The notes under the pieces: model-generated
The model's database searches: none
Seen by the model: the letters and a program-made list of their open reading frames with translations, nothing else
What the model was told of the DNA's origin: nothing
Assembly (NCBI GenBank): GCA_045533835.1
Contig: JAZSIM010000014.1
Span: forward strand, 20,874-84,873
DNA: 64,000 bases
Origin: Acutalibacteraceae bacterium
GTDB taxonomy: Bacteria > Bacillota > Clostridia > Oscillospirales > Acutalibacteraceae
Direction: 5' to 3'
Program-made: the position numbers and the translations under genes
Shown: positions 1-64,000 of the stretch, piece after piece
Numbering within the stretch: the stretch's first letter is position 1
How the letters are laid out: each line of letters starts with the position of its first letter

Positions 1-537
1 CACCGCCTCTATGCCGAGAATCGAAGCCTTGCAGAGCATTGTTAAAATTACAATGCCGTAAATAATGATCGGTATTTTCATAAGGCCTTTCAGGTTCATT
101 TTCGATTTCTCTATAAGGAAAATGAAAAGTCCCACAAGAACGACAATCAGAATCAGCTCGGGTACCGAGTAAAAGAACCTTTCCGGGACGGAAACGGTCA
201 GGGAATTGATACCCGTTACATATGCTGTTATGAAAAAGACGTGTGAACCGAGAAAGCATACAAAGCCCACAGCCGTGCAGGCAAAATGAAACCACAGATG
301 CAAAAACAGGTCGCCCAGCCACGAAAGAAGAAGAGCAAGAAGCATAGCCTTGTCAAATTCCGAGCATTCTCCGGTCATCAGAACACAAAGACCGCCCACA
401 GCCATATATCCCGTAGCTCCCACCATTTTAATAAGCAGGGATTTGGGGCAGGCGCCGTCCTTCTGTGCCTTAACAAAAGGGTATGTAAGGGCAATAACAC
501 CTACGGCAATTAAAACTGTCAGAATTTTAAGAAGCAT
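1..537 (-). CDS. YhhN-family membrane protein (lysoplasmalogenase-like); the 3' end runs off the window
   Basis: Absent from the ORF track because no stop lies in the window. Reverse translation from the ATG at 537..535 gives MLLKILTVLIAVGVIALTYPFVKAQKDG...LSWLGDLFLHLWF... with no stop through position 1. It is multi-TM and carries the LGDxxL motif also seen in the paralog at 21649..22362. Confidence 0.6.
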   Translation of the reverse strand, partial: MLLKILTVLIAVGVIALTYPFVKAQKDGACPKSLLIKMVGATGYMAVGGLCVLMTGECSEFDKAMLLALLLSWLGDLFLHLWFHFACTAVGFVCFLGSHVFFITAYVTGINSLTVSVPERFFYSVPELILIVVLVGLFIFLIEKSKMNLKGLMKIPIIIYGIVILTMLCKASILGIEAV

Positions 538-540
538 ATT

Positions 541-1800
541 TTAGCCCACCTTTTTTCTTCTTTTGAAGAAGTAAATCTGCACAATCACAACAACCGCAAC
601 CGCAGCAACGCAAAGGGCAATTCTTACGGGTGTTACGGTAGTGCCTGCGCTTCCGTCCTCAAGTGAGGAAAAATTCTTGTTCACGTCGTTTGCAGCCTTG
701 AAGAGCTCTGCGTGGCATTCCTGCATATCCCTGAGTGAGGAGGAATTATCTCCGAGAAGCCTCTCAGCCTGAGCCACCGCATCGGTATATGCCTTTTTTA
801 TGTCCGAGAGAATTTCATCCTTGAAATCGGGAAGAGTGTGATTTGTTACGTATTTGTCGTAAAGCTCCTGAAGCTCGCTTCTTGCCTCAATGCAGCCTTC
901 TTTATACTGTGAAAAACGTTCTGCGTGGTCCGTTATAATTACGGAATAGCCTCTGGAAATCAGGTCATCCCAGTACATCTCACAGTCCTCTCTGTAGCCT
1001 GAAATTTCAGGTGTTGTGGGGTCTGCAATGATTCTTAATTTTTCTCCGTAGCTGCCCAGAATGCTTCTGTAATAATTTATGCCGTAACGGTTTCCTGTCT
1101 TTAATTCAACAGCGGATGCGGACAAGCCCTCAAGCCCCTTTACATAGGACATAATATTGAAAATAACGTTTCCCTTTATTGAACCTGCAAGCACGGGCTT
1201 TTCGGAAGGCTCCGACACGGCTTCGTTTATTTCCTTTATTTTTCCGTCCGTCAGAATCACGCACATACCGAGTGCATCCTTTTCCTTAAGAAGCGCCGTT
1301 ACCTCGGGAATAAGAGAAGCCCCGCAGCGTATCATCAGGGGAATGTCATTTTCCTTTGCTGTATCAAGGGCTTCACCGAGAGTGGGAATTTTAACGTCCG
1401 TCACTTTTTCGTTGCTGCCGCCGCAGGCATTTCTGAGGAAATATTCTGAAAGCACGGAATACTCCGTATCCGCTACGGTGAAAATCTCCTCTGAGTCCAG
1501 CATTCTTTCCGTTGTATCGTCGCTGAAAAGAATAAGCTCTCCGTCAGCGGTGCGCTTTACGTCAACAGCCGCAAAATCAATCTCCGTCTGTGCGGCTCTT
1601 TCTATTGCAGGAAGAGTGTTTTCGGGAAATTCACCCCATTCACCCTTTGATGAAACACCGATTATTTCACCTGCGGGGTCAATGAAGCTGTCCATGGATG
1701 CTTCAATTCCTGATACTCTCTCTGCTGCACCTGCAAGGGGGATAAATGCCGTGAAAAGCACGGTTACCGCTAAAATTAAAGAGAAAATTTTTGTTTTCAT
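541..1800 (-). CDS. Glycerophosphodiester phosphodiesterase (GDPD)-like protein with a signal peptide and a C-terminal TM anchor
   Basis: ORF 541..1869; the likely start is MKTKIFSLILAVTVLFTAFIPLAGAAE at 1800. The GDPD-like core reads EFPENTLPAIERAA...IDFAAVDVKRTADGELILFSDD. The C-terminus (ALCVAAVAVVVIVQIYFFKRRKK) looks like a membrane anchor. Confidence 0.7.
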   Translation of the reverse strand: MKTKIFSLILAVTVLFTAFIPLAGAAERVSGIEASMDSFIDPAGEIIGVSSKGEWGEFPENTLPAIERAAQTEIDFAAVDVKRTADGELILFSDDTTERMLDSEEIFTVADTEYSVLSEYFLRNACGGSNEKVTDVKIPTLGEALDTAKENDIPLMIRCGASLIPEVTALLKEKDALGMCVILTDGKIKEINEAVSEPSEKPVLAGSIKGNVIFNIMSYVKGLEGLSASAVELKTGNRYGINYYRSILGSYGEKLRIIADPTTPEISGYREDCEMYWDDLISRGYSVIITDHAERFSQYKEGCIEARSELQELYDKYVTNHTLPDFKDEILSDIKKAYTDAVAQAERLLGDNSSSLRDMQECHAELFKAANDVNKNFSSLEDGSAGTTVTPVRIALCVAAVAVVVIVQIYFFKRRKKVG

Positions 1801-1954
1801 AGAAAATTCACTTTCGTTCAATACTTTTTGCTTTATCTTACCATATACTGTATTTATATTAGCATACAAAATTTACATTAACAAGCCCATTTTTTACAAT
1901 ACCGTTGTAAAGCGAAAATCTTTGTATATATTGTAATCTGTGTGAATTTTGATG

Positions 1955-1983
1955 TTTACAAATAACAGCCCCTGTGGTAGAAT
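1955..1983 (+). promoter_or_regulatory. SigmaA-type promoter candidate for the radical SAM gene
   Basis: TTTACA, 17 nt, then TAGAAT with TG immediately upstream of the -10 box, about 40 nt before the ATG at 2025. Confidence 0.45.
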
Positions 1984-2024
1984 TATTCGTCAGAATAAAC
2001 TTCCTTTTGAATGGAGAAGAGAAT

Positions 2025-3437
2025 ATGTCCTTAAAGAAAAAAGCAGTTGTTGCAGGTGCATCCGTTGCTCTTGACGGTGTGCTGAAGTATATTGATAAAA
2101 GACCCGAGGACGGCTTTGTCAATATTCTTACATTTGCAGAAAAGCTTATCGGCAATATGTTTCCTCCCGAAAACTTTGTAAAGCTTAAAGAGGGCGCAAA
2201 GGATCCCGATAACATATACGTAAAGCTCGGAAAGAGTATTCTGAGTGACATTGACCGCGGTATCATCAAGCATACCCTTCTTTCCCTCGGTGTCGAGGCA
2301 GGCTATTTCGGCACCAAGGAGGTACGCGCAAACCGTGAAAAGTATGACTGTAACATACCCTTCCAGATTCTCATTGACCCCACAAGTGCCTGTAATCTCA
2401 AGTGCAAGGGCTGCTGGGCTGCGGAATACGGCCACAAGCAGAGCCTGACTTATGATGAAATGGATTCCGTTGTAACTCAGGCAAAGGCACTCGGAACACA
2501 TTTCTATATGTTCACGGGCGGTGAGCCTCTTATCCGTAAGGACGATATCATCCGTCTTTGCGAGGCACATGCAGACTGTGCATTTATGGCTTACACAAAC
2601 GGCACACTCATTGACGATAAGTTCTGCGAGGAGGTTAAAAGAGTAGGAAACCTTGCATTTGCTCTGAGCATTGAGGGCACCGAGGAAAGCAACGACTTCC
2701 GCCGCGGCGAGGGTGCTTACAAGAGAACCATGGAAGCTATGGCAATGCTCAAGAAGCACAAGTGCCTCTTCGGTATTTCCGTATGCTACACAAGACTTAA
2801 CGTTGACTACGTTACAAGTGACGAATTTGTTGATCTTATGATTGAAAACGGCGTAAAGTATGCCTGGTATTTCAACTATATGCCCGTAGGCCACGGTGCA
2901 GACAAGGAGCTTATCCCCACTCCCGCACAGAGAAAGTATATGTACTTCTGGCTCAGAAAAATGAGAAACTCCAAGACAGGCAAGCCTATGTTCGTTATCG
3001 ACTTCCAGGATGACGGTGAATTTGTAGGCGGCTGTATCGCAGGCGGCAGAAACTACTTCCACGTAAACTCTGCGGGTGATATCGAGCCCTGCGTATTCAT
3101 ACATTACTCAGACTCAAACATCCGTACTCATACTCTTCTTGAGGCTCTTAAGAATCCTCTCTTTATGGAATACAGAAAGGGACAGCCCTTCAACGATAAC
3201 CATCTTCGTCCCTGTCCCATGCTTGAAAATCCCGACAAACTCCGTGAGATTATAAAGAAGACGGGCGCAAAGTCCACCAATCTCATCATTGAAGAGGATG
3301 TTGAAACTCTCTGCTCACGCTGTGATGAGTTCGCATACGAATGGGCACCCGTTGCAGATGAAATCTGGAAAACAACAAAGCATCCCAAAACGCACACTCA
3401 GTATTACAGGGATAACGGCAAGGCTGTAAGACAATAA
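2025..3437 (+). CDS. Radical SAM protein
   Basis: CNLKCKGCWA is a CX3CX2C cluster motif. GGEPL and a C-terminal Cys-containing region (GDIEPCVFIHYSD, RPCPMLENP) are also present. The start MSLKKK follows GGAGAAGAG. Confidence 0.85.
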   Translation: MSLKKKAVVAGASVALDGVLKYIDKRPEDGFVNILTFAEKLIGNMFPPENFVKLKEGAKDPDNIYVKLGKSILSDIDRGIIKHTLLSLGVEAGYFGTKEVRANREKYDCNIPFQILIDPTSACNLKCKGCWAAEYGHKQSLTYDEMDSVVTQAKALGTHFYMFTGGEPLIRKDDIIRLCEAHADCAFMAYTNGTLIDDKFCEEVKRVGNLAFALSIEGTEESNDFRRGEGAYKRTMEAMAMLKKHKCLFGISVCYTRLNVDYVTSDEFVDLMIENGVKYAWYFNYMPVGHGADKELIPTPAQRKYMYFWLRKMRNSKTGKPMFVIDFQDDGEFVGGCIAGGRNYFHVNSAGDIEPCVFIHYSDSNIRTHTLLEALKNPLFMEYRKGQPFNDNHLRPCPMLENPDKLREIIKKTGAKSTNLIIEEDVETLCSRCDEFAYEWAPVADEIWKTTKHPKTHTQYYRDNGKAVRQ

Positions 3438-3451
3438 TCTGCCGATTTTTC

Positions 3452-3480
3452 TTGATTGTGACCTGAATTTGTGGTATAAT
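3452..3480 (+). promoter_or_regulatory. SigmaA-type promoter candidate for the lipoprotein gene
   Basis: TTGATT, 17 nt, then TATAAT with a TG extension (tgtggTATAAT). Confidence 0.5.
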
Positions 3481-3515
3481 AGCTGTGATAAGCAATTATC
3501 ACGGCTATTTTTTTT
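3481..3515 (+). terminator. Rho-independent terminator after the radical SAM gene
   Basis: AGCTGTGATAA-gca-TTATCACGGCT hairpin followed by ATTTTTTTTT. Confidence 0.65.
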
Positions 3516-3528
3516 CGGAGGAAATAAA

Positions 3529-4470
3529 ATGAAAATAAAAAAAGCTATTGCTCTTTTATGTGCTTTTATAATCGTGCTTCTTTCGCTGTCCTCCTGCGGA
3601 TATGAAATAAGCATCAGGAAAAAAGGTGAGGGAAACGAGCTTACAACCACAATTGTGCTTGATCCCGATACAGGGCTTCCTGTTGACGAAGGAAATTCAG
3701 TTCAGCTTCCCGAGGTGACAACGCTTCCGTCTGCCGAAGCTACCACAAGCTCAGGTGCAGGAATTCAGATAGACAACACCTACAGACCTATGGCTATGTC
3801 CTCTCAGGATGTGCTTACCTTCTATAAGAGTGCAATGAATGACGTAAAGGTGCGCGCTCCCGGCTACACCCGTACTGAATATCAGGAGATGTCCGACGTA
3901 TCCGCGGGCGACGGCAATGTTCAGCTTATAAACAGAATCCTCAACCTTGTAGGTACGGAGCTTCTCAAGGATTCGGGCGATGAGCAGAAGACCATACAGA
4001 TTATGGCACACGATGATATTGCCGTGCGTGAAACCTTCCCCCTGTATAACAAGGATGTGGGCTGTGAGCTTAATGATATGTCAATCATAAAGTCCGCAAC
4101 CTGCTATACCGACGGACTTACCTACAAAATCATCATCACCTTTGACGATCAGCTGAATCCCGACTCTCATTACAGCTCCTTCTCTCAGATTATGACTCCC
4201 ATTGACCGCAATGCTCTTTCCGATCCCATTGAGGAATATCTCGTTGTGCTCGATTACAACAACTATAAGTTTGATATCAATTACACCAACTGCGAAATCA
4301 CCTGCATAATTGACAAGGCAACCAACCGTATGACGTCACTTAAGCATAAAATGATTATGGACGTGGAAATTGTCCTTAATCTTGACCTCATCCTTTTCCA
4401 GACAAAGAATGTCAAGGCAAAGGGCAGAATCGTCAATTTCCTGGAATACTACAGCTTTGATTGGACATAA
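3529..4470 (+). CDS. Lipoprotein of unknown function
   Basis: MKIKKAIALLCAFIIVLLSLSSCGY contains an LSSC lipobox. The RBS GGAGGAAA lies upstream. Confidence 0.7.
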   Translation: MKIKKAIALLCAFIIVLLSLSSCGYEISIRKKGEGNELTTTIVLDPDTGLPVDEGNSVQLPEVTTLPSAEATTSSGAGIQIDNTYRPMAMSSQDVLTFYKSAMNDVKVRAPGYTRTEYQEMSDVSAGDGNVQLINRILNLVGTELLKDSGDEQKTIQIMAHDDIAVRETFPLYNKDVGCELNDMSIIKSATCYTDGLTYKIIITFDDQLNPDSHYSSFSQIMTPIDRNALSDPIEEYLVVLDYNNYKFDINYTNCEITCIIDKATNRMTSLKHKMIMDVEIVLNLDLILFQTKNVKAKGRIVNFLEYYSFDWT

Positions 4471-4509
4471 GTCATAATTCACGGAATTATGAAGTGATAT
4501 TTTTTGCTT
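4463..4509 (+). repeat. 47-nt direct repeat, copy 1 (first hairpin plus one GTGATAT box)
   Basis: GGACATAAGTCATAATTCACGGAATTATGAAGTGATATTTTTTGCTT is identical to 4636..4682. It includes the last codons and the TAA stop of the lipoprotein gene. Confidence 0.9.
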
Positions 4510-4536
4510 GTAGGGGAGGGCGTCCTCGACCTCCCG
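4509..4536 (+). repeat. TTGTAGGGG hairpin module, copy 1
   Basis: TTGTAGGGGAGGGCGTCCTCGACCTCCCG. The related copy at 13935..13963 reads TTGTAGGGGATGGCGTCCCCGACATCCCG. Confidence 0.8.
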
Positions 4537-4568
4537 CATTGTACAGAAAAACAAAAAATATGCAAATT

Positions 4569-4610
4569 CCCGTGGGGGACAAAAATGTACCTCCACGGGA
4601 TATTTTTTTT
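4569..4610 (+). terminator. Rho-independent terminator
   Basis: CCCGTGGGGG...CCTCCACGGG stem followed by ATATTTTTTTT. Confidence 0.6.
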
Positions 4611-4635
4611 CTTATAATTTTATTGCATTCAGACG

Positions 4636-4776
4636 GGACATAAGTCATAATTCACGGAATTATGAAGTGATATTTTTTGCTTTGCAAAAAGTGATATTGC
4701 TTCGCAGTGATATTCATTCCTTCGGAATGAGTGATATATTTTCCTTCGGAAAATGTTTCGGAAGGCTTTCGCCTTT
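4636..4776 (+). repeat. GTGATAT-box / mini-hairpin array, plus-strand copy
   Basis: GTGATAT occurs at 4667, 4691, 4707 and 4731. The boxes are separated by short stem-loops (TCATAATTC/GAATTATGA, TTTTTGC/GCAAAAA, TGC/GCA, TCATTCC/GGAATGA, ATTTTCC/GGAAAAT, GAAGGC/GCCTTT). Confidence 0.85.
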
Positions 4777-4801
4777 TCCGCTTACGCTCTATAAAACAAT
4801 C

Positions 4802-4848
4802 AGGGTATCAGCCAAAATTTTATATATGGCTGATACCCTTAGTTTTTT
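4802..4848. terminator. Hairpin terminator between convergent units
   Basis: AGGGTATCAGCC-14 nt-GGCTGATACCCT followed by TAGTTTTTT on the plus strand. It lies just 3' of the minus-strand gene ending at 4866. Confidence 0.5.
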
Positions 4849-4865
4849 CAGAAGTTTGTTGGTTT

Positions 4866-5684
4866 TTACAGGCTTCTGAGATATTTTATGCTGGATTCAA
4901 CTGCGCTGAGCTCCGTGTTGCCCTTGTCGGGAGCATCCTGCTCAACGATGAACCATTCTGCGCCCGATTCCTCACCCGCTTTTATGATTGCAGGGATGTC
5001 CTGAACACCGCTGCCTACGGGCTTGAAGCTGAAATCCTCCTCGCTTGCGGTTTCCTCGTCATCCTCAATGCCGATAAGCTCATAGAGCTTCTTAGGCTTA
5101 TCCTTGCCCTTCATAACAAAGTCCTTGAGGTGGATAACGGGAGTTCTTCCCTTGTACTTGAGAATGTAAGGTGCAGGCTCTTCACCGCCGACGTTTACCC
5201 AGCAGGTGTCAAGCTCTGTCTGAAGACAGTCAGCAGGTACGGTGCTGTACATAACGTCAAGACCGTATTCACCGTCAATTTTTACGAATTCAAAATCGTG
5301 ATTGTGGTAAAGAAGTGTAAGCCCCTCTGCAGCAGCCCTTCTTCCGATTTCCTCAATCTTCTTAAGGGTTTCGGGATAGTCGGGTGTGCCGGGACGGTAC
5401 TTTTCGTCAACGTAAGGAATAGCGATAAACTTACAGCCGATTTCCTTGTAGTCGCAAATAACCTTATCCAGATCCGCAAGCATATCTGCGAGAGGCACGT
5501 GTGCGGATACTGCCTTGAGGGAATACTTTGCGAGAAGCTCCCTGACCTCTGCGGGAGTCTTGTCAAAAAGACCTGCAAATTCAACACCCTCATAGCCCAT
5601 ATCGGCTACCTTTTTAAGAGTGCCCTCAAAGTCCTTTGCCATTTCGTTCTTTACTGAATATAACTGAAGACCTATAGGTAACAT
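4866..5684 (-). CDS. Sugar phosphate isomerase/epimerase (xylose isomerase-like TIM barrel)
   Basis: MLPIGLQLYSVKNEMAKDFEGTLKKVADMGYEGVEFAG...LLYHNHDFEF. The RBS AAGGAG lies upstream. Confidence 0.8.
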   Translation of the reverse strand: MLPIGLQLYSVKNEMAKDFEGTLKKVADMGYEGVEFAGLFDKTPAEVRELLAKYSLKAVSAHVPLADMLADLDKVICDYKEIGCKFIAIPYVDEKYRPGTPDYPETLKKIEEIGRRAAAEGLTLLYHNHDFEFVKIDGEYGLDVMYSTVPADCLQTELDTCWVNVGGEEPAPYILKYKGRTPVIHLKDFVMKGKDKPKKLYELIGIEDDEETASEEDFSFKPVGSGVQDIPAIIKAGEESGAEWFIVEQDAPDKGNTELSAVESSIKYLRSL

Positions 5685-5716
5685 AGTGATTCTCCTTTGC
5701 TTTTATTTCCCTTATT

Positions 5717-5944
5717 TTACCACAGCAGAATATCTTTTACAATAGGAATTTCACTGAAAAAATCCCGTAAATCTTCTGTTGTCACCGTGTCCCTTTCCCG
5801 AATGCCCAGCCTTCCTCCCGTAACATCCCCCGTGTACTCGGTTGCCGTGATAAGTGCCGTTATACACATAATGACAAACACGGACAGAAAAAAGCTCCTT
5901 ATAATTCCCGCAAGCTCCCTGTCATACCTCTTATTTTTCTTCAT
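5717..5944 (-). CDS. Small membrane protein, hypothetical
   Basis: 75-aa ORF with one TM helix (FFLSVFVIMCITALITA). It overlaps the spoIIP stop by 14 nt and has a weak RBS. Confidence 0.3.
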   Translation of the reverse strand: MKKNKRYDRELAGIIRSFFLSVFVIMCITALITATEYTGDVTGGRLGIRERDTVTTEDLRDFFSEIPIVKDILLW

Positions 5945-7031
5945 AAGCCTTGATAATCTCAGTCAGCACCTTTCCCGTAAGATATCCCGAATACATAGCC
6001 TCGTCAAGGGTGTTTGCATCCGTACCCGTTTCAAGCAGCAGAGAGCATACCCCTAAATCCATATTATATTTTCTCTGGCAGAAGTATAAGGGCTTCATAA
6101 GCCCCTCGTATTTTTCTTCTGCCGTTTTCTGAAAGAGAAGCGCGAATTTAAGGTTATTCTCCCAATTCGGGAAATCTGTTATGTAACCCTCCTCGGCACC
6201 GGTTATTATCATAAGCTGAGCCGCCTTTCTGCCGTCAATTTCCGCCGTAGGCTTGGCGTGCTCCGAGTCCGAATAATAAATTGCATCGCGGTGTACGTCA
6301 AGAACAATCTGTATTGTGGGATTCTCTTCAAGGTGCTTTTCCACGCTTAAGCGTGAGCGTGAATATGCCCCCTCGTAAACCTCGTCATAAATATCCGTGT
6401 CGTGAATAAAGCCGATTCCGTTTTCCTCAAGCACCCTGCAGATTTCATCGCCCACACGTATCATATTCCTTTTGCTGTCGGTGCTTCTCGTTTTGTAATC
6501 CTCATAAAAGACACCGTTGTCGGAAAGAAGATAGCTTTCTGTGGTGTGCGTGTGGTAAATAAGCACCGTAGGGGCGGCTTTGTCCGTTATCTTGATATCG
6601 GGTCCCTTTTTCATCAGGGCTTCAAAATCAGGCTTTTTTGTGGCGGTAGTGTTCTTTATGTGAATTCCGTTTGCGCTGTCGGTAGCCCCCGAGGTGCGAA
6701 AAAATACCTCTCTTGTGCTGCCGGCAACGGAAGTCCCTCCGTAAGCCGAAAGATACTCCGCCTCAAAAGCCCTTACGTCAGATGGCGTTTCATAGACGGA
6801 AGATACCTCATCCTTTTTCTCCGGAGCCGGCTTTTGCTCCTGTGGAACCTTGGTGACGGGTGCCGGAGCCGTACCTTCTCCGCTTTCCCGCATAATAAAA
6901 AGCGAGCAGCCCTTATCCGTAAGCTCCGTCACGGGAAGTGCAAATTTTACAGTGAGAAAAAGGGACAGCACAGCAACCGCAATTTTAATAAGCCACGTCC
7001 CGTCACTCCTTAAAATAAACTTCACCTGCAC
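5931..7031 (-). CDS. spoIIP: Stage II sporulation protein P
   Basis: PTVLIYHTHTTESY and VLDVHRDA motifs plus an N-terminal TM segment. The start is a GTG at 7031 or 7025. It sits in gpr-spoIIP synteny. Confidence 0.85.
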   Translation of the reverse strand: MQVKFILRSDGTWLIKIAVAVLSLFLTVKFALPVTELTDKGCSLFIMRESGEGTAPAPVTKVPQEQKPAPEKKDEVSSVYETPSDVRAFEAEYLSAYGGTSVAGSTREVFFRTSGATDSANGIHIKNTTATKKPDFEALMKKGPDIKITDKAAPTVLIYHTHTTESYLLSDNGVFYEDYKTRSTDSKRNMIRVGDEICRVLEENGIGFIHDTDIYDEVYEGAYSRSRLSVEKHLEENPTIQIVLDVHRDAIYYSDSEHAKPTAEIDGRKAAQLMIITGAEEGYITDFPNWENNLKFALLFQKTAEEKYEGLMKPLYFCQRKYNMDLGVCSLLLETGTDANTLDEAMYSGYLTGKVLTEIIKAYEEK

Positions 7032-7061
7032 CGCCCCTTTCAGGATATTTCTTCTTAAATC

Positions 7062-7925
7062 TTATGCGCGGGTAAGTGAAATTATTTCTTCGCGGGTTAA
7101 ATTTTTCTGCAATGCGCAGTTTATTCCGAGAGCTATAAGCTGAGCTCCGCCCGAGGTGATGATGTCGGTATCCTTCGGTGTCACCATCATTCCTGAAAAT
7201 CTGCTGTCCCCCGGGCTTTTTCCCGTAAGGTCAAAGGAAAGCGTTGCGGCATCCACCACCGTAGGTATGCCTATTGCAATCACGGGTACACCGACGGTAT
7301 CGCGGTTTATTGCCTTTCGCTTATTACCCACTCCGGAGCCGGGCTCAATCCCCGTATTGCACAGCTGAATTGTAGTGCCGAGCCTCGTTATGCTTCTTGC
7401 CGCAAGGGCGTCTATCACAATGACGCAGGCGGGCTTTATTCTGTCTGCAATTCCCGAGATGATTTCCCCTGCTTCAATGCCCGTTTTTCCCGTAACCCCT
7501 GCCGAAATCACCGCAACGTCACGAAGACGGGGGAGCTTCAGCTCCTTTTCAGCTTCAGGTGTTATATGTCTTGTTGCAAGGATGCAGTCTGCACACTTGG
7601 GACCTATTGCATCGGGCGTGATGTCAGGATTGCCGAGGGCAGCAACCAGCACCGTGCCCTCAGACGGAAGCAGGTCCACAAGGCTTCCCGTCAGAAGCTC
7701 AAGTCTTCCGTCGCAAAGTGTTGAAGAATCGGGAAATGAGTCCGTTTCAAGGGTCACGTATTTTCCCCTTGGCTTCCCCAAAGCCCTTTCGCCCTCCTCA
7801 GAGGTAATTTCAATCACCGTTGCACGGCAGTCTTCATTCTCTCGGACGCGGACGTCCACACCCTCAAGCTCCCCGTGCGGGAGCATCTCCTGCCGTTCAA
7901 GGGCTAAATCTGTCCTTATATTCAT
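7062..7925 (-). CDS. gpr: Germination protease (GPR endopeptidase)
   Basis: MNIRTDLALERQEMLP... is a typical GPR N-terminus. The ORF-track start at 8339 is an upstream extension that overlaps rpsT on the other strand. Confidence 0.85.
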   Translation of the reverse strand: MNIRTDLALERQEMLPHGELEGVDVRVRENEDCRATVIEITSEEGERALGKPRGKYVTLETDSFPDSSTLCDGRLELLTGSLVDLLPSEGTVLVAALGNPDITPDAIGPKCADCILATRHITPEAEKELKLPRLRDVAVISAGVTGKTGIEAGEIISGIADRIKPACVIVIDALAARSITRLGTTIQLCNTGIEPGSGVGNKRKAINRDTVGVPVIAIGIPTVVDAATLSFDLTGKSPGDSRFSGMMVTPKDTDIITSGGAQLIALGINCALQKNLTREEIISLTRA

Positions 7926-7995
7926 AATATCACCGCTATTATCTTTTACAGGTTTGTAAATAATATACAAAGCCTTAAAAATATAAAAAAAACAG

Positions 7996-8024
7996 TTGAT
8001 TTTCCTGTTACTTCGTGATATTAT
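7996..8024 (+). promoter_or_regulatory. SigmaA-type promoter candidate for rpsT
   Basis: TTGATT, 17 nt, then TATTAT with a TG extension. Confidence 0.55.
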
Positions 8025-8057
8025 ATAGCACGTATGAAGAGAAGGAGGTGTAATACT

Positions 8058-8315
8058 ATGCCCAATATCAAGTCCGCAAAGAAGCGTGTCCTTGTTAACA
8101 AAACAAAGGCTGCTCGTAACAAATCCGCTAACTCTGCACTTAAGACAGCTATCAAGAAGGCTAACGCCGCTATTGATGCAAATGCTGCAGACAAGGCTGC
8201 CGCTGTCAATCTCGCTGTAAAGAAGATCGACCAGGCTGCTGCAAAGGGTCTTATCCACAAGAACAACGCAGCTCGTAAAAAGTCTGCTCTTGTTACAAAA
8301 CTCAACAAGGCATAA
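8058..8315 (+). CDS. rpsT: 30S ribosomal protein S20
   Basis: MPNIKSAKKRVLVNKTKAARNKSANSALKTAIKK. The RBS AGAAGGAGGTG lies upstream. Confidence 0.95.
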   Translation: MPNIKSAKKRVLVNKTKAARNKSANSALKTAIKKANAAIDANAADKAAAVNLAVKKIDQAAAKGLIHKNNAARKKSALVTKLNKA

Positions 8316-8426
8316 GAGTGCCGAGCTTTTTGCAGGCACTCCGCATTTTACGGAGCTGCTCCGAACTCACGGATAAACGGACCGTGTTAAACCGTTTATC
8401 CTAATTATGAAAGGACGGTAATACTA

Positions 8427-8597
8427 ATGAAAAAAGCACTTAAAATCATCGCTATCGTTATAGCAATTGCCGCTGCAATAGCCGGTATTTATGTTGTTGT
8501 TACAAAGTTTATCAACAAAAAGCAGAACACAACAGATGAAGAAAATTATGTATCCTGCTCCTGCGAAGAAGAGTTTTCTTCCGAAACAATAGCTTAA
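8427..8597 (+). CDS. Small single-TM protein, 56 aa (below the ORF-track cutoff)
   Basis: MKKALKIIAIVIAIAAAIAGIYVVVTKFINKKQNTTDEENYVSCSCEEEFSSETIA. AAAGGACGG lies upstream and a strong terminator lies downstream. Confidence 0.45.
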   Translation: MKKALKIIAIVIAIAAAIAGIYVVVTKFINKKQNTTDEENYVSCSCEEEFSSETIA

Positions 8598-8612
8598 AAG
8601 GGATATATAATC

Positions 8613-8647
8613 AAGACGGCGGCATATCAGAATGCCGTCTTTTTTTT
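8613..8647 (+). terminator. Rho-independent terminator
   Basis: AAGACGGC-13 nt-GCCGTCTT followed by TTTTTTT. Confidence 0.7.
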
Positions 8648-8737
8648 GCCGAAAAACAAGCATAAATCACCGTCCCTGACGGATAGAATATAAAGGAGCC
8701 GCAAAAAACTTCCGTTTTTTTACAGCCCCTTTTTTGT

Positions 8738-9448
8738 TTATTCTATTATCAGTTTTTTTACGGTGTATTCCGCAATTCTCAGTCCTGCCTGAGAGGGGAT
8801 GAAGCTGATGCTTGAGGGGGGAAGTCGCTTTTCGTCCTCATTTTCCGGGATGAATTTCGGGCTTACGGGGGATTCGGGTGAATAAAGCACGGTCACCCTT
8901 TTAAGCCCTGCATCACGGTACTTTTTTCTCATAACACGGCACAGGGGACAGTATTCAGTTTTGCCGATATCCGTAATCTTAAAGAATTCTCCCGACATTT
9001 TGGCTCCCGTACCCATTGAGGCAATAAGGGGAGTGTCCGTTTCGGCGCATTTTACGGCAATTGCCGTTTTTGCTGCCGTGTCGTCAATGGCATCAACACA
9101 GAAATCATATTTTACGGGGAAAAATGAATCGATATTTTCCTTTGTAACAAAGTCTGTGATGATATTTACCCTGCAATCGGGATTGATATCAAGAATTCTG
9201 TCACGGGAAACCTCGGTCTTGTATTTTCCCACGGTGGAATGAAGGGCATAAAGCTGACGGTTTATGTTGGAAAGGGAAACCGTATCCCCGTCAACAAGGG
9301 TAATACTGCCCACACCTGCACGGGCAAGAGCCTCTGCCGTATAGGAGCCCACACCGCCCAGACCGAAGATTATCACGGACGAATTATTTAATTTTTCCAC
9401 AGCTGCTTCTCCTAAAAGCATAGCCGTCCTCGAATATTCTTCCTTCAT
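8738..9448 (-). CDS. tcdA: tRNA threonylcarbamoyladenosine dehydratase (ThiF/E1-like)
   Basis: VIIFGLGGVGSYTAEALARAGVGSITLVDGD is a Rossmann/E1-like motif. The 236-aa size fits TcdA/CsdL. Confidence 0.8.
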   Translation of the reverse strand: MKEEYSRTAMLLGEAAVEKLNNSSVIIFGLGGVGSYTAEALARAGVGSITLVDGDTVSLSNINRQLYALHSTVGKYKTEVSRDRILDINPDCRVNIITDFVTKENIDSFFPVKYDFCVDAIDDTAAKTAIAVKCAETDTPLIASMGTGAKMSGEFFKITDIGKTEYCPLCRVMRKKYRDAGLKRVTVLYSPESPVSPKFIPENEDEKRLPPSSISFIPSQAGLRIAEYTVKKLIIE

Positions 9449-9524
9449 ACTATCCTCCGCGGTACAGAACCGGATAAACTTTTATTTTATAATACATCTT
9501 TTTTTTAATATATACAAGACTTAC

Positions 9525-9553
9525 TTGCTTTTTAACAGAAATAATAGTAAAAT
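9525..9553 (+). promoter_or_regulatory. SigmaA-type promoter candidate for the GH38 operon
   Basis: TTGCTT, 17 nt, then TAAAAT. Confidence 0.45.
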
Positions 9554-9584
9554 TAATATGATTATGTATACCAAGGGGGATTTT

Positions 9585-11381
9585 ATGAAAACCATTAAGC
9601 TTAAAAATTCTCTTGCAAGAGAAATAAAGATTTACGGAAAATATGACTCTGCCGTTCCCAAGGGTGCTTTTTCCGTAAAGAGCGGTGCACCCGATCTGTC
9701 GGGTGTGTTATATCCGCTTCCTTCCCGTAAGAAGGATTATACCTGCTTTGCGAAATACGGCAACGTTCTGTGGCTCGGTGCTCCCAACGGACTTACCCGT
9801 TATGATGAAAATGCAGAGTATGAGATAGATAAGGTGCAGTATTTCTCCGCATCCCGCGATCTTCCCGATAATGACGTAAAGGCTGTTTACGTCGAAGAGG
9901 GTGAAAAGGAAAGCGTATGGGTAAAAACCGCTACGGGTGTGACAAATATCGTGCTCAGCGAAATTACCTGCGAGGAAAAGGCTTTAAGGCTTACCGAGGA
10001 AACAGAAAAATACGTTTCCCGCCGCGGTATGTGCACACAGAGAACACTTACGGTCCCCCGTGAGCTTTCCTCCGTTGTGCCTTACGGTCATTCCGACAAC
10101 TCGGGTACCTTCACCTGCGGCTTTGCTATCGGTGAATTATGCAAATACGCAGTTTATAAGAAGAAGTACGGTGCTGACGACGAAAGAACTCTTGCCGCTA
10201 AAAAGAGTGCAATAAGAGCATCAGAGGCATGTCAGCTTCTTATGTATATTCCCGGCCGCGGCGACGGCTTCGTTGCAAGAACCTATATGGTTCCCACAGA
10301 GCCCGTACCCGATGACGGTCTTTTCTATAAAAAGATGGGGGACAAGGCAGTTGTTCTGCCCACAACGGGTGCCAAGCAGAGAGGTATTGCAGGCAAGGAG
10401 ATATATGCAGGTGCGCCCATTCCCGAAAGACTTTCCCATCTTTATACAGACCTCGGTTATTCCCATGAGGGTATAGTTTACAAGGGAGATACAAGCTCCG
10501 ACGAAATCACTCTTCACTATCTCTTTATGTATTTCTTCCACGAGATTATGGGAGAAGAGGACCCCGAGCTTGACGAAATCGTGAAAACAGCCGCTAAGAA
10601 CACAATGAAGCATATCATTGACCACGGCTTCGAATTCCACGAAACCTCAACAGGCAAGCCCACAACCTGGGCAAAGTGGAGCAAGGCTTACTTTGAAACT
10701 CTTCTCGGCTGGTCCGACGGCTGTCTTAATGCAACCGAGCTTCTTATGTACCTTAAGGTCACAATGCACATCACGGGTGAAAAGGGCTTATGGGAGGAAA
10801 CCTACAATAAGCTCGTAAAAGAGGACGGCTATGCAAGGCTTACCTCTCTTCACAAGGAGCGCTTCCATATTTCCGCACTTCTTGAGGGCGGTGAGGACGT
10901 CGAAGGACTTATGTACGGTGACAATATGCTTGCCACAAGTGCATACTGGCTGCTTATCACCCTTGAGGATGATGCAGAGCTTAAGGAGCTTTATAAAAAC
11001 GGCTACAGAGGCTGGAACGGTACCTTCCGCCGTGAGCATAATCCTGCTTATGACATTCCCTTTATGCTTTCCTGCCCCGAGGATGAAATAAATACAGATG
11101 AGCTTGCCGACTGGTTCAGACGCGTGGGCGTTACAAGACTTGTAACATCTGTAAGCCTTTCATCCCGTTATGATGTTCCCTGCCGTAAGAGAATGGGCGG
11201 TGAAAAGGAGGCATCGTGGCGACTCTGCCCCGATGAATTCCCCATTTCAAAATATGACAGAAATCCCTATTCATATAAAGACCACGAGGGCGGAAGAGAT
11301 TGCTATCAGCTTGAAAGCTGTTACGTCTACACCTTCGCATACTGGCTCGGAAGATATGCAGGGCTTATAGAGGAGGAATAA
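9585..11381 (+). CDS. Hypothetical protein (598 aa), first gene of the GH38 operon
   Basis: The start MKTIKLKN follows AAGGGGGA. I recognise no family motif. The stop lies 2 nt before the GH38 ATG. Confidence 0.7.
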   Translation: MKTIKLKNSLAREIKIYGKYDSAVPKGAFSVKSGAPDLSGVLYPLPSRKKDYTCFAKYGNVLWLGAPNGLTRYDENAEYEIDKVQYFSASRDLPDNDVKAVYVEEGEKESVWVKTATGVTNIVLSEITCEEKALRLTEETEKYVSRRGMCTQRTLTVPRELSSVVPYGHSDNSGTFTCGFAIGELCKYAVYKKKYGADDERTLAAKKSAIRASEACQLLMYIPGRGDGFVARTYMVPTEPVPDDGLFYKKMGDKAVVLPTTGAKQRGIAGKEIYAGAPIPERLSHLYTDLGYSHEGIVYKGDTSSDEITLHYLFMYFFHEIMGEEDPELDEIVKTAAKNTMKHIIDHGFEFHETSTGKPTTWAKWSKAYFETLLGWSDGCLNATELLMYLKVTMHITGEKGLWEETYNKLVKEDGYARLTSLHKERFHISALLEGGEDVEGLMYGDNMLATSAYWLLITLEDDAELKELYKNGYRGWNGTFRREHNPAYDIPFMLSCPEDEINTDELADWFRRVGVTRLVTSVSLSSRYDVPCRKRMGGEKEASWRLCPDEFPISKYDRNPYSYKDHEGGRDCYQLESCYVYTFAYWLGRYAGLIEEE

Positions 11382-11383
11382 TA

Positions 11384-13858
11384 ATGGCTGATACATCAAG
11401 AATACATCTCGTAGGCAACGCTCACCTTGACCCCATCTGGCTCTGGCGCTGGCAGGAGGGCTGCGGTGAGGTGCTTCAGACCTTCAGAAGCGCACTTGAC
11501 AGACTTAACGAATATAATGACTTTATTTTTACCTGCTCCTCTGCCGCTTACTATAAGTGGGTTGAGGAAATCGACCCTGATATGTTTGCCGAAATCACTC
11601 AGCGCGTAAAGGAGGGCAGATGGGTGCCCGTAAACGGCTGGTGGGTACAGCCCGACTGCAATATGCCCTCAGGCGAATCCTTTGCCCGTCAGGCTCTTTA
11701 TTCTCAGCTTTATTACTATGAAAAGTTCGGCAAAATCTGCACAACGGGCTATAACGTAGACTCCTTCGGTCATAATGCCATGATGCCGCAGCTGCTTTTC
11801 AAGGGCGGTATGACTAACTATGTTTTCCAGCGTCCCACCCCCAACGAGAATCCCGATATCCCCGTAACCTTCATCTGGGAGAGCATGGACGGCTCAAGAG
11901 TGCTTACCTACCGTCTTCCCCACGGCTATGCCGACCACGGCAAAAATGCAATTGATTCGGGACTTGAATGTGCCGAAAAGTTTATTAATGAAACAGGCCA
12001 CGGTATGATGCTGTTCTACGGCGTCGGTAACCACGGCGGCGGCCCCACAAGAGGAGATATTGAATACCTCAAGGAAAATATGACCCGTGAGGGCTGGCAT
12101 AAGCTGCAGTTCTCATCCCCCGATATGTATTTTAAGGCACTGACATTACAGTTCCCCGACCTTCCCTTATGGAAGGATGAATTACAGCACCACGCAAGCG
12201 GCTGCTACAGCGCAACAAGCCTTGTAAAGAAGCTCAACCGTCAGGCTGAAAACTCCCTTTTTGCATCCGAGGCCTTCTCAACCGTTGCAAATAAGGAATA
12301 TAAGATGGAAGCTAAGACCGAGGACTTTAAGACCGCCTGGCGTGAGGTATGCTTCAATCAGTTCCACGATATTCTCTGCGGCTGCTCCATAATGGAAGCT
12401 TATGATGACGTAAGAGATTCCATGGGACACGCTATGAATATTTCCTCCAAGATTTACAACGAAGCAGTTCTCAGAATCGCAAGGAAGATTGACACCTGGG
12501 TTGACGGTGTTTCGGATCCCGTATGTACTGAGGTCAGAAATCAGTCCTGCGGTAATTTCCCCCGTCCCGTTGTTGTATTCAATCCCCATTCCTTTGATAT
12601 TGAGGTTTCCGTGCGCGCTTACAACGCTTCAAGCAAGGTAACGGACTGCGAGGGCAAGGATGTTCCCTTCCAGAACGTGCGCTCCTCCCGTTCAAACGAC
12701 TCTCATATGGATACCTGCTTTATAGCTAAGGTGCCTGCTCTCGGATATAGCACATACTGGCTTACCTGGTGGAGAGAAAATGACGAGGTAAAGAGCGTTT
12801 CCTCAGACGTAATGGCTGACGGTCTTACAATTGAAAATAAGTATATAAAGGCAACCTTCTCCGAAAAGACGGGCGCAATCGTAAGTCTTATCAATAAGGA
12901 AACAGGCTTCGATTATGCAAGTGCCGAAAAGCCCGTTGCTGTTCCCACGGTAATTGACGACAGTGACACGGACACCTGGGCACATAACGTATTTACCTTC
13001 CACAATGTAAAGGGCACAATGGAGCTTGAAAGTATCGAGCTTGTTGAGGCAGGCCCTGCCCGTGCGGTAGTAAGAGTTAAGAGTAAATTCGGTGAATCCC
13101 ACCTTTCTCAGGACTTCATCCTTGCTGCCGGTGCAAAGGTTCTTCGCGTAAAGTGCAAGGCACTGTGGCAGGAAAGGTTCACTATGCTTAAAATGTCCTT
13201 CCCCGTTACAGGCGACAATGCAGAGAACACCTACGAGATTCCTGCAGGCTTCATAAAGCGTCCCGTAAACGGTGAGGAGGAGCCGGCACAGCGTTGGGGT
13301 GCAATCTCCTTCGATAACGGTGAAAGAAGAACACTTGCAGTTCTTAATGACAGCAAGTATTCCTACGATTGCAAGGGAAATGACCTTCGCATTACTCTTA
13401 TGCGAAATGTTATTTTTGCAGACCACTATTCACACCGTCCTGCAGCAGACTTCAACTTCACGGATGAAGGCAAGCAGACCTTCGAGTACGGCATTTTCCT
13501 TTGTGACGGAGCTCCCGAATTAAACGGCATCACTAAGGAAGCCGCTCTCTTCAATGTCCGTCCCGTGCTCGTTCCCGAAAGCTATCACAAGGGCTCAGAG
13601 CCTCAGCAGAAGAGATTTATTTACTGCGATAAAGACAATGTCATTATGACCGCGTTCAAATTAGCAGAGGACGGCTCAGGCGATACAGTTATCCGTTTTG
13701 CAGAAACCTCAGGTAAGGAAACAAGAGCTGCTATCGTGTGCGATATGCTCGACTGCGGCTTCAGGGCTGATTTCCTTCCCTGCGAAATCAAGACCTTCCG
13801 CGTAGACGCCGACGGCAGAGTAACCGAAGAAAACTTCCTTGAAGGCAATATAAAGTAA
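11384..13858 (+). CDS. Alpha-mannosidase, glycoside hydrolase family 38
   Basis: IHLVGNAHLDPIWLWRWQEG and DSFGHN are typical GH38 N-terminal motifs. Length is 824 aa. Confidence 0.9.
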   Translation: MADTSRIHLVGNAHLDPIWLWRWQEGCGEVLQTFRSALDRLNEYNDFIFTCSSAAYYKWVEEIDPDMFAEITQRVKEGRWVPVNGWWVQPDCNMPSGESFARQALYSQLYYYEKFGKICTTGYNVDSFGHNAMMPQLLFKGGMTNYVFQRPTPNENPDIPVTFIWESMDGSRVLTYRLPHGYADHGKNAIDSGLECAEKFINETGHGMMLFYGVGNHGGGPTRGDIEYLKENMTREGWHKLQFSSPDMYFKALTLQFPDLPLWKDELQHHASGCYSATSLVKKLNRQAENSLFASEAFSTVANKEYKMEAKTEDFKTAWREVCFNQFHDILCGCSIMEAYDDVRDSMGHAMNISSKIYNEAVLRIARKIDTWVDGVSDPVCTEVRNQSCGNFPRPVVVFNPHSFDIEVSVRAYNASSKVTDCEGKDVPFQNVRSSRSNDSHMDTCFIAKVPALGYSTYWLTWWRENDEVKSVSSDVMADGLTIENKYIKATFSEKTGAIVSLINKETGFDYASAEKPVAVPTVIDDSDTDTWAHNVFTFHNVKGTMELESIELVEAGPARAVVRVKSKFGESHLSQDFILAAGAKVLRVKCKALWQERFTMLKMSFPVTGDNAENTYEIPAGFIKRPVNGEEEPAQRWGAISFDNGERRTLAVLNDSKYSYDCKGNDLRITLMRNVIFADHYSHRPAADFNFTDEGKQTFEYGIFLCDGAPELNGITKEAALFNVRPVLVPESYHKGSEPQQKRFIYCDKDNVIMTAFKLAEDGSGDTVIRFAETSGKETRAAIVCDMLDCGFRADFLPCEIKTFRVDADGRVTEENFLEGNIK

Positions 13859-13934
13859 TTCGCAATTCGGAATTCGGAGCTTATACTGATTTACAGATGT
13901 AATTGTTCTTTTGTGCAATAATGTAAATTTTATA

Positions 13935-13963
13935 TTGTAGGGGATGGCGTCCCCGACATCCCG
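13935..13963 (+). repeat. TTGTAGGGG hairpin module, copy 2
   Basis: TTGTAGGGGATGGCGTCCCCGACATCCCG. The stem is GGGATG/CATCCC here versus GGGAGG/CCTCCC in copy 1. Confidence 0.8.
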
Positions 13964-13973
13964 AAAAACAAAA

Positions 13974-14009
13974 GTGCAGAAGTTTTTACGCTTCTGCACT
14001 TAATTTTTT
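13974..14009 (+). terminator. Rho-independent terminator after GH38
   Basis: GTGCAGAAG-8 nt-CTTCTGCAC followed by TTAATTTTTT. Confidence 0.65.
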
Positions 14010-14019
14010 GTATAATGCC

Positions 14020-14158
14020 GACCGCAAGGTCCCGAAACATTTGCCGAAAGGCAAATATATCACTCATTCCGCAGGAATGAATATCACTTCCCGAAGGGAA
14101 ATATCACTTTTTGCGAAGCAAAAAATATCACTTCATAATTTAGCTCGCTAAATTATGA
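14020..14158 (-). repeat. GTGATAT-box / mini-hairpin array, minus-strand copy
   Basis: ATATCAC occurs on the plus strand at 14057, 14081, 14101 and 14125. The hairpins sit at the same relative positions as in 4636..4776. The array starts directly after the TAA of the aminopeptidase gene. Confidence 0.85.
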
Positions 14159-15385
14159 TTACTTCGCCCAGGTGCCGTTTTCGAAAATCTTAGTGGCCTT
14201 TCCGTCCTTGTAGCCTGTAATTTCCATATCGTCTGCACCTATCATAAAGTCAACGTGAATCATACTGTCGTTGATGCCGAGAGCTCTGCATTCCTCGTTA
14301 GTCTTTTCAAGGTGACCGTCGATGGTGTCGTTATAGCCGGCACCGAGTGCTATATGACAGCTTGCGTTTTCATCGAAAAGAGTTTCGTAGAATAAAATTC
14401 CGCTTTCGCTTATGGGACTGTTCTTGGGGATGAGTGCAAGCTCTCCGAGCATTGAGGCATTTTCATCCATTGTAATCATCTTTGTAAGAAGTGAATTGCC
14501 CTTTTCGGCATTCCATTCAACAGCCTTGCCGTCCTTGAAATTAATCCAGAAGTTCTCTATAAGCTGACCCTCATAGGAAAGAGGCATGGTGGAAACAACC
14601 TTGCCCTCTGCCTTACCTGCAATGGGGGAGGTGAATACCTCCTCTGTGGGCATATTTGGATTGAAAACAACTCCCTGCTTTGTCTTCTCGGCTCCTCCGC
14701 ACCAATGTCCCTGGGGGATAAGCCATGCCTTGAAGTCCGTGCCGTTCCCGCTCTTGTAATGAAGATAGTCGAATTTATAGGAATTGAGCCATTCACACTT
14801 CTCTCTGAGGGTCTTGTTGTGCTCCTCCCATTCTGCCACGGGGTCATTATCCTCGGTAACGTGCACGGTCCTGAGAATTGCATCCCATAATTTATTATAT
14901 GCCTGATATTTTGTAAGAGAGGGGAACACCTTCTTTGCCCATTCGTAGGAGGGTACGGCGGCAATTGTCCACTGATGGCGGTTTTCAATAGCATCTCTGT
15001 AGGGCTTAATAATGGGATAGCGTGCAATTCTTGCCTTCTGCATCTTTTCCTGATTAACACCCTTAAGTCCGTCGGGATCCTCGCTGATAATGTAAATACG
15101 GCAGGGAAGCTCCTCGGTCATTAATTTAAGCTTTTCCTCCTCCCACTTTTCAACCTTGGAAAGAGATTTTAAGCTTCTGTGGCGGTAGTCAAGCTTTGTT
15201 ATGGGCTGATGGTCCCACTCAAGCATAACCTTGCTTGCTCCTGCTTTATAGCATTCATCAACAAGAATCGTCACGAATTCATACTGATCAACGCTTGCAT
15301 AGAGCTTTACGGGCTGTCCCTTCTGAATATTTGCACCCGTTCTTGCAATAAGACGGGCGTATTTTCTCTGTATTGATTTTTTCAT
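14159..15385 (-). CDS. Aminopeptidase, peptidase family M29 (AmpS/PepS-like)
   Basis: MKKSIQRKYARLIARTGANIQKGQPVKLYASVDQYEFVTILVDECYKAGA... plus a C-terminal HIALG/DFMIG pattern. Confidence 0.85.
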   Translation of the reverse strand: MKKSIQRKYARLIARTGANIQKGQPVKLYASVDQYEFVTILVDECYKAGASKVMLEWDHQPITKLDYRHRSLKSLSKVEKWEEEKLKLMTEELPCRIYIISEDPDGLKGVNQEKMQKARIARYPIIKPYRDAIENRHQWTIAAVPSYEWAKKVFPSLTKYQAYNKLWDAILRTVHVTEDNDPVAEWEEHNKTLREKCEWLNSYKFDYLHYKSGNGTDFKAWLIPQGHWCGGAEKTKQGVVFNPNMPTEEVFTSPIAGKAEGKVVSTMPLSYEGQLIENFWINFKDGKAVEWNAEKGNSLLTKMITMDENASMLGELALIPKNSPISESGILFYETLFDENASCHIALGAGYNDTIDGHLEKTNEECRALGINDSMIHVDFMIGADDMEITGYKDGKATKIFENGTWAK

Positions 15386-15554
15386 AATATCACTCCGTTG
15401 ATATATATTACGTAAGAAATTCTAACACTTTAATTATGTTTTTTCAATAGCAGCCGTATACAAAAATTACAAAAAGAGTGATAAAAATTACATTACAAAA
15501 ATATTAACTTTTTATGTGCTATGATATATTTGAAGAATTATAAGGAGGAATGCT

Positions 15555-16475
15555 ATGAATTTCAGTATTATCTATAACCCCATTGCAACACAGTTTTCCC
15601 AGGCAGCGCTTGACCATCTTATTTTCAAATTCGTTGAAAAAGGTCTTAAGCTCAACACAGTAGCAAAGAGTGAATATTCGGGTCACGTTATAAAGCTCAT
15701 TAAGGAGCTTGATCCCGTATCAGACTATCTCATAACCTTCGGCGGTGACGGTACTGTAAATGAAGCAGTCCGTGCCTTTAATGATATAGAACAGCACAGT
15801 ATATATGCCCATATTTCAGTCGGTACTACAAACGATATGGCAAACAACTTCAACCTTATAAGAAAGGATGCCATAAAGAGTATTGACAAGCTTGCAGAAA
15901 AGGGCAAGGTTTGTCTTATGGACTCCCTCATTGTAAACGGTGAGCCTGTATGCTACGTTTCAGCCTTCGGCTATATTGCGGCAGTTCCTTACCTTGTGAA
16001 TCCCACCCTCAAGAAGAAGCTCGGTCACGCGGCTTACGTTTTTGCAGCTCTGCCTCCTCTTCTTAAGGGTCCTCAGAAAATAAAGGCTACATACACCGCA
16101 AACGGTGTTACCAAGGATACCAATATACTTCTGGGGCTTATCACAACCTCGAAGGGAATGGGCGGTATATCTCTTTACGAAAATGTTGATCTTAACGACG
16201 GCAAGTTTGAGGTTTGCCTTATCCACGATTTCACCCCCGCAATGATTGCCAAAATCTTCGGTGAATATCTGACAGACAGCGTAGACCTTTCAAAGTATCT
16301 TAAATATGCCGATGTTTTTACAACGGATGAGCTTCATATCAAATTTACGGGTGTGCTTCCTTATCACGATGTTGACAATGACGGCAACAAGGCAGATTTT
16401 CAGCTTACCCTTCACGAAAACGAGCTTCATTACACAGTAGGCAAGAAGATTAAGATTCTGATGCCCGAGTATTAA
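15555..16475 (+). CDS. Diacylglycerol kinase-family lipid kinase (YegS/BmrU-like)
   Basis: The FGGDGTVNEAV catalytic-domain motif is present. The RBS AAGGAGGA lies upstream. Confidence 0.85.
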   Translation: MNFSIIYNPIATQFSQAALDHLIFKFVEKGLKLNTVAKSEYSGHVIKLIKELDPVSDYLITFGGDGTVNEAVRAFNDIEQHSIYAHISVGTTNDMANNFNLIRKDAIKSIDKLAEKGKVCLMDSLIVNGEPVCYVSAFGYIAAVPYLVNPTLKKKLGHAAYVFAALPPLLKGPQKIKATYTANGVTKDTNILLGLITTSKGMGGISLYENVDLNDGKFEVCLIHDFTPAMIAKIFGEYLTDSVDLSKYLKYADVFTTDELHIKFTGVLPYHDVDNDGNKADFQLTLHENELHYTVGKKIKILMPEY

Positions 16476-16490
16476 AAATATTTTTACGGT

Positions 16491-16523
16491 CTGCAGGGAA
16501 ATTTCCTTGCAGGCTGTTTTATT
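16491..16523 (+). terminator. Rho-independent terminator
   Basis: CTGCAGGGA-AATT-TCCTTGCAG followed by GCTGTTTTATT. Confidence 0.5.
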
Positions 16524-16587
16524 AATTGACAACGAAAGCTTTAATTGATATCATATAATTAATATTTGTATCCGGAGGAGATATTTT

Positions 16588-18468
16588 ATGGCAGCAACCT
16601 TAAAAGCTCTTATATCCTTTATGGAGGTCTTTTTGCTTTCAATCGGTCTTATGCCCGTTGATATGGCGGTAAATTACGGCGGTGAAAAGTATGTTGCTCC
16701 TGAGGTTACGGAGCCGGTTTATATCGTCGAAAACGGGGAGAGTGATTATTTCATCGTAACCCCCGACAGCCACGGTGAGTGTATTGACACGGCGGCAGAG
16801 GAATTTCAGACTTACATCGAAAAAATCAGCGGTGAAAAGCTCCCTGTGATTTCCGAATCTGCGCTTCCCGAGGGTGCTGACGCAGTATACCTTGGTGAAA
16901 CAGCCCTTTCCGATACTGTGTTCTGCGACTATTCTTCAATTAAAGAGGACGGCTTCCTGCTGTATTCCGACGGTGAAAATTTTATTATCCGCGGTGAGGA
17001 TGACAGAGGCACACTTTTCGGTGTGTATACCTTCCTTGAGGAGTACCTCGGTGTACGCTGGTTTACCCCCACTCTTGAAAGAGTACCCGAAAATGACGAT
17101 GTTGTGATAGATAAAGCACTTAACCGTATTGTCGAGCCCTCTTTTTCAGTAAGAAGAAACGACACAATGGGAACGAATGAAGCTTACCGTGCAAGAACAA
17201 GAATGAACGTTTCCTTCCATAAGAACGCAACAAAGTACGGCGGAACCCTTACCTATTCCTTGTGGGACGCAACACTTATCACCCTTGTTCCCAAGTCCCT
17301 TTTTGCAGAGCATCCCGAATATTTTGCAATGGATGAAAACGGCAACCGCCATACCGATCACGTCTGTATGACAAATCCCGATGTGCTTGACCTTGTTGTG
17401 AAAAACTGCCGTGAGATAATGTCCAATGCAACAAACGGTGCAAAGTTCATCCACATAGGTCAGGATGATAACATCAACTACTGTCATTGCGACAGCTGTG
17501 AAGCACTTTATGAAAAGTACGGTGCCGTTTCCGCCCCCACCCTTATTTTTACAAATAAGCTTGCGGACATCTTAGGCCCCGAATTTCCCGATTATACCTT
17601 TACTTTCTATGCCTACAACGAAACAGACCGTCCTCCCACGGACACCTCTCTTCGCTGCAGACCAAACGTTGCTCCCGTGCTCTGCGGTCTTCATAAGGCC
17701 TGCCGCAGCCACTCTCTTCTGGAGTGCGGCGCTCAGGACGGAAACGAAACCCTTATGAATCTGTACGGCGACAATCATCCTCAGATTGCAGAGGATTTCA
17801 AGGTATGGACCGAGATTGCCGACAGAACCTACATCTATGATTACACAATAAACTTCCTTTTCTCTGCACAGTTCTTCTCAAACTTCGAGTATATGCAGGA
17901 AACAATGAAGTATATGCATGACATAGGCATTACGGGTTATATCTACAACTGCGGTGACGGTCACACAGCCGCCTTCAACGAGCTTCGTAACTACCTTCTC
18001 TGCAAATTGCAGTGGGACGTTAACGCAGACGTTGAGTATCATATAAACGACTTTATGAAGGAGTATTACGGCGAAGAGGCTGCTCCCTATATCAAGGAAA
18101 TTCTTGATATACAAACAGCACAGATCCGTGCTACCGCTCACGCATTTGACTTCGACTGGCACTATCAGTCAGGCTATTATCCCATCCACACAATGATTAA
18201 GCTCGATCTTCTCTGGGAAAAGGCACTTAAAGCAGAGGGAAGCGAGGCTCAGCACGATAATGTTGAAATTGCAAACTTAAGTTGGGAATTCTTCAAGGCA
18301 AATCAGATGCAGGGCGAATACTTCTTCCTGAATCCCCTAAGAATGAAGGAGCAGGAATGGCTCTACGATAAATTTAAGGAGCACGGTATTGACAGAGTAT
18401 CATCCTTCTCAATTATTCCCGAAAAGGATAAAATAAACTTCATTGAACGTCCTATTGACTGGGAATAA
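16588..18468 (+). CDS. DUF4838-like protein (putative glycan-active enzyme)
   Basis: GFLLYSDGENFIIRGEDDRGTLFGVYTFLEEYLGVRWFTP resembles the N-terminal region of DUF4838/GH-related proteins. The family assignment is from memory only. Confidence 0.55.
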   Translation: MAATLKALISFMEVFLLSIGLMPVDMAVNYGGEKYVAPEVTEPVYIVENGESDYFIVTPDSHGECIDTAAEEFQTYIEKISGEKLPVISESALPEGADAVYLGETALSDTVFCDYSSIKEDGFLLYSDGENFIIRGEDDRGTLFGVYTFLEEYLGVRWFTPTLERVPENDDVVIDKALNRIVEPSFSVRRNDTMGTNEAYRARTRMNVSFHKNATKYGGTLTYSLWDATLITLVPKSLFAEHPEYFAMDENGNRHTDHVCMTNPDVLDLVVKNCREIMSNATNGAKFIHIGQDDNINYCHCDSCEALYEKYGAVSAPTLIFTNKLADILGPEFPDYTFTFYAYNETDRPPTDTSLRCRPNVAPVLCGLHKACRSHSLLECGAQDGNETLMNLYGDNHPQIAEDFKVWTEIADRTYIYDYTINFLFSAQFFSNFEYMQETMKYMHDIGITGYIYNCGDGHTAAFNELRNYLLCKLQWDVNADVEYHINDFMKEYYGEEAAPYIKEILDIQTAQIRATAHAFDFDWHYQSGYYPIHTMIKLDLLWEKALKAEGSEAQHDNVEIANLSWEFFKANQMQGEYFFLNPLRMKEQEWLYDKFKEHGIDRVSSFSIIPEKDKINFIERPIDWE

Positions 18469-18545
18469 ACAATAACGGGCCCCCGTCATTGTTTGAGGTA
18501 AAAGGTAATAGGAAATAGTGAAGAAGTGAATTTCACAAAAAGAAG

Positions 18546-18573
18546 AGCTGCAGAAATTTTCTGCAGCTTTTTT
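18546..18573 (+). terminator. Rho-independent terminator
   Basis: AGCTGCAGAA-ATT-TTCTGCAGCT followed by a T run. Confidence 0.6.
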
Positions 18574-18618
18574 GTATGGTTAAGGGGCTCACTGCTTTTG
18601 TCTGCAGAGCCCCTTGCT

Positions 18619-19527
18619 TTATACTGTTTTATACGGTCTTTGCTTTTTTACATTCCCTGTTTTTTTCTTTTTTGTCAGTATTACTGCAATTCCCGTGACA
18701 AGCGAAAGTGTCAGAGCAGCGTAGGCTGCCGCTGTGACGTACCCCGTATAAATAAAGGGCAGCTTTTCATTGCAGAGTACGGAAAGGAGCTTATCTCTGT
18801 CCTCGGTGCTGACAACGTATATGCTTCTGTTCTTAGGGTAACAGATCTGGATTTTTCCGTCACTTGTGATGTCAATTCTGTTGCCGTTTTCAAGCTTTAC
18901 AGATGCTCTTATAAGCGAATTGTTTATATTGTTTTCTATATCAATGGGGTATGCTTCAATTTCATCGCAAAGCGTATAGAATTCCCCGAAGGTGAGCTTC
19001 GTGCTGTCGGCATCAACAGCCTGAGGCTCCTCCTTTATCATTCCGAAGACCTCTGAAAGCTTTACTTTGTCACCGCTTATCAGGGCTTCATTTTTTTTGT
19101 TAATCCGCTTATTGTCGGCTTCCTTGTATTTCCCCGAATTGATTCTTTCCTGTACCTCTTCCCAAAAGGAGCCTCTTTCAGCCAGATTCAGAGTGTCGGT
19201 ATCATAGCTGTCGGGGAAAAATATATCAAGCTGCCCTTTATCTCCGAGAGCTCCGGCAAAAATATACGTGTTTCCCGGAATAAGCGGTGAAAGAAGACCT
19301 ATGTTCTCAATAATAAGTGAGCCGTCTGTGGGAACATCACCCTTGATGACCTTAAGAGGCTTTATAACAACCTGATCAGAGCTGTAATATACCTTTTTGA
19401 CCTGCCCGAAATAGAGTACGGCTTCGTCATTTTCGGCAATATCCCAGGGGATGGAGCCTGCCGAGGCGGAAAGTGAAGCCCCGAAAAGCATAAGCACAGA
19501 AATAAAGGCGCATATAAATTTTTTCAT
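18619..19527 (-). CDS. Hypothetical exported protein with a C-terminal TM anchor
   Basis: MKKFICAFISVLMLFGASLSASA is a signal peptide, 7 nt after GGAGGG. The C-terminus reads AAAYAALTLSLVTGIAVILTKKKK. Confidence 0.6.
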   Translation of the reverse strand: MKKFICAFISVLMLFGASLSASAGSIPWDIAENDEAVLYFGQVKKVYYSSDQVVIKPLKVIKGDVPTDGSLIIENIGLLSPLIPGNTYIFAGALGDKGQLDIFFPDSYDTDTLNLAERGSFWEEVQERINSGKYKEADNKRINKKNEALISGDKVKLSEVFGMIKEEPQAVDADSTKLTFGEFYTLCDEIEAYPIDIENNINNSLIRASVKLENGNRIDITSDGKIQICYPKNRSIYVVSTEDRDKLLSVLCNEKLPFIYTGYVTAAAYAALTLSLVTGIAVILTKKKKTGNVKKQRPYKTV

Positions 19528-19617
19528 ATTCATCCCTCCTGTTTGCATTTTTACATATTATAAGTTCAATGTAAACAGACTTAAGAAAAACTTAAGAATC
19601 CGGTAAGTTTATATTAA

Positions 19618-19655
19618 TAAAAAACACAAGGCTGCTTTTTACGGTAGCCTTGTGC
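19618..19655 (-). terminator. Rho-independent terminator of the YhhN/DHS-like/PfkB operon
   Basis: On the minus strand: CACAAGGCT-13 nt-AGCCTTGTG followed by TTTTTTATT. Confidence 0.6.
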
Positions 19656-19663
19656 AGTTCTTG

Positions 19664-20671
19664 TTATTCTGCAATTTCTTCAATTTCCTCTGCTGTTGCC
19701 GTACCTGTCATACCGATTTTTTTAACGGTGACGGCAGAAGCAAGTCCTGCCAGGGCTGCTGCCTTTTCCATAGGTGCGCCTGCAGTGATGCCGAGAGAAA
19801 ATGCGGAAAGGGAGGTATCTCCCGCACCGCAGATGTCCAATTCACCCGTAAGTGCCTTGGCTCCCACTCTTACGCCCTTTTTGCCGTCCGTGACAAAAGA
19901 GCCCTTGTCACCGAGAGTGCAGAAAACCCTTGCGTTATTTTTTACTGCAAGTGCCCTTGCTGCTTCGAGGAATTCCTCTTCTGACGCATTAATAAAGCCG
20001 TCGTTTCCGTAAACTGCTCTCCAGCACTCAACCTCGTTTGGCTTTAAGATACAGTCGGTGTATTTTCCGATATTATAGCGGCTGTCGCAGATAACCGTAA
20101 GCCCCTTTTTTGCAAGGGTGATTATTTCATTCCTTACTCTGTCTGTCACAATGCCGCAGCGGAACTGATCAGCAACGCAAAGCACGCTTACCTTCGTTGA
20201 AAGCTCTCTTAAGTATTCAATAACTCTGTTTTCCGTTTCCTCAGTTATGGGACAGCGGTTTTCAAAGTCAAGCCTCGGGTCCTCGTAAACGGTAGCCGAA
20301 ATGCCGTGGCGCATAGGCTTGCAGTAGGCATTTGTAAATCTGCCCTCGGTTTCAATTATATATTCGTCCGAGATTCCGCTCTTTTTAATGAGTGAGCGCA
20401 GAAGCATACCGCGCCAGTCATCGCCTATAAGGGAAACGGCATATATCTTTTCGGGGGAGAGCGCCGCAAGATTTGCCGCAACATTACCGCCTGCCCCCAT
20501 AGAGGTTTTTTCAGCCGTTACGGGTAAGGGATAATGGGGAGTTTCACGGGATAATTCCGAAAGGGTCATATCTGCGTGCCAGTAAATATCAACGCAGAAA
20601 TCACCGACAATACCGATTTTACAGCCTTTTATTTTTTCTGTAATTTCTCTTACTTCATTTTTATTCAGCAT
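19664..20671 (-). CDS. PfkB-family carbohydrate kinase (ribokinase-like)
   Basis: IGIVGDFCVDIYW at the N-terminus and DICGAGDT at the C-terminal anion hole. Confidence 0.8.
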   Translation of the reverse strand: MLNKNEVREITEKIKGCKIGIVGDFCVDIYWHADMTLSELSRETPHYPLPVTAEKTSMGAGGNVAANLAALSPEKIYAVSLIGDDWRGMLLRSLIKKSGISDEYIIETEGRFTNAYCKPMRHGISATVYEDPRLDFENRCPITEETENRVIEYLRELSTKVSVLCVADQFRCGIVTDRVRNEIITLAKKGLTVICDSRYNIGKYTDCILKPNEVECWRAVYGNDGFINASEEEFLEAARALAVKNNARVFCTLGDKGSFVTDGKKGVRVGAKALTGELDICGAGDTSLSAFSLGITAGAPMEKAAALAGLASAVTVKKIGMTGTATAEEIEEIAE

Positions 20672-20672
20672 A

Positions 20673-21635
20673 TCAGTAGCTTTCCTTTATTTTGTCATAA
20701 AGTGTGGGAATCGTAATCTGATGATCGCCCACGAAGTGCCAGCCCCAGCCGCCGCGGCAGGTGGGTCGGTTAACAATGTTCTTACGGGGTCTGTAGTAGT
20801 AATTGGGATCCTCATAGCCAATCTTACAGCGGAAATTGCCGAGATTGATAAGGTCAAAGTTAGCCGTTGTGATATTGAATGTGGGACAGCCCTGATTTCT
20901 TGCAATGGAAAGGGTCTTCAGGAACACCTCGGGACCGATAACGGAGGAGCCGAAATTCAGGAAAACACCGCCGTCAAGCTGAGAAACGGAGTATGCCATC
21001 TTCTTGAAATCAATCCCTGAGCATCTTCCGATATTTGCCATATCGCAGGTTGGGTGCTGATGGATTATATCCGTGCCCAGAGCAATGTGATAGGTTGCGG
21101 GAATGTCAAGCTTATAAGCCTGCCATAAAATACAGTCCTCACGGTTGGGGAATTTTTCGGGATTTTCATCAATATATTTTCCGAGAGCCTCACCGTAGCC
21201 GATACCGAGCTCTGCGCCCTGATTGATAGCCTCGTTCATCCAGGCGCCCGTTTCCTCCCACATGCCGAAGGAGCCGTCCTCAATAGCAGTAGGCACGTCC
21301 TCGGAGGTTCCGCCGAGATAGCATAATTCAAAATCGTGTATGCTTGTGGCACCGTTTGCCGCTATATGAGTGATAATGCCCATCTTCATAAGCTCAATTA
21401 TATATCTTGAAAGATGGTTCTTTATAACGTGCGCACCCATACTCCATATAACGGGTCTGCCGTTTCTTCTTGCCCTTATAATTCTTTCAATAAGCTCATT
21501 GAAGCCCTCGTGAACGAATTCCTCGTGAGGTGTCACACCGGGAGTCATAAGCCTTTCAATGGTTACAAGATTGATTCTGTCCTTTGCGGAAAATGTTTTA
21601 ATGCCCGAAAAATCGAGCTGCTGCTGTCTTCTCAT
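20673..21635 (-). CDS. Hypothetical protein, possibly with a deoxyhypusine-synthase-like fold
   Basis: The start MRRQQQ follows AAAGGAAAAGGAA. The motif GAHVIKNHLSRYIIELMKMGIITHIAANGATSIHDFE is present. The fold assignment is uncertain. Confidence 0.6.
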   Translation of the reverse strand: MRRQQQLDFSGIKTFSAKDRINLVTIERLMTPGVTPHEEFVHEGFNELIERIIRARRNGRPVIWSMGAHVIKNHLSRYIIELMKMGIITHIAANGATSIHDFELCYLGGTSEDVPTAIEDGSFGMWEETGAWMNEAINQGAELGIGYGEALGKYIDENPEKFPNREDCILWQAYKLDIPATYHIALGTDIIHQHPTCDMANIGRCSGIDFKKMAYSVSQLDGGVFLNFGSSVIGPEVFLKTLSIARNQGCPTFNITTANFDLINLGNFRCKIGYEDPNYYYRPRKNIVNRPTCRGGWGWHFVGDHQITIPTLYDKIKESY

Positions 21636-21648
21636 AATTCCTTTTCCT

Positions 21649-22362
21649 TTACATAAAGAGTATCGAGCACGCAATTATAAACTGTGCAATATAATATGTT
21701 ACGTGATTTGTGATAATGTCAACGGGTCTGTTTTTTCCCTCTCCGAAGTATGTTCCCGAAAGAATGATATCCGAAATAATGAAGAACACACCGCCGACAA
21801 AGAATGCGATAAGGTGAAGATTATCCTTGATTCCTGCAAGGAAAGCGCAGTTGAAGGACATTGCTGTCACAAAGAAAAGCAGTCCGCCGTAAAGTGTTGA
21901 GATAATCTTATAATTGGCGTGGTATTTAAGCTTCATAACCTTTTCGCCGAAGTAAATTACAAGACCTGCAATAACGCCTACCACAAGTGACAAGGGGATT
22001 GAAAGAGCCTTGAATTCGGTAGCGCCTGCGATTATTGCGGCAATATAGAAGAAATGGCCGAAGGAGAAGGAGGAGAAGCCTGCTTTTGTGAGGAAGTCCT
22101 CATCCTGACGGTACATAAACTTCATATCGAGCCATATATCGCCTAAGATTCCGCAAACAAGACCTGCAACGATAAGTGCAGAGTAAGCCGAGGGCTTTGC
22201 AATGGTAAGAAATACGCCGGTCAGAATAAACATCACGCTTGTAACGGATTTAAGCATCAGGGACTTTACGTCAGTCTTTCTGACTCTTAAGAATAAAAAT
22301 CCCGTAAGGCTTAAAAGTCCCAGAAGAATGGTACAGGTAATAAGAATAAGTGAAAGGTCCAT
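21649..22362 (-). CDS. YhhN-family membrane protein (lysoplasmalogenase-like)
   Basis: The start MDLSLILITC follows AAGGAGAG. It is multi-TM with a GILGDIWLD motif. Confidence 0.7.
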   Translation of the reverse strand: MDLSLILITCTILLGLLSLTGFLFLRVRKTDVKSLMLKSVTSVMFILTGVFLTIAKPSAYSALIVAGLVCGILGDIWLDMKFMYRQDEDFLTKAGFSSFSFGHFFYIAAIIAGATEFKALSIPLSLVVGVIAGLVIYFGEKVMKLKYHANYKIISTLYGGLLFFVTAMSFNCAFLAGIKDNLHLIAFFVGGVFFIISDIILSGTYFGEGKNRPVDIITNHVTYYIAQFIIACSILFM

Positions 22363-22501
22363 ATATAACTCTCCTTTTGTTTTTGCTGAGTTTATAATAG
22401 CACATAATTTTCCTTTTTTCCACACTTTTTATAAAAAACCGATTGAATAAATATTCCCCTTGTGATAAAGTAAAATTAAGATAATAAGGGAGTGTGTATA
22501 T

Positions 22502-23257
22502 ATGAAGATTATGAGCTTTAACGTGCTTTGTGCAGGTCATGACGGCAGAGAGTGGGAAAACCGTATTCCCCGTGTTGTTGCCGCAATAAAGGCAGCTGAC
22601 CCCGATTCCCTGGGTGTGCAGGAGGCGCACATCGGCTGGATGAATGCCCTTAAGGAAAATCTCCCCGGCTACGATTTCGTAGGTGTCGGCAGAGATGACG
22701 GCAGGGAGGAGGGCGAATTCTCCGCAGTTTTCTATAAAAAGGATAAATTTACACCCGGTGAAAAGGGCAATTTCTGGCTTTCGGAAACTCCCGACGTGCC
22801 GGGAAAGGGCTGGGATGCCGCCTGCATCAGAATCTGCTCCTATGTAATGCTTACGGAAAAGGAAACAGGCAGGAAATTCTGCCATTTCAACACACATCTT
22901 GACCACAGAGGAGAAATTGCTATGCAGAAGGGGGCAGAGCTTGTAGCAATGAAGGCAAATGAAATCTGCACCGACTGTCCCGCAGTATTTACGGGGGACT
23001 TCAATGTAACCCCCGAATCCGCTCCCTGCAAGGCTGTCAAGGACGGAGGCTTCGTTGATTCAAGAGATGCGGCTCCCGTTACCGATAAGGACAATACCTT
23101 CCACGCGTGGCTCGGTGAGGAAAAATACCGCTCCGTCATAGATTATGTTTTTGTTAAGGGTGACGTGAAGGTAAAGAGCTTTTATGTTGACAGAAACGAA
23201 TATCTAGGTGATGTACCCTCGGACCATTATCCCGTTGTTGCAGAAATTGAATTCTGA
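22502..23257 (+). CDS. Endonuclease/exonuclease/phosphatase (EEP) family protein
   Basis: MKIMSFNVLCAG...GVQEA...FNTHLDH...GDFN...SDHYPV is the classic EEP motif series. Confidence 0.85.
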   Translation: MKIMSFNVLCAGHDGREWENRIPRVVAAIKAADPDSLGVQEAHIGWMNALKENLPGYDFVGVGRDDGREEGEFSAVFYKKDKFTPGEKGNFWLSETPDVPGKGWDAACIRICSYVMLTEKETGRKFCHFNTHLDHRGEIAMQKGAELVAMKANEICTDCPAVFTGDFNVTPESAPCKAVKDGGFVDSRDAAPVTDKDNTFHAWLGEEKYRSVIDYVFVKGDVKVKSFYVDRNEYLGDVPSDHYPVVAEIEF

Positions 23258-23258
23258 G

Positions 23259-24155
23259 ATGCAGGGTCATATTTTTAATATTCAGCGTTTTTCAATAAAT
23301 GACGGGCAGGGTATAAGGACTGCCGTGTTTTTCAAGGGCTGTCCCTTAAGGTGCCTCTGGTGTCACAATCCCGAATCCCAAAAAATTTCCCCCGAGCTTC
23401 TTTTTTCGGGGGATAAGTGTATTTATTGCAAAAAATGCGGGTCTGTGTGCGAAAACGGAGTGCATAGCTTCGGAGATACCCATAGTCTTTCCCGTGAAAA
23501 ATGTATTTCCTGCGGAAAATGCATTGAGATATGTCCCGTAAAATGCCTCAGCACAGCAGGGAAAACCGTGACTGCCGACGAGGTTATAAAGGAAGTCCTG
23601 AGGGATAAAATTTTCTTTGATGAATCGGGCGGCGGCATTACCCTTACGGGCGGTGAGCCTTTTATGCAGTATGATTTTATGCTGGAAATTCTCAGAAAAG
23701 CAAAGGAAAAGAAACTGAATACGGCAGTTGAAACCTGCGGCTTTACAGACAGAAAAAAAATGCTTTCTGCCGCAGAATATATTGACGTTTTTCTTTTCGA
23801 TTATAAGCTGACCTCTTCAGCCCTTCACAAGAAATATACGGGTGTCGGGAATGAAAAAATTCTTGAAAACCTGAAGGCTCTGAATGATAACGGCAGTAAA
23901 ATAGTGCTGCGCTGTCCCGTAATCCCCTCGGTAAACGATACTGAGGAGCATTTCAAGGGAATCGGTGAAACGGCAGAAGCCCTGGAAAATATCACGGGCA
24001 TTGAAGTTGCTCCCTATCACGAATTAGGGCTTTCAAAATTAATGCGTATGGGGAAGAAAAACGAAAACCCCTTTACCGTACCGTCTGCGGAAGACGCACA
24101 AGGATATATTGAGGAAATAAAAAAGTATACGCCAAAAGCAGTTAAACTGATGTAA
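23259..24155 (+). CDS. Glycyl-radical enzyme activating protein (PflA-like, with two ferredoxin-type cluster motifs)
   Basis: IQRFSINDGQGIRTAVFFKGCPLRCLWCHNPES, plus CIYCKKCGSVC and CISCGKCIEICP. The ATG lies 1 nt after the EEP TGA stop. Confidence 0.85.
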   Translation: MQGHIFNIQRFSINDGQGIRTAVFFKGCPLRCLWCHNPESQKISPELLFSGDKCIYCKKCGSVCENGVHSFGDTHSLSREKCISCGKCIEICPVKCLSTAGKTVTADEVIKEVLRDKIFFDESGGGITLTGGEPFMQYDFMLEILRKAKEKKLNTAVETCGFTDRKKMLSAAEYIDVFLFDYKLTSSALHKKYTGVGNEKILENLKALNDNGSKIVLRCPVIPSVNDTEEHFKGIGETAEALENITGIEVAPYHELGLSKLMRMGKKNENPFTVPSAEDAQGYIEEIKKYTPKAVKLM

Positions 24156-24200
24156 AGTATAAGGCAGGCGCCGTTCTTCGGTGCCCGCCTTAAATTTTTC

Positions 24201-25055
24201 TTATCTGAGAAGGTTTATTATATTGCTGAATATTGCAAACAGCTCACAGATTACGTTGATTATAACCGCAAAGGAAAGGGGCATCTTAAAATCAAGCCCG
24301 GCTGTACTGATGACGGGCTCAGTTGCTGTGCCGAGTCCCATTTCATAAAGCTTACCGAGAATTACCACGGCAATTTTCTCGTTACCCTTACTTGAGGGAT
24401 GAATCAGATCGTCTGCAAAGTTTTCCGGGTCGCCGTTCAGAGCCTCGGCTACCTCAACAATAACGATTTCACCGGGATGCTCCGTGTCATATTTTCTCAT
24501 CATATCGTTAAGACGGATTCCGCCCTCAAGATAAACCACACCTGCGGCACCCTTCTGAGGATTGTAAATTGTCTGTAAAAGCACAACCGCATCGGGATTC
24601 AGTTCATTGATTATGTCCATAATGGCACAGAGGTCTTCATAGTAAAGAGCTGCAATTTCATCAAAGCTTGTCATATCCTTGCGAACAAGGCTTTCGAAGG
24701 CAAGCCCTATAAGGTTATCTGTAAGGAAGTTATTTCCGCCGATTGAAATGCTGATGATATCGGCTTCGGCAACGCTTGCTCTTACCTCTTCTCTGTCCTC
24801 CAGCATAGAAAGCAGCACGCCCGAGGTGATTCCGGGAATTGAATGGTTTTCGTATGTGTAGCCGTTTGTGTCGGCAACAATTCTGCCGTAGCAGGCATCA
24901 ACAGGATTTACAAGTCCCGAGCCGTAGGCAATCGAGTCACCAAGCACTACGTAGCCCAGAGGCTTTTCCTCTTCGGCAAAGGAAACAACACAGAAGCAGG
25001 AGAGTGCCATAACAAGTGCGAGAGCTAAAGAAATAAGTTTTTTCACATAAATCAC
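24201..25055 (-). CDS. SGNH/GDSL hydrolase, secreted
   Basis: A signal peptide is followed by YVVLGDSIAYGSG (GDS block); DLIHPS lies near the C-terminus. Confidence 0.8.
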   Translation of the reverse strand: MIYVKKLISLALALVMALSCFCVVSFAEEEKPLGYVVLGDSIAYGSGLVNPVDACYGRIVADTNGYTYENHSIPGITSGVLLSMLEDREEVRASVAEADIISISIGGNNFLTDNLIGLAFESLVRKDMTSFDEIAALYYEDLCAIMDIINELNPDAVVLLQTIYNPQKGAAGVVYLEGGIRLNDMMRKYDTEHPGEIVIVEVAEALNGDPENFADDLIHPSSKGNEKIAVVILGKLYEMGLGTATEPVISTAGLDFKMPLSFAVIINVICELFAIFSNIINLLR

Positions 25056-25126
25056 CCTTTTTATTTATTTTCCGTAAAAAGTATACACCGATTTTTTCCT
25101 GATGTAAAGAAAAAAAGTGAATTTTT

Positions 25127-25154
25127 AATAAAAACAGGCGGGATTTCTCCCGCC
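25127..25154 (-). terminator. Rho-independent terminator of the aro operon
   Basis: On the minus strand: GGCGGGA-GAAA-TCCCGCC followed by TGTTTTTATT. Confidence 0.65.
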
Positions 25155-25161
25155 GTCAATT

Positions 25162-25590
25162 TTATTTCTGTAATTTTTCTTTAAGGTATTCTAAAGCCTT
25201 AGTGTATCCTTCAAGTCCTTTCCCTGCAATCTGCTTTTCGGCATAAAGGGAAACATAGGAGAATTTTCTGAATTCCTCACGGGAATTGATGTCTGAAATG
25301 TGAACCTCAACCGTAGGTATTCCCACAGCCTTTAAAGCGTCAAGAATCGCAACACTCGTATGTGTGTATGCGGCAGGGTTAATTACAATGCCGTCGGTGT
25401 CGGGGTAGGCGGACTGAATTTTATCAACAATAGCTCCCTCGTGGTTTGACTGAAAAATCTCGAAATCAATACCTTCACAAGCCTTTTCTATCATACCGCA
25501 AAGGGTGTTATAGTCCTGTTTTCCGTAAATATCGGGCTCTCTGAGTCCCAGTAAATTCAGATTCGGTCCGTTTATTATAAGAAGCTTCAT
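25162..25590 (-). CDS. aroQ: 3-dehydroquinate dehydratase, type II
   Basis: MKLLIINGPNLNLLGLREPDIYG... Confidence 0.95.
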   Translation of the reverse strand: MKLLIINGPNLNLLGLREPDIYGKQDYNTLCGMIEKACEGIDFEIFQSNHEGAIVDKIQSAYPDTDGIVINPAAYTHTSVAILDALKAVGIPTVEVHISDINSREEFRKFSYVSLYAEKQIAGKGLEGYTKALEYLKEKLQK

Positions 25591-26832
25591 TTACATTCTC
25601 CTTAATTTCTCAAGAATTATTTCTGCGGTTTCCTCTGCGTTTTCACTTACGTCAACCGAAAAATCAGAGAAATCCTCATAAAGGGGAGCTCTTTTTTTAC
25701 AAAGCTCTGCCATATTATTTTTTTGTGATATGGGTCTGCCGTCAATGGGCAGAAGGGAAAGATCCCTTTTCAGCCATATTACCGCGGAATTCTGCTTTAC
25801 TGAGTAGCGGTTTTCTTTTCTTGTAATAATACCGCCGCCCGTAGCAATAACGGCACCCGACATTTTTCCTGCTTCGGTTATCGCTTCTGTTTCAATTTCT
25901 CTGAATCTGTCCTCTCCGTAAAGAGAGAATATTCCGGGAATGGGCATACCCGCCTTTTCTGTGATAATGTCATCAGTATCAATAAATTTTCTTCCGAGCT
26001 TTTTTGCAAGAATTTTGCCGATTGTGGTTTTTCCTGCACCGGGCATTCCGATAAGCACAATATTTTTCGTTTTATTCTCAATTGCACTTATTATTTTTTC
26101 AATTTCACCGTCGGGGATGTGCTCACCCGTAAAAAGCTCAGCCGCTCTTTTTCCCTGAGCCACAAGCATTGAAAGTCCGTTTATGTAAGGTATACCGAGG
26201 CTTTTTGCATCGTATAAAAGCCGTGTCTGAGCAGGATTATATATTAAATCAAGCACTCCTGAGAGCTTCGGAAAAGCCTTCAGGTCTACCGGGCTTTTTC
26301 CCGTATCGGGGTACATTCCCACGGGGGTTGTATTTACAATAACGTCCGTGTCGGAATGCCTTTCTATGTTATCGTAATTGTCCTCTCCGCTTCTCGAGAT
26401 AACAACGATTTCCCTTGCCTTCATATCGGCAAGCACCGCTTTTACTGTAACCGATGCCCCTCCCGAGCCGAGAATAAGCACCTTTTTATCCGTAATCTCA
26501 ATTCCGCTTTTCTTCAGCATATAAGAAAAGCCGTAATAGTCGGTATTGTAGCCGTAAAGACCGTCCGCTTTTTTTATAATCGTGTTGACCGAGCCTATCC
26601 TTTTTGCTTCATCGGAAATATATCCGAGATACGGCATTACGGTTTTTTTATAGGGGATTGTTACATTCAGGGCATCAAGAGGACAGCGTTCAAGAAAAGC
26701 CGCCACCTCATTTTCTTCCATTTCATAAAGCTTATATTCGTAATCTGCAAGAAAGGAGTGGATTTCAGGTGAGAAGCTGTGCCCGAGTCTGCGTCCTATA
26801 AGCCCTGCTCTTAAATTTTCACAATGTATCAT
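25591..26832 (-). CDS. aroE: Shikimate dehydrogenase / shikimate kinase fusion
   Basis: N-terminal LIGRRLGHSFSPEIHS (AroE) and C-terminal NIVLIGMPGAGKTTIGKILAKKLGRKFIDTD (AroK Walker A). The start MIHCEN at 26832 lies 1 nt after the aroC stop. Confidence 0.9.
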   Translation of the reverse strand: MIHCENLRAGLIGRRLGHSFSPEIHSFLADYEYKLYEMEENEVAAFLERCPLDALNVTIPYKKTVMPYLGYISDEAKRIGSVNTIIKKADGLYGYNTDYYGFSYMLKKSGIEITDKKVLILGSGGASVTVKAVLADMKAREIVVISRSGEDNYDNIERHSDTDVIVNTTPVGMYPDTGKSPVDLKAFPKLSGVLDLIYNPAQTRLLYDAKSLGIPYINGLSMLVAQGKRAAELFTGEHIPDGEIEKIISAIENKTKNIVLIGMPGAGKTTIGKILAKKLGRKFIDTDDIITEKAGMPIPGIFSLYGEDRFREIETEAITEAGKMSGAVIATGGGIITRKENRYSVKQNSAVIWLKRDLSLLPIDGRPISQKNNMAELCKKRAPLYEDFSDFSVDVSENAEETAEIILEKLRRM

Positions 26833-26833
26833 A

Positions 26834-28177
26834 TTAGCCGACACTTTCTTCGTCCGTTTCTGCGGACTGATATTTTTTTGAAAGAGCAAGAATTTCCTTG
26901 TAAAGCTCCTCGGTATAGCCGGAGAATTCATCCTTTGAAAGCGCCTTTACTCTTCCGAGAAGCTCATTTTCTCTTTCGGGTACGTACACGGGAAGCCCGT
27001 TTTCCTTTTTATAGCGTGCAATATCTTCCGATACCGCCATTCTTTCACAGAAAAGACGCACGATTTCCTTGTCTATTGCATCAATTTTCTCTCTTGATGC
27101 CTCAAGGGAAACGCTTTTTCCGTCAAGCAGCATATCAAGCACCGCCAGCGCTGCCGATGACTCAATTACGGGTACGGCTCTCGGTACAATACACGGGTCA
27201 TGTCTTCCTTTTACCGTGTATTTGATGTTTTCCTTTGTTTCAAGGTTTACGGTATCCTGCTCCTTCCCTATGGAGGGAGTGGGCTTCAGGGCACACCTGA
27301 AAACCAGGGGCATACCGTTTGTCATTCCGCCGAGAATACCGCCGCAGTTGTTGGTGTATGTTTTTACTGTATCACCGTCAAAATAAAAGCTGTCATTATT
27401 TTCAGAACCGAGAAGCTCTGCACACCTGAAGCCGTTTCCGAATTCAATGGCCTTTACCCCGGGTACGGAGAATACAGCGGATGAAATTCTGCCCTCGGCA
27501 CCTGCAAAAAGATGCTCGCCAAGACCGACGGAAAGCCCCGTTACGACACATTCAATAACACCGCCTACGGAATCAAGCTGTTCCTTAGCCTTTTTTATGA
27601 CAGCCTTCATTTCTTCCCCTGCTGTTTCGTTAATTACGGGGAAGCCGTCAGCAATCCCTTCGTTGCAGTCCGCGGAGAATGGCTTGTCCTTAACACCGCC
27701 GACCGAATATATATGAGCCTTGATTTCAATGCCCTTTTCCCTTAAATACTGAATAGCAAGCGCGCCTGCAACGCAGGTAAGAGCGGTAAGCCTGCCCGAA
27801 AAATGTCCTCCGCCTCTCAGGTCAACAGAGCTTCCGTATTTTACAATTGCAGGGAAATCCGCGTGTGAGGGACGGGGAATTATACCTGCATCGCCGTAGT
27901 CCCCCGAGTGCTGATTCGTGTTATAAATAACGGCTGTTATCCTGCCGCCCGTGGTAGCTCCGTTTTCAACGCCTGACAAAAAAACGGGCTTGTCCGCTTC
28001 CTTTCTTTTGGTGGACCATTCATTCTGTCCCGGGGCGCGTCTTTTCATAAATGCAGAAAGAAGCTCCTCATCAATACGAAGTCCTGCGGGGAAGCCCTCA
28101 AGTGTCATTGTCAGCCTTTCGCCGTGGCTTTCGCCGTCAATATAAAGCTTTATGTTGTTTCCGTAGGGAAAGCTCAT
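26834..28177 (-). CDS. aroC: Chorismate synthase fused to a C-terminal AroQ-class chorismate mutase domain
   Basis: The AroC body runs MSFPYGNNIKLYIDGESHGERL...GRHDPCIVPRAVPV. It is followed by REKIDAIDKEIVRLFCERMAVSEDIARYKKENGLPVYVPERENELL (CM_2-like). Confidence 0.88.
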   Translation of the reverse strand: MSFPYGNNIKLYIDGESHGERLTMTLEGFPAGLRIDEELLSAFMKRRAPGQNEWSTKRKEADKPVFLSGVENGATTGGRITAVIYNTNQHSGDYGDAGIIPRPSHADFPAIVKYGSSVDLRGGGHFSGRLTALTCVAGALAIQYLREKGIEIKAHIYSVGGVKDKPFSADCNEGIADGFPVINETAGEEMKAVIKKAKEQLDSVGGVIECVVTGLSVGLGEHLFAGAEGRISSAVFSVPGVKAIEFGNGFRCAELLGSENNDSFYFDGDTVKTYTNNCGGILGGMTNGMPLVFRCALKPTPSIGKEQDTVNLETKENIKYTVKGRHDPCIVPRAVPVIESSAALAVLDMLLDGKSVSLEASREKIDAIDKEIVRLFCERMAVSEDIARYKKENGLPVYVPERENELLGRVKALSKDEFSGYTEELYKEILALSKKYQSAETDEESVG

Positions 28178-28181
28178 CTTT

Positions 28182-29405
28182 TCACCTTATTTCATCCCAG
28201 AAAAGGGGATAGGATTTTTTTACAGCCCCGGCACCGCTTATCGTTACCGTACCGCTTGTTGAAAATGCAGCCGCAGCCGCACTCATTGCAATTCTGTGGT
28301 CGTTGCAGGAATCAACCTCACCGCCCGTAAGGGGGGAGCCTTCAATAATTATACTGTCATCACGGACGGCAATTTTTCCGCCGAGGTTCTTTATCATATT
28401 ATAAACCGCTTCAATTCTGTCGCTTTCCTTGAAGCGAAGCCTTCCGCAGTTTATAATTTCCGTCTGACCTTTGGCATTTGCCGCAACAACCGACAAAACG
28501 GGTACAAGGTCGGGTATGTCCGCAGCATCAACCGTAATTCCGTGAAGCACGGAGGGGTAAGCAGTTATGCCGTTTTCTGTTATTTCAATATCTGCACCGA
28601 AACCGCGAAGCACGGTAAGGATTTTTTTATCCCCCTGAACGGAGTCTGTTTCAAGCCCCGTAAGTGTGATTGCTTTTCTGCCGATAGCACCTGCAGAAAG
28701 GAAAAATGCGGCATTTGACCAATCTCCACCGGCTTTTATTTCTCCCGGAGAGATAAGGGGAACAGTTTTTGGCACCGTGATTATGTTTTCCGAAAAGCTG
28801 ACATAGCAGCCGAATTTTTTCAGTGCATCAATTGTCATTTCAATATAAGGCAGGCTTTCGGTCTTACCGGTTATTTCAATTCTGCCGCCCGTTTTTGTCA
28901 GCATAAATATAAGGCCCGAAATAAACTGCGAGGATACGTTGCCTGCTATTGAAAAATCGGTTTTTTTGCATCTGCCCGAAACCTTTATACGGCTGTCCTC
29001 TTTTTCTATGGTGACTCCTGCCCCTTCAAGCTCCTCCTTTAAGGGGGAAAGAGGTCTGTCGCCCAGGCGCCCCTCTGTAACAAATACTGCAGATTTGCCG
29101 TAAAGAGATGAAAGGGGCAGTAAAAAGCGGAGCGTTGAGCCCGATTCCTTAGGATGCAGCACGGGATTTTCAGGTACGTCCGCGATGGGCTTTACCGTAA
29201 AGATACCGTCTGAAAAGGAAATTTCCGCACCGAGGGACTTAAGACAGTTAACCGTTGCTTCAATATCCTCATTTGTTCCGTCGCAGTGTACTTTTGTCAT
29301 TTTGTCGGAAAGAGCCGCACATATAAGAAGACGGTGCACCTCTGATTTTGAAGCAGGTATTTTTATGATGTCCTCCGTTTTCGGAGAAAAAAGCGTTTTT
29401 ACCAT
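28182..29405 (-). CDS. aroA: 3-phosphoshikimate 1-carboxyvinyltransferase (EPSP synthase)
   Basis: KIPASKSEVHRLLICAAL..., LRFKESDR. The start MVKTLF at 29405 lies 1 nt after the aroB stop. Confidence 0.9.
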   Translation of the reverse strand: MVKTLFSPKTEDIIKIPASKSEVHRLLICAALSDKMTKVHCDGTNEDIEATVNCLKSLGAEISFSDGIFTVKPIADVPENPVLHPKESGSTLRFLLPLSSLYGKSAVFVTEGRLGDRPLSPLKEELEGAGVTIEKEDSRIKVSGRCKKTDFSIAGNVSSQFISGLIFMLTKTGGRIEITGKTESLPYIEMTIDALKKFGCYVSFSENIITVPKTVPLISPGEIKAGGDWSNAAFFLSAGAIGRKAITLTGLETDSVQGDKKILTVLRGFGADIEITENGITAYPSVLHGITVDAADIPDLVPVLSVVAANAKGQTEIINCGRLRFKESDRIEAVYNMIKNLGGKIAVRDDSIIIEGSPLTGGEVDSCNDHRIAMSAAAAAFSTSGTVTISGAGAVKKSYPLFWDEIR

Positions 29406-29406
29406 A

Positions 29407-30453
29407 TCAGAAGCCCTCCGCAAGAAAACCGGCAAGCTCTGCTACGGGAGTCGGCTTAAGTATACAGCTGCCCGCATACCGGGGGATTACAAGAGTGATT
29501 TCTTCACCCCGGCGTTTTTTGTCGGAAAGGGCAGCTCGTGCTAGCTCCCCGGGAGTAAAAACGGGTACTGACGGCAGGGAAAACTTATCAAGAAGAGAAA
29601 GAAGAGCTCCGAGAGCCGCTTCTTCGCAAAGCCCCTTTTTTATTGCCGCCCTTGTCATAATAACCATACCTATTGCCACCGCGGAGCCGTGGGAAACCGT
29701 ATATTCCGAAAGCACCTCAATGCCGTGGGCAGGTGTATGTCCGAAATTCAGAAGCTGTCTTATTCCGTTATCTCTTTCGTCAACGGCAACAATATCACGC
29801 TTTGCCGTTACGGAGATTTCAATAATTTCATTTATATCATAATCCCCCGAAAGCAGCTCTAAAAGCACGGGGGTGTTTATCATTCCGTATTTTATGATCT
29901 CAGCCATACCGTCATTGAAGATTTTTTCAGGCAGCGTAGACAGCGTGTCGGGGTCAATAATCACAAGTGACGGCTGATAAAAGGCTCCTGCAAGATTTTT
30001 ACCGTTTTTAAGATCAACGGCAGTTTTTCCGCCGACTGAGGAATCTGTCATGGAGAGAAGGGTAGTCGGGATGTTTACATATTTTATTCCTCTTAAAAAC
30101 GTAGCGGCGGCAAAGCCCGTAAGATCGCCCGTCACACCGCCCCCGAGGGCTATGAGAATATCTGAACGGGTTACGTGCTTTTCTGCAAGGAATTCCCATA
30201 AGGACACGAGCGTATCTGTGCATTTTCTGTCTTCGCCTGCTTCAAAAACAAAGGAAATGACGCTGAAGCCCTCCTTTTTCAGCGTAGCTTCAAGCACATT
30301 GCCGTAAAGCGGGAATACGTTTGAATCTGAAACGATTACCGCAGTATTTCCCTTTGAAATATCTCTTATGAGCCTTCCCGATTCTCCGAGAAGACCGTTG
30401 CCTATCAGGACATCATAACCTGCAGATGCCTCAATGTGTACCTTTTTCATCAT
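29407..30453 (-). CDS. aroB: 3-dehydroquinate synthase
   Basis: ALGGGVTGDLTGFAAATFLRGIKYVNIPTTLLSMTDSSVGGKTAV. Confidence 0.9.
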   Translation of the reverse strand: MMKKVHIEASAGYDVLIGNGLLGESGRLIRDISKGNTAVIVSDSNVFPLYGNVLEATLKKEGFSVISFVFEAGEDRKCTDTLVSLWEFLAEKHVTRSDILIALGGGVTGDLTGFAAATFLRGIKYVNIPTTLLSMTDSSVGGKTAVDLKNGKNLAGAFYQPSLVIIDPDTLSTLPEKIFNDGMAEIIKYGMINTPVLLELLSGDYDINEIIEISVTAKRDIVAVDERDNGIRQLLNFGHTPAHGIEVLSEYTVSHGSAVAIGMVIMTRAAIKKGLCEEAALGALLSLLDKFSLPSVPVFTPGELARAALSDKKRRGEEITLVIPRYAGSCILKPTPVAELAGFLAEGF

Positions 30454-31302
30454 TTATCCCTTCTTCTGTGAGCTTCCGTCTATCTGCTCCTTCATAAGCC
30501 TTCCGTCCCTGAGAAGCTTACAAAGCGTATCGCTGTCATTATTTTCGAGGGCGCTTTTGTATTCGCCCAGAGAGCTTATTATGAAGTTAAGCTCTCTTAT
30601 AAGATTATCGGAGTTTTCAGTAAAAAGCTCTGTCCACATATTTTCGTTGAGCCACGCAACTCTTGTCATATCCTTGTATGAGCCTGCCGAGAAGCCTCCG
30701 TGATTTTTTGCCGTTTCACTTTTTATATATGCGTTTGAAACGATGTGAGCAAGCTGTGAAGTAAAGGCTATCATTTCATCGTGCTTTTCGGCGGTTGTCA
30801 CGGAGATACTTCCGAAGCCCATAGGGGAGATTATATTTTTTATATTTTCAAGCAGTCCTATATCATCAAACACCGGGGGAACAATTACCATAGGTGCGCC
30901 CCTGAAGAGATCCTTTCTCGAATACTTTATGCCCGAAAACTGCGTGCCTGCCATAGGATGGGCACCCACAAAGTTAAAGCCGTATTCCTCTGCCAGGCTG
31001 AAGCCCGTTTTGCAGATTTCTCTTTTTGTACCGCAAAGGTCAAGCACAAAGGCATCCTTTTTTATGAACGGTGCATTTTCCTTCAGATATTCCTCTGCCG
31101 CTTTCGGGTACAGGGCAATAAATATCACGTCACAGGAGCTTACGGCTTCTGAAGTCAGCTCCCCGTCAATTATTCCCGACAGCATTGCATATCCGAGCGT
31201 GCCCTTATCCGTATCCCTGCCGAGCACCCTGCAGTCGGCAGCCTTATATGCACGGGCAGCCGAGCCGCCTATAAGTCCTAAGCCTACAACACCGACAGTC
31301 AT
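30454..31302 (-). CDS. tyrA: Prephenate dehydrogenase
   Basis: MTVGVVGLGLIGGSAARAYK...GAHPMAG. The start shares one base with the upstream stop (TAATG). Confidence 0.85.
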   Translation of the reverse strand: MTVGVVGLGLIGGSAARAYKAADCRVLGRDTDKGTLGYAMLSGIIDGELTSEAVSSCDVIFIALYPKAAEEYLKENAPFIKKDAFVLDLCGTKREICKTGFSLAEEYGFNFVGAHPMAGTQFSGIKYSRKDLFRGAPMVIVPPVFDDIGLLENIKNIISPMGFGSISVTTAEKHDEMIAFTSQLAHIVSNAYIKSETAKNHGGFSAGSYKDMTRVAWLNENMWTELFTENSDNLIRELNFIISSLGEYKSALENNDSDTLCKLLRDGRLMKEQIDGSSQKKG

Positions 31303-32315
31303 TATAATGCCTCCCTTAATGCGCTTCTTACAACGCTTACGGATTTCATCATATCTGAAAACTGCTCGGGTGTCAGTGACTGAGCTCCGTCACACAGAGC
31401 GTGTATGGGGTCAGAATGCACCTCTGTCATAAGTCCGTCCGCGCCTGCTGCAACAGCTGCCAATGCCATGCTTTTTACATATTTTGAGGAGCCCGTTGCG
31501 TGGGAGGGGTCAATAATAACGGGTAAGTGCGTCAGCTCCTTAAGAACGGGAACGGCAGATAAGTCCAGACAGTTTCTGGTGTATTGGCTGTCAAAGGTCC
31601 TTATTCCTCTTTCGCAGAGCATTACGTTTTCATTTCCGCCAGCCATAATGTATTCTGCAGACATAAGCCATTCTTTTATTGTACTCGAAAGTCCGCGTTT
31701 TAGCAAGATAGGTTTGTCGGTTTTTCCCAGTTCTTTTAACAGTTCAAAGTTCTGCATATTCCGTGCGCCTACCTGAATCACGTCAACATCCTGGAAAAGG
31801 GGAAGGTGGTGTGCATCCATAATTTCCGTAACTATCGGCAGTCCCGTTTCCTTTTTTGCCTTCAGAAGAAGCTCTATACCCTCGGCTTTCAGCCCCTGAA
31901 AATCATAAGGAGAGGTTCTGGGCTTGAAGGCTCCGCCTCTGAGCATATTACAGCCCGCCGTTTTTACGGCTCTTGCAATCCCCGTCAGCTGATCCTCGGA
32001 TTCAACGGAGCAGGGGCCTGCAATAACTGCAAAATTACCGCCGCCCACCATTACACCGCTGCAGTTGATTATACTGTCATCGGGATGAAATTTTCTGTTT
32101 GCGCTTTTGAAGGGGTCGGAAACGCGTCTTACCGCCTCAACAATGCTGAGGCTTCCGATAAGGTCTGCATCAAGCCTTGTGGTGTCACCTATAAGACCGA
32201 CAACCGTCTGGAATTCGCCCTTTGAAATGTGAACGTCAAGTCCGAAGCCTCTGAGCCATTCCGTAAAATTGCCGAGCTGCTCCTGTGTTGTTCCCTGTTT
32301 TAATACTGCAATCAT
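31302..32315 (-). CDS. aroF: 3-deoxy-7-phosphoheptulonate (DAHP) synthase, type I-beta, with an N-terminal ferredoxin-like regulatory domain
   Basis: MIAVLKQGTTQEQLGNFTEWLRGFGLDVHISKGEFQTVVGLIGD is followed by a KDO8PS/DAHPS-like barrel (IAGPCSVES, LRGGAFKPRTSPY). The RBS GGTGAGGT lies upstream. Confidence 0.9.
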   Translation of the reverse strand: MIAVLKQGTTQEQLGNFTEWLRGFGLDVHISKGEFQTVVGLIGDTTRLDADLIGSLSIVEAVRRVSDPFKSANRKFHPDDSIINCSGVMVGGGNFAVIAGPCSVESEDQLTGIARAVKTAGCNMLRGGAFKPRTSPYDFQGLKAEGIELLLKAKKETGLPIVTEIMDAHHLPLFQDVDVIQVGARNMQNFELLKELGKTDKPILLKRGLSSTIKEWLMSAEYIMAGGNENVMLCERGIRTFDSQYTRNCLDLSAVPVLKELTHLPVIIDPSHATGSSKYVKSMALAAVAAGADGLMTEVHSDPIHALCDGAQSLTPEQFSDMMKSVSVVRSALREAL

Positions 32316-32346
32316 TTTTATTACCTCACCTTTAAGATATTCTGCG

Positions 32347-32382
32347 AAAAAAATTAAATGCACCCGATTTTCACCGGGTGCA
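32347..32382 (-). terminator. Leader (attenuator) terminator upstream of aroF
   Basis: The minus-strand RNA reads UGCACCCG-GUGAAAAU-CGGGUGCA followed by UUUAAUUUUUUU. It ends about 30 nt before the aroF ATG. Confidence 0.6.
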
Positions 32383-32429
32383 CTGAAATAACCTTTATAC
32401 GTTACTTTGATTTGCAGACAGCGAAAATC

Positions 32430-32489
32430 TTACCTTTTTTCTTCTGAAAAAAAGTAATAATAATATGCTGCTGCAAAAAGCTTGGTCAT
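32430..32489 (-). CDS. Leader peptide MTKLFAAAYYYYFFSEEKR (19 aa), attenuation-type
   Basis: ATG at 32489 and TAA at 32432..32430. GGAAGGA lies 9 nt upstream. It contains four consecutive Tyr codons and two Phe codons. It sits between the promoter and the leader terminator of the aro/tyrA operon. Confidence 0.55.
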   Translation of the reverse strand: MTKLFAAAYYYYFFSEEKR

Positions 32490-32522
32490 AAAACTTAATC
32501 CTTCCGTTTGCTTGTTGAGGTC

Positions 32523-32551
32523 AGTTTAACACTTTATATCATTAAAGTCAA
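32523..32551 (-). promoter_or_regulatory. SigmaA-type promoter candidate of the aro operon
   Basis: On the minus strand: TTGACT, 17 nt, then TAAACT. Confidence 0.55.
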
Positions 32552-32655
32552 TACTTTTTTTCAGTTTAAGAAAAAATATCAAAAATGTAATCAATGTTGA
32601 TATTTTTTTTGCAGATGTTAAAATAAACATACAATAAAGAAAGGCGGTGTTTTTT

Positions 32656-32901
32656 ATGTATGAAATAATAAATACTCTTTTTTGTGCAATACCGATTTTA
32701 GTCATTGTAGTATTCGTTGTTCTTCTGTTTGTTTACAGAAAGAGAAAGAAGGAAGCACCGGAAGCGGCTTCCTGTAAGAATTCAGCAGAGCTTAATTCAC
32801 TGAAAACCGCAATAAAGGTGTTCGGTATACTTTCCGCTGTGTTTGCGGGTGTTGTCGTAATCCTCGGTGTGTTGTTCTGTATGTTTGTGGCATATATGTG
32901 A
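32656..32901 (+). CDS. Small two-TM membrane protein, hypothetical
   Basis: MYEIINTLFCAIPILVIVVFVVLLFVYRKRKK...VFGILSAVFAGVVVILGVLFCMFVAYM. The start could also be the GTG at 32647. Confidence 0.45.
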   Translation: MYEIINTLFCAIPILVIVVFVVLLFVYRKRKKEAPEAASCKNSAELNSLKTAIKVFGILSAVFAGVVVILGVLFCMFVAYM

Positions 32902-32911
32902 GGGAAAGATA

Positions 32912-33052
32912 ATGAGAGAGAAATATTTCAGATTCCTTCTGATTCTTGTTCTTGTGCTTTGCATTACCGTTACCGTAGTACACGTTGCCTACGACGTATA
33001 TGCTTACGGCCATTGCTCAATAATACAGTTTATTGCAAAGGAGCTGTGGTAG
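32912..33052 (+). CDS. Small single-TM protein, hypothetical (46 aa)
   Basis: MREKYFRFLLILVLVLCITVTVVHVAY... follows GAGGGAAAG. The stop lies 1 nt before the next ATG. Confidence 0.35.
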   Translation: MREKYFRFLLILVLVLCITVTVVHVAYDVYAYGHCSIIQFIAKELW

Positions 33053-33053
33053 A

Positions 33054-34040
33054 ATGAAGCTTTTAAAACAGCTGTCGGTGCTTCTCGGTATTATTCTGCT
33101 TTTTACTCTGTTCAACGTGGCTGTATACTTTTCGGTTACTGTACGTCTTTCAAATAATTTCAGCGATGCAACTCAGGCGAAAATGATTGACGTCGGTGAA
33201 TTTCTTCCTTTTAGGGAGGAGTCCGACCTTGCACGTACGGAAACGGACTTTACTCTTGAAGGGGAGCTTCCCGTGCTTGATGGTGCGGCGGCGCTTGTTC
33301 CGGTATATGCCTCTGTGATTAATGCGGTTTATCCCGAGTCCTCTGTAACGTATATCGGCGGTGAGTTCTGTGATGATAATTTTTACGGTGAGAATTTTGC
33401 TCCGGACAGTAAAATGCAGTATAAGAATACCGTAAGGGGATATACCGCTGTTGTTGACGGAGATACGGATATTCTTTTCTGTGCCGCTCCTTCTGCGGAG
33501 CAGAAAAAGTATGCGGAGGATAAGGGTGTTGAACTTGAATATGTCCCCGTAGGACTTGAAGCCTTCGTTTTCTTTGTCAATAAGAATAATCCCGTTGAGA
33601 ATCTTACTGCAGAGCAGATAAGGGATATTTACGGCGGTACTTATAAAAACTGGAAGGATGTTGGCGGTGCCAACCGTGTAATCAATCCCGTAACACGTAT
33701 GGAGGGAAGCGGAAGCCAGTCCGCAATGAATTCCTTTATGGGAGACAGAAAAATTGCCCTGAAATCTCCGCTGTCAATAACCGGTGCTTCAATAGGCTTT
33801 TCCTTCAGATACTATATGGATGGTATCGTAGATAACGGTGAGGTTAAAATGCTGTCATTGAACGGCGTTTATCCGTCAGCGGAAAATATCAGAAACGGTA
33901 CTTATCCCGTAATTGCAGAATTTTATGCAATTTACCGTAAGGATAACGAAAACGAAAACATTAAAAAGCTCATAGACTGGATTCTTTCAGATGAGGGACA
34001 GTCCCTTATTGAGGAAAGCGGCTATGTGAGAATTAAATAA
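33054..34040 (+). CDS. PstS-family (PBP_like_2) substrate-binding domain protein with an N-terminal TM anchor
   Basis: NLTAEQIRDIYGGTYKNWKDVGGANRVINPVTRMEGSGSQSAMNSF is a PstS-like signature. Confidence 0.7.
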   Translation: MKLLKQLSVLLGIILLFTLFNVAVYFSVTVRLSNNFSDATQAKMIDVGEFLPFREESDLARTETDFTLEGELPVLDGAAALVPVYASVINAVYPESSVTYIGGEFCDDNFYGENFAPDSKMQYKNTVRGYTAVVDGDTDILFCAAPSAEQKKYAEDKGVELEYVPVGLEAFVFFVNKNNPVENLTAEQIRDIYGGTYKNWKDVGGANRVINPVTRMEGSGSQSAMNSFMGDRKIALKSPLSITGASIGFSFRYYMDGIVDNGEVKMLSLNGVYPSAENIRNGTYPVIAEFYAIYRKDNENENIKKLIDWILSDEGQSLIEESGYVRIK

Positions 34041-34045
34041 AAAGA

Positions 34046-34075
34046 TACCGCAGTCTGTGAAAAGAGGCTGCGGTA
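34046..34075. terminator. Hairpin between convergent genes
   Basis: TACCGCAG-14 nt-CTGCGGTA, with only weak T runs. Confidence 0.4.
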
Positions 34076-34080
34076 AAGTT

Positions 34081-35643
34081 TTATTCGTTATTATTTACTC
34101 CTACAATTGAGAGAAGCTCTGTTTTTGTTTTATCCTCATCGTAGGTGTTGCAGCCGACGCGGAGAATATCTCCCTCCTGCAGGTAGCCGCTGTGTCTTAC
34201 ACCGCCCTCGGGGTGGGTAACGGACAGCACGAAAAGCTTGTGAGGCCAGAAGATGTCCTTGAGCTCCTTGCCCTCTGCAAAGGAATCCTTGTTTACCGTA
34301 ACATTAAATTCAATATATTTACTCTTTTTGCCCTCATGCTCCTTATGTATGCGTCTTTCAAGGGCAAATTCGTTTATTGATTCGGAATGAGAAAGCACGG
34401 CAATCATATAGGCTACGCCTGCTGCAATAATAATGGCGGAAAGGTTTGTTGAACAGCCCAGGGCCTCAAGTGCAAAAACAACTGCCGTGAAGGGGATATT
34501 CATAATACCCGACATTCCTGCAACAAGTCCCAGTACCACAACAAGGGTGTAATAATATTCGGGAATAAGCCCCGTAAGAATCAGCACGTTTGAAAGCACG
34601 GATGCCGTAAGTGCCGATACTGCGAGAGTAGGAAGAAACAGTCCGCCCGTAAGCCCTGCCGAATTTGCGGAAAGTGTAAGAATCGTACGGAGAATTATCG
34701 TTACTATAATTATGAGCGTAAGAGAATGGTGGGTAAAAAGCTCCTCCGTCAGGTGGTGTCCCGTTGAAATGAAGGTATAGGAATACATACCTGCGGCAAG
34801 CGTCATAATTAGGATTAAAAATATCTTTATCCCGCTGTCCGTCTTTTTAAGTGTTGTGTTGAAGAGCTTGTTTATTCTTCTGAAGGTATGCAGGAAGACA
34901 ACAGAGAAAATGCCTAATGTGATGCCCGTCAGCAGGGGAATCCACATTTCGCTTACTGAAAGCGGGGGGATTGAAATGTCGTGGAAAATTTCGGGAGAAA
35001 TACCGAAAAGGGGACAGAGTAGCTGAGTTACAACCCTGCAGGCTGCTACGGATACAATGGTGATGATAATTATTACAGGGGAGAGCCTTCTGTGCATTTC
35101 CTCAATTATGAAAATAATGCCCGTCATAGGAGCGCCCGTTGCCGCCGCAAAGCCGGCGGAAGCACCGCCCGTTATGCTGTAACGGCTCCAAACCTCTCCC
35201 TTTTTACCGAGTGCTTTTGTTACGGATTCACCAAGAGAAGCGCCCATAAGCACGCAGGGACCTTCATTACCGAGGGGTACGCCGAGAAGAAAATTGAGAA
35301 GTGAAAGAGTAAAGGTGCCCACAAGGGAGCGAAGCCACTTGAAGGAGAAAATGCCTCCCACAAGCCCCATTGTGTCGCTGATTCCTCCGCCCTTTACGGA
35401 GGGGTATTTTTTATAAATGAAGCGGAGTGCAAGGGCAATAAGCGCCGGCACGGGAACGGCAGCAGCAATAAATACGGGCTTTTCCCTAAGAAAATTATAA
35501 ATGCTCTCCGAAAAGGAAATGGCATAGAAGGCAAGGAAGCGGTACAGGGTAACGACAGCTCCCGTCAATGCTCCTGTTGAAATACCGATTACAATAACCG
35601 GCACCATCAGCCTTAAGGTATGTAATTGTTTCAGTCTGTTCAT
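34081..35643 (-). CDS. ClC-family voltage-gated chloride channel with a C-terminal TrkA-C-like domain
   Basis: GNEGPCVLMGASLG and GAPMTGIIFIIEE selectivity-filter motifs are present. It has about 10-12 TM helices. Confidence 0.88.
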   Translation of the reverse strand: MNRLKQLHTLRLMVPVIVIGISTGALTGAVVTLYRFLAFYAISFSESIYNFLREKPVFIAAAVPVPALIALALRFIYKKYPSVKGGGISDTMGLVGGIFSFKWLRSLVGTFTLSLLNFLLGVPLGNEGPCVLMGASLGESVTKALGKKGEVWSRYSITGGASAGFAAATGAPMTGIIFIIEEMHRRLSPVIIIITIVSVAACRVVTQLLCPLFGISPEIFHDISIPPLSVSEMWIPLLTGITLGIFSVVFLHTFRRINKLFNTTLKKTDSGIKIFLILIMTLAAGMYSYTFISTGHHLTEELFTHHSLTLIIIVTIILRTILTLSANSAGLTGGLFLPTLAVSALTASVLSNVLILTGLIPEYYYTLVVVLGLVAGMSGIMNIPFTAVVFALEALGCSTNLSAIIIAAGVAYMIAVLSHSESINEFALERRIHKEHEGKKSKYIEFNVTVNKDSFAEGKELKDIFWPHKLFVLSVTHPEGGVRHSGYLQEGDILRVGCNTYDEDKTKTELLSIVGVNNNE

Positions 35644-35695
35644 AAGGATTCCTCCTTTATGCGAGTGAAAAGTGAAGAGTGAATAGGTAATAAGT

Positions 35696-35730
35696 AAAAA
35701 AACGACAGGTATTAAACCTGTCGTTTTTTT
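35696..35730 (-). terminator. Terminator after the tRNA-Ser pair
   Basis: AAAAAAACGACAGG-5 nt-CCTGTCGTTTTTTT, symmetric. Confidence 0.6.
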
Positions 35731-35823
35731 GGCGGAGCAGGAGAGACTCGAACTCTCGCGCCGGGGTTTAGCCGACCTACGCCCTTAGCAGGGGCGCCTC
35801 GTCACCAACTTGAGTACTGCTCC
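35730..35823 (-). tRNA. tRNA-Ser (anticodon GCU)
   Basis: The reverse complement is GGAGCAGTACTCAAGTTGGTGACGAGGCGCCCCTGCTAAGGGCG...GTTCGAGTCTCTCCTGCTCCGCCA. It shows a 7-bp acceptor stem, a CUGCUAA anticodon loop, a long variable arm, GTTCGAGTC and an encoded CCA. Confidence 0.85.
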
Positions 35824-35853
35824 GTATGGTAAACGTGATTATATTAAAAAAAA

Positions 35854-35944
35854 TGGCGGAGAGAGTGGGATTCGAACCCACGGTACCCGTAAGAGTACGA
35901 CGGTTTTCAAGACCGTTCCGTTATGACCGCTTCGGTATCTCTCC
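35854..35944 (-). tRNA. tRNA-Ser (anticodon UGA)
   Basis: The reverse complement is GGAGAGATACCGAAGCGGTCATAACGGAACGGTCTTGAAAACCGTCG...GGTTCGAATCCCACTCTCTCCGCCA. It shows a CUUGAAA anticodon loop, a long variable arm and an encoded CCA. Confidence 0.85.
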
Positions 35945-35958
35945 AATTAGCATTTGAT

Positions 35959-35987
35959 ATATTACCACAATCCGTTTTCCTTGTCAA
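35959..35987 (-). promoter_or_regulatory. SigmaA-type promoter candidate of the tRNA-Ser pair
   Basis: On the minus strand: TTGACA, 17 nt, then TAATAT with a TG extension, about 15 nt upstream of the first tRNA. Confidence 0.6.
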
Positions 35988-36076
35988 GTCCTTTTCTCAA
36001 GTTATTTTTTTAAGTCGCGAAGAAAAAAATATTTGCAATTTCTTAATATTTTATACACAAATGGCTTACGTTGTAT

Positions 36077-36105
36077 TTGACTATGTTTTTCCTTTGTGAT
36101 AAAAT
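36077..36105 (+). promoter_or_regulatory. SigmaA-type promoter candidate
   Basis: TTGACT, 17 nt, then TAAAAT with a TG extension. Confidence 0.55.
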
Positions 36106-36143
36106 ATATGTAATAATTATTACTTCCGGAAGGAGAAATTTAT

Positions 36144-37814
36144 ATGAAAAAGCTTATTGCAATAATTCTTTGCATCACGCTTGTATTTGCCGTGACTGCT
36201 CCTGCGGTATCAGCAGCAGACGAAGAAAGACTGCCTACGGTTTATATCCGCGGCAACGGAGAGAAGCTTTATAACGCAGACGGCACTCCCCTTAATGCCG
36301 ATTTTGCCGGCATCAGCCTTGGCGGCGGTGAAGAAGGCGAAGAGGACGATTCCGTCGAAAAAATTGTTGAGGCTGTTGTCAACATTCTCAAGCCCTTTGT
36401 TTTAGAGGGAATGCTTTTTGATAATTGGGATAATTACGGCAGGGCTATTTATGATGAGCTTGCTCCCCTGTTCAAGGATTCGGGGCTTGATGAAAACGGC
36501 AATGCCAAGAACGGCACCGGTGTTTCAACGGAGGAGCTTGAGGCCTCTACCGCACAGTCCAAGACTTCTGAACACTATATCTACAATCACGACTATAACT
36601 TTGTATATGACTGGCGTCTTTCTCCCTATGACCACGTAGACAGACTTCATCAGTTTATTACGGATATTATCAGCGCTACGGGAAAGTCACAGGTGAACAT
36701 ATATGCAAGATGCATCGGCGGCAGTCTGCTTATGGCTTACCTTGAAAAGTACGGTCATCTCGGTCATGTAAAGAACGTAATGTTTGTTGAGGTTCTTTCA
36801 AACGGCTCAACTGTTATCTCAAAATCATTCAGCGGCAAGGTTGAGTTTGATGATATACTTCTTGAAAAATATCTCGGTCAGCTGGATTACTGTGGTACAA
36901 ACGGTGTCGGTGTCGGTTTTGAGTTTCCTGCGCTTCTCAGAGAAATCGTATTCAAAACAATGGATTTCTTTAATCAGGTGAACGCTACAAATATGGTTCT
37001 CGGCAGTGTTGAAAAGCTTTATGAAAGACTTTATGAGGCTCTTATTCCTGCTATTCTGCATGCAACAGGACTTGCAACACAGGTAAATTTCTGGACCTGT
37101 GTCAAGGAAGAGGATATGAATGATGCACTGAATCTTGTGTTCGGACAGCCCGGTTCAGAGCTTCGCATAAAGTATGCCGGACTCATCGAAAAAATTCTTT
37201 ATTACAGAGAGCATATTTCCTCTGACCTTAAGGGCTATTATGACAGCCTCAGAGAAAAGGGTATTCACTTCGGCTTTACCGCAAATTACGGCCTCCTCAA
37301 TGCTCCCTTCACGGAAGATGCCGATCTGCAGTCGGATGCACTTGTAAGTCTTGAGGATGCGACATTCGGCGCAACTGCGGCAAAAATAGGAAAAACACTT
37401 TCCGATGAATATATTGCTGCACGTATTGAAAAGGGAAAGGGCAAATATATTTCAGCGGATAAGGTTGTAGACCTTTCAACTGCATACTCTCCCGAAACAA
37501 CCTGGGTATTCAAGAATGCTCACCACGATATTCTTGCTCCGTGTATGGATGTAATCCGCAGCTTTCTCAACGGCACCGGTGAAACTGTTGACAGTGTAAG
37601 CAACGGTGTCTGCTTTATGATTTATAATGAAGAAGCAAAAATTATGGAGCCTATGACGGCAGATAACTGCGGCGACCTTTCATTTATGAAAATCGGCATA
37701 GAGGAGCCTACAATCGGCTCTGCATTCAAGGCATTTGTTGATTTCTGTAAAATGTTCTTCAAGCTTATCGGAATGCTTTTCCGCGGTGAGCTTGACCTTG
37801 GAAGCCTTTTTTGA
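36144..37814 (+). CDS. Secreted alpha/beta-hydrolase-like protein (LCAT/lipase-like)
   Basis: Signal peptide MKKLIAIILCITLVFAVTAPAVSAADEE. An FVYDWRLSPYD motif (the YDWR of LCAT-like lipases). A nucleophile-elbow-like VNIYARCIGGSL. Confidence 0.55.
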   Translation: MKKLIAIILCITLVFAVTAPAVSAADEERLPTVYIRGNGEKLYNADGTPLNADFAGISLGGGEEGEEDDSVEKIVEAVVNILKPFVLEGMLFDNWDNYGRAIYDELAPLFKDSGLDENGNAKNGTGVSTEELEASTAQSKTSEHYIYNHDYNFVYDWRLSPYDHVDRLHQFITDIISATGKSQVNIYARCIGGSLLMAYLEKYGHLGHVKNVMFVEVLSNGSTVISKSFSGKVEFDDILLEKYLGQLDYCGTNGVGVGFEFPALLREIVFKTMDFFNQVNATNMVLGSVEKLYERLYEALIPAILHATGLATQVNFWTCVKEEDMNDALNLVFGQPGSELRIKYAGLIEKILYYREHISSDLKGYYDSLREKGIHFGFTANYGLLNAPFTEDADLQSDALVSLEDATFGATAAKIGKTLSDEYIAARIEKGKGKYISADKVVDLSTAYSPETTWVFKNAHHDILAPCMDVIRSFLNGTGETVDSVSNGVCFMIYNEEAKIMEPMTADNCGDLSFMKIGIEEPTIGSAFKAFVDFCKMFFKLIGMLFRGELDLGSLF

Positions 37815-37838
37815 ATAAGCTCAGCTTGTAGCTTTTTA

Positions 37839-37875
37839 CTCCCGGAAGGAAAATCTCCTTCCGGGAGCTTTTTTT
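37839..37875 (+). terminator. Rho-independent terminator
   Basis: CTCCCGGAAGGA-AAATC-TCCTTCCGGGAG followed by CTTTTTTT. Confidence 0.75.
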
Positions 37876-37939
37876 AGGTTTCCTGCAAATACAAAAGGGA
37901 CTGCACAAGCATACGCTTTTACAGTCCCGAGGGTATCTT

Positions 37940-38222
37940 TTATTCAATTGATGTTGCGGTAAGATATGCGGCTTTTGTTGCATCTGCAATTTTTCCGACC
38001 TTTTTTGCGTCGCCGATGGCTGTTACGTCAAAGCCTGCTGCTGAAAGCTCCTTTGCAAGCTTATTTTCGGATTTTGAACCGAGTGCAAGAACCACTTTTT
38101 TCGCAGGGAATTTCTCTTGTCTTCTTTGTCCTTACGTTTTCGGTCACAATAAAGCCGTTATTGACCTCAGTCAGCTTTTCGCCCGTAAAAATTTCTGTAA
38201 ACAGTCTTCCCGTTACAGCGTA
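37940..38222 (-). pseudogene. C-terminal relic of a FadH/OYE-type flavin oxidoreductase paralog, frameshifted and 5'-truncated
   Basis: The minus strand reads ...TGEKLTEVNNGFIVTENVRTKKTREIPCEK, then a frameshift in the run GAAAAAAG, then VVLALGSKSENKLAKELSAAGFDVTAIGDAKKVGKIADATKAAYLTATSIE*. Compare the C-terminus of 38335..40395 (...[19 protein letters not shown]...[12 protein letters not shown]...). Confidence 0.5.
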
Positions 38223-38272
38223 AAATATCAAAAAATAATTGACAAAAAATTGTCACAGTATTTCAAATTACC

Positions 38273-38301
38273 TTGACATAATAATCTGTTTTTTATATAC
38301 T
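38273..38301 (+). promoter_or_regulatory. SigmaA-type promoter candidate of the oxidoreductase gene
   Basis: TTGACA, 17 nt, then TATACT. Confidence 0.55.
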
Positions 38302-38334
38302 ATTTAATTGGAAAAAAGAAAGGACGGGTTATTT

Positions 38335-40395
38335 ATGGACAACAAGTATGATGCTTTATTTACCCCCTGGAAGATAGGCAATTGTGAAATCAAAAACAGA
38401 ATTGTTATGTGTCCCATGGGCGGTACCTCACTTTTCGGCTGGTTTGAGCTTGGCGGCTGCCATTTTGACAAGGAAGCAGCAAAGCTTTTCATTGAAAGAG
38501 CCAACAATAACGTAGGTCTTATCATTCCCGGTATTGCACCTCTTCGCGATACCTTCTGGGGCAAGTGGCTCTGGCAGAATCCCAAGATGTTTGAGGACCT
38601 CAAGGTATTTATGGATGAAATCCATAAGACAGGCGCAAAGCTTTTCGTTCAGCTTACAGCAGGTATGGGCAGAAGCTGGGCTATCACCGAGCTTATTGCA
38701 CCTCTTCACAAGAACAAGATTACAAGGGCTATCATTAAGCCTATTATTGATACCTCACACGAGCTTGCTTCTCCCAGTCCCCAGCCCTCACGCTGGGCAC
38801 ACGATATTATCTGCCCCGAAATGACAAAGGAGCAGATTCACGAAATCATTGAAGCATTCGCAAAGACCGCAAAGCTCTGCCGTGATGCAGGCGTTGACGG
38901 TGTTGAGGTTCACGCTGTTCACGAGGGCTATCTTCTTGACCAGTTCGCAATTGAATTTTTCAATAAGAGAAGCGACGAATACGGCGGAAGCTTTGAAAAC
39001 AGATACCGCTTTGCAGCAGAGGTTGTAAAGGCTATCAAGTGTGCCTGCGGTGACGATTATCCCGTATCTCTTCGTTACTCCGTTGAATCCAAGATGAAGG
39101 GCTTCTGCGAGGGTGCAATGCCCGGTGAGGACTATGTTGAGGTCGGCAGAAATATGGAGGAATCCGAAAGAGCTGCAAAGTACCTTCAGGACGCAGGTTA
39201 TGATATGCTCAATGCCGACAACGGCACCTATGACTCCTGGTACTGGGCTCATCCCCCCATGTATATGCCCGAAAACTGCAACCTTGAGGATGTTGCACAC
39301 ATCAAGAAGTTTGTTGACATTCCCGTTGTATGCGCAGGCCGTATGGATGCTGCTACAGCTTCAGAGGCTATCGCTGAGGGCAAGATTGACGGTGTAGGCG
39401 TTGCACGTCAGTTCCTTGTTGACCCCGAATGGATCACAAAGATTATTGAGGACAGACTTGAGGACATCAAGCCCTGTATCTGCTGTCACAGCGGCTGCTT
39501 CAACTTCTCCTCCTCAAAGGGTCACGCAAATACTCAGGATCTCTTCGATACAATGGGTCTTGCACGCTGTGCTCTTAACCCCAGGACCATGCAGTCCAAA
39601 AAGTATAAGATTGAAAAGGCTAAGAAGCAGAAGAACATTGCTGTTATCGGCGGCGGTATCGGCGGTATGGAGGCAGCTATCGTTCTCGCTCAGAGAGGCC
39701 ATAAGGTTACTCTTTACGAAAAGACCGACAAGCTTGGCGGTGTATTCATTGCTGCTGCCGCTCCCTCCTTCAAGGAGAAGGACCGTGACCTTATTGCATG
39801 GTACAGACGCGAAATCACAAGATATCCCATCGAGATCAAGTTCAATACCGAGGTAAAGAACATTGAGGCTCTCGGTGCTGATGAGGTTATCGTGGCAACA
39901 GGTGCAGTTGCAAACAAGATTCCTGTTCCCGGTGCAGATAAGGCTATCGAAGCATGCGAATACCTTCTCGGTGAAAAGACCGTAGGTGAAAACGTTGTTA
40001 TTGTCGGCGGCGGTCTTACAGGCTGTGAAATTGCTTACGACTTATTCCTTCAGGGCAAGAAGCCCGTTATCGTTGAAATGCAGGATGACCTTATCACCAC
40101 TCCCGGTGTTGCACTTGCAAACACAAGCTTCCTTCGTGACTGCTTCAAGACAAATAAGGTTCCCGTATATCTCGAAACAAAGACAACAGAAATCCGTGAC
40201 AATGGTGTTACCGTTATGGATAAGAACGGCAAGAAGACAGATATCCCCTGCGATAACGTAATTCTTTCCGTAGGCTACAGACCCGCTCCCGTAGCAGAAA
40301 AGAGCAAGAAGGTTCACGTAATCGGTGACGCTTGCAAGGTAGGAAATCTCCGTACCGTTATCTGGCAGGCATGGGACGTTGCAATGAAGCTGTAA
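38335..40395 (+). CDS. NADH:flavin oxidoreductase (OYE domain) fused to an FAD/NAD(P)-binding domain, 2,4-dienoyl-CoA reductase (FadH) family
   Basis: [29 protein letters not shown] is an OYE N-terminus. A CxxCxxxC-like cluster region (CICCHSGC) is present. [14 protein letters not shown] and [12 protein letters not shown] are dinucleotide folds. Confidence 0.88.
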
Positions 40396-40421
40396 TTCCA
40401 TATTAAAAAAACATAATAATC

Positions 40422-40464
40422 AAAGCACAGAGCTACCGTAAAAAAGCAGCTCTGTGCTTTTTTC
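40422..40464 (+). terminator. Rho-independent terminator
   Basis: AAAGCACAGAGCT-11 nt-AGCTCTGTGCTTT followed by TTTC. Confidence 0.75.
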
Positions 40465-40561
40465 TGTTTGCTTCCTTATGACGGATTGAGCGTTTTATTT
40501 TTGAAAATTTATAATGAATTCACCTGTATTTTTTTAACCTCTCCCGGAATGCGATAAATAA

Positions 40562-40591
40562 ACCCGATGGGATAAAAATGTCCCATCGGGT
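40562..40591. promoter_or_regulatory. Perfect 11-bp inverted repeat next to the WYL gene promoter (candidate operator)
   Basis: ACCCGATGGGA-taaaaatg-TCCCATCGGGT. It is directly followed by TTGTAA, 17 nt, then TAAAAT. Confidence 0.3.
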
Positions 40592-40639
40592 ATTGTAATA
40601 TATGGCTGAAAGTGATAAAATGCTTATGAGGTGACCGGT

Positions 40640-41698
40640 ATGTCTTCAAAGCAACCTAAAAAACAGCTTATTCTTAATGTTCTTGATATTCTCAAAAAGT
40701 ATACGGATGAAGATCACAGACTTTCTCAGAAGGAAATCGTTGATATTCTCAGAATTGAATATGATATGTCGGCAGACAGAAAATCCGTAAGACGAAATAT
40801 CCTTGATCTTATAGAGCTTGGCTATGAAATTGAATACAGCGAAGCCATCCGGATGGTGCCGAATAAAGCAACGGGAGAATTGGAAGAAAGCTACATCTGG
40901 TCTGATTTTTACCTTGTACGGGAATTTGCGGACAGCGAGCTCAGACTTCTTATTGACAGCCTTCTGTTTTCCAAGCATATTCCTTACAGCCAGTGCAAGG
41001 AGCTTATCGGAAAGCTTGAAGGACTTTCGAACAGATACTTCAGATCAAAGGTAAAGCATATCAGGACCATGCCCGACAGTTCACTTGACAACCGTCAGCT
41101 TTTCTATACAATAGATGTACTTGATGAAGCCATAAGCCGCGGCAGACAAGTGTCTTTCTGCTATAACCGATACGGCACGGACAAAAAGCTTCATGCCGAA
41201 AAGGATGCAAACGGTAAGGTCAGGGAGTATATTATCAACCCGTATCAGATAGCCGCCACCAACGGCAGATATTATCTTATCGCAAATTACGATAAATACG
41301 AAAATGTGTCACATTACAGACTTGACCGCATTACTGACATAAAAATACTTCAGTCAGCGGTGAAGCCGATAAAGCAGGTAAAAGGACTTGAAAACGGTTT
41401 TTCTCTTCCGAAGCATATGGCAGAGCACGTTTATATGTTTTCGGGGGAAAGTATTCCCGTTGTATTCAAAGCAAAAAAATACATCGTCGGAGATGTTCTC
41501 GACTGGTTCGGAAAAAATGTTGAGTTTTCCGATGAAACGAAGGATGAAATCACAGTCCGTGTAACGGTCAACGAAAAAGCAATGCGCCGCTGGGCTCTGC
41601 AGTATGCTCTCCATACGAAAATCATTTCCCCCGAGAGCCTTATGGAGCAGATAAAGGAAGATTTAAAAAGGGCTACGGAGAATTACGACAATAGCTGA
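40640..41698 (+). CDS. WYL-domain transcriptional regulator (N-terminal wHTH)
   Basis: N-terminal LILNVLDILKKYTDEDHRLSQKEIVDIL (HTH). A central SHYRLDRITDIKIL WYL-type motif. The start MSSKQ lies 6 nt after GAGGTGA. Confidence 0.8.
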   Translation: MSSKQPKKQLILNVLDILKKYTDEDHRLSQKEIVDILRIEYDMSADRKSVRRNILDLIELGYEIEYSEAIRMVPNKATGELEESYIWSDFYLVREFADSELRLLIDSLLFSKHIPYSQCKELIGKLEGLSNRYFRSKVKHIRTMPDSSLDNRQLFYTIDVLDEAISRGRQVSFCYNRYGTDKKLHAEKDANGKVREYIINPYQIAATNGRYYLIANYDKYENVSHYRLDRITDIKILQSAVKPIKQVKGLENGFSLPKHMAEHVYMFSGESIPVVFKAKKYIVGDVLDWFGKNVEFSDETKDEITVRVTVNEKAMRRWALQYALHTKIISPESLMEQIKEDLKRATENYDNS

Positions 41699-41726
41699 CA
41701 ATTAAATGAAGAAAAGAATAACAAAT

Positions 41727-41759
41727 GGGATGTGTATGCGAATACATGTCCCGTTTTTT
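41727..41759 (+). terminator. Terminator hairpin, copy 1 of 3
   Basis: GGGATGTGTAT-GCGA-ATACATGTCCC (two G:U pairs) followed by GTTTTTT. Confidence 0.6.
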
Positions 41760-41807
41760 GTACATGTCCTGCGTTATATTTGTGTCAGAAAACAAAGGAG
41801 AATAACA

Positions 41808-42470
41808 ATGGAAAATAAAAATAAACAGCAAACCGGATATTATAAGTGTAAGATTAAAGATACACACTACAATTCAGATGGTAGTATACGTTATTGTCGT
41901 GAAACAGAATATGATAATAACGGAAACGAGATAAAAATTACTTCATTTAACCCCGATGGCAGTATACATTGGTGGAGTGAAAAGCAATATGACGAAAACA
42001 ACAGGGAAATAAAGTTAATTGATTACAATCATGATGGCATTATAGATGGATGGTATGAAACAGAATATGATAATAACGGAAATGAGATAAACTTTACTTC
42101 ATTTAACTCCGATGGTAGAAATAATTGGTGGTATGAAAAAGAATATGATGAAAACAACAGGCAGATAAAGCTTATTTATTACAATCCTGATGGCAGCATA
42201 CGTTGGTGGCGTGAAACAGAATATTATAATAACGGGAATGAGATAAAATGTACTACATTTAACTCCGACGGCAGTATAGATTGGTGGAGCGAAAATGAAT
42301 ATGACGCAAATTACAGGTTGATAAACGAGTCTGATGGCGACATAAACGAGTGGAATGAATATGAATATGATGATAATGGCAATAAGGTAAGGTGTAATTG
42401 TTTCGACTCCGCAGGAAAAATAAAAAGAGTTATTGAATATGAATACCGAAAATCTGAAATAACCGGATAA
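41808..42470 (+). CDS. Repeat protein 1 (220 aa; about eight 26-aa YD-like repeats)
   Basis: MENKNKQQTGYYKCKIKDTHYNSDGSIRYCRETEYDNNGNEIKITSFNPDGSIHWWSEKQYDENNREIK... The RBS AAAGGAG is present. It has no signal peptide. Confidence 0.75.
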   Translation: MENKNKQQTGYYKCKIKDTHYNSDGSIRYCRETEYDNNGNEIKITSFNPDGSIHWWSEKQYDENNREIKLIDYNHDGIIDGWYETEYDNNGNEINFTSFNSDGRNNWWYEKEYDENNRQIKLIYYNPDGSIRWWRETEYYNNGNEIKCTTFNSDGSIDWWSENEYDANYRLINESDGDINEWNEYEYDDNGNKVRCNCFDSAGKIKRVIEYEYRKSEITG

Positions 42471-42481
42471 TTCACCGTTAC

Positions 42482-42514
42482 GGGATGTGTATGCGAATAC
42501 ATGTCCCGTTTTTT
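42482..42514 (+). terminator. Terminator hairpin, copy 2 of 3
   Basis: Identical to 41727..41759. Confidence 0.6.
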
Positions 42515-42562
42515 GTACATGTCCTGCGTTATATTTGTGTCAGAAAACAAAGGAGGATAACA

Positions 42563-43393
42563 ATGGAAAATAAAAGCAAACAGCAAACCGGATATTATAA
42601 GTGTAATATAAAAGATACACACTACAATTCAGATGGTAGTATACGTTATTATCGTGAAACAGAATATGATAATAACGGAAACGAGATAAAATCTACTTCA
42701 TTTAAACCCGATGGCAGTATAGATTGGTGGACTGAAAAAGAATATGACGAAAACAACAGGCAGATAAAGCATATTGCTTACAATTCTGATGGCAGCGTAA
42801 TCAACTGGTATGAAGAAGAATATAACAACAACGGAAACGAGATAAAACAAACTGAATATGATTCTGACGGCAGTATATATTGGTGGAGTGAAACAGAATA
42901 TGATAATAACGGAAATGTGATAAAACAAACCGGCTATGATTCTGACGGCAGTATAAATTGGTGGAGTAAAAAAGAATATGATAATAACGGAAATGAGATA
43001 AAGCTGACTGAATATAATTCTGACGGCAGTATAGATTGGTGGAGTGAAAAGGAATATGACGAAAACAACAGACAGATAAAGCATATTTATTACAAGTCTG
43101 ATGGCAGCATAAACCGTTGGCATGAAAAAGAATATAACAAAAACGGTAATAAGATGAAATTTTCTTCATTTAGCCCAGACGGCAGTATAGATTGGTGGAG
43201 CGAAAATGAATATGACGCAAATAACAGGTTGATAAAGCATACTGTTTACGAGTCTGATGGCGACATAAACGAGTGGAATGAATATGAATATGACGATAAT
43301 GGCAATAAGGTAAGGTGTAGTTGTTTCGACTCCGCAGGAAAAATAAAAAGAGTTATTGAATATGAATACCGAAAACCTGAAATAACCGGATAA
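42563..43393 (+). CDS. Repeat protein 2 (276 aa; about ten or eleven 26-aa YD-like repeats), paralog of 41808..42470
   Basis: MENKSKQQTGYYKCNIKDTHYNSDGSIRYYRETEYDNNGNEIK...; the 5' and 3' ends are nearly identical in DNA to gene 1. Confidence 0.75.
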   Translation: MENKSKQQTGYYKCNIKDTHYNSDGSIRYYRETEYDNNGNEIKSTSFKPDGSIDWWTEKEYDENNRQIKHIAYNSDGSVINWYEEEYNNNGNEIKQTEYDSDGSIYWWSETEYDNNGNVIKQTGYDSDGSINWWSKKEYDNNGNEIKLTEYNSDGSIDWWSEKEYDENNRQIKHIYYKSDGSINRWHEKEYNKNGNKMKFSSFSPDGSIDWWSENEYDANNRLIKHTVYESDGDINEWNEYEYDDNGNKVRCSCFDSAGKIKRVIEYEYRKPEITG

Positions 43394-43405
43394 TTCACCT
43401 TCAGC

Positions 43406-43438
43406 GGGATGTGTATGCAAATACATATCCCGTTTTTT
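43406..43438 (+). terminator. Terminator hairpin, copy 3 of 3
   Basis: GGGATGTGTAT-GCAA-ATACATATCCC followed by GTTTTTT. Confidence 0.6.
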
Positions 43439-43448
43439 CTTTTTCAGC

Positions 43449-44888
43449 TTATTTCTTATTTACAAACTGTGCGGCAGCATATCTTGAATGAACATCCAGC
43501 TTGCGATAAATCTTTTTTGTATAGTCGTTTACCGTATGCTCCGAAATAAACAGGGCCTTTGCAATTTCCGAATTGCTGTAGCCGCAGCCTATAAGGTCAA
43601 GCACCTCAAGCTCTCTTTTTGTAAGTGTTTTAATCATATCGTTAATACCTTCATTCTCTGCCGCTTCTGTAAACTCTGCTTCGTCGGAACAGACAACAGC
43701 CTCCTGTATTTCTGAGCTTTCCTTCACCGTATCAGTATCGGGTATTTTTCTTTTGAATGCATACATAAAGTACGGCTCAATCTGTAAATAGATAATTACA
43801 AGAATTACCATTATAATGCCGTAGGTAAGATTCAGCATTGAAGGAATATCGCGGAAGACTTCAACCATTGTGCTCTGGACAAGCACCGCAACAAGTGCAA
43901 GACCGATAGTTACCGGAGTGAGGTATTTTGACGGGTATGATTTCATCATCATAACACAGTAAAGGGGAATCATCTGGCATGGAACCATACCGATACCGAT
44001 AAGAACACAGGATACATAAGAAAGCGCAGGTATATAGGCTGCCGCGTACATCAGGAGAAAGCCTACTCCTCCAAGAGCCATTGAAACGGAAATTGAACGG
44101 AAGGGATGCACGTTCAGTTTCTTATAAAGCACATAAATAAGTATTGATACGGCGGCATCCGTAAGATATGTAATAAATACACCGTGAGACACTTCTCCGG
44201 AAATTGAAGGACCGGAAACCGCCATAAGCGCAGATATGAAAATAAGAATGTATGTGCCGCAAAGCAGCTTTTTAGGTGCGGTAAAATTATCTTTTTTTCT
44301 GACATATTCCGGAAAGCTGTCCTTGGTTGCCGGCATACTGAAATAGAATACAAGAAGAAAAATAAGTGCGAACACGGTAACAATACGGAAAAAGGGGAAG
44401 GATATGGGAAGAAAATCGTTCTGCACGGCGGAAATCAGAAGCAGAGATACGCCGTATGCTACCGTAAGGTGTCTTATTGCCGCTTTCTCCGAAAAGAAAT
44501 TCACCATAAGAAAGGACTCAAAGCCAATCATTGTACAGCAGATGAATATGTGGGCATATATAAGAAGTCTCAGTATAGCTTCTTCAAGAGGAAGGAATAA
44601 GCAGAAAATTGTTACAAGGGCGGCTATGGTGCAGATTCTTCCTGCAATAACCACTTTTTTTGGCAGTACGAGCATAAACAGAATTGAAACGACGTATGCT
44701 GCTGCTATAAGCGTTGCAATATTATCCATCGATATAGGGAGCGGAGTTCTTCCGTCAATGTTAAGTGCCGGCCCCATAAAGTATATAAATCCCATTTGCC
44801 AGAAGCAGAACATAGAAAAACACAGCAGCTGCCACAGCGGCGGGTCAAGTCTTTTCTGTTGATTTCTTAATAATAGTGAATTGCTCAT
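43449..44888 (-). CDS. Membrane-embedded LuxR-family regulator (about 10-12 TM helices plus a C-terminal GerE/LuxR HTH)
   Basis: C-terminal LTKRELEVLDLIGCGYSNSEIAKALFISEHTVNDYTKKIYRKLDVHSR. The N-terminal 390 aa are strongly hydrophobic. Confidence 0.8.
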   Translation of the reverse strand: MSNSLLLRNQQKRLDPPLWQLLCFSMFCFWQMGFIYFMGPALNIDGRTPLPISMDNIATLIAAAYVVSILFMLVLPKKVVIAGRICTIAALVTIFCLFLPLEEAILRLLIYAHIFICCTMIGFESFLMVNFFSEKAAIRHLTVAYGVSLLLISAVQNDFLPISFPFFRIVTVFALIFLLVFYFSMPATKDSFPEYVRKKDNFTAPKKLLCGTYILIFISALMAVSGPSISGEVSHGVFITYLTDAAVSILIYVLYKKLNVHPFRSISVSMALGGVGFLLMYAAAYIPALSYVSCVLIGIGMVPCQMIPLYCVMMMKSYPSKYLTPVTIGLALVAVLVQSTMVEVFRDIPSMLNLTYGIIMVILVIIYLQIEPYFMYAFKRKIPDTDTVKESSEIQEAVVCSDEAEFTEAAENEGINDMIKTLTKRELEVLDLIGCGYSNSEIAKALFISEHTVNDYTKKIYRKLDVHSRYAAAQFVNKK

Positions 44889-45140
44889 AATTTTTCTCTC
44901 TTTTCTTATAAAAAAACTGCAAATTTGGGTAGTAAACCTAAAAACCCCTTGAATAAGGGATAGAAAACTCCCGCTTTTTTTTGATATAATCCGGGTGTAA
45001 ACAGCATTTTATTGTTTACCTGTTGTCTGTCTTACTTTTTCATTATAACAAAGAAAAAGTAAAAGTTCAATCTCGATTGAGTTTTCCTACCAGTTTGAAC
45101 AGAAAAACTACCCATATTGACTAAAAAAGGAGTGATGCCG

Positions 45141-45419
45141 ATGAACAGAGTAACTGACGAAAAGACACATTTTTTTGACTATATGGAGCTTTTGAGCCGG
45201 GAATTCAAAATACTGAAGGAAAAATATCCGGAGCTTGGTGAATTATCCCACAGAGAGCTGGAAGTATTTCTGCTGCTTATGTCAGATAAAACACAGAAAC
45301 AGATAGCCGAGGAACTGTTTGTTTCAGCCTCTGCCATTCATTTTCATACAAAAAATATCTATAAAAAGCTGAGTATATCCGGCAGAAAGCAGCTCCTTAT
45401 TAAGTACAGTAATATTTGA
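45141..45419 (+). CDS. Small LuxR/GerE-family HTH protein (92 aa)
   Basis: LSHRELEVFLLLMSDKTQKQIAEELFVSASAIHFHTKNIYKKLSISGRKQL. The start MNRVTDEK lies 8 nt after AAGGAG. Confidence 0.7.
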   Translation: MNRVTDEKTHFFDYMELLSREFKILKEKYPELGELSHRELEVFLLLMSDKTQKQIAEELFVSASAIHFHTKNIYKKLSISGRKQLLIKYSNI

Positions 45420-45433
45420 AGGAGGTTTTTATA

Positions 45434-46282
45434 ATGGGATTTCTTGAACGTGCAATAAGGCGCGGTATCAGCGAGGGCATCGGGAAAGCAGTCGGTAATG
45501 CAATAAATCAGGCAATTGAACCGAAAGCCTCCGAGCTTATTAACCGTGCAGCTAACCAGCTTGACAATGCGGCAGGGAATACGCAGGCAAGAAATGAGAG
45601 TTATTCCGATGTTCAGACTGCATTTTCGGGCTTTGAAAAGGCGGCACAGAGCTTTGTTACCAAACAGGCAGAGAATCTGAAAATATGCTCTCATTGCGGA
45701 GAGTCCGCTGCTGCCTCACAGAAATTTTGTCAGAGCTGCGGAAACGCTTTGCCTGAGATGACTGTAGCAGATGCTGCGGTGTGTCCCGCCTGCGGTAAGC
45801 AGAATACCATCGGTACAAAATTCTGTACGGATTGCGGAACTAAGCTTCCGTCAGCCGTAATGGAGGAAGAGGCTCACAGGAGAGAGCTTGCAGAGATTTC
45901 TGCACAATGGCAGGAAAAATTGCCACAGTATCCCGAGTGGAGTTTCGGCGGAGAAAATCTTTATATAGATGAATATGACGGATATATTGTTTTCGGTGCC
46001 GATTTCAGAAATAATGCCGGTGCTGCAAGAAATGCCTTTGAGCAGTACCGCAGTATGGCAAAGCAGAACGGCTTCAGACCTGCAGGTCAGTACCCCACAG
46101 ATGACCATTTATATAAAATGACAGGCTCCGTTTGTTATCATATTGATTTTGAGCATAGCTTTGAAAGCGGAAGCTGTCAGGTGTCTTTGGGATTTATGAC
46201 AGGTGAACCCACAGGCGGCTTCAATTACGTAAAGCCTGAGCAAAAAAAGCCCGTAGGGCTTAAAGACATATTTAAATTTTGA
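45434..46282 (+). CDS. Double zinc-ribbon protein, hypothetical
   Basis: CSHCGESAAASQKFCQSCGNAL and CPACGKQNTIGTKFCTDCGTKL. The RBS GAAGGAGG is present. The C-terminal half is unassigned. Confidence 0.7.
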   Translation: MGFLERAIRRGISEGIGKAVGNAINQAIEPKASELINRAANQLDNAAGNTQARNESYSDVQTAFSGFEKAAQSFVTKQAENLKICSHCGESAAASQKFCQSCGNALPEMTVADAAVCPACGKQNTIGTKFCTDCGTKLPSAVMEEEAHRRELAEISAQWQEKLPQYPEWSFGGENLYIDEYDGYIVFGADFRNNAGAARNAFEQYRSMAKQNGFRPAGQYPTDDHLYKMTGSVCYHIDFEHSFESGSCQVSLGFMTGEPTGGFNYVKPEQKKPVGLKDIFKF

Positions 46283-46306
46283 TTTTATCTGAAGGAGGGA
46301 ACGACA

Positions 46307-46804
46307 ATGACTTACTGTTCAAAATGTTCAACTACACTTGAAGACGGATTGAAATTCTGCCCGAATTGCGGTGCGGCGGTGGTGGTAAAGGTTAATGAAC
46401 CTGCCGAAGCTGAAGAGACAAAAAATGCTCAAAACGGCTTTGAAACTGCAGTTTCAGAAAAAATCAGTCACTTAAACGACACAAAGGATGATACGGACAG
46501 CTTTGATAAGGCTGATATCGAAAAAAATAAGGTAATGGCAGTTCTTGCATACATTATATTCCTGATTCCTCTTTTTGCGGCAAAGGATTCACCCTTTGCA
46601 AGATTCCACACAAATCAGGGATTGCTTCTTGTTATTGCCGTTGTAATTTTATCTGTCATTGCTGCAATTCCCGTCATCGGTTGGATAATTGCTCCCGTTA
46701 TCGGTATTGCTGTAACCGTGCTTGCAGTTATCGGCATATTGAATGCTCTTAACGGCAAAGCAAAAGAGCTTCCCTTAATAGGAAAATTCAGGATTCTTAA
46801 GTGA
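46307..46804 (+). CDS. Zinc-ribbon protein with a C-terminal DUF4870-like membrane domain
   Basis: MTYCSKCSTTLEDGLKFCPNCGAAV, followed by KVMAVLAYIIFLIPLFAAKDSPFARFHTNQGLLL and further TM segments. Confidence 0.72.
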   Translation: MTYCSKCSTTLEDGLKFCPNCGAAVVVKVNEPAEAEETKNAQNGFETAVSEKISHLNDTKDDTDSFDKADIEKNKVMAVLAYIIFLIPLFAAKDSPFARFHTNQGLLLVIAVVILSVIAAIPVIGWIIAPVIGIAVTVLAVIGILNALNGKAKELPLIGKFRILK

Positions 46805-46841
46805 GGCTCCTCATTAGTTTTAAGAAAGGAAAAAACAGATT

Positions 46842-49502
46842 ATGAAAAAGACTCTATTGGTAATATTTTCCGTTTTAATGCTTATTGCCGTGCTTGCGGT
46901 GTCGTCATCGGCTTATACCGTTGACAGTGAAACGAGCTTGCCCATACCCACTGAAGCCCCCGAAATATATTATATCTCGAATGATGCCCGAGATGACGGA
47001 GATCGGGTATTTGCATACTATATCAATTCCGAAGAAATTATAAATATGCAAAGGGAAATTGATGTGCTGGGTGAAGAAGCATATCTTAAAAAATACGGCT
47101 TCAATATAAGCACTGAGGAAGATTCATGGGATTCTGCAAGCATTAGTTTTTATGTTCAGTTTGCTTATTCCTTTGATAATGTGAACTGGATAAACGACAG
47201 CGATTATGCGGATTACGACGATACCAACTGGCTTCCCACCAGTATATATGATTACGACAGCTCAAAGTATACATATTATGGTCTGCCTAATGCAGACGAT
47301 ACATACTATTGGTTTGAATATAAACAGATTTTTAATCTTGCAACATTTTACGAGTGGAATTTCAGCAACCATGCACAGCTTGCTTCAAATATGACTCAGG
47401 GAAGAGCCTTCAGAACAAATGTAAATGATGAGGATACAGGCTACAGCGTAAACTTCAACAATGAAACTCTTTATGTTAAAGCCAGGTACCGTCTGTGGTA
47501 TTATACCCGCGTTGGCGGAGTTGGAAGCTACCACGTATTTTATTCTCCCTGGTCTGAAACTGTTTCCTACAACAATACCTCCAAGGGGCTTACCTATGAA
47601 ATGCCTGCTGAAGGAAATATCAATGAAGCTCCCGCATTAAAGCATATCAGAACAAGAAAATCAGGTGATTCATCATATTATCTTGTATCAATAGATTATC
47701 CCGACACATTAAAAAGAGCCGGTGCAGCCGCTGATGCTGCTTACCATAATTATGATGATGAGTATGATATTTTCCTTGATGATAATTACTACTGGGACAG
47801 AAATGTACAGTATGAATTCAGGGTGAATGACGGTCAGTGGTATGAATATACAACCACGTGGCCCGGTAATTCTGATTATGAATTTACTAATTATTTGATA
47901 TCCGAATTCTTTGAGGATGAAGGAATTGCCTACGAGCAGGGTGACACCGTTTATCTTCGTGCAAGAGTTATTATCGGTGATTTTGATTACGGTGACTACG
48001 GTAAGGTGCCGGGTGATGAGTGCTATTGGGTATCGCAGTATTCAGAGCCCATTGTAATTCCTCTTGACGGTTATTACAGAATTAATTATGACCTTAACTA
48101 CGGCGAATTTGATTACAATGCCGAAATTTTAAGACAGTTTACCGAAGAATCAACCGTAGTTATTGACCTTACAAGTGCCGATTATACTCCCACCCGTTAC
48201 GGCTATAAATTTGAGGGTTGGTACACAACCGAGGATTTCGCAGAGGGAACCAAGATAACAAGCATTGATACATCTGCTGAAACAAACCACAGAGTTTATG
48301 CAAAATGGTCTGCAACGGAATATAACATAACCTATGTTCCCGGTACTAAGAGATATGTATATAATTACAATCCTTCCCTTGTAACAACCTATATGGATAA
48401 CGAGGTGCTTGAAGACCCCTCCTGCTCGGGACTTACCTTCCTCGGCTGGTATACAACAGCTGATTTTAAGGCAGGAACCGAAATTACGGAAATAAAGTGC
48501 TCAGAGCTTACAGGCGACATTACATTATATATGAAGTGGAACATTCCCACATATACCATTACTTATGTATTGAACGGCGGAACGAATGCCCCTGAAAATC
48601 CCACAAGCTTTACTGTTGATATTGAGGATGAAGATGATTATATCAACATAAAGGCACCCACAATGAAGGGTATGATTTTTGACGGCTGGTATTATTATGA
48701 AGATTTCTCAAGCGCACTTACAAAAACCGAAAACGGCTACAATATGCACCGCTACGGACATAATATCACCCTTTATGCAAAATGGATTAAGGCAAGATAT
48801 GACATAACATACGTTCAGCCTGCGGCTCAGAAGAATGTATCTAACCCCAATCCCTCACAGTATACATACGGTGATACGGTGAAGCTTCAGGCTTTATCAG
48901 ACACGGGTTATACCTTCGGCGGATGGTTCACCGATGCCGCATTTACCAAAAAGGCTGCCGATATTACCGCAACGGATGAGGGCGCAAGAACCTTCTATGC
49001 AAAGTGGACAGAAAATGTTTACAATATAGTTTATGTTCACGATACAATTGCCGCACTTACTCCTCCTGCAAATAAAATCAATAACAGCAATCCCGCTACA
49101 AGAAAATATACTCAGAAGGTAACTCTTACCGCACCCTACACGGGAGACGGCATATTTGAATTCATGGGCTGGTATAATAACGTTAATTTCCAGGGCAATG
49201 CCGTAACCGAAATTGCAGCAAACAAGGCTGAGCATACAACCCTTTATGCAAAATGGTTTGTATATCAGTGGGGTGACATTAATCTTGACGGTACAGTTTC
49301 CGCTGCTGATGCAAGACTTGCCCTGAGACATTCCGTAGGTCTTGAAAAAATTGAAGGCAAGGGATTCTATTGGGGAGATATCACTTACAGCGATAATGCA
49401 ATCTCAGCATCCGATGCAAGACTGATTTTAAGAATGTCTGTAGGCTTTGATTCTGCAGAATCCCTGCAGCTTCCCGAAATTCCGCCGGCACTAAAAAAAT
49501 AA
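46842..49502 (+). CDS. Cell-surface protein: signal peptide, unknown N-terminal region of about 400 aa, Listeria-Bacteroides (Flg_new) repeats, C-terminal type I dockerin
   Basis: The repeated pattern GYKFEGWYTTEDFAEGTKITSI / LTFLGWYTTADFKAGTEI / MIFDGWYYYEDF / YTFGGWFTDAAFTKK / FEFMGWYNNVNFQG is present. The dockerin reads GDINLDGTVSAADARLALRHSVG...GDITYSDNAISASDARLILRMSVG. Confidence 0.85.
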   Translation: MKKTLLVIFSVLMLIAVLAVSSSAYTVDSETSLPIPTEAPEIYYISNDARDDGDRVFAYYINSEEIINMQREIDVLGEEAYLKKYGFNISTEEDSWDSASISFYVQFAYSFDNVNWINDSDYADYDDTNWLPTSIYDYDSSKYTYYGLPNADDTYYWFEYKQIFNLATFYEWNFSNHAQLASNMTQGRAFRTNVNDEDTGYSVNFNNETLYVKARYRLWYYTRVGGVGSYHVFYSPWSETVSYNNTSKGLTYEMPAEGNINEAPALKHIRTRKSGDSSYYLVSIDYPDTLKRAGAAADAAYHNYDDEYDIFLDDNYYWDRNVQYEFRVNDGQWYEYTTTWPGNSDYEFTNYLISEFFEDEGIAYEQGDTVYLRARVIIGDFDYGDYGKVPGDECYWVSQYSEPIVIPLDGYYRINYDLNYGEFDYNAEILRQFTEESTVVIDLTSADYTPTRYGYKFEGWYTTEDFAEGTKITSIDTSAETNHRVYAKWSATEYNITYVPGTKRYVYNYNPSLVTTYMDNEVLEDPSCSGLTFLGWYTTADFKAGTEITEIKCSELTGDITLYMKWNIPTYTITYVLNGGTNAPENPTSFTVDIEDEDDYINIKAPTMKGMIFDGWYYYEDFSSALTKTENGYNMHRYGHNITLYAKWIKARYDITYVQPAAQKNVSNPNPSQYTYGDTVKLQALSDTGYTFGGWFTDAAFTKKAADITATDEGARTFYAKWTENVYNIVYVHDTIAALTPPANKINNSNPATRKYTQKVTLTAPYTGDGIFEFMGWYNNVNFQGNAVTEIAANKAEHTTLYAKWFVYQWGDINLDGTVSAADARLALRHSVGLEKIEGKGFYWGDITYSDNAISASDARLILRMSVGFDSAESLQLPEIPPALKK

Positions 49503-49526
49503 GCTTATAAACCCTTAACTGCAATC

Positions 49527-49566
49527 AAAACCACCGGTTAAATTAATGAACCGGTGGTTTTGGCTT
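49527..49566 (+). terminator. Rho-independent terminator
   Basis: AAAACCACCGGTT-9 nt-AACCGGTGGTTTT followed by GGCTTT. Confidence 0.75.
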
Positions 49567-49631
49567 TATTTCCGGAAATTATCAATCATCAGAAATCAGC
49601 AGAATTGCACATATATATTTATCGGACAAAG

Positions 49632-49661
49632 GTCATATCCCGGGACAAGTGTGCATAGAAT
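49632..49661 (+). promoter_or_regulatory. SigmaE-type (mother-cell) promoter candidate of spoIIIA
   Basis: TCATATC, 14 nt, then CATAGAAT. Compare the B. subtilis sigmaE consensus ZHATAxx-14-CATACAHT as I recall it. It lies about 20 nt upstream of spoIIIAA. Confidence 0.45.
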
Positions 49662-49679
49662 GTGACAGAGGGTGAGAAA

Positions 49680-50660
49680 ATGAACAAGCTTTTAAGTGAC
49701 GTGCTGAAGATTATGCCGTCGGGGCTTAAAACGCCCTTGTCTTTTGCCTTTGAAGATGCGGACGGTATTTATGAGGTAAGGATGATTTGCGGTGAGTCCG
49801 TTTATCTCGTGACGGAAAACGGGACAATGTTTCTTGACGAAAACGGAAATCTGTCACGGTTTTTTCCTCTTAATGCTCTTAAGCCCACAGCTTCCGAGCT
49901 TAGTGAAATAACCGACAGAAGCATAGGATATTCGGGCTTTTTCCGTGAAAACGAGCTTAAAAACGGCTGCATTACATATTCGGACGGCATCAGAATCGGT
50001 CTTTGCGGTGACGCATCTGCAGAAAACGGAGGGATCGGAAAAATCACCTCCCTTAATATCCGTATTCCCTATTTCGGGAAAGCCGATACGGGAACGGATT
50101 TCGGGAAGCTTCTCTCCTTTTCCTCGGGCCTTCTCATAGCAGGGGCTCCGTCAAGCGGAAAAACCACGCTTCTCCGCGGAATTGCAGAATGGCTTTCCCG
50201 TGGTAAGACGGGAGAATATCAGAAGGTCTGTATAATTGACGAAAGAGGGGAGCTGACGGCAGGGAAAAGCCTTGGTCCCTGTGCGGACGCAATAAGGGGT
50301 ATGAAAAAGGCGGATGCAATTTTGCACGCTGTAAGGCTTCTTTCTCCCCGTTATATAATCTGCGATGAAATCGGAGGAACCGAGGAAACAAAAAGCATTC
50401 TTCAGGGGCTCAATTCCGGTGTGTCCTTTATTGCTTCGATTCATGCAGGTGACGTGTCTTCTCTTGTACGCAGACAGCAGTTCAGAATTCTTTTTTCCGA
50501 AAACGTTTTCGATAAGGCGGTATTTCTTTCCTCTTCATCACCGGGAAAAATTACTGCCCATTATTCTTACGGGGAGCTTTTATATGAAATTCGCAGGTCT
50601 TATGAGCCTTTGCACGGCAATAACGCTTTCGGGGCTGTATCTTTCACTTCTTCAGAATAA
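49680..50660 (+). CDS. spoIIIAA: Stage III sporulation protein AA (ATPase)
   Basis: Walker A GAPSSGKTTLLRG is present. It is the first gene of an eight-gene spoIIIA-ordered operon. Confidence 0.85.
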   Translation: MNKLLSDVLKIMPSGLKTPLSFAFEDADGIYEVRMICGESVYLVTENGTMFLDENGNLSRFFPLNALKPTASELSEITDRSIGYSGFFRENELKNGCITYSDGIRIGLCGDASAENGGIGKITSLNIRIPYFGKADTGTDFGKLLSFSSGLLIAGAPSSGKTTLLRGIAEWLSRGKTGEYQKVCIIDERGELTAGKSLGPCADAIRGMKKADAILHAVRLLSPRYIICDEIGGTEETKSILQGLNSGVSFIASIHAGDVSSLVRRQQFRILFSENVFDKAVFLSSSSPGKITAHYSYGELLYEIRRSYEPLHGNNAFGAVSFTSSE

Positions 50661-51090
50661 GAGGCTCCGGCTGTTGAGGGAGCTTTGTGCCTTCTTTGGT
50701 GATATAGGGGAGCTTGCAGGCTCCGGCAGGTCGGATTTTACTGAAATCTTTTCAAGTCTGTCCGAGGCCCGTAAATACAGATATCTTACCTTTATAGATA
50801 CGGTGGCATCCCGTTATGAAAGCGGACAAAACCTTAAGGAGGTCTGGAAGAGTGCCGTGCAGTCCTTTTGCCCCTTTTTTATAAATTCCGAAATAAAGAC
50901 CTTGCTTTTTTCTTTCTCCGACGTTTTCGGCAGATGCACAAGGGAGGGCTTCCTTAAAAGGTGCGGGGAAATTTCTTCACTTGCGGGAAGGCTTCTTTCG
51001 GAAGAGGAAAAGAGGTATGAGAAAAACCGCAGTATGACGGTATATTCGGGGGTGCTTGCAGCCGCTGCCATATTCTTTATTTTCATTTAA
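50584..51090 (+). CDS. spoIIIAB: Stage III sporulation protein AB
   Basis: MKFAGLMSLCTAITLSGLYLSLLQNKRLRLLRELCAFF... follows GGGGAG. At 168 aa, its size and position fit SpoIIIAB. It overlaps spoIIIAA by 77 nt. Confidence 0.7.
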   Translation: MKFAGLMSLCTAITLSGLYLSLLQNKRLRLLRELCAFFGDIGELAGSGRSDFTEIFSSLSEARKYRYLTFIDTVASRYESGQNLKEVWKSAVQSFCPFFINSEIKTLLFSFSDVFGRCTREGFLKRCGEISSLAGRLLSEEEKRYEKNRSMTVYSGVLAAAAIFFIFI

Positions 51091-51093
51091 GGA

Positions 51094-51297
51094 GTGAACG
51101 GTACGGATATAGAAATTATTTTCAAGGTTGCTGCCGTAGGGCTTATTGTTGCGGTGCTCAATCAGGTGCTTACCCGTTCGGGGCGGGATGAGTATACAAT
51201 GATAACCACCCTGGCAGGCCTTGTTATTGTTATTATGATGGTGCTTCCGTATGTGGGAACAATGTTTTCTTATGTCAGGAGTGTGTTTGACCTTTGA
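51094..51297 (+). CDS. spoIIIAC: Stage III sporulation protein AC
   Basis: DIEIIFKVAAVGLIVAVLNQVLTRSGRDEY... The GTG start is uncertain. Confidence 0.8.
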   Translation: MNGTDIEIIFKVAAVGLIVAVLNQVLTRSGRDEYTMITTLAGLVIVIMMVLPYVGTMFSYVRSVFDL

Positions 51298-51683
51298 TGG
51301 TTAAAATTGCGGGAATTGTGCTGACGGAGCTTCTGGTATATGCGCTCTTAAGACAGTATAAGCCCGAGCTTGCCGTGTTTTCGGGGCTCGGTGCAGCTGC
51401 GGTGCTGATATTTGCCATAGGGGATGAATTGCGGGATACTCTCGGCTTCTTTGACAGTCTGTTTTCCTCAGGCGGTGCCTCCTCTCTTTACGTGAGTGTG
51501 CTTATAAGGGTGCTCGGTATCACTCTTATCACTCAGGTGCTTTCGGATATGTGCCGTGACAGCGGTGATTCAGCTGCCGCAACAAAGCTTGAATTTGCAG
51601 GAAAGGTAATAATAACGGCAGTAAGCCTTCCCGTTATAAAGGGCTTCGTGTCGTATGTGGCGGGATTGGTAAACGGTGTATGA
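51297..51683 (+). CDS. spoIIIAD: Stage III sporulation protein AD
   Basis: MVKIAGIVLTELLVYALLRQYKPELAVF... There is a TGATG overlap with spoIIIAC. Confidence 0.85.
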   Translation: MVKIAGIVLTELLVYALLRQYKPELAVFSGLGAAAVLIFAIGDELRDTLGFFDSLFSSGGASSLYVSVLIRVLGITLITQVLSDMCRDSGDSAAATKLEFAGKVIITAVSLPVIKGFVSYVAGLVNGV

Positions 51684-52771
51684 AAAGGTTTGCTGTATTT
51701 CTTATCTGTATTTTCCTTCTTTTTTGCTTTTCCGTAACGGCTAGCGCCTCCGAGGTGTACGGTGAGATTTTTGATTTCTTTTCCGATGATGCTCTGTCGC
51801 TTCTCAGCGAGTTCGGAATTGATACGGACGGGCAGGGGGATTTTTTTGACATTACCCCCGGAAAGGCTCTCGGTACGGTAGCCGGGCTTTTTACAAAGGG
51901 CTTTTCCGATATTTTCCGTGCAGGGCTTACGTCCCTTACCCTTATAATTGTAGCAGCTCTCTTTACGGGATTTTTCCCCGAGGGCGGAAATCTTTTCTTT
52001 ATGGGAAAGAGTGTGGCGGTAATGACGGTTATGTTTTCAGCCGTCAGCTTTACGGGCGAAATTTTCTCGGAATGTGCTTCGGCGCTTCTGATGACAAAAA
52101 ATTTTATGCTGACACTCATTCCCGTTTTTACGGGTGTTGTTGCCGTATCGGGAAATCCTGCATTGGCTGTCAGCTTCAATTCTGTGGTCTTTGCCTTCGC
52201 AGAGGGTATAGCCCTTCTTTTCAGTAACGTTATTCCCGTAATGTCTGCCGTACTTGTTGCCGTATGCTCTGCGGGAGCTGTAAATCCCTATATGAGCCTT
52301 CAGGGGATAGGGCGGACGCTGTCACGGGCAATTACTCTGCTTATGGCGTTTGTTGCCGGTATTTTCGTTGCCGTGCTGTCCGTAAGAGGTGTTATTGCAG
52401 GTGCCGCTGACTCGGTAACCATAAGGGGCTTCAGATTTCTTATCGGTAACACCGTCCCCGTTGTCGGCTCTGCTATCGGTGAAGCCCTCAACTCCGTGGT
52501 TGCAGGCATAGGCCTTATAAAAAGCACCGCAGGTATGCTCGGTATTATGGGTATCACCGTCATAAACCTGCCTGTGCTTGTTAATATAATTCTGTGGAAA
52601 GGAGCGCTTTTCGTTATGGGTGTTACGGCGGATATTACGGGTAACAGCGAAATCAAGGGCTTTTCCGAAAGCTTAAGCGGAGTTATTTCCGTTATCACGG
52701 GAGCTCTTTGCTTTGTGTCCCTTGTGTTTATTCTCAGTATAGCAATCATCCTTACGGTAAGCAGGTCATAA
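51680..52771 (+). CDS. spoIIIAE: Stage III sporulation protein AE
   Basis: A signal peptide plus a multi-TM body; the 363-aa size fits. There is an ATGA overlap with spoIIIAD. Confidence 0.85.
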   Translation: MKRFAVFLICIFLLFCFSVTASASEVYGEIFDFFSDDALSLLSEFGIDTDGQGDFFDITPGKALGTVAGLFTKGFSDIFRAGLTSLTLIIVAALFTGFFPEGGNLFFMGKSVAVMTVMFSAVSFTGEIFSECASALLMTKNFMLTLIPVFTGVVAVSGNPALAVSFNSVVFAFAEGIALLFSNVIPVMSAVLVAVCSAGAVNPYMSLQGIGRTLSRAITLLMAFVAGIFVAVLSVRGVIAGAADSVTIRGFRFLIGNTVPVVGSAIGEALNSVVAGIGLIKSTAGMLGIMGITVINLPVLVNIILWKGALFVMGVTADITGNSEIKGFSESLSGVISVITGALCFVSLVFILSIAIILTVSRS

Positions 52772-52772
52772 A

Positions 52773-53240
52773 ATGGAGGAGCTTAAGGACTGGGGGCTTC
52801 TGCTTTTATTCTTAAGTGCGGGAAGTCTTATTTATTGCTTTTTGCTTCCCTCGGGCACGGTTTCAAAAACCGCCAAATCTGTTATAAGCGTTGTTCTTAT
52901 GTCACTTGTATTTATTCCGATGTTTTCATCCTTCGGTAATATAAGCACAGAGGATTTCGGGCTTTCCGGGGAATACGAAACGGAAAACTACGATTACCTT
53001 CTTGAAGAAGGGGTCCGTGTATCTGTTGAGGAGGTAATAAAAACAACCGTGAGGAAATTTACCTCAGTACCCTGTAAAACGGAAATTTTTATTAATAAAG
53101 CCGAAGACGGCAGCATAAATATTGAATATGTAGGTATTACCTTTGAAGCAAAGCCTCAGGCCGAGGAAAAGCTCAGAGATGCCCTTTGCGAGGCGCTGGG
53201 GATAATACCCGATATCAGGGTGGAATTGACTGATGAATAA
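52773..53240 (+). CDS. spoIIIAF: Stage III sporulation protein AF
   Basis: Two N-terminal TM helices, 155 aa, at the expected operon position. Confidence 0.75.
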   Translation: MEELKDWGLLLLFLSAGSLIYCFLLPSGTVSKTAKSVISVVLMSLVFIPMFSSFGNISTEDFGLSGEYETENYDYLLEEGVRVSVEEVIKTTVRKFTSVPCKTEIFINKAEDGSINIEYVGITFEAKPQAEEKLRDALCEALGIIPDIRVELTDE

Positions 53241-53748
53241 ACTGACGGAAAAAATTACCGAAAGGCTTAAAAAGGACAAAAAGCTTCTTATTATTGTGCT
53301 TCTCGGCTTTTCGGGAATGCTGCTCCTTCTTTTTTCCGGAGGAGAAAATAATGAGAAGCAGACACAGGAGATATCCCCGGATATTGCCGCTGTTGAAAAA
53401 AGCATAGAGGAAAGACTTGCCTCTCTCATCAAAACCGTTGACGGCGCAGGGAGAGTAAGGGTTATTGTAACCGTCGACTGCCTCGAAGAAAAATCGGTGG
53501 CAATCAACAGCGAATCCGAAAACGCAGAAAACAAAGGTGAATACAAAAACGAATACGTTATAATTGAAAGCTCGGGGGACGAAGAAGGGCTTCTTCTGAA
53601 AATTACCGCTCCCGTTATAAGAGGTGTGGGAATCACCTGCGAGGGTGCGGCAAGCCCGGGTGTCAGGCAGGAAATCATAAGGCTTGTAAGTGCATCTCTC
53701 GGTGTGCCCGTAAACAGAATATGGGTAACGAAAATGGCAAAAAAATAA
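53233..53748 (+). CDS. spoIIIAG: Stage III sporulation protein AG
   Basis: An N-terminal TM helix and a C-terminal VIRGVGITCEGAASPGVRQEIIRLVSASLGVPVNRIWV. Confidence 0.8.
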   Translation: MNKLTEKITERLKKDKKLLIIVLLGFSGMLLLLFSGGENNEKQTQEISPDIAAVEKSIEERLASLIKTVDGAGRVRVIVTVDCLEEKSVAINSESENAENKGEYKNEYVIIESSGDEEGLLLKITAPVIRGVGITCEGAASPGVRQEIIRLVSASLGVPVNRIWVTKMAKK

Positions 53749-53765
53749 CTAACGGAGGAAATATT

Positions 53766-54305
53766 ATGCACGTTCTTTTAGGTAAAAAACAGATAGTTCT
53801 TGCAGCGCTCGTTGTGGCTCTCGGCCTTGCGGTGTTTGTAAACTGGTACTATACGGGGACAGATACCCGCCTTTTCCCCGAGGGTGATGCTCAGAATAAT
53901 CTTTCTGTTGAAGCACCCGACGGCACCGCACAGCTTGTAAACGGTGAAAATCAGGCTGAACACTTCTCTGAAATCAGGCTTCAGCGAGATACCGCCCATG
54001 CCTCAGCCTTGGAGGAATTGCAGGCAGTTCTTGCATCTGCAACGGGCGAAACGGAGGCCTCTGTCACCACCGCCAAGGCAATTGAAAGGCTTCAGAATGA
54101 AATTAAAATGGAATCGGACATAGAAAGCCTTGTTACGGGCAGAACGGGCAGCGACTGTATTGCCGTAATTTCAGAAAATGCCGTTGAAATAGTAGTCCCC
54201 ACCGCCGCTCTTTCGGATACAAACGTGCTTGCCATTTCCGACGTGGTAAACGAGGTCTGCTCGGGAAAATACGAAAACATAAAAATCTCGGGTGCTGCCG
54301 GTTGA
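53766..54305 (+). CDS. spoIIIAH: Stage III sporulation protein AH
   Basis: MHVLLGKKQIVLAALVVALGLAVFVNWYY follows ACGGAGGAA. It is the last gene of the operon. Confidence 0.75.
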   Translation: MHVLLGKKQIVLAALVVALGLAVFVNWYYTGTDTRLFPEGDAQNNLSVEAPDGTAQLVNGENQAEHFSEIRLQRDTAHASALEELQAVLASATGETEASVTTAKAIERLQNEIKMESDIESLVTGRTGSDCIAVISENAVEIVVPTAALSDTNVLAISDVVNEVCSGKYENIKISGAAG

Positions 54306-54330
54306 CAAAATTACCGCCTTTCTGTATAGT
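54302..54330 (+). promoter_or_regulatory. SigmaA-type promoter candidate for the DUF1292 gene
   Basis: TTGACA, 17 nt, then TATAGT, overlapping the spoIIIAH stop. Confidence 0.5.
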
Positions 54331-54352
54331 TAAAGCAGAAGGCGGTGTTTTT

Positions 54353-54607
54353 ATGGATTATATAAATAAGGGTAAAAACGGAGAAATTATTTTATCTGAC
54401 GGCAAAAACGAGGCTGAGTTTGAATTTCTTGAGATGTATGTCCTTGACGGGCAGGAGTATGCCGTGCTTCTCCAGGCAGGGGATGATATGATAACCATAA
54501 TGAAATTTACGGAATCCGACGGCAAAAGCCCCGAAATCTACTCCGAAATCGAGGACGACGAAACCTTCAATACGCTTCTTTCAATGTACGAGGAAGACAA
54601 CGACTGA
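54353..54607 (+). CDS. DUF1292-family small acidic protein
   Basis: FEFLEMYVLDGQEYAVLLQAGDDMITIMKF...DDETFNTLLSMYEE. Confidence 0.75.
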   Translation: MDYINKGKNGEIILSDGKNEAEFEFLEMYVLDGQEYAVLLQAGDDMITIMKFTESDGKSPEIYSEIEDDETFNTLLSMYEEDND

Positions 54608-54635
54608 CCGCAGAGAAATCTGCGGTTTTGTTTTT
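54607..54635 (+). terminator. Rho-independent terminator
   Basis: ACCGCAGA-GAAA-TCTGCGGT followed by TTTGTTTTT. Confidence 0.7.
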
Positions 54636-54638
54636 GTG

Positions 54639-54667
54639 TTGCAAACAGTCTTAAAATATTATATAAT
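54639..54667 (+). promoter_or_regulatory. SigmaA-type promoter candidate
   Basis: TTGCAA, 17 nt, then TATAAT. Confidence 0.55.
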
Positions 54668-54687
54668 AACATCTCAGAGGTGTTTTT

Positions 54688-55944
54688 ATGAAATCTGATG
54701 TAATTGTTATAGGCGGCGGGCCTGCAGGGCTTATTGCCGCAGGCAAGGCGGCAGAGAGAGGACTCCGCGTAACCGTCCTCGAGAGGAATCCCCGTCCTGC
54801 AAGAAAGCTTATGATAACGGGTAAGGGCAGATGCAATGTGACAAATGCCTGCACCCTTGTAAATGAGCTTATGGAGGCAATTCCCCATAACTCCCGTTTT
54901 CTTTACGGCGCATTCTCAAGGTTTATGCCCTATGATACAATGGATTTGTTTGAAGGCATGGGTGTACCCCTTAAAATAGAAAGAGGCAACCGTGTTTTTC
55001 CCGAGTCGGACAAGGCTGTTGATATTGTTGACGCAATTGTGGCTTATGCAAAAAACAACGGCGCAAAAATCATAACGGGGGAGAGGGTGACGGCACTTCT
55101 CACCGATGAAAACGGTATAACGGGTGTTGCCACGGAAAGCGGTAACAAATATGAGGCTCCCGACGTAATTGTTGCAACCGGCGGCTGCTCTTATCCTCTT
55201 ACAGGCTCCACGGGTGACGGCTATACCCTTTCGGAGTGTGTGGGACATAACGTAACACCGCCCACCCCCTCTCTTGTACCCCTTGAAACAGAGGAATACT
55301 GGGTAAGAAAGCTTCAGGGACTTTCCCTTAAAAATGTTTCAATCACAATAAGAGATACAGACACCTACAAGGAGGTTTATACGGATTTCGGTGAAATGCT
55401 CTTTACGCATTTCGGTGTTTCGGGTCCGATGATTTTAAGTGCTTCCGCACATCTCAGGGATATAAAGCCCGGTAAATATGAGCTTTCAATTGACTTGAAG
55501 CCTGCACTTACCGAGGAAAAGCTTGATGAGAGAGTAATAAAGGATTTCGGGAAATATTCCAATAAGGCTCTCGGTAACGCCCTTCAGGAGCTTTTACCCC
55601 GTAAGCTTATCCCTGTAATCGTTAGTCTGTCGGGCATAGAGCCTGACCTTCGTGCCAACAAAATCACAAGGGATATGCGAAAGGATCTTGTGTGGCTTCT
55701 TAAAAATCTTACCTGCACTATTAAATGCACCCGTCCCATTGACGAGGCAATTATTACTGCAGGCGGTATAAAAACAGATGAAATCGACCCCAAAACGATG
55801 CAGTCCAGAAAGGTGAGAGGACTTTATTTCGCAGGTGAGGTAATTGATGTTGATGCCTATACGGGCGGATATAATCTGCAGATTGCCTTTTCAACGGGCG
55901 CTCTTGCGGGGAACAGCGTAAAAGGAGAGAACAGAAATGATTAA
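54688..55944 (+). CDS. NAD(P)/FAD-dependent oxidoreductase, HI0933/YhiN (BaiN-like) family
   Basis: MKSDVIVIGGGPAGLIAAGKAAERG...KLMITGKGRCNVTNA...GLYFAGEVIDVDAYTGGYNLQ. Confidence 0.85.
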   Translation: MKSDVIVIGGGPAGLIAAGKAAERGLRVTVLERNPRPARKLMITGKGRCNVTNACTLVNELMEAIPHNSRFLYGAFSRFMPYDTMDLFEGMGVPLKIERGNRVFPESDKAVDIVDAIVAYAKNNGAKIITGERVTALLTDENGITGVATESGNKYEAPDVIVATGGCSYPLTGSTGDGYTLSECVGHNVTPPTPSLVPLETEEYWVRKLQGLSLKNVSITIRDTDTYKEVYTDFGEMLFTHFGVSGPMILSASAHLRDIKPGKYELSIDLKPALTEEKLDERVIKDFGKYSNKALGNALQELLPRKLIPVIVSLSGIEPDLRANKITRDMRKDLVWLLKNLTCTIKCTRPIDEAIITAGGIKTDEIDPKTMQSRKVRGLYFAGEVIDVDAYTGGYNLQIAFSTGALAGNSVKGENRND

Positions 55945-56602
55945 TATAGCAATCGACGGTCCTGCAGGCGCAGGAAAAAGCTCCGTTGCAAGGCTTGCGG
56001 CAAAGGAGCTCGGTTTTATTTATATTGATACGGGTGCACTTTACCGTGCAGTGGGAATTGCCGTGCTGAGAAAAGGGCTTAAAACAGACTGCCGCGAGGA
56101 TGTTGTTTCCGTTCTTCCCGGACTTGAGCTTCAGCTTAAGTTTACGGACGGTGAGCAGAGAGTGATGCTTAACGGTGAGGACGTAAGCCGTGATATCCGC
56201 CTGCCCGAGGCTTCAATGGCAGCTTCAAACGTTTCCGCAATCCCCGAGGTGCGTGAGTTCCTGCTTGAAATGCAGAAGAAATTCGCAAGAGAAAACAACT
56301 GTCTTATGGACGGAAGAGATATCGGTACAGTAATTCTTCCCCACGCAAAACCCAAAATCTTCCTTACCGCTTCACCTGAGGTGAGAGCAGACAGAAGATA
56401 CAAGGAGCTTATGGAAAAGGGTACCCCCAAGGCTTATGACGAGCTTTTAGAGGAAATAAAGCTCAGGGACTATAATGACTCCCACCGTGCCGTAGCTCCC
56501 TTAAAGCCTGCTGACGACGCATATATTCTTGATACCTCTCATATGCCCATAGATGAGGTTGTTGCAAAAATAGTATCACTTACAAAGGAAGCTACGGAAT
56601 GA
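55937..56602 (+). CDS. cmk: Cytidylate kinase
   Basis: MINIAIDGPAGAGKSSVARLAAKELGFIYIDTGALYRA. Confidence 0.95.
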   Translation: MINIAIDGPAGAGKSSVARLAAKELGFIYIDTGALYRAVGIAVLRKGLKTDCREDVVSVLPGLELQLKFTDGEQRVMLNGEDVSRDIRLPEASMAASNVSAIPEVREFLLEMQKKFARENNCLMDGRDIGTVILPHAKPKIFLTASPEVRADRRYKELMEKGTPKAYDELLEEIKLRDYNDSHRAVAPLKPADDAYILDTSHMPIDEVVAKIVSLTKEATE

Positions 56603-58692
56603 AAATAACTCTTGCAGAATCTGCAGGCTTCTGCTTCGGCGTTGCCCGTGCCGTGAAGCAGGCAGAGGATTATATAAAAGAAGGCGTGAATGCCTGTACA
56701 CTCGGTCCCCTTATTCACAACCCCCTGTTTGTAGGCTCTCTTGAGGCAAAGGGTGTGTACGTGGCAGACGGTATTCCCGAGGTAAAGGACGGCTACACGC
56801 TTATCATCCGTACTCACGGAATAACAAAAGAGCTTTTTTCTGAAATAGAGAACAGCGGAATCAGCTTTTTTGATGCCACCTGTCCCTTCGTAAAGAAGAT
56901 TCACAGAATCGTGGAAAAGGAAAGCGCCGACGGCAGTAAAATTATTATTGCAGGCGACCCGGATCATCCCGAGGTGAAGGGAATCAGAAGCTACTGTAAA
57001 ACGGAAAGCTATGTGGTATCCTCATCGGAAGAGCTGGAATCCATTAAGAAAAATAATGGTTTTTCGGAAAATGATGCATTTTCTTTGGTATCTCAGACAA
57101 CTTTTGATGCAAAAGAGTTTAAAAAATGTGAAAAAATTGCAAAAACACTCTTCACAAACCTGAAAATATTTGATACAATATGTAATGCTACCGCTCTGAG
57201 GCAGGAAGAGGCTATCGCCCTTGCCAAGGAGAATGATATGATGATTGTGATAGGCGGACGTAACAGCTCGAATACGGAGAAGCTCCGTAAGCTGTGCGCT
57301 GAAATCACAGACACTTATCTTATTGAAGAGGCTTCCGAGCTGTCGGGAATTAAATTTGACAAGGCTTCTTCAGTCGGAGTTACTGCCGGAGCGTCCACTC
57401 CGGACGGTATAATTAAGGAGGTAATCAGAACAATGTCCGAGTCCAATGTAAACATCGAATCAGCAGTTGAAAACCAGGGACAGGTTGAGGCTGTTGAGAA
57501 CACCGAGGAAATGTCCTTCGAGCAGGCTCTTGAGGAATCCCTCAACAGCATGAACAATGATCAGAAAGTAACAGGCGTAGTTATGCACGTTGCTCCCAAC
57601 GAAATCCAGGTTGATATCGGAAGAAAGCAGACAGGCTATATTCCCAGCGACGAATACAGTGCAGATCCTACAGCAGATCCCATGAAAGAGCTCAAGGTAG
57701 GCGACGAGCTTACACTCATCATTATGAAGACTAATGATGTTGAAGGCACAATTATGCTTTCAAAGCGCCGTTATGACGCAATTAAGAACTGGGATACAAT
57801 TGTTGCAGCAAAAGAGGAAGGAACGGTTCTTGAAGGTGTCGTTGTTGAAGTTATCAGCAAGGGACTCATCGTTGTAGTTAACGGTACAAGAATTTTTGTT
57901 CCCGCTTCTCTCTCAGGCGTACCCAAGAGCGGCAGACTTGAAGATATGACAGGTAAGACCGTTAACTTCGTTGTTATTGATATAGACAAGCGCCGCAGAA
58001 GAGCAGTAGGCTCCATCCGCGAGGCTAACTCAATTGCACGTAAGGCTAACAAGGAAAAGTTCTGGGCAAATGCTGAAGAAGGCCAGAAATACACAGGTGT
58101 TGTTAAATCTCTTACTGATTACGGCGCATTCGTTGATTTTGAAGGCGTTACAGGTATGATTCACAGAACAGAGCTCTCATGGAAGAGAATCAAGCACCCC
58201 TCAGAGGTTGTAAATCCCGGTGATACAGTTGAAGTATACATCAAGGGTCTTGACAGAGAAAAGGGCAAGATTTCTCTCGGTTTCAAGAGAATTGAAGACA
58301 ATCCCTGGGAAATCCTCAAGAGAGATTATCCCGAAGGAACAGAAACAGACGTTAAGATCGTAAAGCTTACAACCTTCGGTGCTTTCGCTGAAATCTTCCC
58401 CGGTATGGAAGGTCTTATCCACATTTCACAGATCGCTTATGAAAGAATCGAAAAGCCTCAGGATGTTCTTTCAATTGACGAAACCGTTAAGGTTAAGATC
58501 ATTGAGATCGACTCCGAAAAGAGAAAGATCGCTCTTTCAATCAAGGCTCTTCTTCCCGCACCCGAGAAGAAGGTTGTTGAAGAGGCTCCCAAAAAGGATT
58601 CTGCTCCCGTAACAATGTCTATCGATGAGCTCATCGCAAAGGCAAACGAGGAAGCAGCAGCTGCTGCTGAAGAAGCAACTGACGCTGAATAA
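56599..58692 (+). CDS. ispH: 4-hydroxy-3-methylbut-2-enyl diphosphate reductase fused to four S1 RNA-binding domains
   Basis: N-terminal MKITLAESAGFCFGVARAV...ATCPFVKKIH...ICNAT (IspH Cys triad). The C-terminal repeats of the form G.V..V...G..V.. are S1 motifs. There is an ATGA overlap with cmk. Confidence 0.9.
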   Translation: MKITLAESAGFCFGVARAVKQAEDYIKEGVNACTLGPLIHNPLFVGSLEAKGVYVADGIPEVKDGYTLIIRTHGITKELFSEIENSGISFFDATCPFVKKIHRIVEKESADGSKIIIAGDPDHPEVKGIRSYCKTESYVVSSSEELESIKKNNGFSENDAFSLVSQTTFDAKEFKKCEKIAKTLFTNLKIFDTICNATALRQEEAIALAKENDMMIVIGGRNSSNTEKLRKLCAEITDTYLIEEASELSGIKFDKASSVGVTAGASTPDGIIKEVIRTMSESNVNIESAVENQGQVEAVENTEEMSFEQALEESLNSMNNDQKVTGVVMHVAPNEIQVDIGRKQTGYIPSDEYSADPTADPMKELKVGDELTLIIMKTNDVEGTIMLSKRRYDAIKNWDTIVAAKEEGTVLEGVVVEVISKGLIVVVNGTRIFVPASLSGVPKSGRLEDMTGKTVNFVVIDIDKRRRRAVGSIREANSIARKANKEKFWANAEEGQKYTGVVKSLTDYGAFVDFEGVTGMIHRTELSWKRIKHPSEVVNPGDTVEVYIKGLDREKGKISLGFKRIEDNPWEILKRDYPEGTETDVKIVKLTTFGAFAEIFPGMEGLIHISQIAYERIEKPQDVLSIDETVKVKIIEIDSEKRKIALSIKALLPAPEKKVVEEAPKKDSAPVTMSIDELIAKANEEAAAAAEEATDAE

Positions 58693-58710
58693 TTCCGCTT
58701 AATAAAAACT

Positions 58711-58747
58711 GACCTTAAGTAACTTTTGTTACCTAAGGTCTTTTTTT
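58711..58747 (+). terminator. Rho-independent terminator
   Basis: GACCTTAAGTAAC-TTTTG-TTACCTAAGGTC followed by TTTTTTT. Confidence 0.8.
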
Positions 58748-58787
58748 GTCTGAAGCTTTGATTTTGCACGATAACTGAGAGATGATG

Positions 58788-58988
58788 TCGGCACGGGAGT
58801 GCCGGACTGAAAGTTTTGTTTGAGCTTTTTCAAAAGCTCACGGTGTCAAGAGGCAGAGCCTCTTGTCGCTGTCCGCAGACAGCGAGCAAAATTCCCAATG
58901 CTTCCAAGAGTGCAGGAGGGAAGAAAAACAGTCCGTCGGACTGTTTTTCGTTGGGAACCCACGCCGGGGGTTCCCAAGTGCGAAGCAC
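58788..58988. repeat. Cluster of seven back-to-back short perfect hairpins in a convergent intergenic region
   Basis: Hairpins lie at 58788-58808, 58821-58840, 58847-58865, 58866-58885, 58924-58948, 58951-58977 and 58978-58988, for example TGAGCTTTT-tc-AAAAGCTCA and TTGGGAACCC-acgccg-GGGTTCCCAA. Confidence 0.8.
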
Positions 58989-59040
58989 ACGGGAATCAAT
59001 ACCGGAAAGAATCTCCCATTTTCATAGAAGAGGCAAAGGC

Positions 59041-61458
59041 TCAGCGTAATTTCTGAAGATTTATTATCATTCTTAAAACTTCCATAGCATTTTTCTGCAT
59101 TTCACCCGTAGTGATACCGCCTTCCTTGCCGATGGAAGCCATAAGCGTGCCGTCAGGCTCACGCTTGCCCGTTCTGTTGCCTCCGGGCATAAGAACATTT
59201 ACGCCTGCTCTTACACGGTATGCCTGATTTTCCATTACGGGGAATTCGGGAGAAGCGGAGGGCTGCATCCACCAGTCTGTCATAACACAGCCGTCATAAC
59301 CCCATTCGCCTCTGAGTATACCTGTCACAAGATCATAATTATAATGCCCCCATACACCGTTTATCTTATTGTAAGAGGTCATTATATTAAGAGGCTTTGC
59401 GGTCTTAACGCAGATTTCAAAGCCCTTGAGGTAAATTTCGCGGAGCGCACGCTCGGATACCACGGAATTGTTTTTTGTGCGTCTGATCTCCTGATTGTTA
59501 CAGGCAAAGTGCTTGGGACAGGCGCTGACACCTGAGGACTGAAGGCCCTTTGTAACCGCTGCCGCAAAACAGCCCGCATTAACGGGGTCCTCCGAGAAAT
59601 ATTCAAAGTTTCTTCCGCAAAGGGGATTTCTGTGAATATTCATTCCGGGAGCTAAAAGCACGTCGGAGCCTCTTTCTCTCATTTCTGAGCCGAGCTTTCT
59701 GTAAAGCTCCTCCACAAGCTCGGTGTTCCAGGTACAGGCAAGTGCCGTACCGCAGGGGAAAAGAGCACTGTATGCGGCAATTCTGATGCCTGAGGGACCG
59801 TCCGTTGTGGTTATGGGGGGAACCCCCTTATCTCTTAAGGAGGGAAGAACGCCGCCGAATACGCCTGCGTTACCCTTTGCTCCGAGAGGAGAGTTCATAA
59901 CGTAGTCACCGCGGGATATTGCCTCAAGCTCCTCATAGGAAAGAGTAGCAACAAAGCTCTCAAGAGTAATTTTTTCTTCCCTTACGTCGTCAAGGCTGTA
60001 TTTTCTGCCGACTGTCATATAAAGGGTTTCGGGAAGGTTATTTTCAATAGTTTCTTTAAGGGAAACCGTTCTTACGGGTACGGACTCATAGGTCTTGTAT
60101 GCATTGCCGTTTCTGTAGGATACGGAAAGACGCTTGAAGACGTTATTTTCTTCTACTGCACTGATTTCGGAAAGCTGCTCTGTAACCTCAGTTTCCTTTC
60201 TTTCCATAACACCTGCCGTTACGGTGCTTCTTACATCAAAGCCGACCTCAAAGCGGTATGTGCCGGATGAGAGAATATATGCACTTCTGAAGCCCGAAAT
60301 GCCTGCGTCATCGTAAGAGGAAAGCTCATAGAAGGATACGGAGAAAAGAACGTTCTGTTCTTCACCGGGAGCTAATTCCTTGGTCTTTGTGAATGCCTTC
60401 AGTACAATACACGGCACGGGAAGCACGGCATTTTCCTGCTTGAGATAAAGTCCCACGCTCTTTTTGCCGGGTACTGAGCCCGTATTTCTGATAACCGCAC
60501 TTACATTTACGCCTTCGTCGCCTACGGAGAAATCTAAGTCCTTTATTTCAAAATCCGTATAGGAAAGACCGTGACCGAAGGGGTACATTACCTTGTCCCT
60601 GCAGAAGGTTTCAAAATATCTGTAGCCCACGAAAATATCCTCGGTGTATTTGTTGAGATCCTTTCCGCCGAAATTATCGGAGGAGGGATAGTCCTTATAG
60701 GAATATGCAACGGTATCGGTAAGTGCACCCGAGGGGGACACTTTTCCGGTAAGCACGTCGCTGAGGCCGTTTCCGGCCTCCATACCGCCCTGCCAGCAGA
60801 TTAATGCAGCAGGGATTTTATATTTTTCAATAAAGGAGAAATCGATGATATTGCCGATATTGAGAACAACAGTCCATTTCTTAAAGCACATTCCCACAAG
60901 CATCAGCATCTTTTCTTCCTCATCGGTAAGATAGAAGCTGCCCTTCGTGAGGGTGTTTTCACGGTCCTCGCCTGCCGCTCTTCCGATAAATACAATGGCA
61001 GTATCGCTTTTTTCCGCGGCTGTGCTTACAATATCATAGGTAAGGGGCTTTTCGTCATAGCACATAGGCCAGTTACCCCAGAAGCCGTCATCGGGCCTGT
61101 TCTGCTTTCTCCATTTATCGTAAATCGAAAGGAGTTCCTTGTTGATGCTCACGTCTGCATTGATAAGTCCCTCGCGGAAGCTTACCCTGTAATGGGGCTT
61201 GACGTCACCGCCCGAGCCGTAGCCGACAAAGAAGGTATCTCCCTGTACTCTGCCGAAAAGAGAAACGGTTTCTTCAGCCTTCAGGGGCAGAATCCCCTCG
61301 TTTTTAAGAAGAACTATGCTTTCTGCCGCCGCCTGACGGGATAGCTCATCAATGCCCTCAGCCATGGAAAAGCTTTTGTCTATATCCTTTCCGGAGGTCT
61401 GTGAAACGGAGTTTGCCACAAGTGTCACTATTTTGTTTACAGGCTTTGGTAATTTCAT
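59041..61458 (-). CDS. Glycoside hydrolase family 3 (beta-glucosidase/BglX-like)
   Basis: ESIVLLKNEGILPL, GVSACPKHFACNNQE and CVMTDWW (GH3 nucleophile region), plus a C-terminal FnIII-like segment. Confidence 0.88.
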   Translation of the reverse strand: MKLPKPVNKIVTLVANSVSQTSGKDIDKSFSMAEGIDELSRQAAAESIVLLKNEGILPLKAEETVSLFGRVQGDTFFVGYGSGGDVKPHYRVSFREGLINADVSINKELLSIYDKWRKQNRPDDGFWGNWPMCYDEKPLTYDIVSTAAEKSDTAIVFIGRAAGEDRENTLTKGSFYLTDEEEKMLMLVGMCFKKWTVVLNIGNIIDFSFIEKYKIPAALICWQGGMEAGNGLSDVLTGKVSPSGALTDTVAYSYKDYPSSDNFGGKDLNKYTEDIFVGYRYFETFCRDKVMYPFGHGLSYTDFEIKDLDFSVGDEGVNVSAVIRNTGSVPGKKSVGLYLKQENAVLPVPCIVLKAFTKTKELAPGEEQNVLFSVSFYELSSYDDAGISGFRSAYILSSGTYRFEVGFDVRSTVTAGVMERKETEVTEQLSEISAVEENNVFKRLSVSYRNGNAYKTYESVPVRTVSLKETIENNLPETLYMTVGRKYSLDDVREEKITLESFVATLSYEELEAISRGDYVMNSPLGAKGNAGVFGGVLPSLRDKGVPPITTTDGPSGIRIAAYSALFPCGTALACTWNTELVEELYRKLGSEMRERGSDVLLAPGMNIHRNPLCGRNFEYFSEDPVNAGCFAAAVTKGLQSSGVSACPKHFACNNQEIRRTKNNSVVSERALREIYLKGFEICVKTAKPLNIMTSYNKINGVWGHYNYDLVTGILRGEWGYDGCVMTDWWMQPSASPEFPVMENQAYRVRAGVNVLMPGGNRTGKREPDGTLMASIGKEGGITTGEMQKNAMEVLRMIINLQKLR

Positions 61459-64000
61459 ATTTCCCTCTCCTTGACTGTTATTTTTACCTCACCAGTAAGA
61501 CCCCATCCGGAGTCCTCAGGGAAGTTTGAATACTTTGACGGTACCGTGCTGTAGTGGTTGCAAAGGGTAGAGGATACCGTGATTTTTATATGGTTTTCAC
61601 CGTTACGGATAAAGTCCGTAATGTCGGCTGTAAAGGGTCTGTAGGTGAAAACAACGGCAGTCTTTCCGTTGATTTCAACGTTTACGGTGGCAGAAGCATC
61701 GGAAATATCAAGGTAAAATCTTCTGTCGGTGTAGATTTTACTTAAGGTAACGTCCTTTTCGTAAACTGCCTTGCCCGAGAAATTTTTGAGTGCGCCCGTC
61801 CTGCAAAGGTCGCCCGTTGTCATTTTTCCCTTTTCGGAATAAAGCTTTACGGGCTCAGGAATAAGGGATGTATATTCTTTTCCGTCGGTGCTTTTTACGA
61901 AGAAGATAACACGGGAAACGTCGGGATTGATGCTTTTTATCTCTGCGGTGTATTTTGCCGAGCCGAAATTGCATGTGCCGTTGGGAGTAAGATCAAGCCT
62001 TTCACCGTTGCTGTACGCCTCAACAAGCTCTCCGAAAACGCTGAATTCCAGACCTCTGAGAGCGGGTACACTGTCAAATTCAAAGCGGAAAAGTCCGTTT
62101 TCTGCTTCATTGCCCGAAAATCCGTAATAGGAGCTGTTTCCGAAAGACGAAACGGAAAGGGGATAGCCCGTTTTTACGGTATTTTCCTTTGTGACGTAAA
62201 GCGACGTTCTTTTAAGATAAGATGAATTCCTGTAATCGGGCTTTTCATTTTCATCATAAATAAATGCTGCGAAAAGAAGGTTTTTGCCCTTATGAAGCCT
62301 TATCTTACCCTCTGTGACCTCTTCGGAATTAAGAATTATAAATTCGGGTCTGATTGCTCCCGTTGAGAGCATTGCTTCCGTGTCCTCGGGAGAATAAACG
62401 TAGGTAAAGAAGATACAGTCCTCGCTGAAAATAAGGTTATCATCATAAACTCTTCCCTTAAGACCATGGTGTCCCTGCTCGTAAAGCGAGGGGGAGTATT
62501 CGCAGGAATGGAAGCCGTAGCGGTCATGAAGAGCAGGTCTTTCAATTTTATATTCTTCACCCTCAAAAACGAGGGAATCAGCTGTCAAAAGCCTGCGGTT
62601 ATCGGTAAGGTATTTTATAAGTGCTCTTTTGTTTCTTCTGACCGTGATTCTGCCGATTGCTCCGGCTGTGCAGAAGGGCATATCCGTAAAATCGGGCTTT
62701 TCGGGAGAATCGGCTGTATTCTTTACCGCAGTCACATCAAAGAATCTGCCCTCTGCTCCGATAATGCCGCCTGCAGGAATATAATAATCCCCGAAGGTGT
62801 TGTCGAGTGTGGGAATAATATGAAAATCCCAATCGCCGTCAAGGTATATTTCCTCTGCCGTGCTTTCCTTCAGGGGGAAGGCGACGTTAATTTCTCTGTC
62901 GCAGGGAATATCCTCTGCAGTAAAGAGAATAAGCGTGTCATCCTCTGCCTCAAGAGGCATTTTTATGTAGGTAAAGCCGTCTTTTTCTACTGTGCCTGAA
63001 AGAAGAATCACCTCACCCTTATCAGGGTCAAAAAGATATGTTTTTCCCGTTGCCTCAAAACGGCATACGCTGTCTTTTTTTACATATCGCACGAAAAACA
63101 GACTGCTGTCCCCGTGTACTCTTCTGTGAACAAAAGCCTTTGTAACTCCCGAGGCTATATCCGTAATGAAGCTTCTTTTTATGTTCTTGTTTATAACTGT
63201 AAGTGCACCCTGCTCGTTTGAGGTAAGGTGGCAGCTCTTAAAGGACAGCATTCTTTCAATCTGCCCTCTGAGTGCGTCGGAGCCTGCACCGTATTTGTCG
63301 GAAATATATGGGGTGATTCCCGAGAAAATAACTGTGCCGCCGTTTTTCAGAAATTCCTCTGCCTTGTCCAGAGATGACTGTCTTATCGCATCAACACCTG
63401 CAAAAATCAGCACCCTGTACTGCTCGTCCGAAACCTTGAGAAGTCCGTTTTCGCAGACTGAATTTTCAATTGACTGGAAATCTATAAAGTCAAAGTCAAT
63501 TCCGTTATTGAAGATATGCTCAGCCATACCGAACGTTGCTTCAATGCAGGTTTTGTGGTTTTCTCCGTAGTCGCAGGAGGAAACGGGATAGAATATTGCC
63601 GCATCGCACCGGTGCACACCCGTTGTGAGAAGTGCGGACATCCTCTTGTATTTATCAAGCCACGTCTTTTCATCATCCCAATAGGGCATACGGAAGTGGA
63701 AATCCGGGGGTGCCCATTCAAAGAAGCCGCCGTTCGTGCCGTAATAAAGTCCGTGAAGATTAAGAAGGTTTGCACCGTAAATAAAGTTATCGCTTGTGGG
63801 TGCCGTGATGCTTTCAAGTGTTGTGCCCCAGCCTGAGCTGTGATAGCCCTCAAGCCATACCCTCGGTCTTTTATAAAGATGGGCAATGGAGCTGTTTACC
63901 TTTACCTTAATAAGGTCTGCGGCTCTTCCGGGGGTATCGTTGCCGGGGGCTGTGAACCAACGGACAGTTCTGAAGTAATCCGAAAATTCATCGGGCTCCT
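61455..64000 (-). CDS. Large putative glycoside hydrolase with a C-terminal galactose-binding-like jelly-roll; the 5' end is outside the window
   Basis: The frame stays open upstream of the track's Met at 63689 all the way to position 64000 (...VWLEGYHSSGWGTTLESI...LLNLHGLYYGTNGGFFEWAPPDFHFRMPYWDDE...). The C-terminus reads FSGKAVYEKDVTL...YLDISDASATVNVEINGK. There is an ATGA overlap with the GH3 start. Confidence 0.6.
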   Translation of the reverse strand, partial: EPDEFSDYFRTVRWFTAPGNDTPGRAADLIKVKVNSSIAHLYKRPRVWLEGYHSSGWGTTLESITAPTSDNFIYGANLLNLHGLYYGTNGGFFEWAPPDFHFRMPYWDDEKTWLDKYKRMSALLTTGVHRCDAAIFYPVSSCDYGENHKTCIEATFGMAEHIFNNGIDFDFIDFQSIENSVCENGLLKVSDEQYRVLIFAGVDAIRQSSLDKAEEFLKNGGTVIFSGITPYISDKYGAGSDALRGQIERMLSFKSCHLTSNEQGALTVINKNIKRSFITDIASGVTKAFVHRRVHGDSSLFFVRYVKKDSVCRFEATGKTYLFDPDKGEVILLSGTVEKDGFTYIKMPLEAEDDTLILFTAEDIPCDREINVAFPLKESTAEEIYLDGDWDFHIIPTLDNTFGDYYIPAGGIIGAEGRFFDVTAVKNTADSPEKPDFTDMPFCTAGAIGRITVRRNKRALIKYLTDNRRLLTADSLVFEGEEYKIERPALHDRYGFHSCEYSPSLYEQGHHGLKGRVYDDNLIFSEDCIFFTYVYSPEDTEAMLSTGAIRPEFIILNSEEVTEGKIRLHKGKNLLFAAFIYDENEKPDYRNSSYLKRTSLYVTKENTVKTGYPLSVSSFGNSSYYGFSGNEAENGLFRFEFDSVPALRGLEFSVFGELVEAYSNGERLDLTPNGTCNFGSAKYTAEIKSINPDVSRVIFFVKSTDGKEYTSLIPEPVKLYSEKGKMTTGDLCRTGALKNFSGKAVYEKDVTLSKIYTDRRFYLDISDASATVNVEINGKTAVVFTYRPFTADITDFIRNGENHIKITVSSTLCNHYSTVPSKYSNFPEDSGWGLTGEVKITVKEREI

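Follow-up and report, generated by a model that had tools for sequence, protein, structure and literature searches.

The window, a 64,000-nucleotide stretch of a contig from an Acutalibacteraceae bacterium (gut Clostridia), carries at a strain-variable spot an island in which a gene for a wHTH-WYL-WCX regulator is followed by two repeat genes, rep1 and rep2 (Table 1). Pfam matches identify the upstream flank as an oxidoreductase gene (Oxidored_FMN/Pyr_redox_2) and the downstream flank as two GerE/LuxR genes. The G+C content of the repeat genes is 0.33 to 0.34, compared with 0.42 for the WYL gene and 0.446 for the window. Their GC3 is also low (0.32 to 0.34 versus 0.43 to 0.52 for neighboring genes), which means that the drop in G+C does not come from amino acid composition alone. 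A first-pass annotation of this DNA had described a WYL gene ahead of two paralogous 26-aa-repeat genes in an A/T-richer island, placed between an oxidoreductase and a LuxR pair and devoid of any toxin, nuclease, or ATPase, and all of these elements were recovered here in the window. Two longer open reading frames (41706-42470 and 42485-43393) were rejected as start-codon artifacts, their starts falling in the noncoding hairpin/leader.

Table 1 Features of the island (positions in the window)
Feature	Position	Strand	Remarks
Bidirectional terminator hairpin 3' of oxidoreductase gene	40422..40460	.	Left edge of variable region
Operator-like perfect inverted repeat, ACCCGATGGGA-N8-TCCCATCGGGT	40562..40591	.	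Arms conserved in orthologs
Promoter-like hexamers TTGTAA-17 nt-TAAAAT, upstream TG	40593..40621	+	Conserved in ortholog alignment
wHTH-WYL-WCX transcription regulator, 352 aa	40640..41698	+	Pfam, PADLOC, AF2 model, Foldseek
Junction element 1: terminator-like hairpin (41727-41759), then leader with Shine-Dalgarno	41727..41807	+	
rep1, DUF2963/YD-type, 220 aa	41808..42470	+	7 full 26-aa units plus caps, pI 4.5
Junction element 2: hairpin/T-run identical to element 1, leader nearly so	42482..42562	+	
rep2, DUF2963/YD-type, 276 aa	42563..43393	+	9 full units plus caps, pI 4.6
Junction hairpin 3, with T-run	43406..43438	+	2 mismatches; closes cassette array

The regulator gene is preceded by a GAGGTG Shine-Dalgarno sequence, and its product matches the Pfam WYL family (2.3e-13, 50.4 bits) and the PADLOC WYL model (5e-29), with a WCX match of 23.7 bits against a cutoff of 23.9. 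The AF2 model places the wHTH domain at residues 7-94, WYL at 169-240, and WCX at 271-351. Foldseek returned 32 matches at E values up to 1e-3, all of them WYL proteins: 30 chains of BrxR/CapW/DriD/PafBC-type regulators and 2 chains of the CRISPR-associated 6oaw. The closest solved structures are DriD (8tp8, 7e-12) and PafBC (9fnd, 2e-11), followed by CapW (5e-6) and BrxR (1e-5). A profile search retrieved only DriD, weakly (2e-3 to 1e-2), and PafC (0.013, with no stretch above threshold). The protein is a member of the wHTH-WYL-WCX (BrxR/CapW/DriD/PafBC) superfamily and belongs to a large, well-conserved family of Clostridia.

DriD and PafBC are ssDNA-sensing WYL activators of DNA damage responses (PMC13004042, PMC11804915). 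They are the closest solved structures, yet share only 13 to 18% sequence identity with the window regulator. The DriD site overlaps or adjoins the −35 position (PMC13004042, PMC11804915), as does the inverted repeat of the window. Many orthologs of the window regulator carry DNA-repair-like cargo, which recalls the DNA damage role of DriD and PafBC; the cargo is, however, hypervariable between strains, as a fixed regulon would not be. BrxR and CapW resemble the window regulator in having the same three domains, in the 11-bp inverted repeat that accompanies their own promoter (with a 5-bp spacer in the BrxR_Efer operator; PMC9122601, PMC11662680), and in heading mosaic cargo that varies between strains and, in some orthologs of the window regulator, includes type IV restriction (GmrSD). 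In contrast, BrxR has ~295 aa rather than 352, its homologs are 97% proteobacterial (PMC9122601, PMC11662680) whereas the family described here is found in Clostridia, and BrxR and CapW, at about 1e-5 in Foldseek, rank below DriD and PafBC. The window regulator also falls outside the strict BrxR family, defined by a BLASTP E value of <1e-5 to BrxR (Picton et al. 2022), with phmmer giving no match at E values up to 0.01 against PDB chains, BrxR 7qfz and 7t8k included. Finally, BrxR and CapW are repressors located beside phage defense systems, while the cargo immediately downstream in the window is not a known defense system.

The arms of the inverted repeat (40562-40572 and 40581-40591) are perfect over 11 bp, flank an 8-nt spacer, and stop one base short of the promoter-like hexamers. 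An alternative −10 (TAATAT, 40596-40601) would place the repeat across the −35 position. The window contains 10 perfect 11-bp inverted repeats with a spacer of 3 to 20 nt, versus 0.36 expected; most of the others are intergenic and look like terminators, and the real evidence is therefore the conservation in orthologs and not the count. Indeed, of 8 WYL orthologs in the alignment, 6 retain the arms despite a diverged spacer; L001, L007, L008, L009, and L010 show this pattern, and L004 is a variant. Homology of the window to strain L001 breaks at 40433 and resumes exactly at the inverted repeat (40562). The inverted repeat adjoining a putative promoter, as first annotated, thus stands, with both arms and hexamers conserved, and its position at the promoter of the regulator itself suggests an operator-like element. 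No second WYL box was found in the window, where a near match at 42706 (one mismatch, in the rep2 coding sequence) is compatible with chance, given that 5 of 100 shuffles reach three matches.

The repeat genes each start 8 nt after AAAGGAG and have a period of 78 nt and a super-period of 156 nt, which translates into units spaced by exactly 26 aa. They are recently duplicated genes: their products are ~80% identical, and rep2 is longer than rep1 by two units (52 aa) and another 4 aa. Pfam DUF2963 (PF11178; gathering cutoff, 22.6 bits) matches rep1 over 5 stretches (75.1 bits, 2.8e-21) and rep2 over 9 (126.8 bits, 2e-37), and RHS_repeat (PF05593; cutoff, 22 bits) matches rep2 above its cutoff (30.1 bits) and rep1 below it (19.1 bits). 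The AF2 model of rep2 is a pure beta-hairpin meander of 20 strands without any helix (pLDDT 94). With this model Foldseek found Rhs, Tc, and teneurin shells at 1e-15 to 1e-11, with TM scores of only 0.14 to 0.44, and further structural neighbors were OspA and MORN-like proteins. These profile searches and structure predictions, which the first-pass annotation had proposed, agree with its view of YD/RHS-like beta-hairpin repeat proteins; Pfam MORN_2 and Imm families gave no match, nor did NCBIfam or PADLOC. Matches to Ntox35 (24.7 bits), Caudo_bapla_RBP, and DUF5342 were regarded as repeat artifacts because no stretch passes threshold. Both proteins are acidic, with net charges of −19 and −22. 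The N terminus (MENKNKQQTGYYK) is hydrophilic by eye and displays no visible hydrophobic segment or signal peptide, in line with the earlier claim that both signal peptides and transmembrane segments are lacking and with the all-beta model. The nucleotide sequence is highly repetitive, as would be expected of noncoding tandem DNA or of a pseudogene array; this explanation is, however, ruled out by the open frames with Shine-Dalgarno sequences, the strong Pfam matches, the confident AF2 model, the intact orthologs with synonymous changes in other strains, and the at least 7,790 homolog clusters of DUF2963.

With the phytoplasma “Scorpion hairpin” proteins, which are secreted effector candidates of 2 to 24 units and often have an N-terminal helical tail (bioRxiv 10.1101/2025.07.14.664665), rep1 and rep2 share the Pfam family and the 26-residue beta-hairpin unit. 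Variable unit number and association with mobile or variable DNA are likewise common to both groups. The Scorpion proteins are, however, secreted and tailed, whereas the Clostridia proteins consist of repeats only, with no helix in the model and no signal peptide by eye. The shells of Rhs, Tc-toxin BC, and teneurin proteins have the same YD hairpin motif and antiparallel hairpin strip, but these form closed cocoons of >1,000 aa, in contrast with the open sheets of 220 to 276 aa seen here. Moreover, the plug, aspartyl protease motif, toxin tip, and secretion signal of Rhs/Tc BC proteins were not seen in rep1 or rep2.

A further resemblance is that to YwqK/MORN_2 antitoxins and polyimmunity loci, in which small beta-hairpin-repeat proteins also occur in toxin-free tandem arrays (PMC3482391). 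The repeat proteins could on this basis be orphan immunity proteins against the toxins of competitors, with the variable array acting as a small polyimmunity locus, and some of their structural neighbors in BFVD are annotated as YwqK-family antitoxin or MORN. We nevertheless consider this improbable, since the window proteins match neither MORN_2 nor the Imm families in Pfam and inspection of ~90 related loci revealed no toxin cassette, whether LXG, Rhs-CT, or other. The RHS-type proteins encoded upstream in relatives (RHS_repeat, 75.7 bits in L001) also argue against it, being about 400 aa long, with repeats throughout and no toxin tip.

Every cassette is delimited by a conserved terminator-like hairpin and leader. 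In the first junction element, a 26-nt hairpin (GGGATGTGTATGCGAATACATGTCCC) precedes a G and a T6 run, after which comes a leader of ~48 nt. Each hairpin/U-run region folds with its flanks at about −21 to −29 kcal/mol. The element is conserved across species and also precedes unrelated genes, namely, those for a Cys-rich lipoprotein (L007) and c92 (L010). Rfam covariance models gave no match between 40300 and 43700 at E values up to 1. A riboswitch or attenuator was also considered and rejected: in the window, a second copy of TACATGTCC in the leader has the potential to base-pair with the 5' hairpin arm, but the corresponding segment reads GTGCATCTCC in other species, which shows that the alternative pairing is not conserved. 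The terminator-like hairpin between all cassettes leaves cotranscription with the WYL gene unproven, and regulation of the cassettes by WYL is equally unproven because a search of the leaders for a sigma-70-like promoter gave none. The control of the repeat genes by WYL that had been proposed is therefore not borne out, given the hairpin before each cassette and the lack of a second operator and of a leader promoter. A phage origin of the island was set aside, as the viral contigs of IMG/VR lack the hairpin sequence and a WYL relative (46% identity) occurs on a single viral contig. A scan of JGI metagenomes for the hairpin retrieved one 1.2-kb contig only and hence no extra cassette arrays.

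What follows WYL differs widely among the 81 ortholog loci, with UDG-like, GmrSD, PD-(D/E)XK, Nmad, and other genes occupying this place. Genes directly coupled to WYL in relatives encode UDG-superfamily-like, PD-(D/E)XK, GmrSD, Nmad2/3, and DUF1643 proteins; GmrSD, REase-ARP, or PDDEXK_4 lies downstream in some orthologs, and many cargos are DNA-repair-like (UDG-like, exonuclease, SNF2). For the commonest cargo family (c1/c19), a profile search of the PDB gave only four matches, all of them uracil-DNA glycosylases or close homologs (4zbx, 6.5e-4; 1l9g, 4.0e-3; 1vk2, 4.3e-3; and 1ui0, nonsignificant at 0.23). Profile comparison did not connect the cargo families c21 and c55 to UDG. Small repeat proteins of other kinds, LRR_5 and WG, also recur near WYL orthologs. 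The general statement that WYL regulators head defense-type islands thus holds for this family, whose members head a slot rich in DNA-targeting, defense-type genes. The window genome, like strain L099, is without the enzyme gene that most relatives carry, and PADLOC found no match among the genes downstream of WYL in the window.

Given this defense-type cargo, the repeat proteins might be antiphage factors (sensors, decoys, or DNA mimics) that WYL induces on infection. Their acidity, the variation in copy and unit number between strains, the raised dN/dS, and the low G+C and GC3 are all consistent with such a role. It remains, however, hardly probable in view of the lack of a PADLOC match and of any effector domain, the absence of the hairpin sequence from viral contigs and the single WYL relative found on them, and the unproven regulation by WYL.

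The linkage between WYL and repeat genes depends on the phylogenetic range considered. All 11 loci of the close subclade (WYL identity of 81% or more) have YD/DUF2963 genes flanking WYL; they represent at least four flanking contexts, and five strains of the same species are among them. No DUF2963 gene was found in the ~70 more distant WYL loci, nor was any neighboring WYL orthologs below about 80% identity, and none of four contexts of distant DUF2963 homologs (P0008, P0001, P0015, and P0014) has a WYL gene. The linkage claimed at first therefore stands for the subclade and fails for DUF2963 family-wide; its absence below ~80% identity means that it could be the inherited synteny of one module instead of reflecting a functional tie. 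Within the subclade, one to four cassettes, each bounded by hairpins, come after the WYL operon, and their copy and unit numbers differ among strains with WYL 95 to 98% identical. The oxidoreductase and spoIIIA flanks are identical in this strain comparison, and breakpoints fall at the inverted repeat, within the WYL gene at its 3' end, and at the hairpins. The dN/dS of the cassettes is 0.46 to 0.69, versus 0.07 to 0.19 for WYL; values near 0.5 to 0.7 also fit relaxed constraint.

These observations bear on whether the cassettes are hitchhikers, that is, terminator-insulated, self-contained genes at a recombination hot spot with no functional tie to WYL, their colocation reflecting shared descent of one island. 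The terminators on either side of each cassette, the lack of an operator nearby, the junctions ahead of unrelated genes, the DUF2963 homologs in unrelated contexts elsewhere, the recurrence of LRR_5 and WG proteins near WYL orthologs, and the relaxed dN/dS all point in this direction. We regard this as a serious reading, albeit a rather unlikely one, since the association holds in every subclade locus despite the different flanking contexts and no cassette is disrupted in any strain examined. Moreover, two small DUF2963 genes lie within the WYL operon itself, each 3 nt after an enzyme gene and translationally coupled to it: a UDG-like gene in L096 (4734/4737) and a PD-(D/E)XK gene in L010 (10218/10221). 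This coupling is also the sole support for an orphan immunity-like role of the repeat proteins, which is a conjecture.

On balance, we favor by a little the interpretation that the locus is a reduced version of an island that varies between strains and has an autoregulated wHTH-WYL-WCX regulator at its head; both its architecture and the linkage within this lineage have good support. The WYL dimer would bind the inverted repeat and respond to a nucleic acid signal, which by analogy with DriD, PafBC, and CapW is likely to be ssDNA. Transcription of the cassettes may occur by read-through of the hairpins or from an unrecognized promoter. The repeat proteins may be binding scaffolds that partner, and probably restrain or escort, the neighboring DNA-targeting enzymes; this function is a guess, and a doubtful one. 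With the enzyme gene absent from the window genome, the two cassettes would be orphan partners. A broader and quite speculative version holds that DUF2963/YD proteins could form a new class of conflict system component, as fast-diversifying acidic cytoplasmic binders (DNA mimics, inhibitors, or partners for immunity or specificity) that would go with the DNA glycosylase-like and nuclease effectors of an ssDNA-sensing WYL operon and be exchanged as hairpin-delimited cassettes, the junction serving as the site of recombination and insulation.

Proteobacteria are the main source of known WYL regulators that head mosaic defense or stress islands, and the large Clostridia family described here has the same layout, with an undescribed UDG-superfamily-like protein as its usual partner. 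In one lineage, the WYL operon is always accompanied by YD/DUF2963 cassettes. For the uncharacterized DUF2963 family, this defined genetic context, comprising a neighboring DNA enzyme, an ssDNA-type regulator, and unit numbers that vary between strains, offers a concrete handle on what its proteins bind; if the cassettes are mere passengers, the finding becomes that of an ordinary variable island. Expansion and contraction of the cassettes would proceed by recombination between the 78-nt units and between the ~80-nt junctions. The proteins encoded have 220 and 276 aa in the window, 251 and 119 aa in L099, 251 and 277 aa in L097, 147 aa in L096, and about 300 aa in L001, with 4 to 11 units per protein in these Clostridia loci.

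The WYL regulator gene that the first-pass annotation had placed at the head of this region was recovered there, with matches to the Pfam and PADLOC WYL models; the WCX domain scored 23.7 bits, slightly below the Pfam cut-off of 23.9. The protein has more than 6,000 homologs, of which the best 120 are 68-100% identical and come from metagenome-assembled genomes of Clostridia and Oscillospiraceae. Among GTDB species representatives 167 relatives were found, mainly in Acutalibacteraceae, the other hosts being Ruminococcus, Lachnospiraceae, and Phascolarctobacterium. The AlphaFold2 model (pLDDT 73) consists of a wHTH, a helical linker, WYL, and WCX. Structure comparison placed DriD (7e-12) and PafBC (2e-11) as the nearest solved structures, ahead of CapW, WYL1, and BrxR (each approximately 1e-5). 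Sequence profiles reached DriD weakly (2e-3 to 1e-2), and PafC appeared at 0.013 with no stretch above threshold. The regulator probably senses a nucleic acid.

Coordinates of the features described, in the window unless a locus of a WYL ortholog in another genome (L number) is named
Feature	Position	Strand	Details
556-aa protein gene	36144-37814		
Inverted repeat, first arm	40562-40572		ACCCGATGGGA; 8-nt spacer follows
Inverted repeat, second arm	40581-40591		TCCCATCGGGT
WYL gene	40640-41698	+	Pfam WYL 2.3e-13; PADLOC WYL model 5e-29
Junction copies	41727, 42482, 43406		
rep1 (repeat gene)	41808-42470		220 aa
rep2 (repeat gene)	42563-43393		276 aa
6.2-kb block	43445-49617		
spoIIIA operon	49662-54305		
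c1/c19-type genes	L001:8111-8800, L079:9048-9770, L047:9057-9704		
Convergent UDG-like genes	L080:9130-9936, L082:9124-9924		Ruminococcus flavefaciens
Non-DUF2963 genes behind a junction	L007:5051-5644, L010:13204-14310		
LRR_5/WG proteins, examples	L049:14681-15568, L058:6381-7217, L038:2987-3832		
Conserved helicase block	L007:5702-11609		also L017, L039-L046, others

The perfect 11-bp inverted repeat described at first pass as abutting the putative WYL promoter ends 1 base short of TTGTAA-17 nt-TAAAAT, which has a TG upstream. In an alignment of eight ortholog upstream regions both arms are kept (in six of the eight) while the spacer has diverged, and TTGTA(A/T)TAT and GTGATAA(A/T)AT are also retained. 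In further orthologs the inverted repeats differ, but are equally far from the start codon (approximately -70 to -84); such a pattern would be expected for a co-evolving operator. The promoter can be read from the sequence in two ways. With TTGTAA/TAAAAT, the putative operator would lie immediately upstream of the -35 element; with TAATAT as the -10 element, it would lie over the -35 position, as does the DriD site (PMC13004042, PMC11804915). The wHTH-WYL-WCX regulator heads the island and is probably autoregulated, by either repression or activation.

The island is a well-supported strain-variable slot, with the oxidoreductase on one side and spoIIIA on the other. Five strains of the window's species (WYL 95-98% identical) differ in layout. 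In the window, WYL is followed by repeat-gene cassettes of 220 and 276 aa; in L099, by 251 and 119 aa; and in L097, by a 193-aa gene and then 251 and 277 aa. L096 has two upstream YD genes, WYL, a gene resembling uracil-DNA glycosylase (UDG-like, 261 aa), and a 147-aa DUF2963 gene 3 nt later, and L001 has an upstream YD gene, WYL, a UDG-like gene (229 aa), and one cassette of ~300 aa. Relative to L001, the breakpoints coincide exactly with the operator (40562/3), with a site inside the WYL gene's 3' end (41661), and with the hairpins. The window and L099 have neither the enzyme gene nor an upstream YD gene, these having been lost or never present. That hairpin-delimited DUF2963 cassettes come next, with quickly changing copy and unit number, is likewise well supported.

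Every cassette in the window is preceded by a junction element, located 10-30 nt past a stop codon and made of a 26-nt hairpin (GGGATGTGTATGCGAATACATGTCCC), G and a T6 run, and a leader of ~45 nt containing AAAGGAG. The same element precedes cassettes in L001, L003, L007, L008, L010, L096, L097, and L099, and its sequence is nearly invariant between species. The junction regions fold at about -21 to -29 kcal/mol and the hairpin scored as a terminator; no match was found in Rfam, and no promoter was recognized in the cassette leader. The predicted terminator junction closes the WYL operon, and each cassette is insulated by it. In L007 and L010 it was also observed before non-DUF2963 genes, one coding for a Cys-rich predicted lipoprotein (CxxC-rich, ~170-200 aa) that is found too in L004 and L008, and the other for a 141-aa acidic protein. 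This indicates a general cassette boundary that is not part of the DUF2963 gene. Longer open reading frames from 41706 and 42485 were rejected as artefacts, given that their ATGs fall within the non-coding leader.

The repeat genes themselves are the two paralogs described at first pass, ~80% identical and with a period of 78 nt (26 aa), rep2 being rep1 with two more units and 4 aa. The A/T-richer island was also borne out: the G+C content of the repeat genes is 0.33-0.34, and GC3 is 0.32-0.34 versus 0.43-0.52 in adjoining genes. Since GC3 is low too, the drop does not arise solely from an N/K/Y/E-rich composition. Pfam DUF2963 matched both products (75 bits for rep1 and 127 bits for rep2; cut-off 22.6), and RHS_repeat matched rep2 (30.1 bits; cut-off 22). 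The AlphaFold2 model of rep2, built from 44 aligned sequences (pLDDT 94, pTM 0.84), has 20 strands, every 13 residues contributing one strand and one turn. Foldseek retrieved the YD shells of Rhs, Tc-toxin BC, and teneurin (1e-15 to 1e-11), with low TM-scores (0.14-0.44) that are expected when an open strip is compared with a closed cocoon. Matches were also obtained to OspA single-layer sheets and to MORN and YwqK-like proteins (viral models). The proposed YD/RHS-like beta-hairpin repeats are in line with these results. As also proposed, the products appear cytoplasmic, no signal peptide or membrane segment being seen by eye, and both are acidic (pI 4.5-4.6; net charges -19 and -22). An orphan immunity function against competitor toxins is improbable for these proteins.

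The 26-residue DUF2963 unit was recently given the name "Scorpion hairpin" in candidate secreted effectors of phytoplasmas, proteins with 2-24 units each and unknown function (2025 preprint, bioRxiv 10.1101/2025.07.14.664665). The family retrieved here is large, with 7,790 clusters passing a threshold of 1e-3 and 2,054 passing 1e-10. The majority of its proteins are longer than those of the window, with the repeats placed after other domains such as TPR, zinc ribbon, or TonB_C.

The linkage to WYL was explored with a profile built from the 26-aa unit found in the window. DUF2963-type genes adjoin the closest WYL orthologs only. Within the subclade of these orthologs (WYL identity of 81% or more) a YD-type gene stands beside WYL in 11/11 distinct loci, whose flanking contexts are of at least four kinds. 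Upstream RHS_repeat proteins of 300-460 aa occur in L001, L003, L007, L008, L009, and L010, paired ones in L096 (410 and 407 aa), and two short ones in L004 (173 and 135 aa). Downstream DUF2963 cassettes occur in the window, L099, L097, L096, L001, L003, L008, and L010. None of the four contexts of distant DUF2963 homologs contained a WYL gene, and their surroundings are unrelated. Co-occurrence with WYL, raised as a question at first pass, thus stands for the close subclade and fails for the distant homologs; the link is strong, yet lineage-specific.

The dN/dS ratios of cassette orthologs and paralogs (0.46-0.69, versus 0.07-0.19 for WYL) are compatible with either a diversifying binding surface or relaxed constraint, and the cassettes were intact in all cases examined. 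The best guess for the cassette products, tentative and of rather low probability, is that they are cytoplasmic binding proteins that partner adjacent DNA enzymes. This proposal is based on two cases of translational coupling (the 147-aa DUF2963 gene after the UDG-like gene in L096, and one of 126 aa after a PDDEXK_4 gene in L010), on how acidic the proteins are, and on the fact that the subclade has kept them. There is an appreciable, although minor, chance that the cassettes are passengers at a hot spot.

Open reading frames around 87 WYL loci were clustered, and cargo was counted over 81 loci. In most of them WYL and the gene 3' of it share a strand, often overlapping or a few bases apart, and the identity of the latter gene is extremely variable. 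The commonest belongs to the c1/c19 clusters (200-400 aa), which have no Pfam, NCBIfam, or PADLOC match; with the remote relatives c48 and c88, they provide the first downstream gene in 23/81 loci. Against the PDB, the c1/c19 profile gave four matches only, all uracil-DNA glycosylases or close homologs (4zbx, 6.5e-4; 1l9g, 4.0e-3; 1vk2, 4.3e-3; and 1ui0, a non-significant 0.23), and c48 and c88 matched Pfam UDG families below threshold. Judged from these profiles, WYL with a UDG-like gene may be an undescribed module of gut Clostridia. Genes of the c1/c19 type lie outside the window, in the loci listed and in ~30 other WYL-ortholog loci. In two Ruminococcus flavefaciens loci, unlike all others, the UDG-like gene is on the opposite strand and convergent with WYL.

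Other cargo at or near the first slot includes GmrSD, PDDEXK_4, REase-ARP, an RNase_T exonuclease, DUF2779, Nmad2/Nmad3, DUF1643, DUF1810, and an SNF2 helicase. The operon partners of WYL in relatives are DNA-acting enzymes. The mosaic layout matches that of the defense islands of BrxR-type regulators (PMC9122601, PMC11662680), although the cargo resembles DNA repair too. It is improbable that the repeat proteins are anti-phage factors in their own right.

Many WYL orthologs adjoin a conserved block. Its SNF2-family helicase (~1,190 aa) matches the PADLOC "cll" model at the N terminus and is accompanied by a MoxR-like AAA ATPase, a 5'-nucleotidase, and a DUF2201 metallopeptidase/VWA protein, with tyrosine and serine recombinases close by in some loci.

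Small proteins whose repeats have another fold (LRR_5, WG) are recurrent neighbors of WYL orthologs, at distances of up to 6 kb. With YD/DUF2963 included, 32/81 loci have such a small repeat protein. This suggests that the pairing of WYL islands with small repeat proteins is a wider habit. BspA-type LRR_5 or WG_beta_rep proteins, with no signal peptide visible by eye, lie up to 6 kb downstream of DUF2963-less WYL orthologs in ~27/81 loci.

Variable islands headed by WYL are already known, as are, separately, the DUF2963 and YD repeat families, and our literature search returned no paper connecting them. Three features appear undescribed: the family of WYL regulators in Clostridia together with its UDG-like partner, the YD/DUF2963 genes that constantly accompany WYL in one subclade, and the junction conserved among cassettes. 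These are variations on a known theme, and the module is incomplete in the window.

The 6.2-kb block adjoining the WYL island represents an independent indel polymorphism: the window, L096, and L097 have it, and in L001 and L099, which lack it, the cassettes directly abut spoIIIA. The block codes for a multi-pass membrane protein of 479 aa that ends in a GerE/LuxR HTH (- strand), a LuxR protein of 100 aa, two zinc-ribbon proteins, of which one has DUF4870, and a protein of 886 aa with a signal peptide and, by eye, C-terminal dockerin-like GDINLDG repeats. The spoIIIA operon forms a conserved right flank (83% DNA identity to L001) and was assigned by synteny, the L001 genes matching Pfam Spore_III_AA, AB, AC, AE, and AH. 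Upstream of the oxidoreductase, the gene for a 556-aa protein with an N-terminal signal-like sequence by eye and a sub-threshold alpha/beta-hydrolase match has 97% DNA identity in L001.
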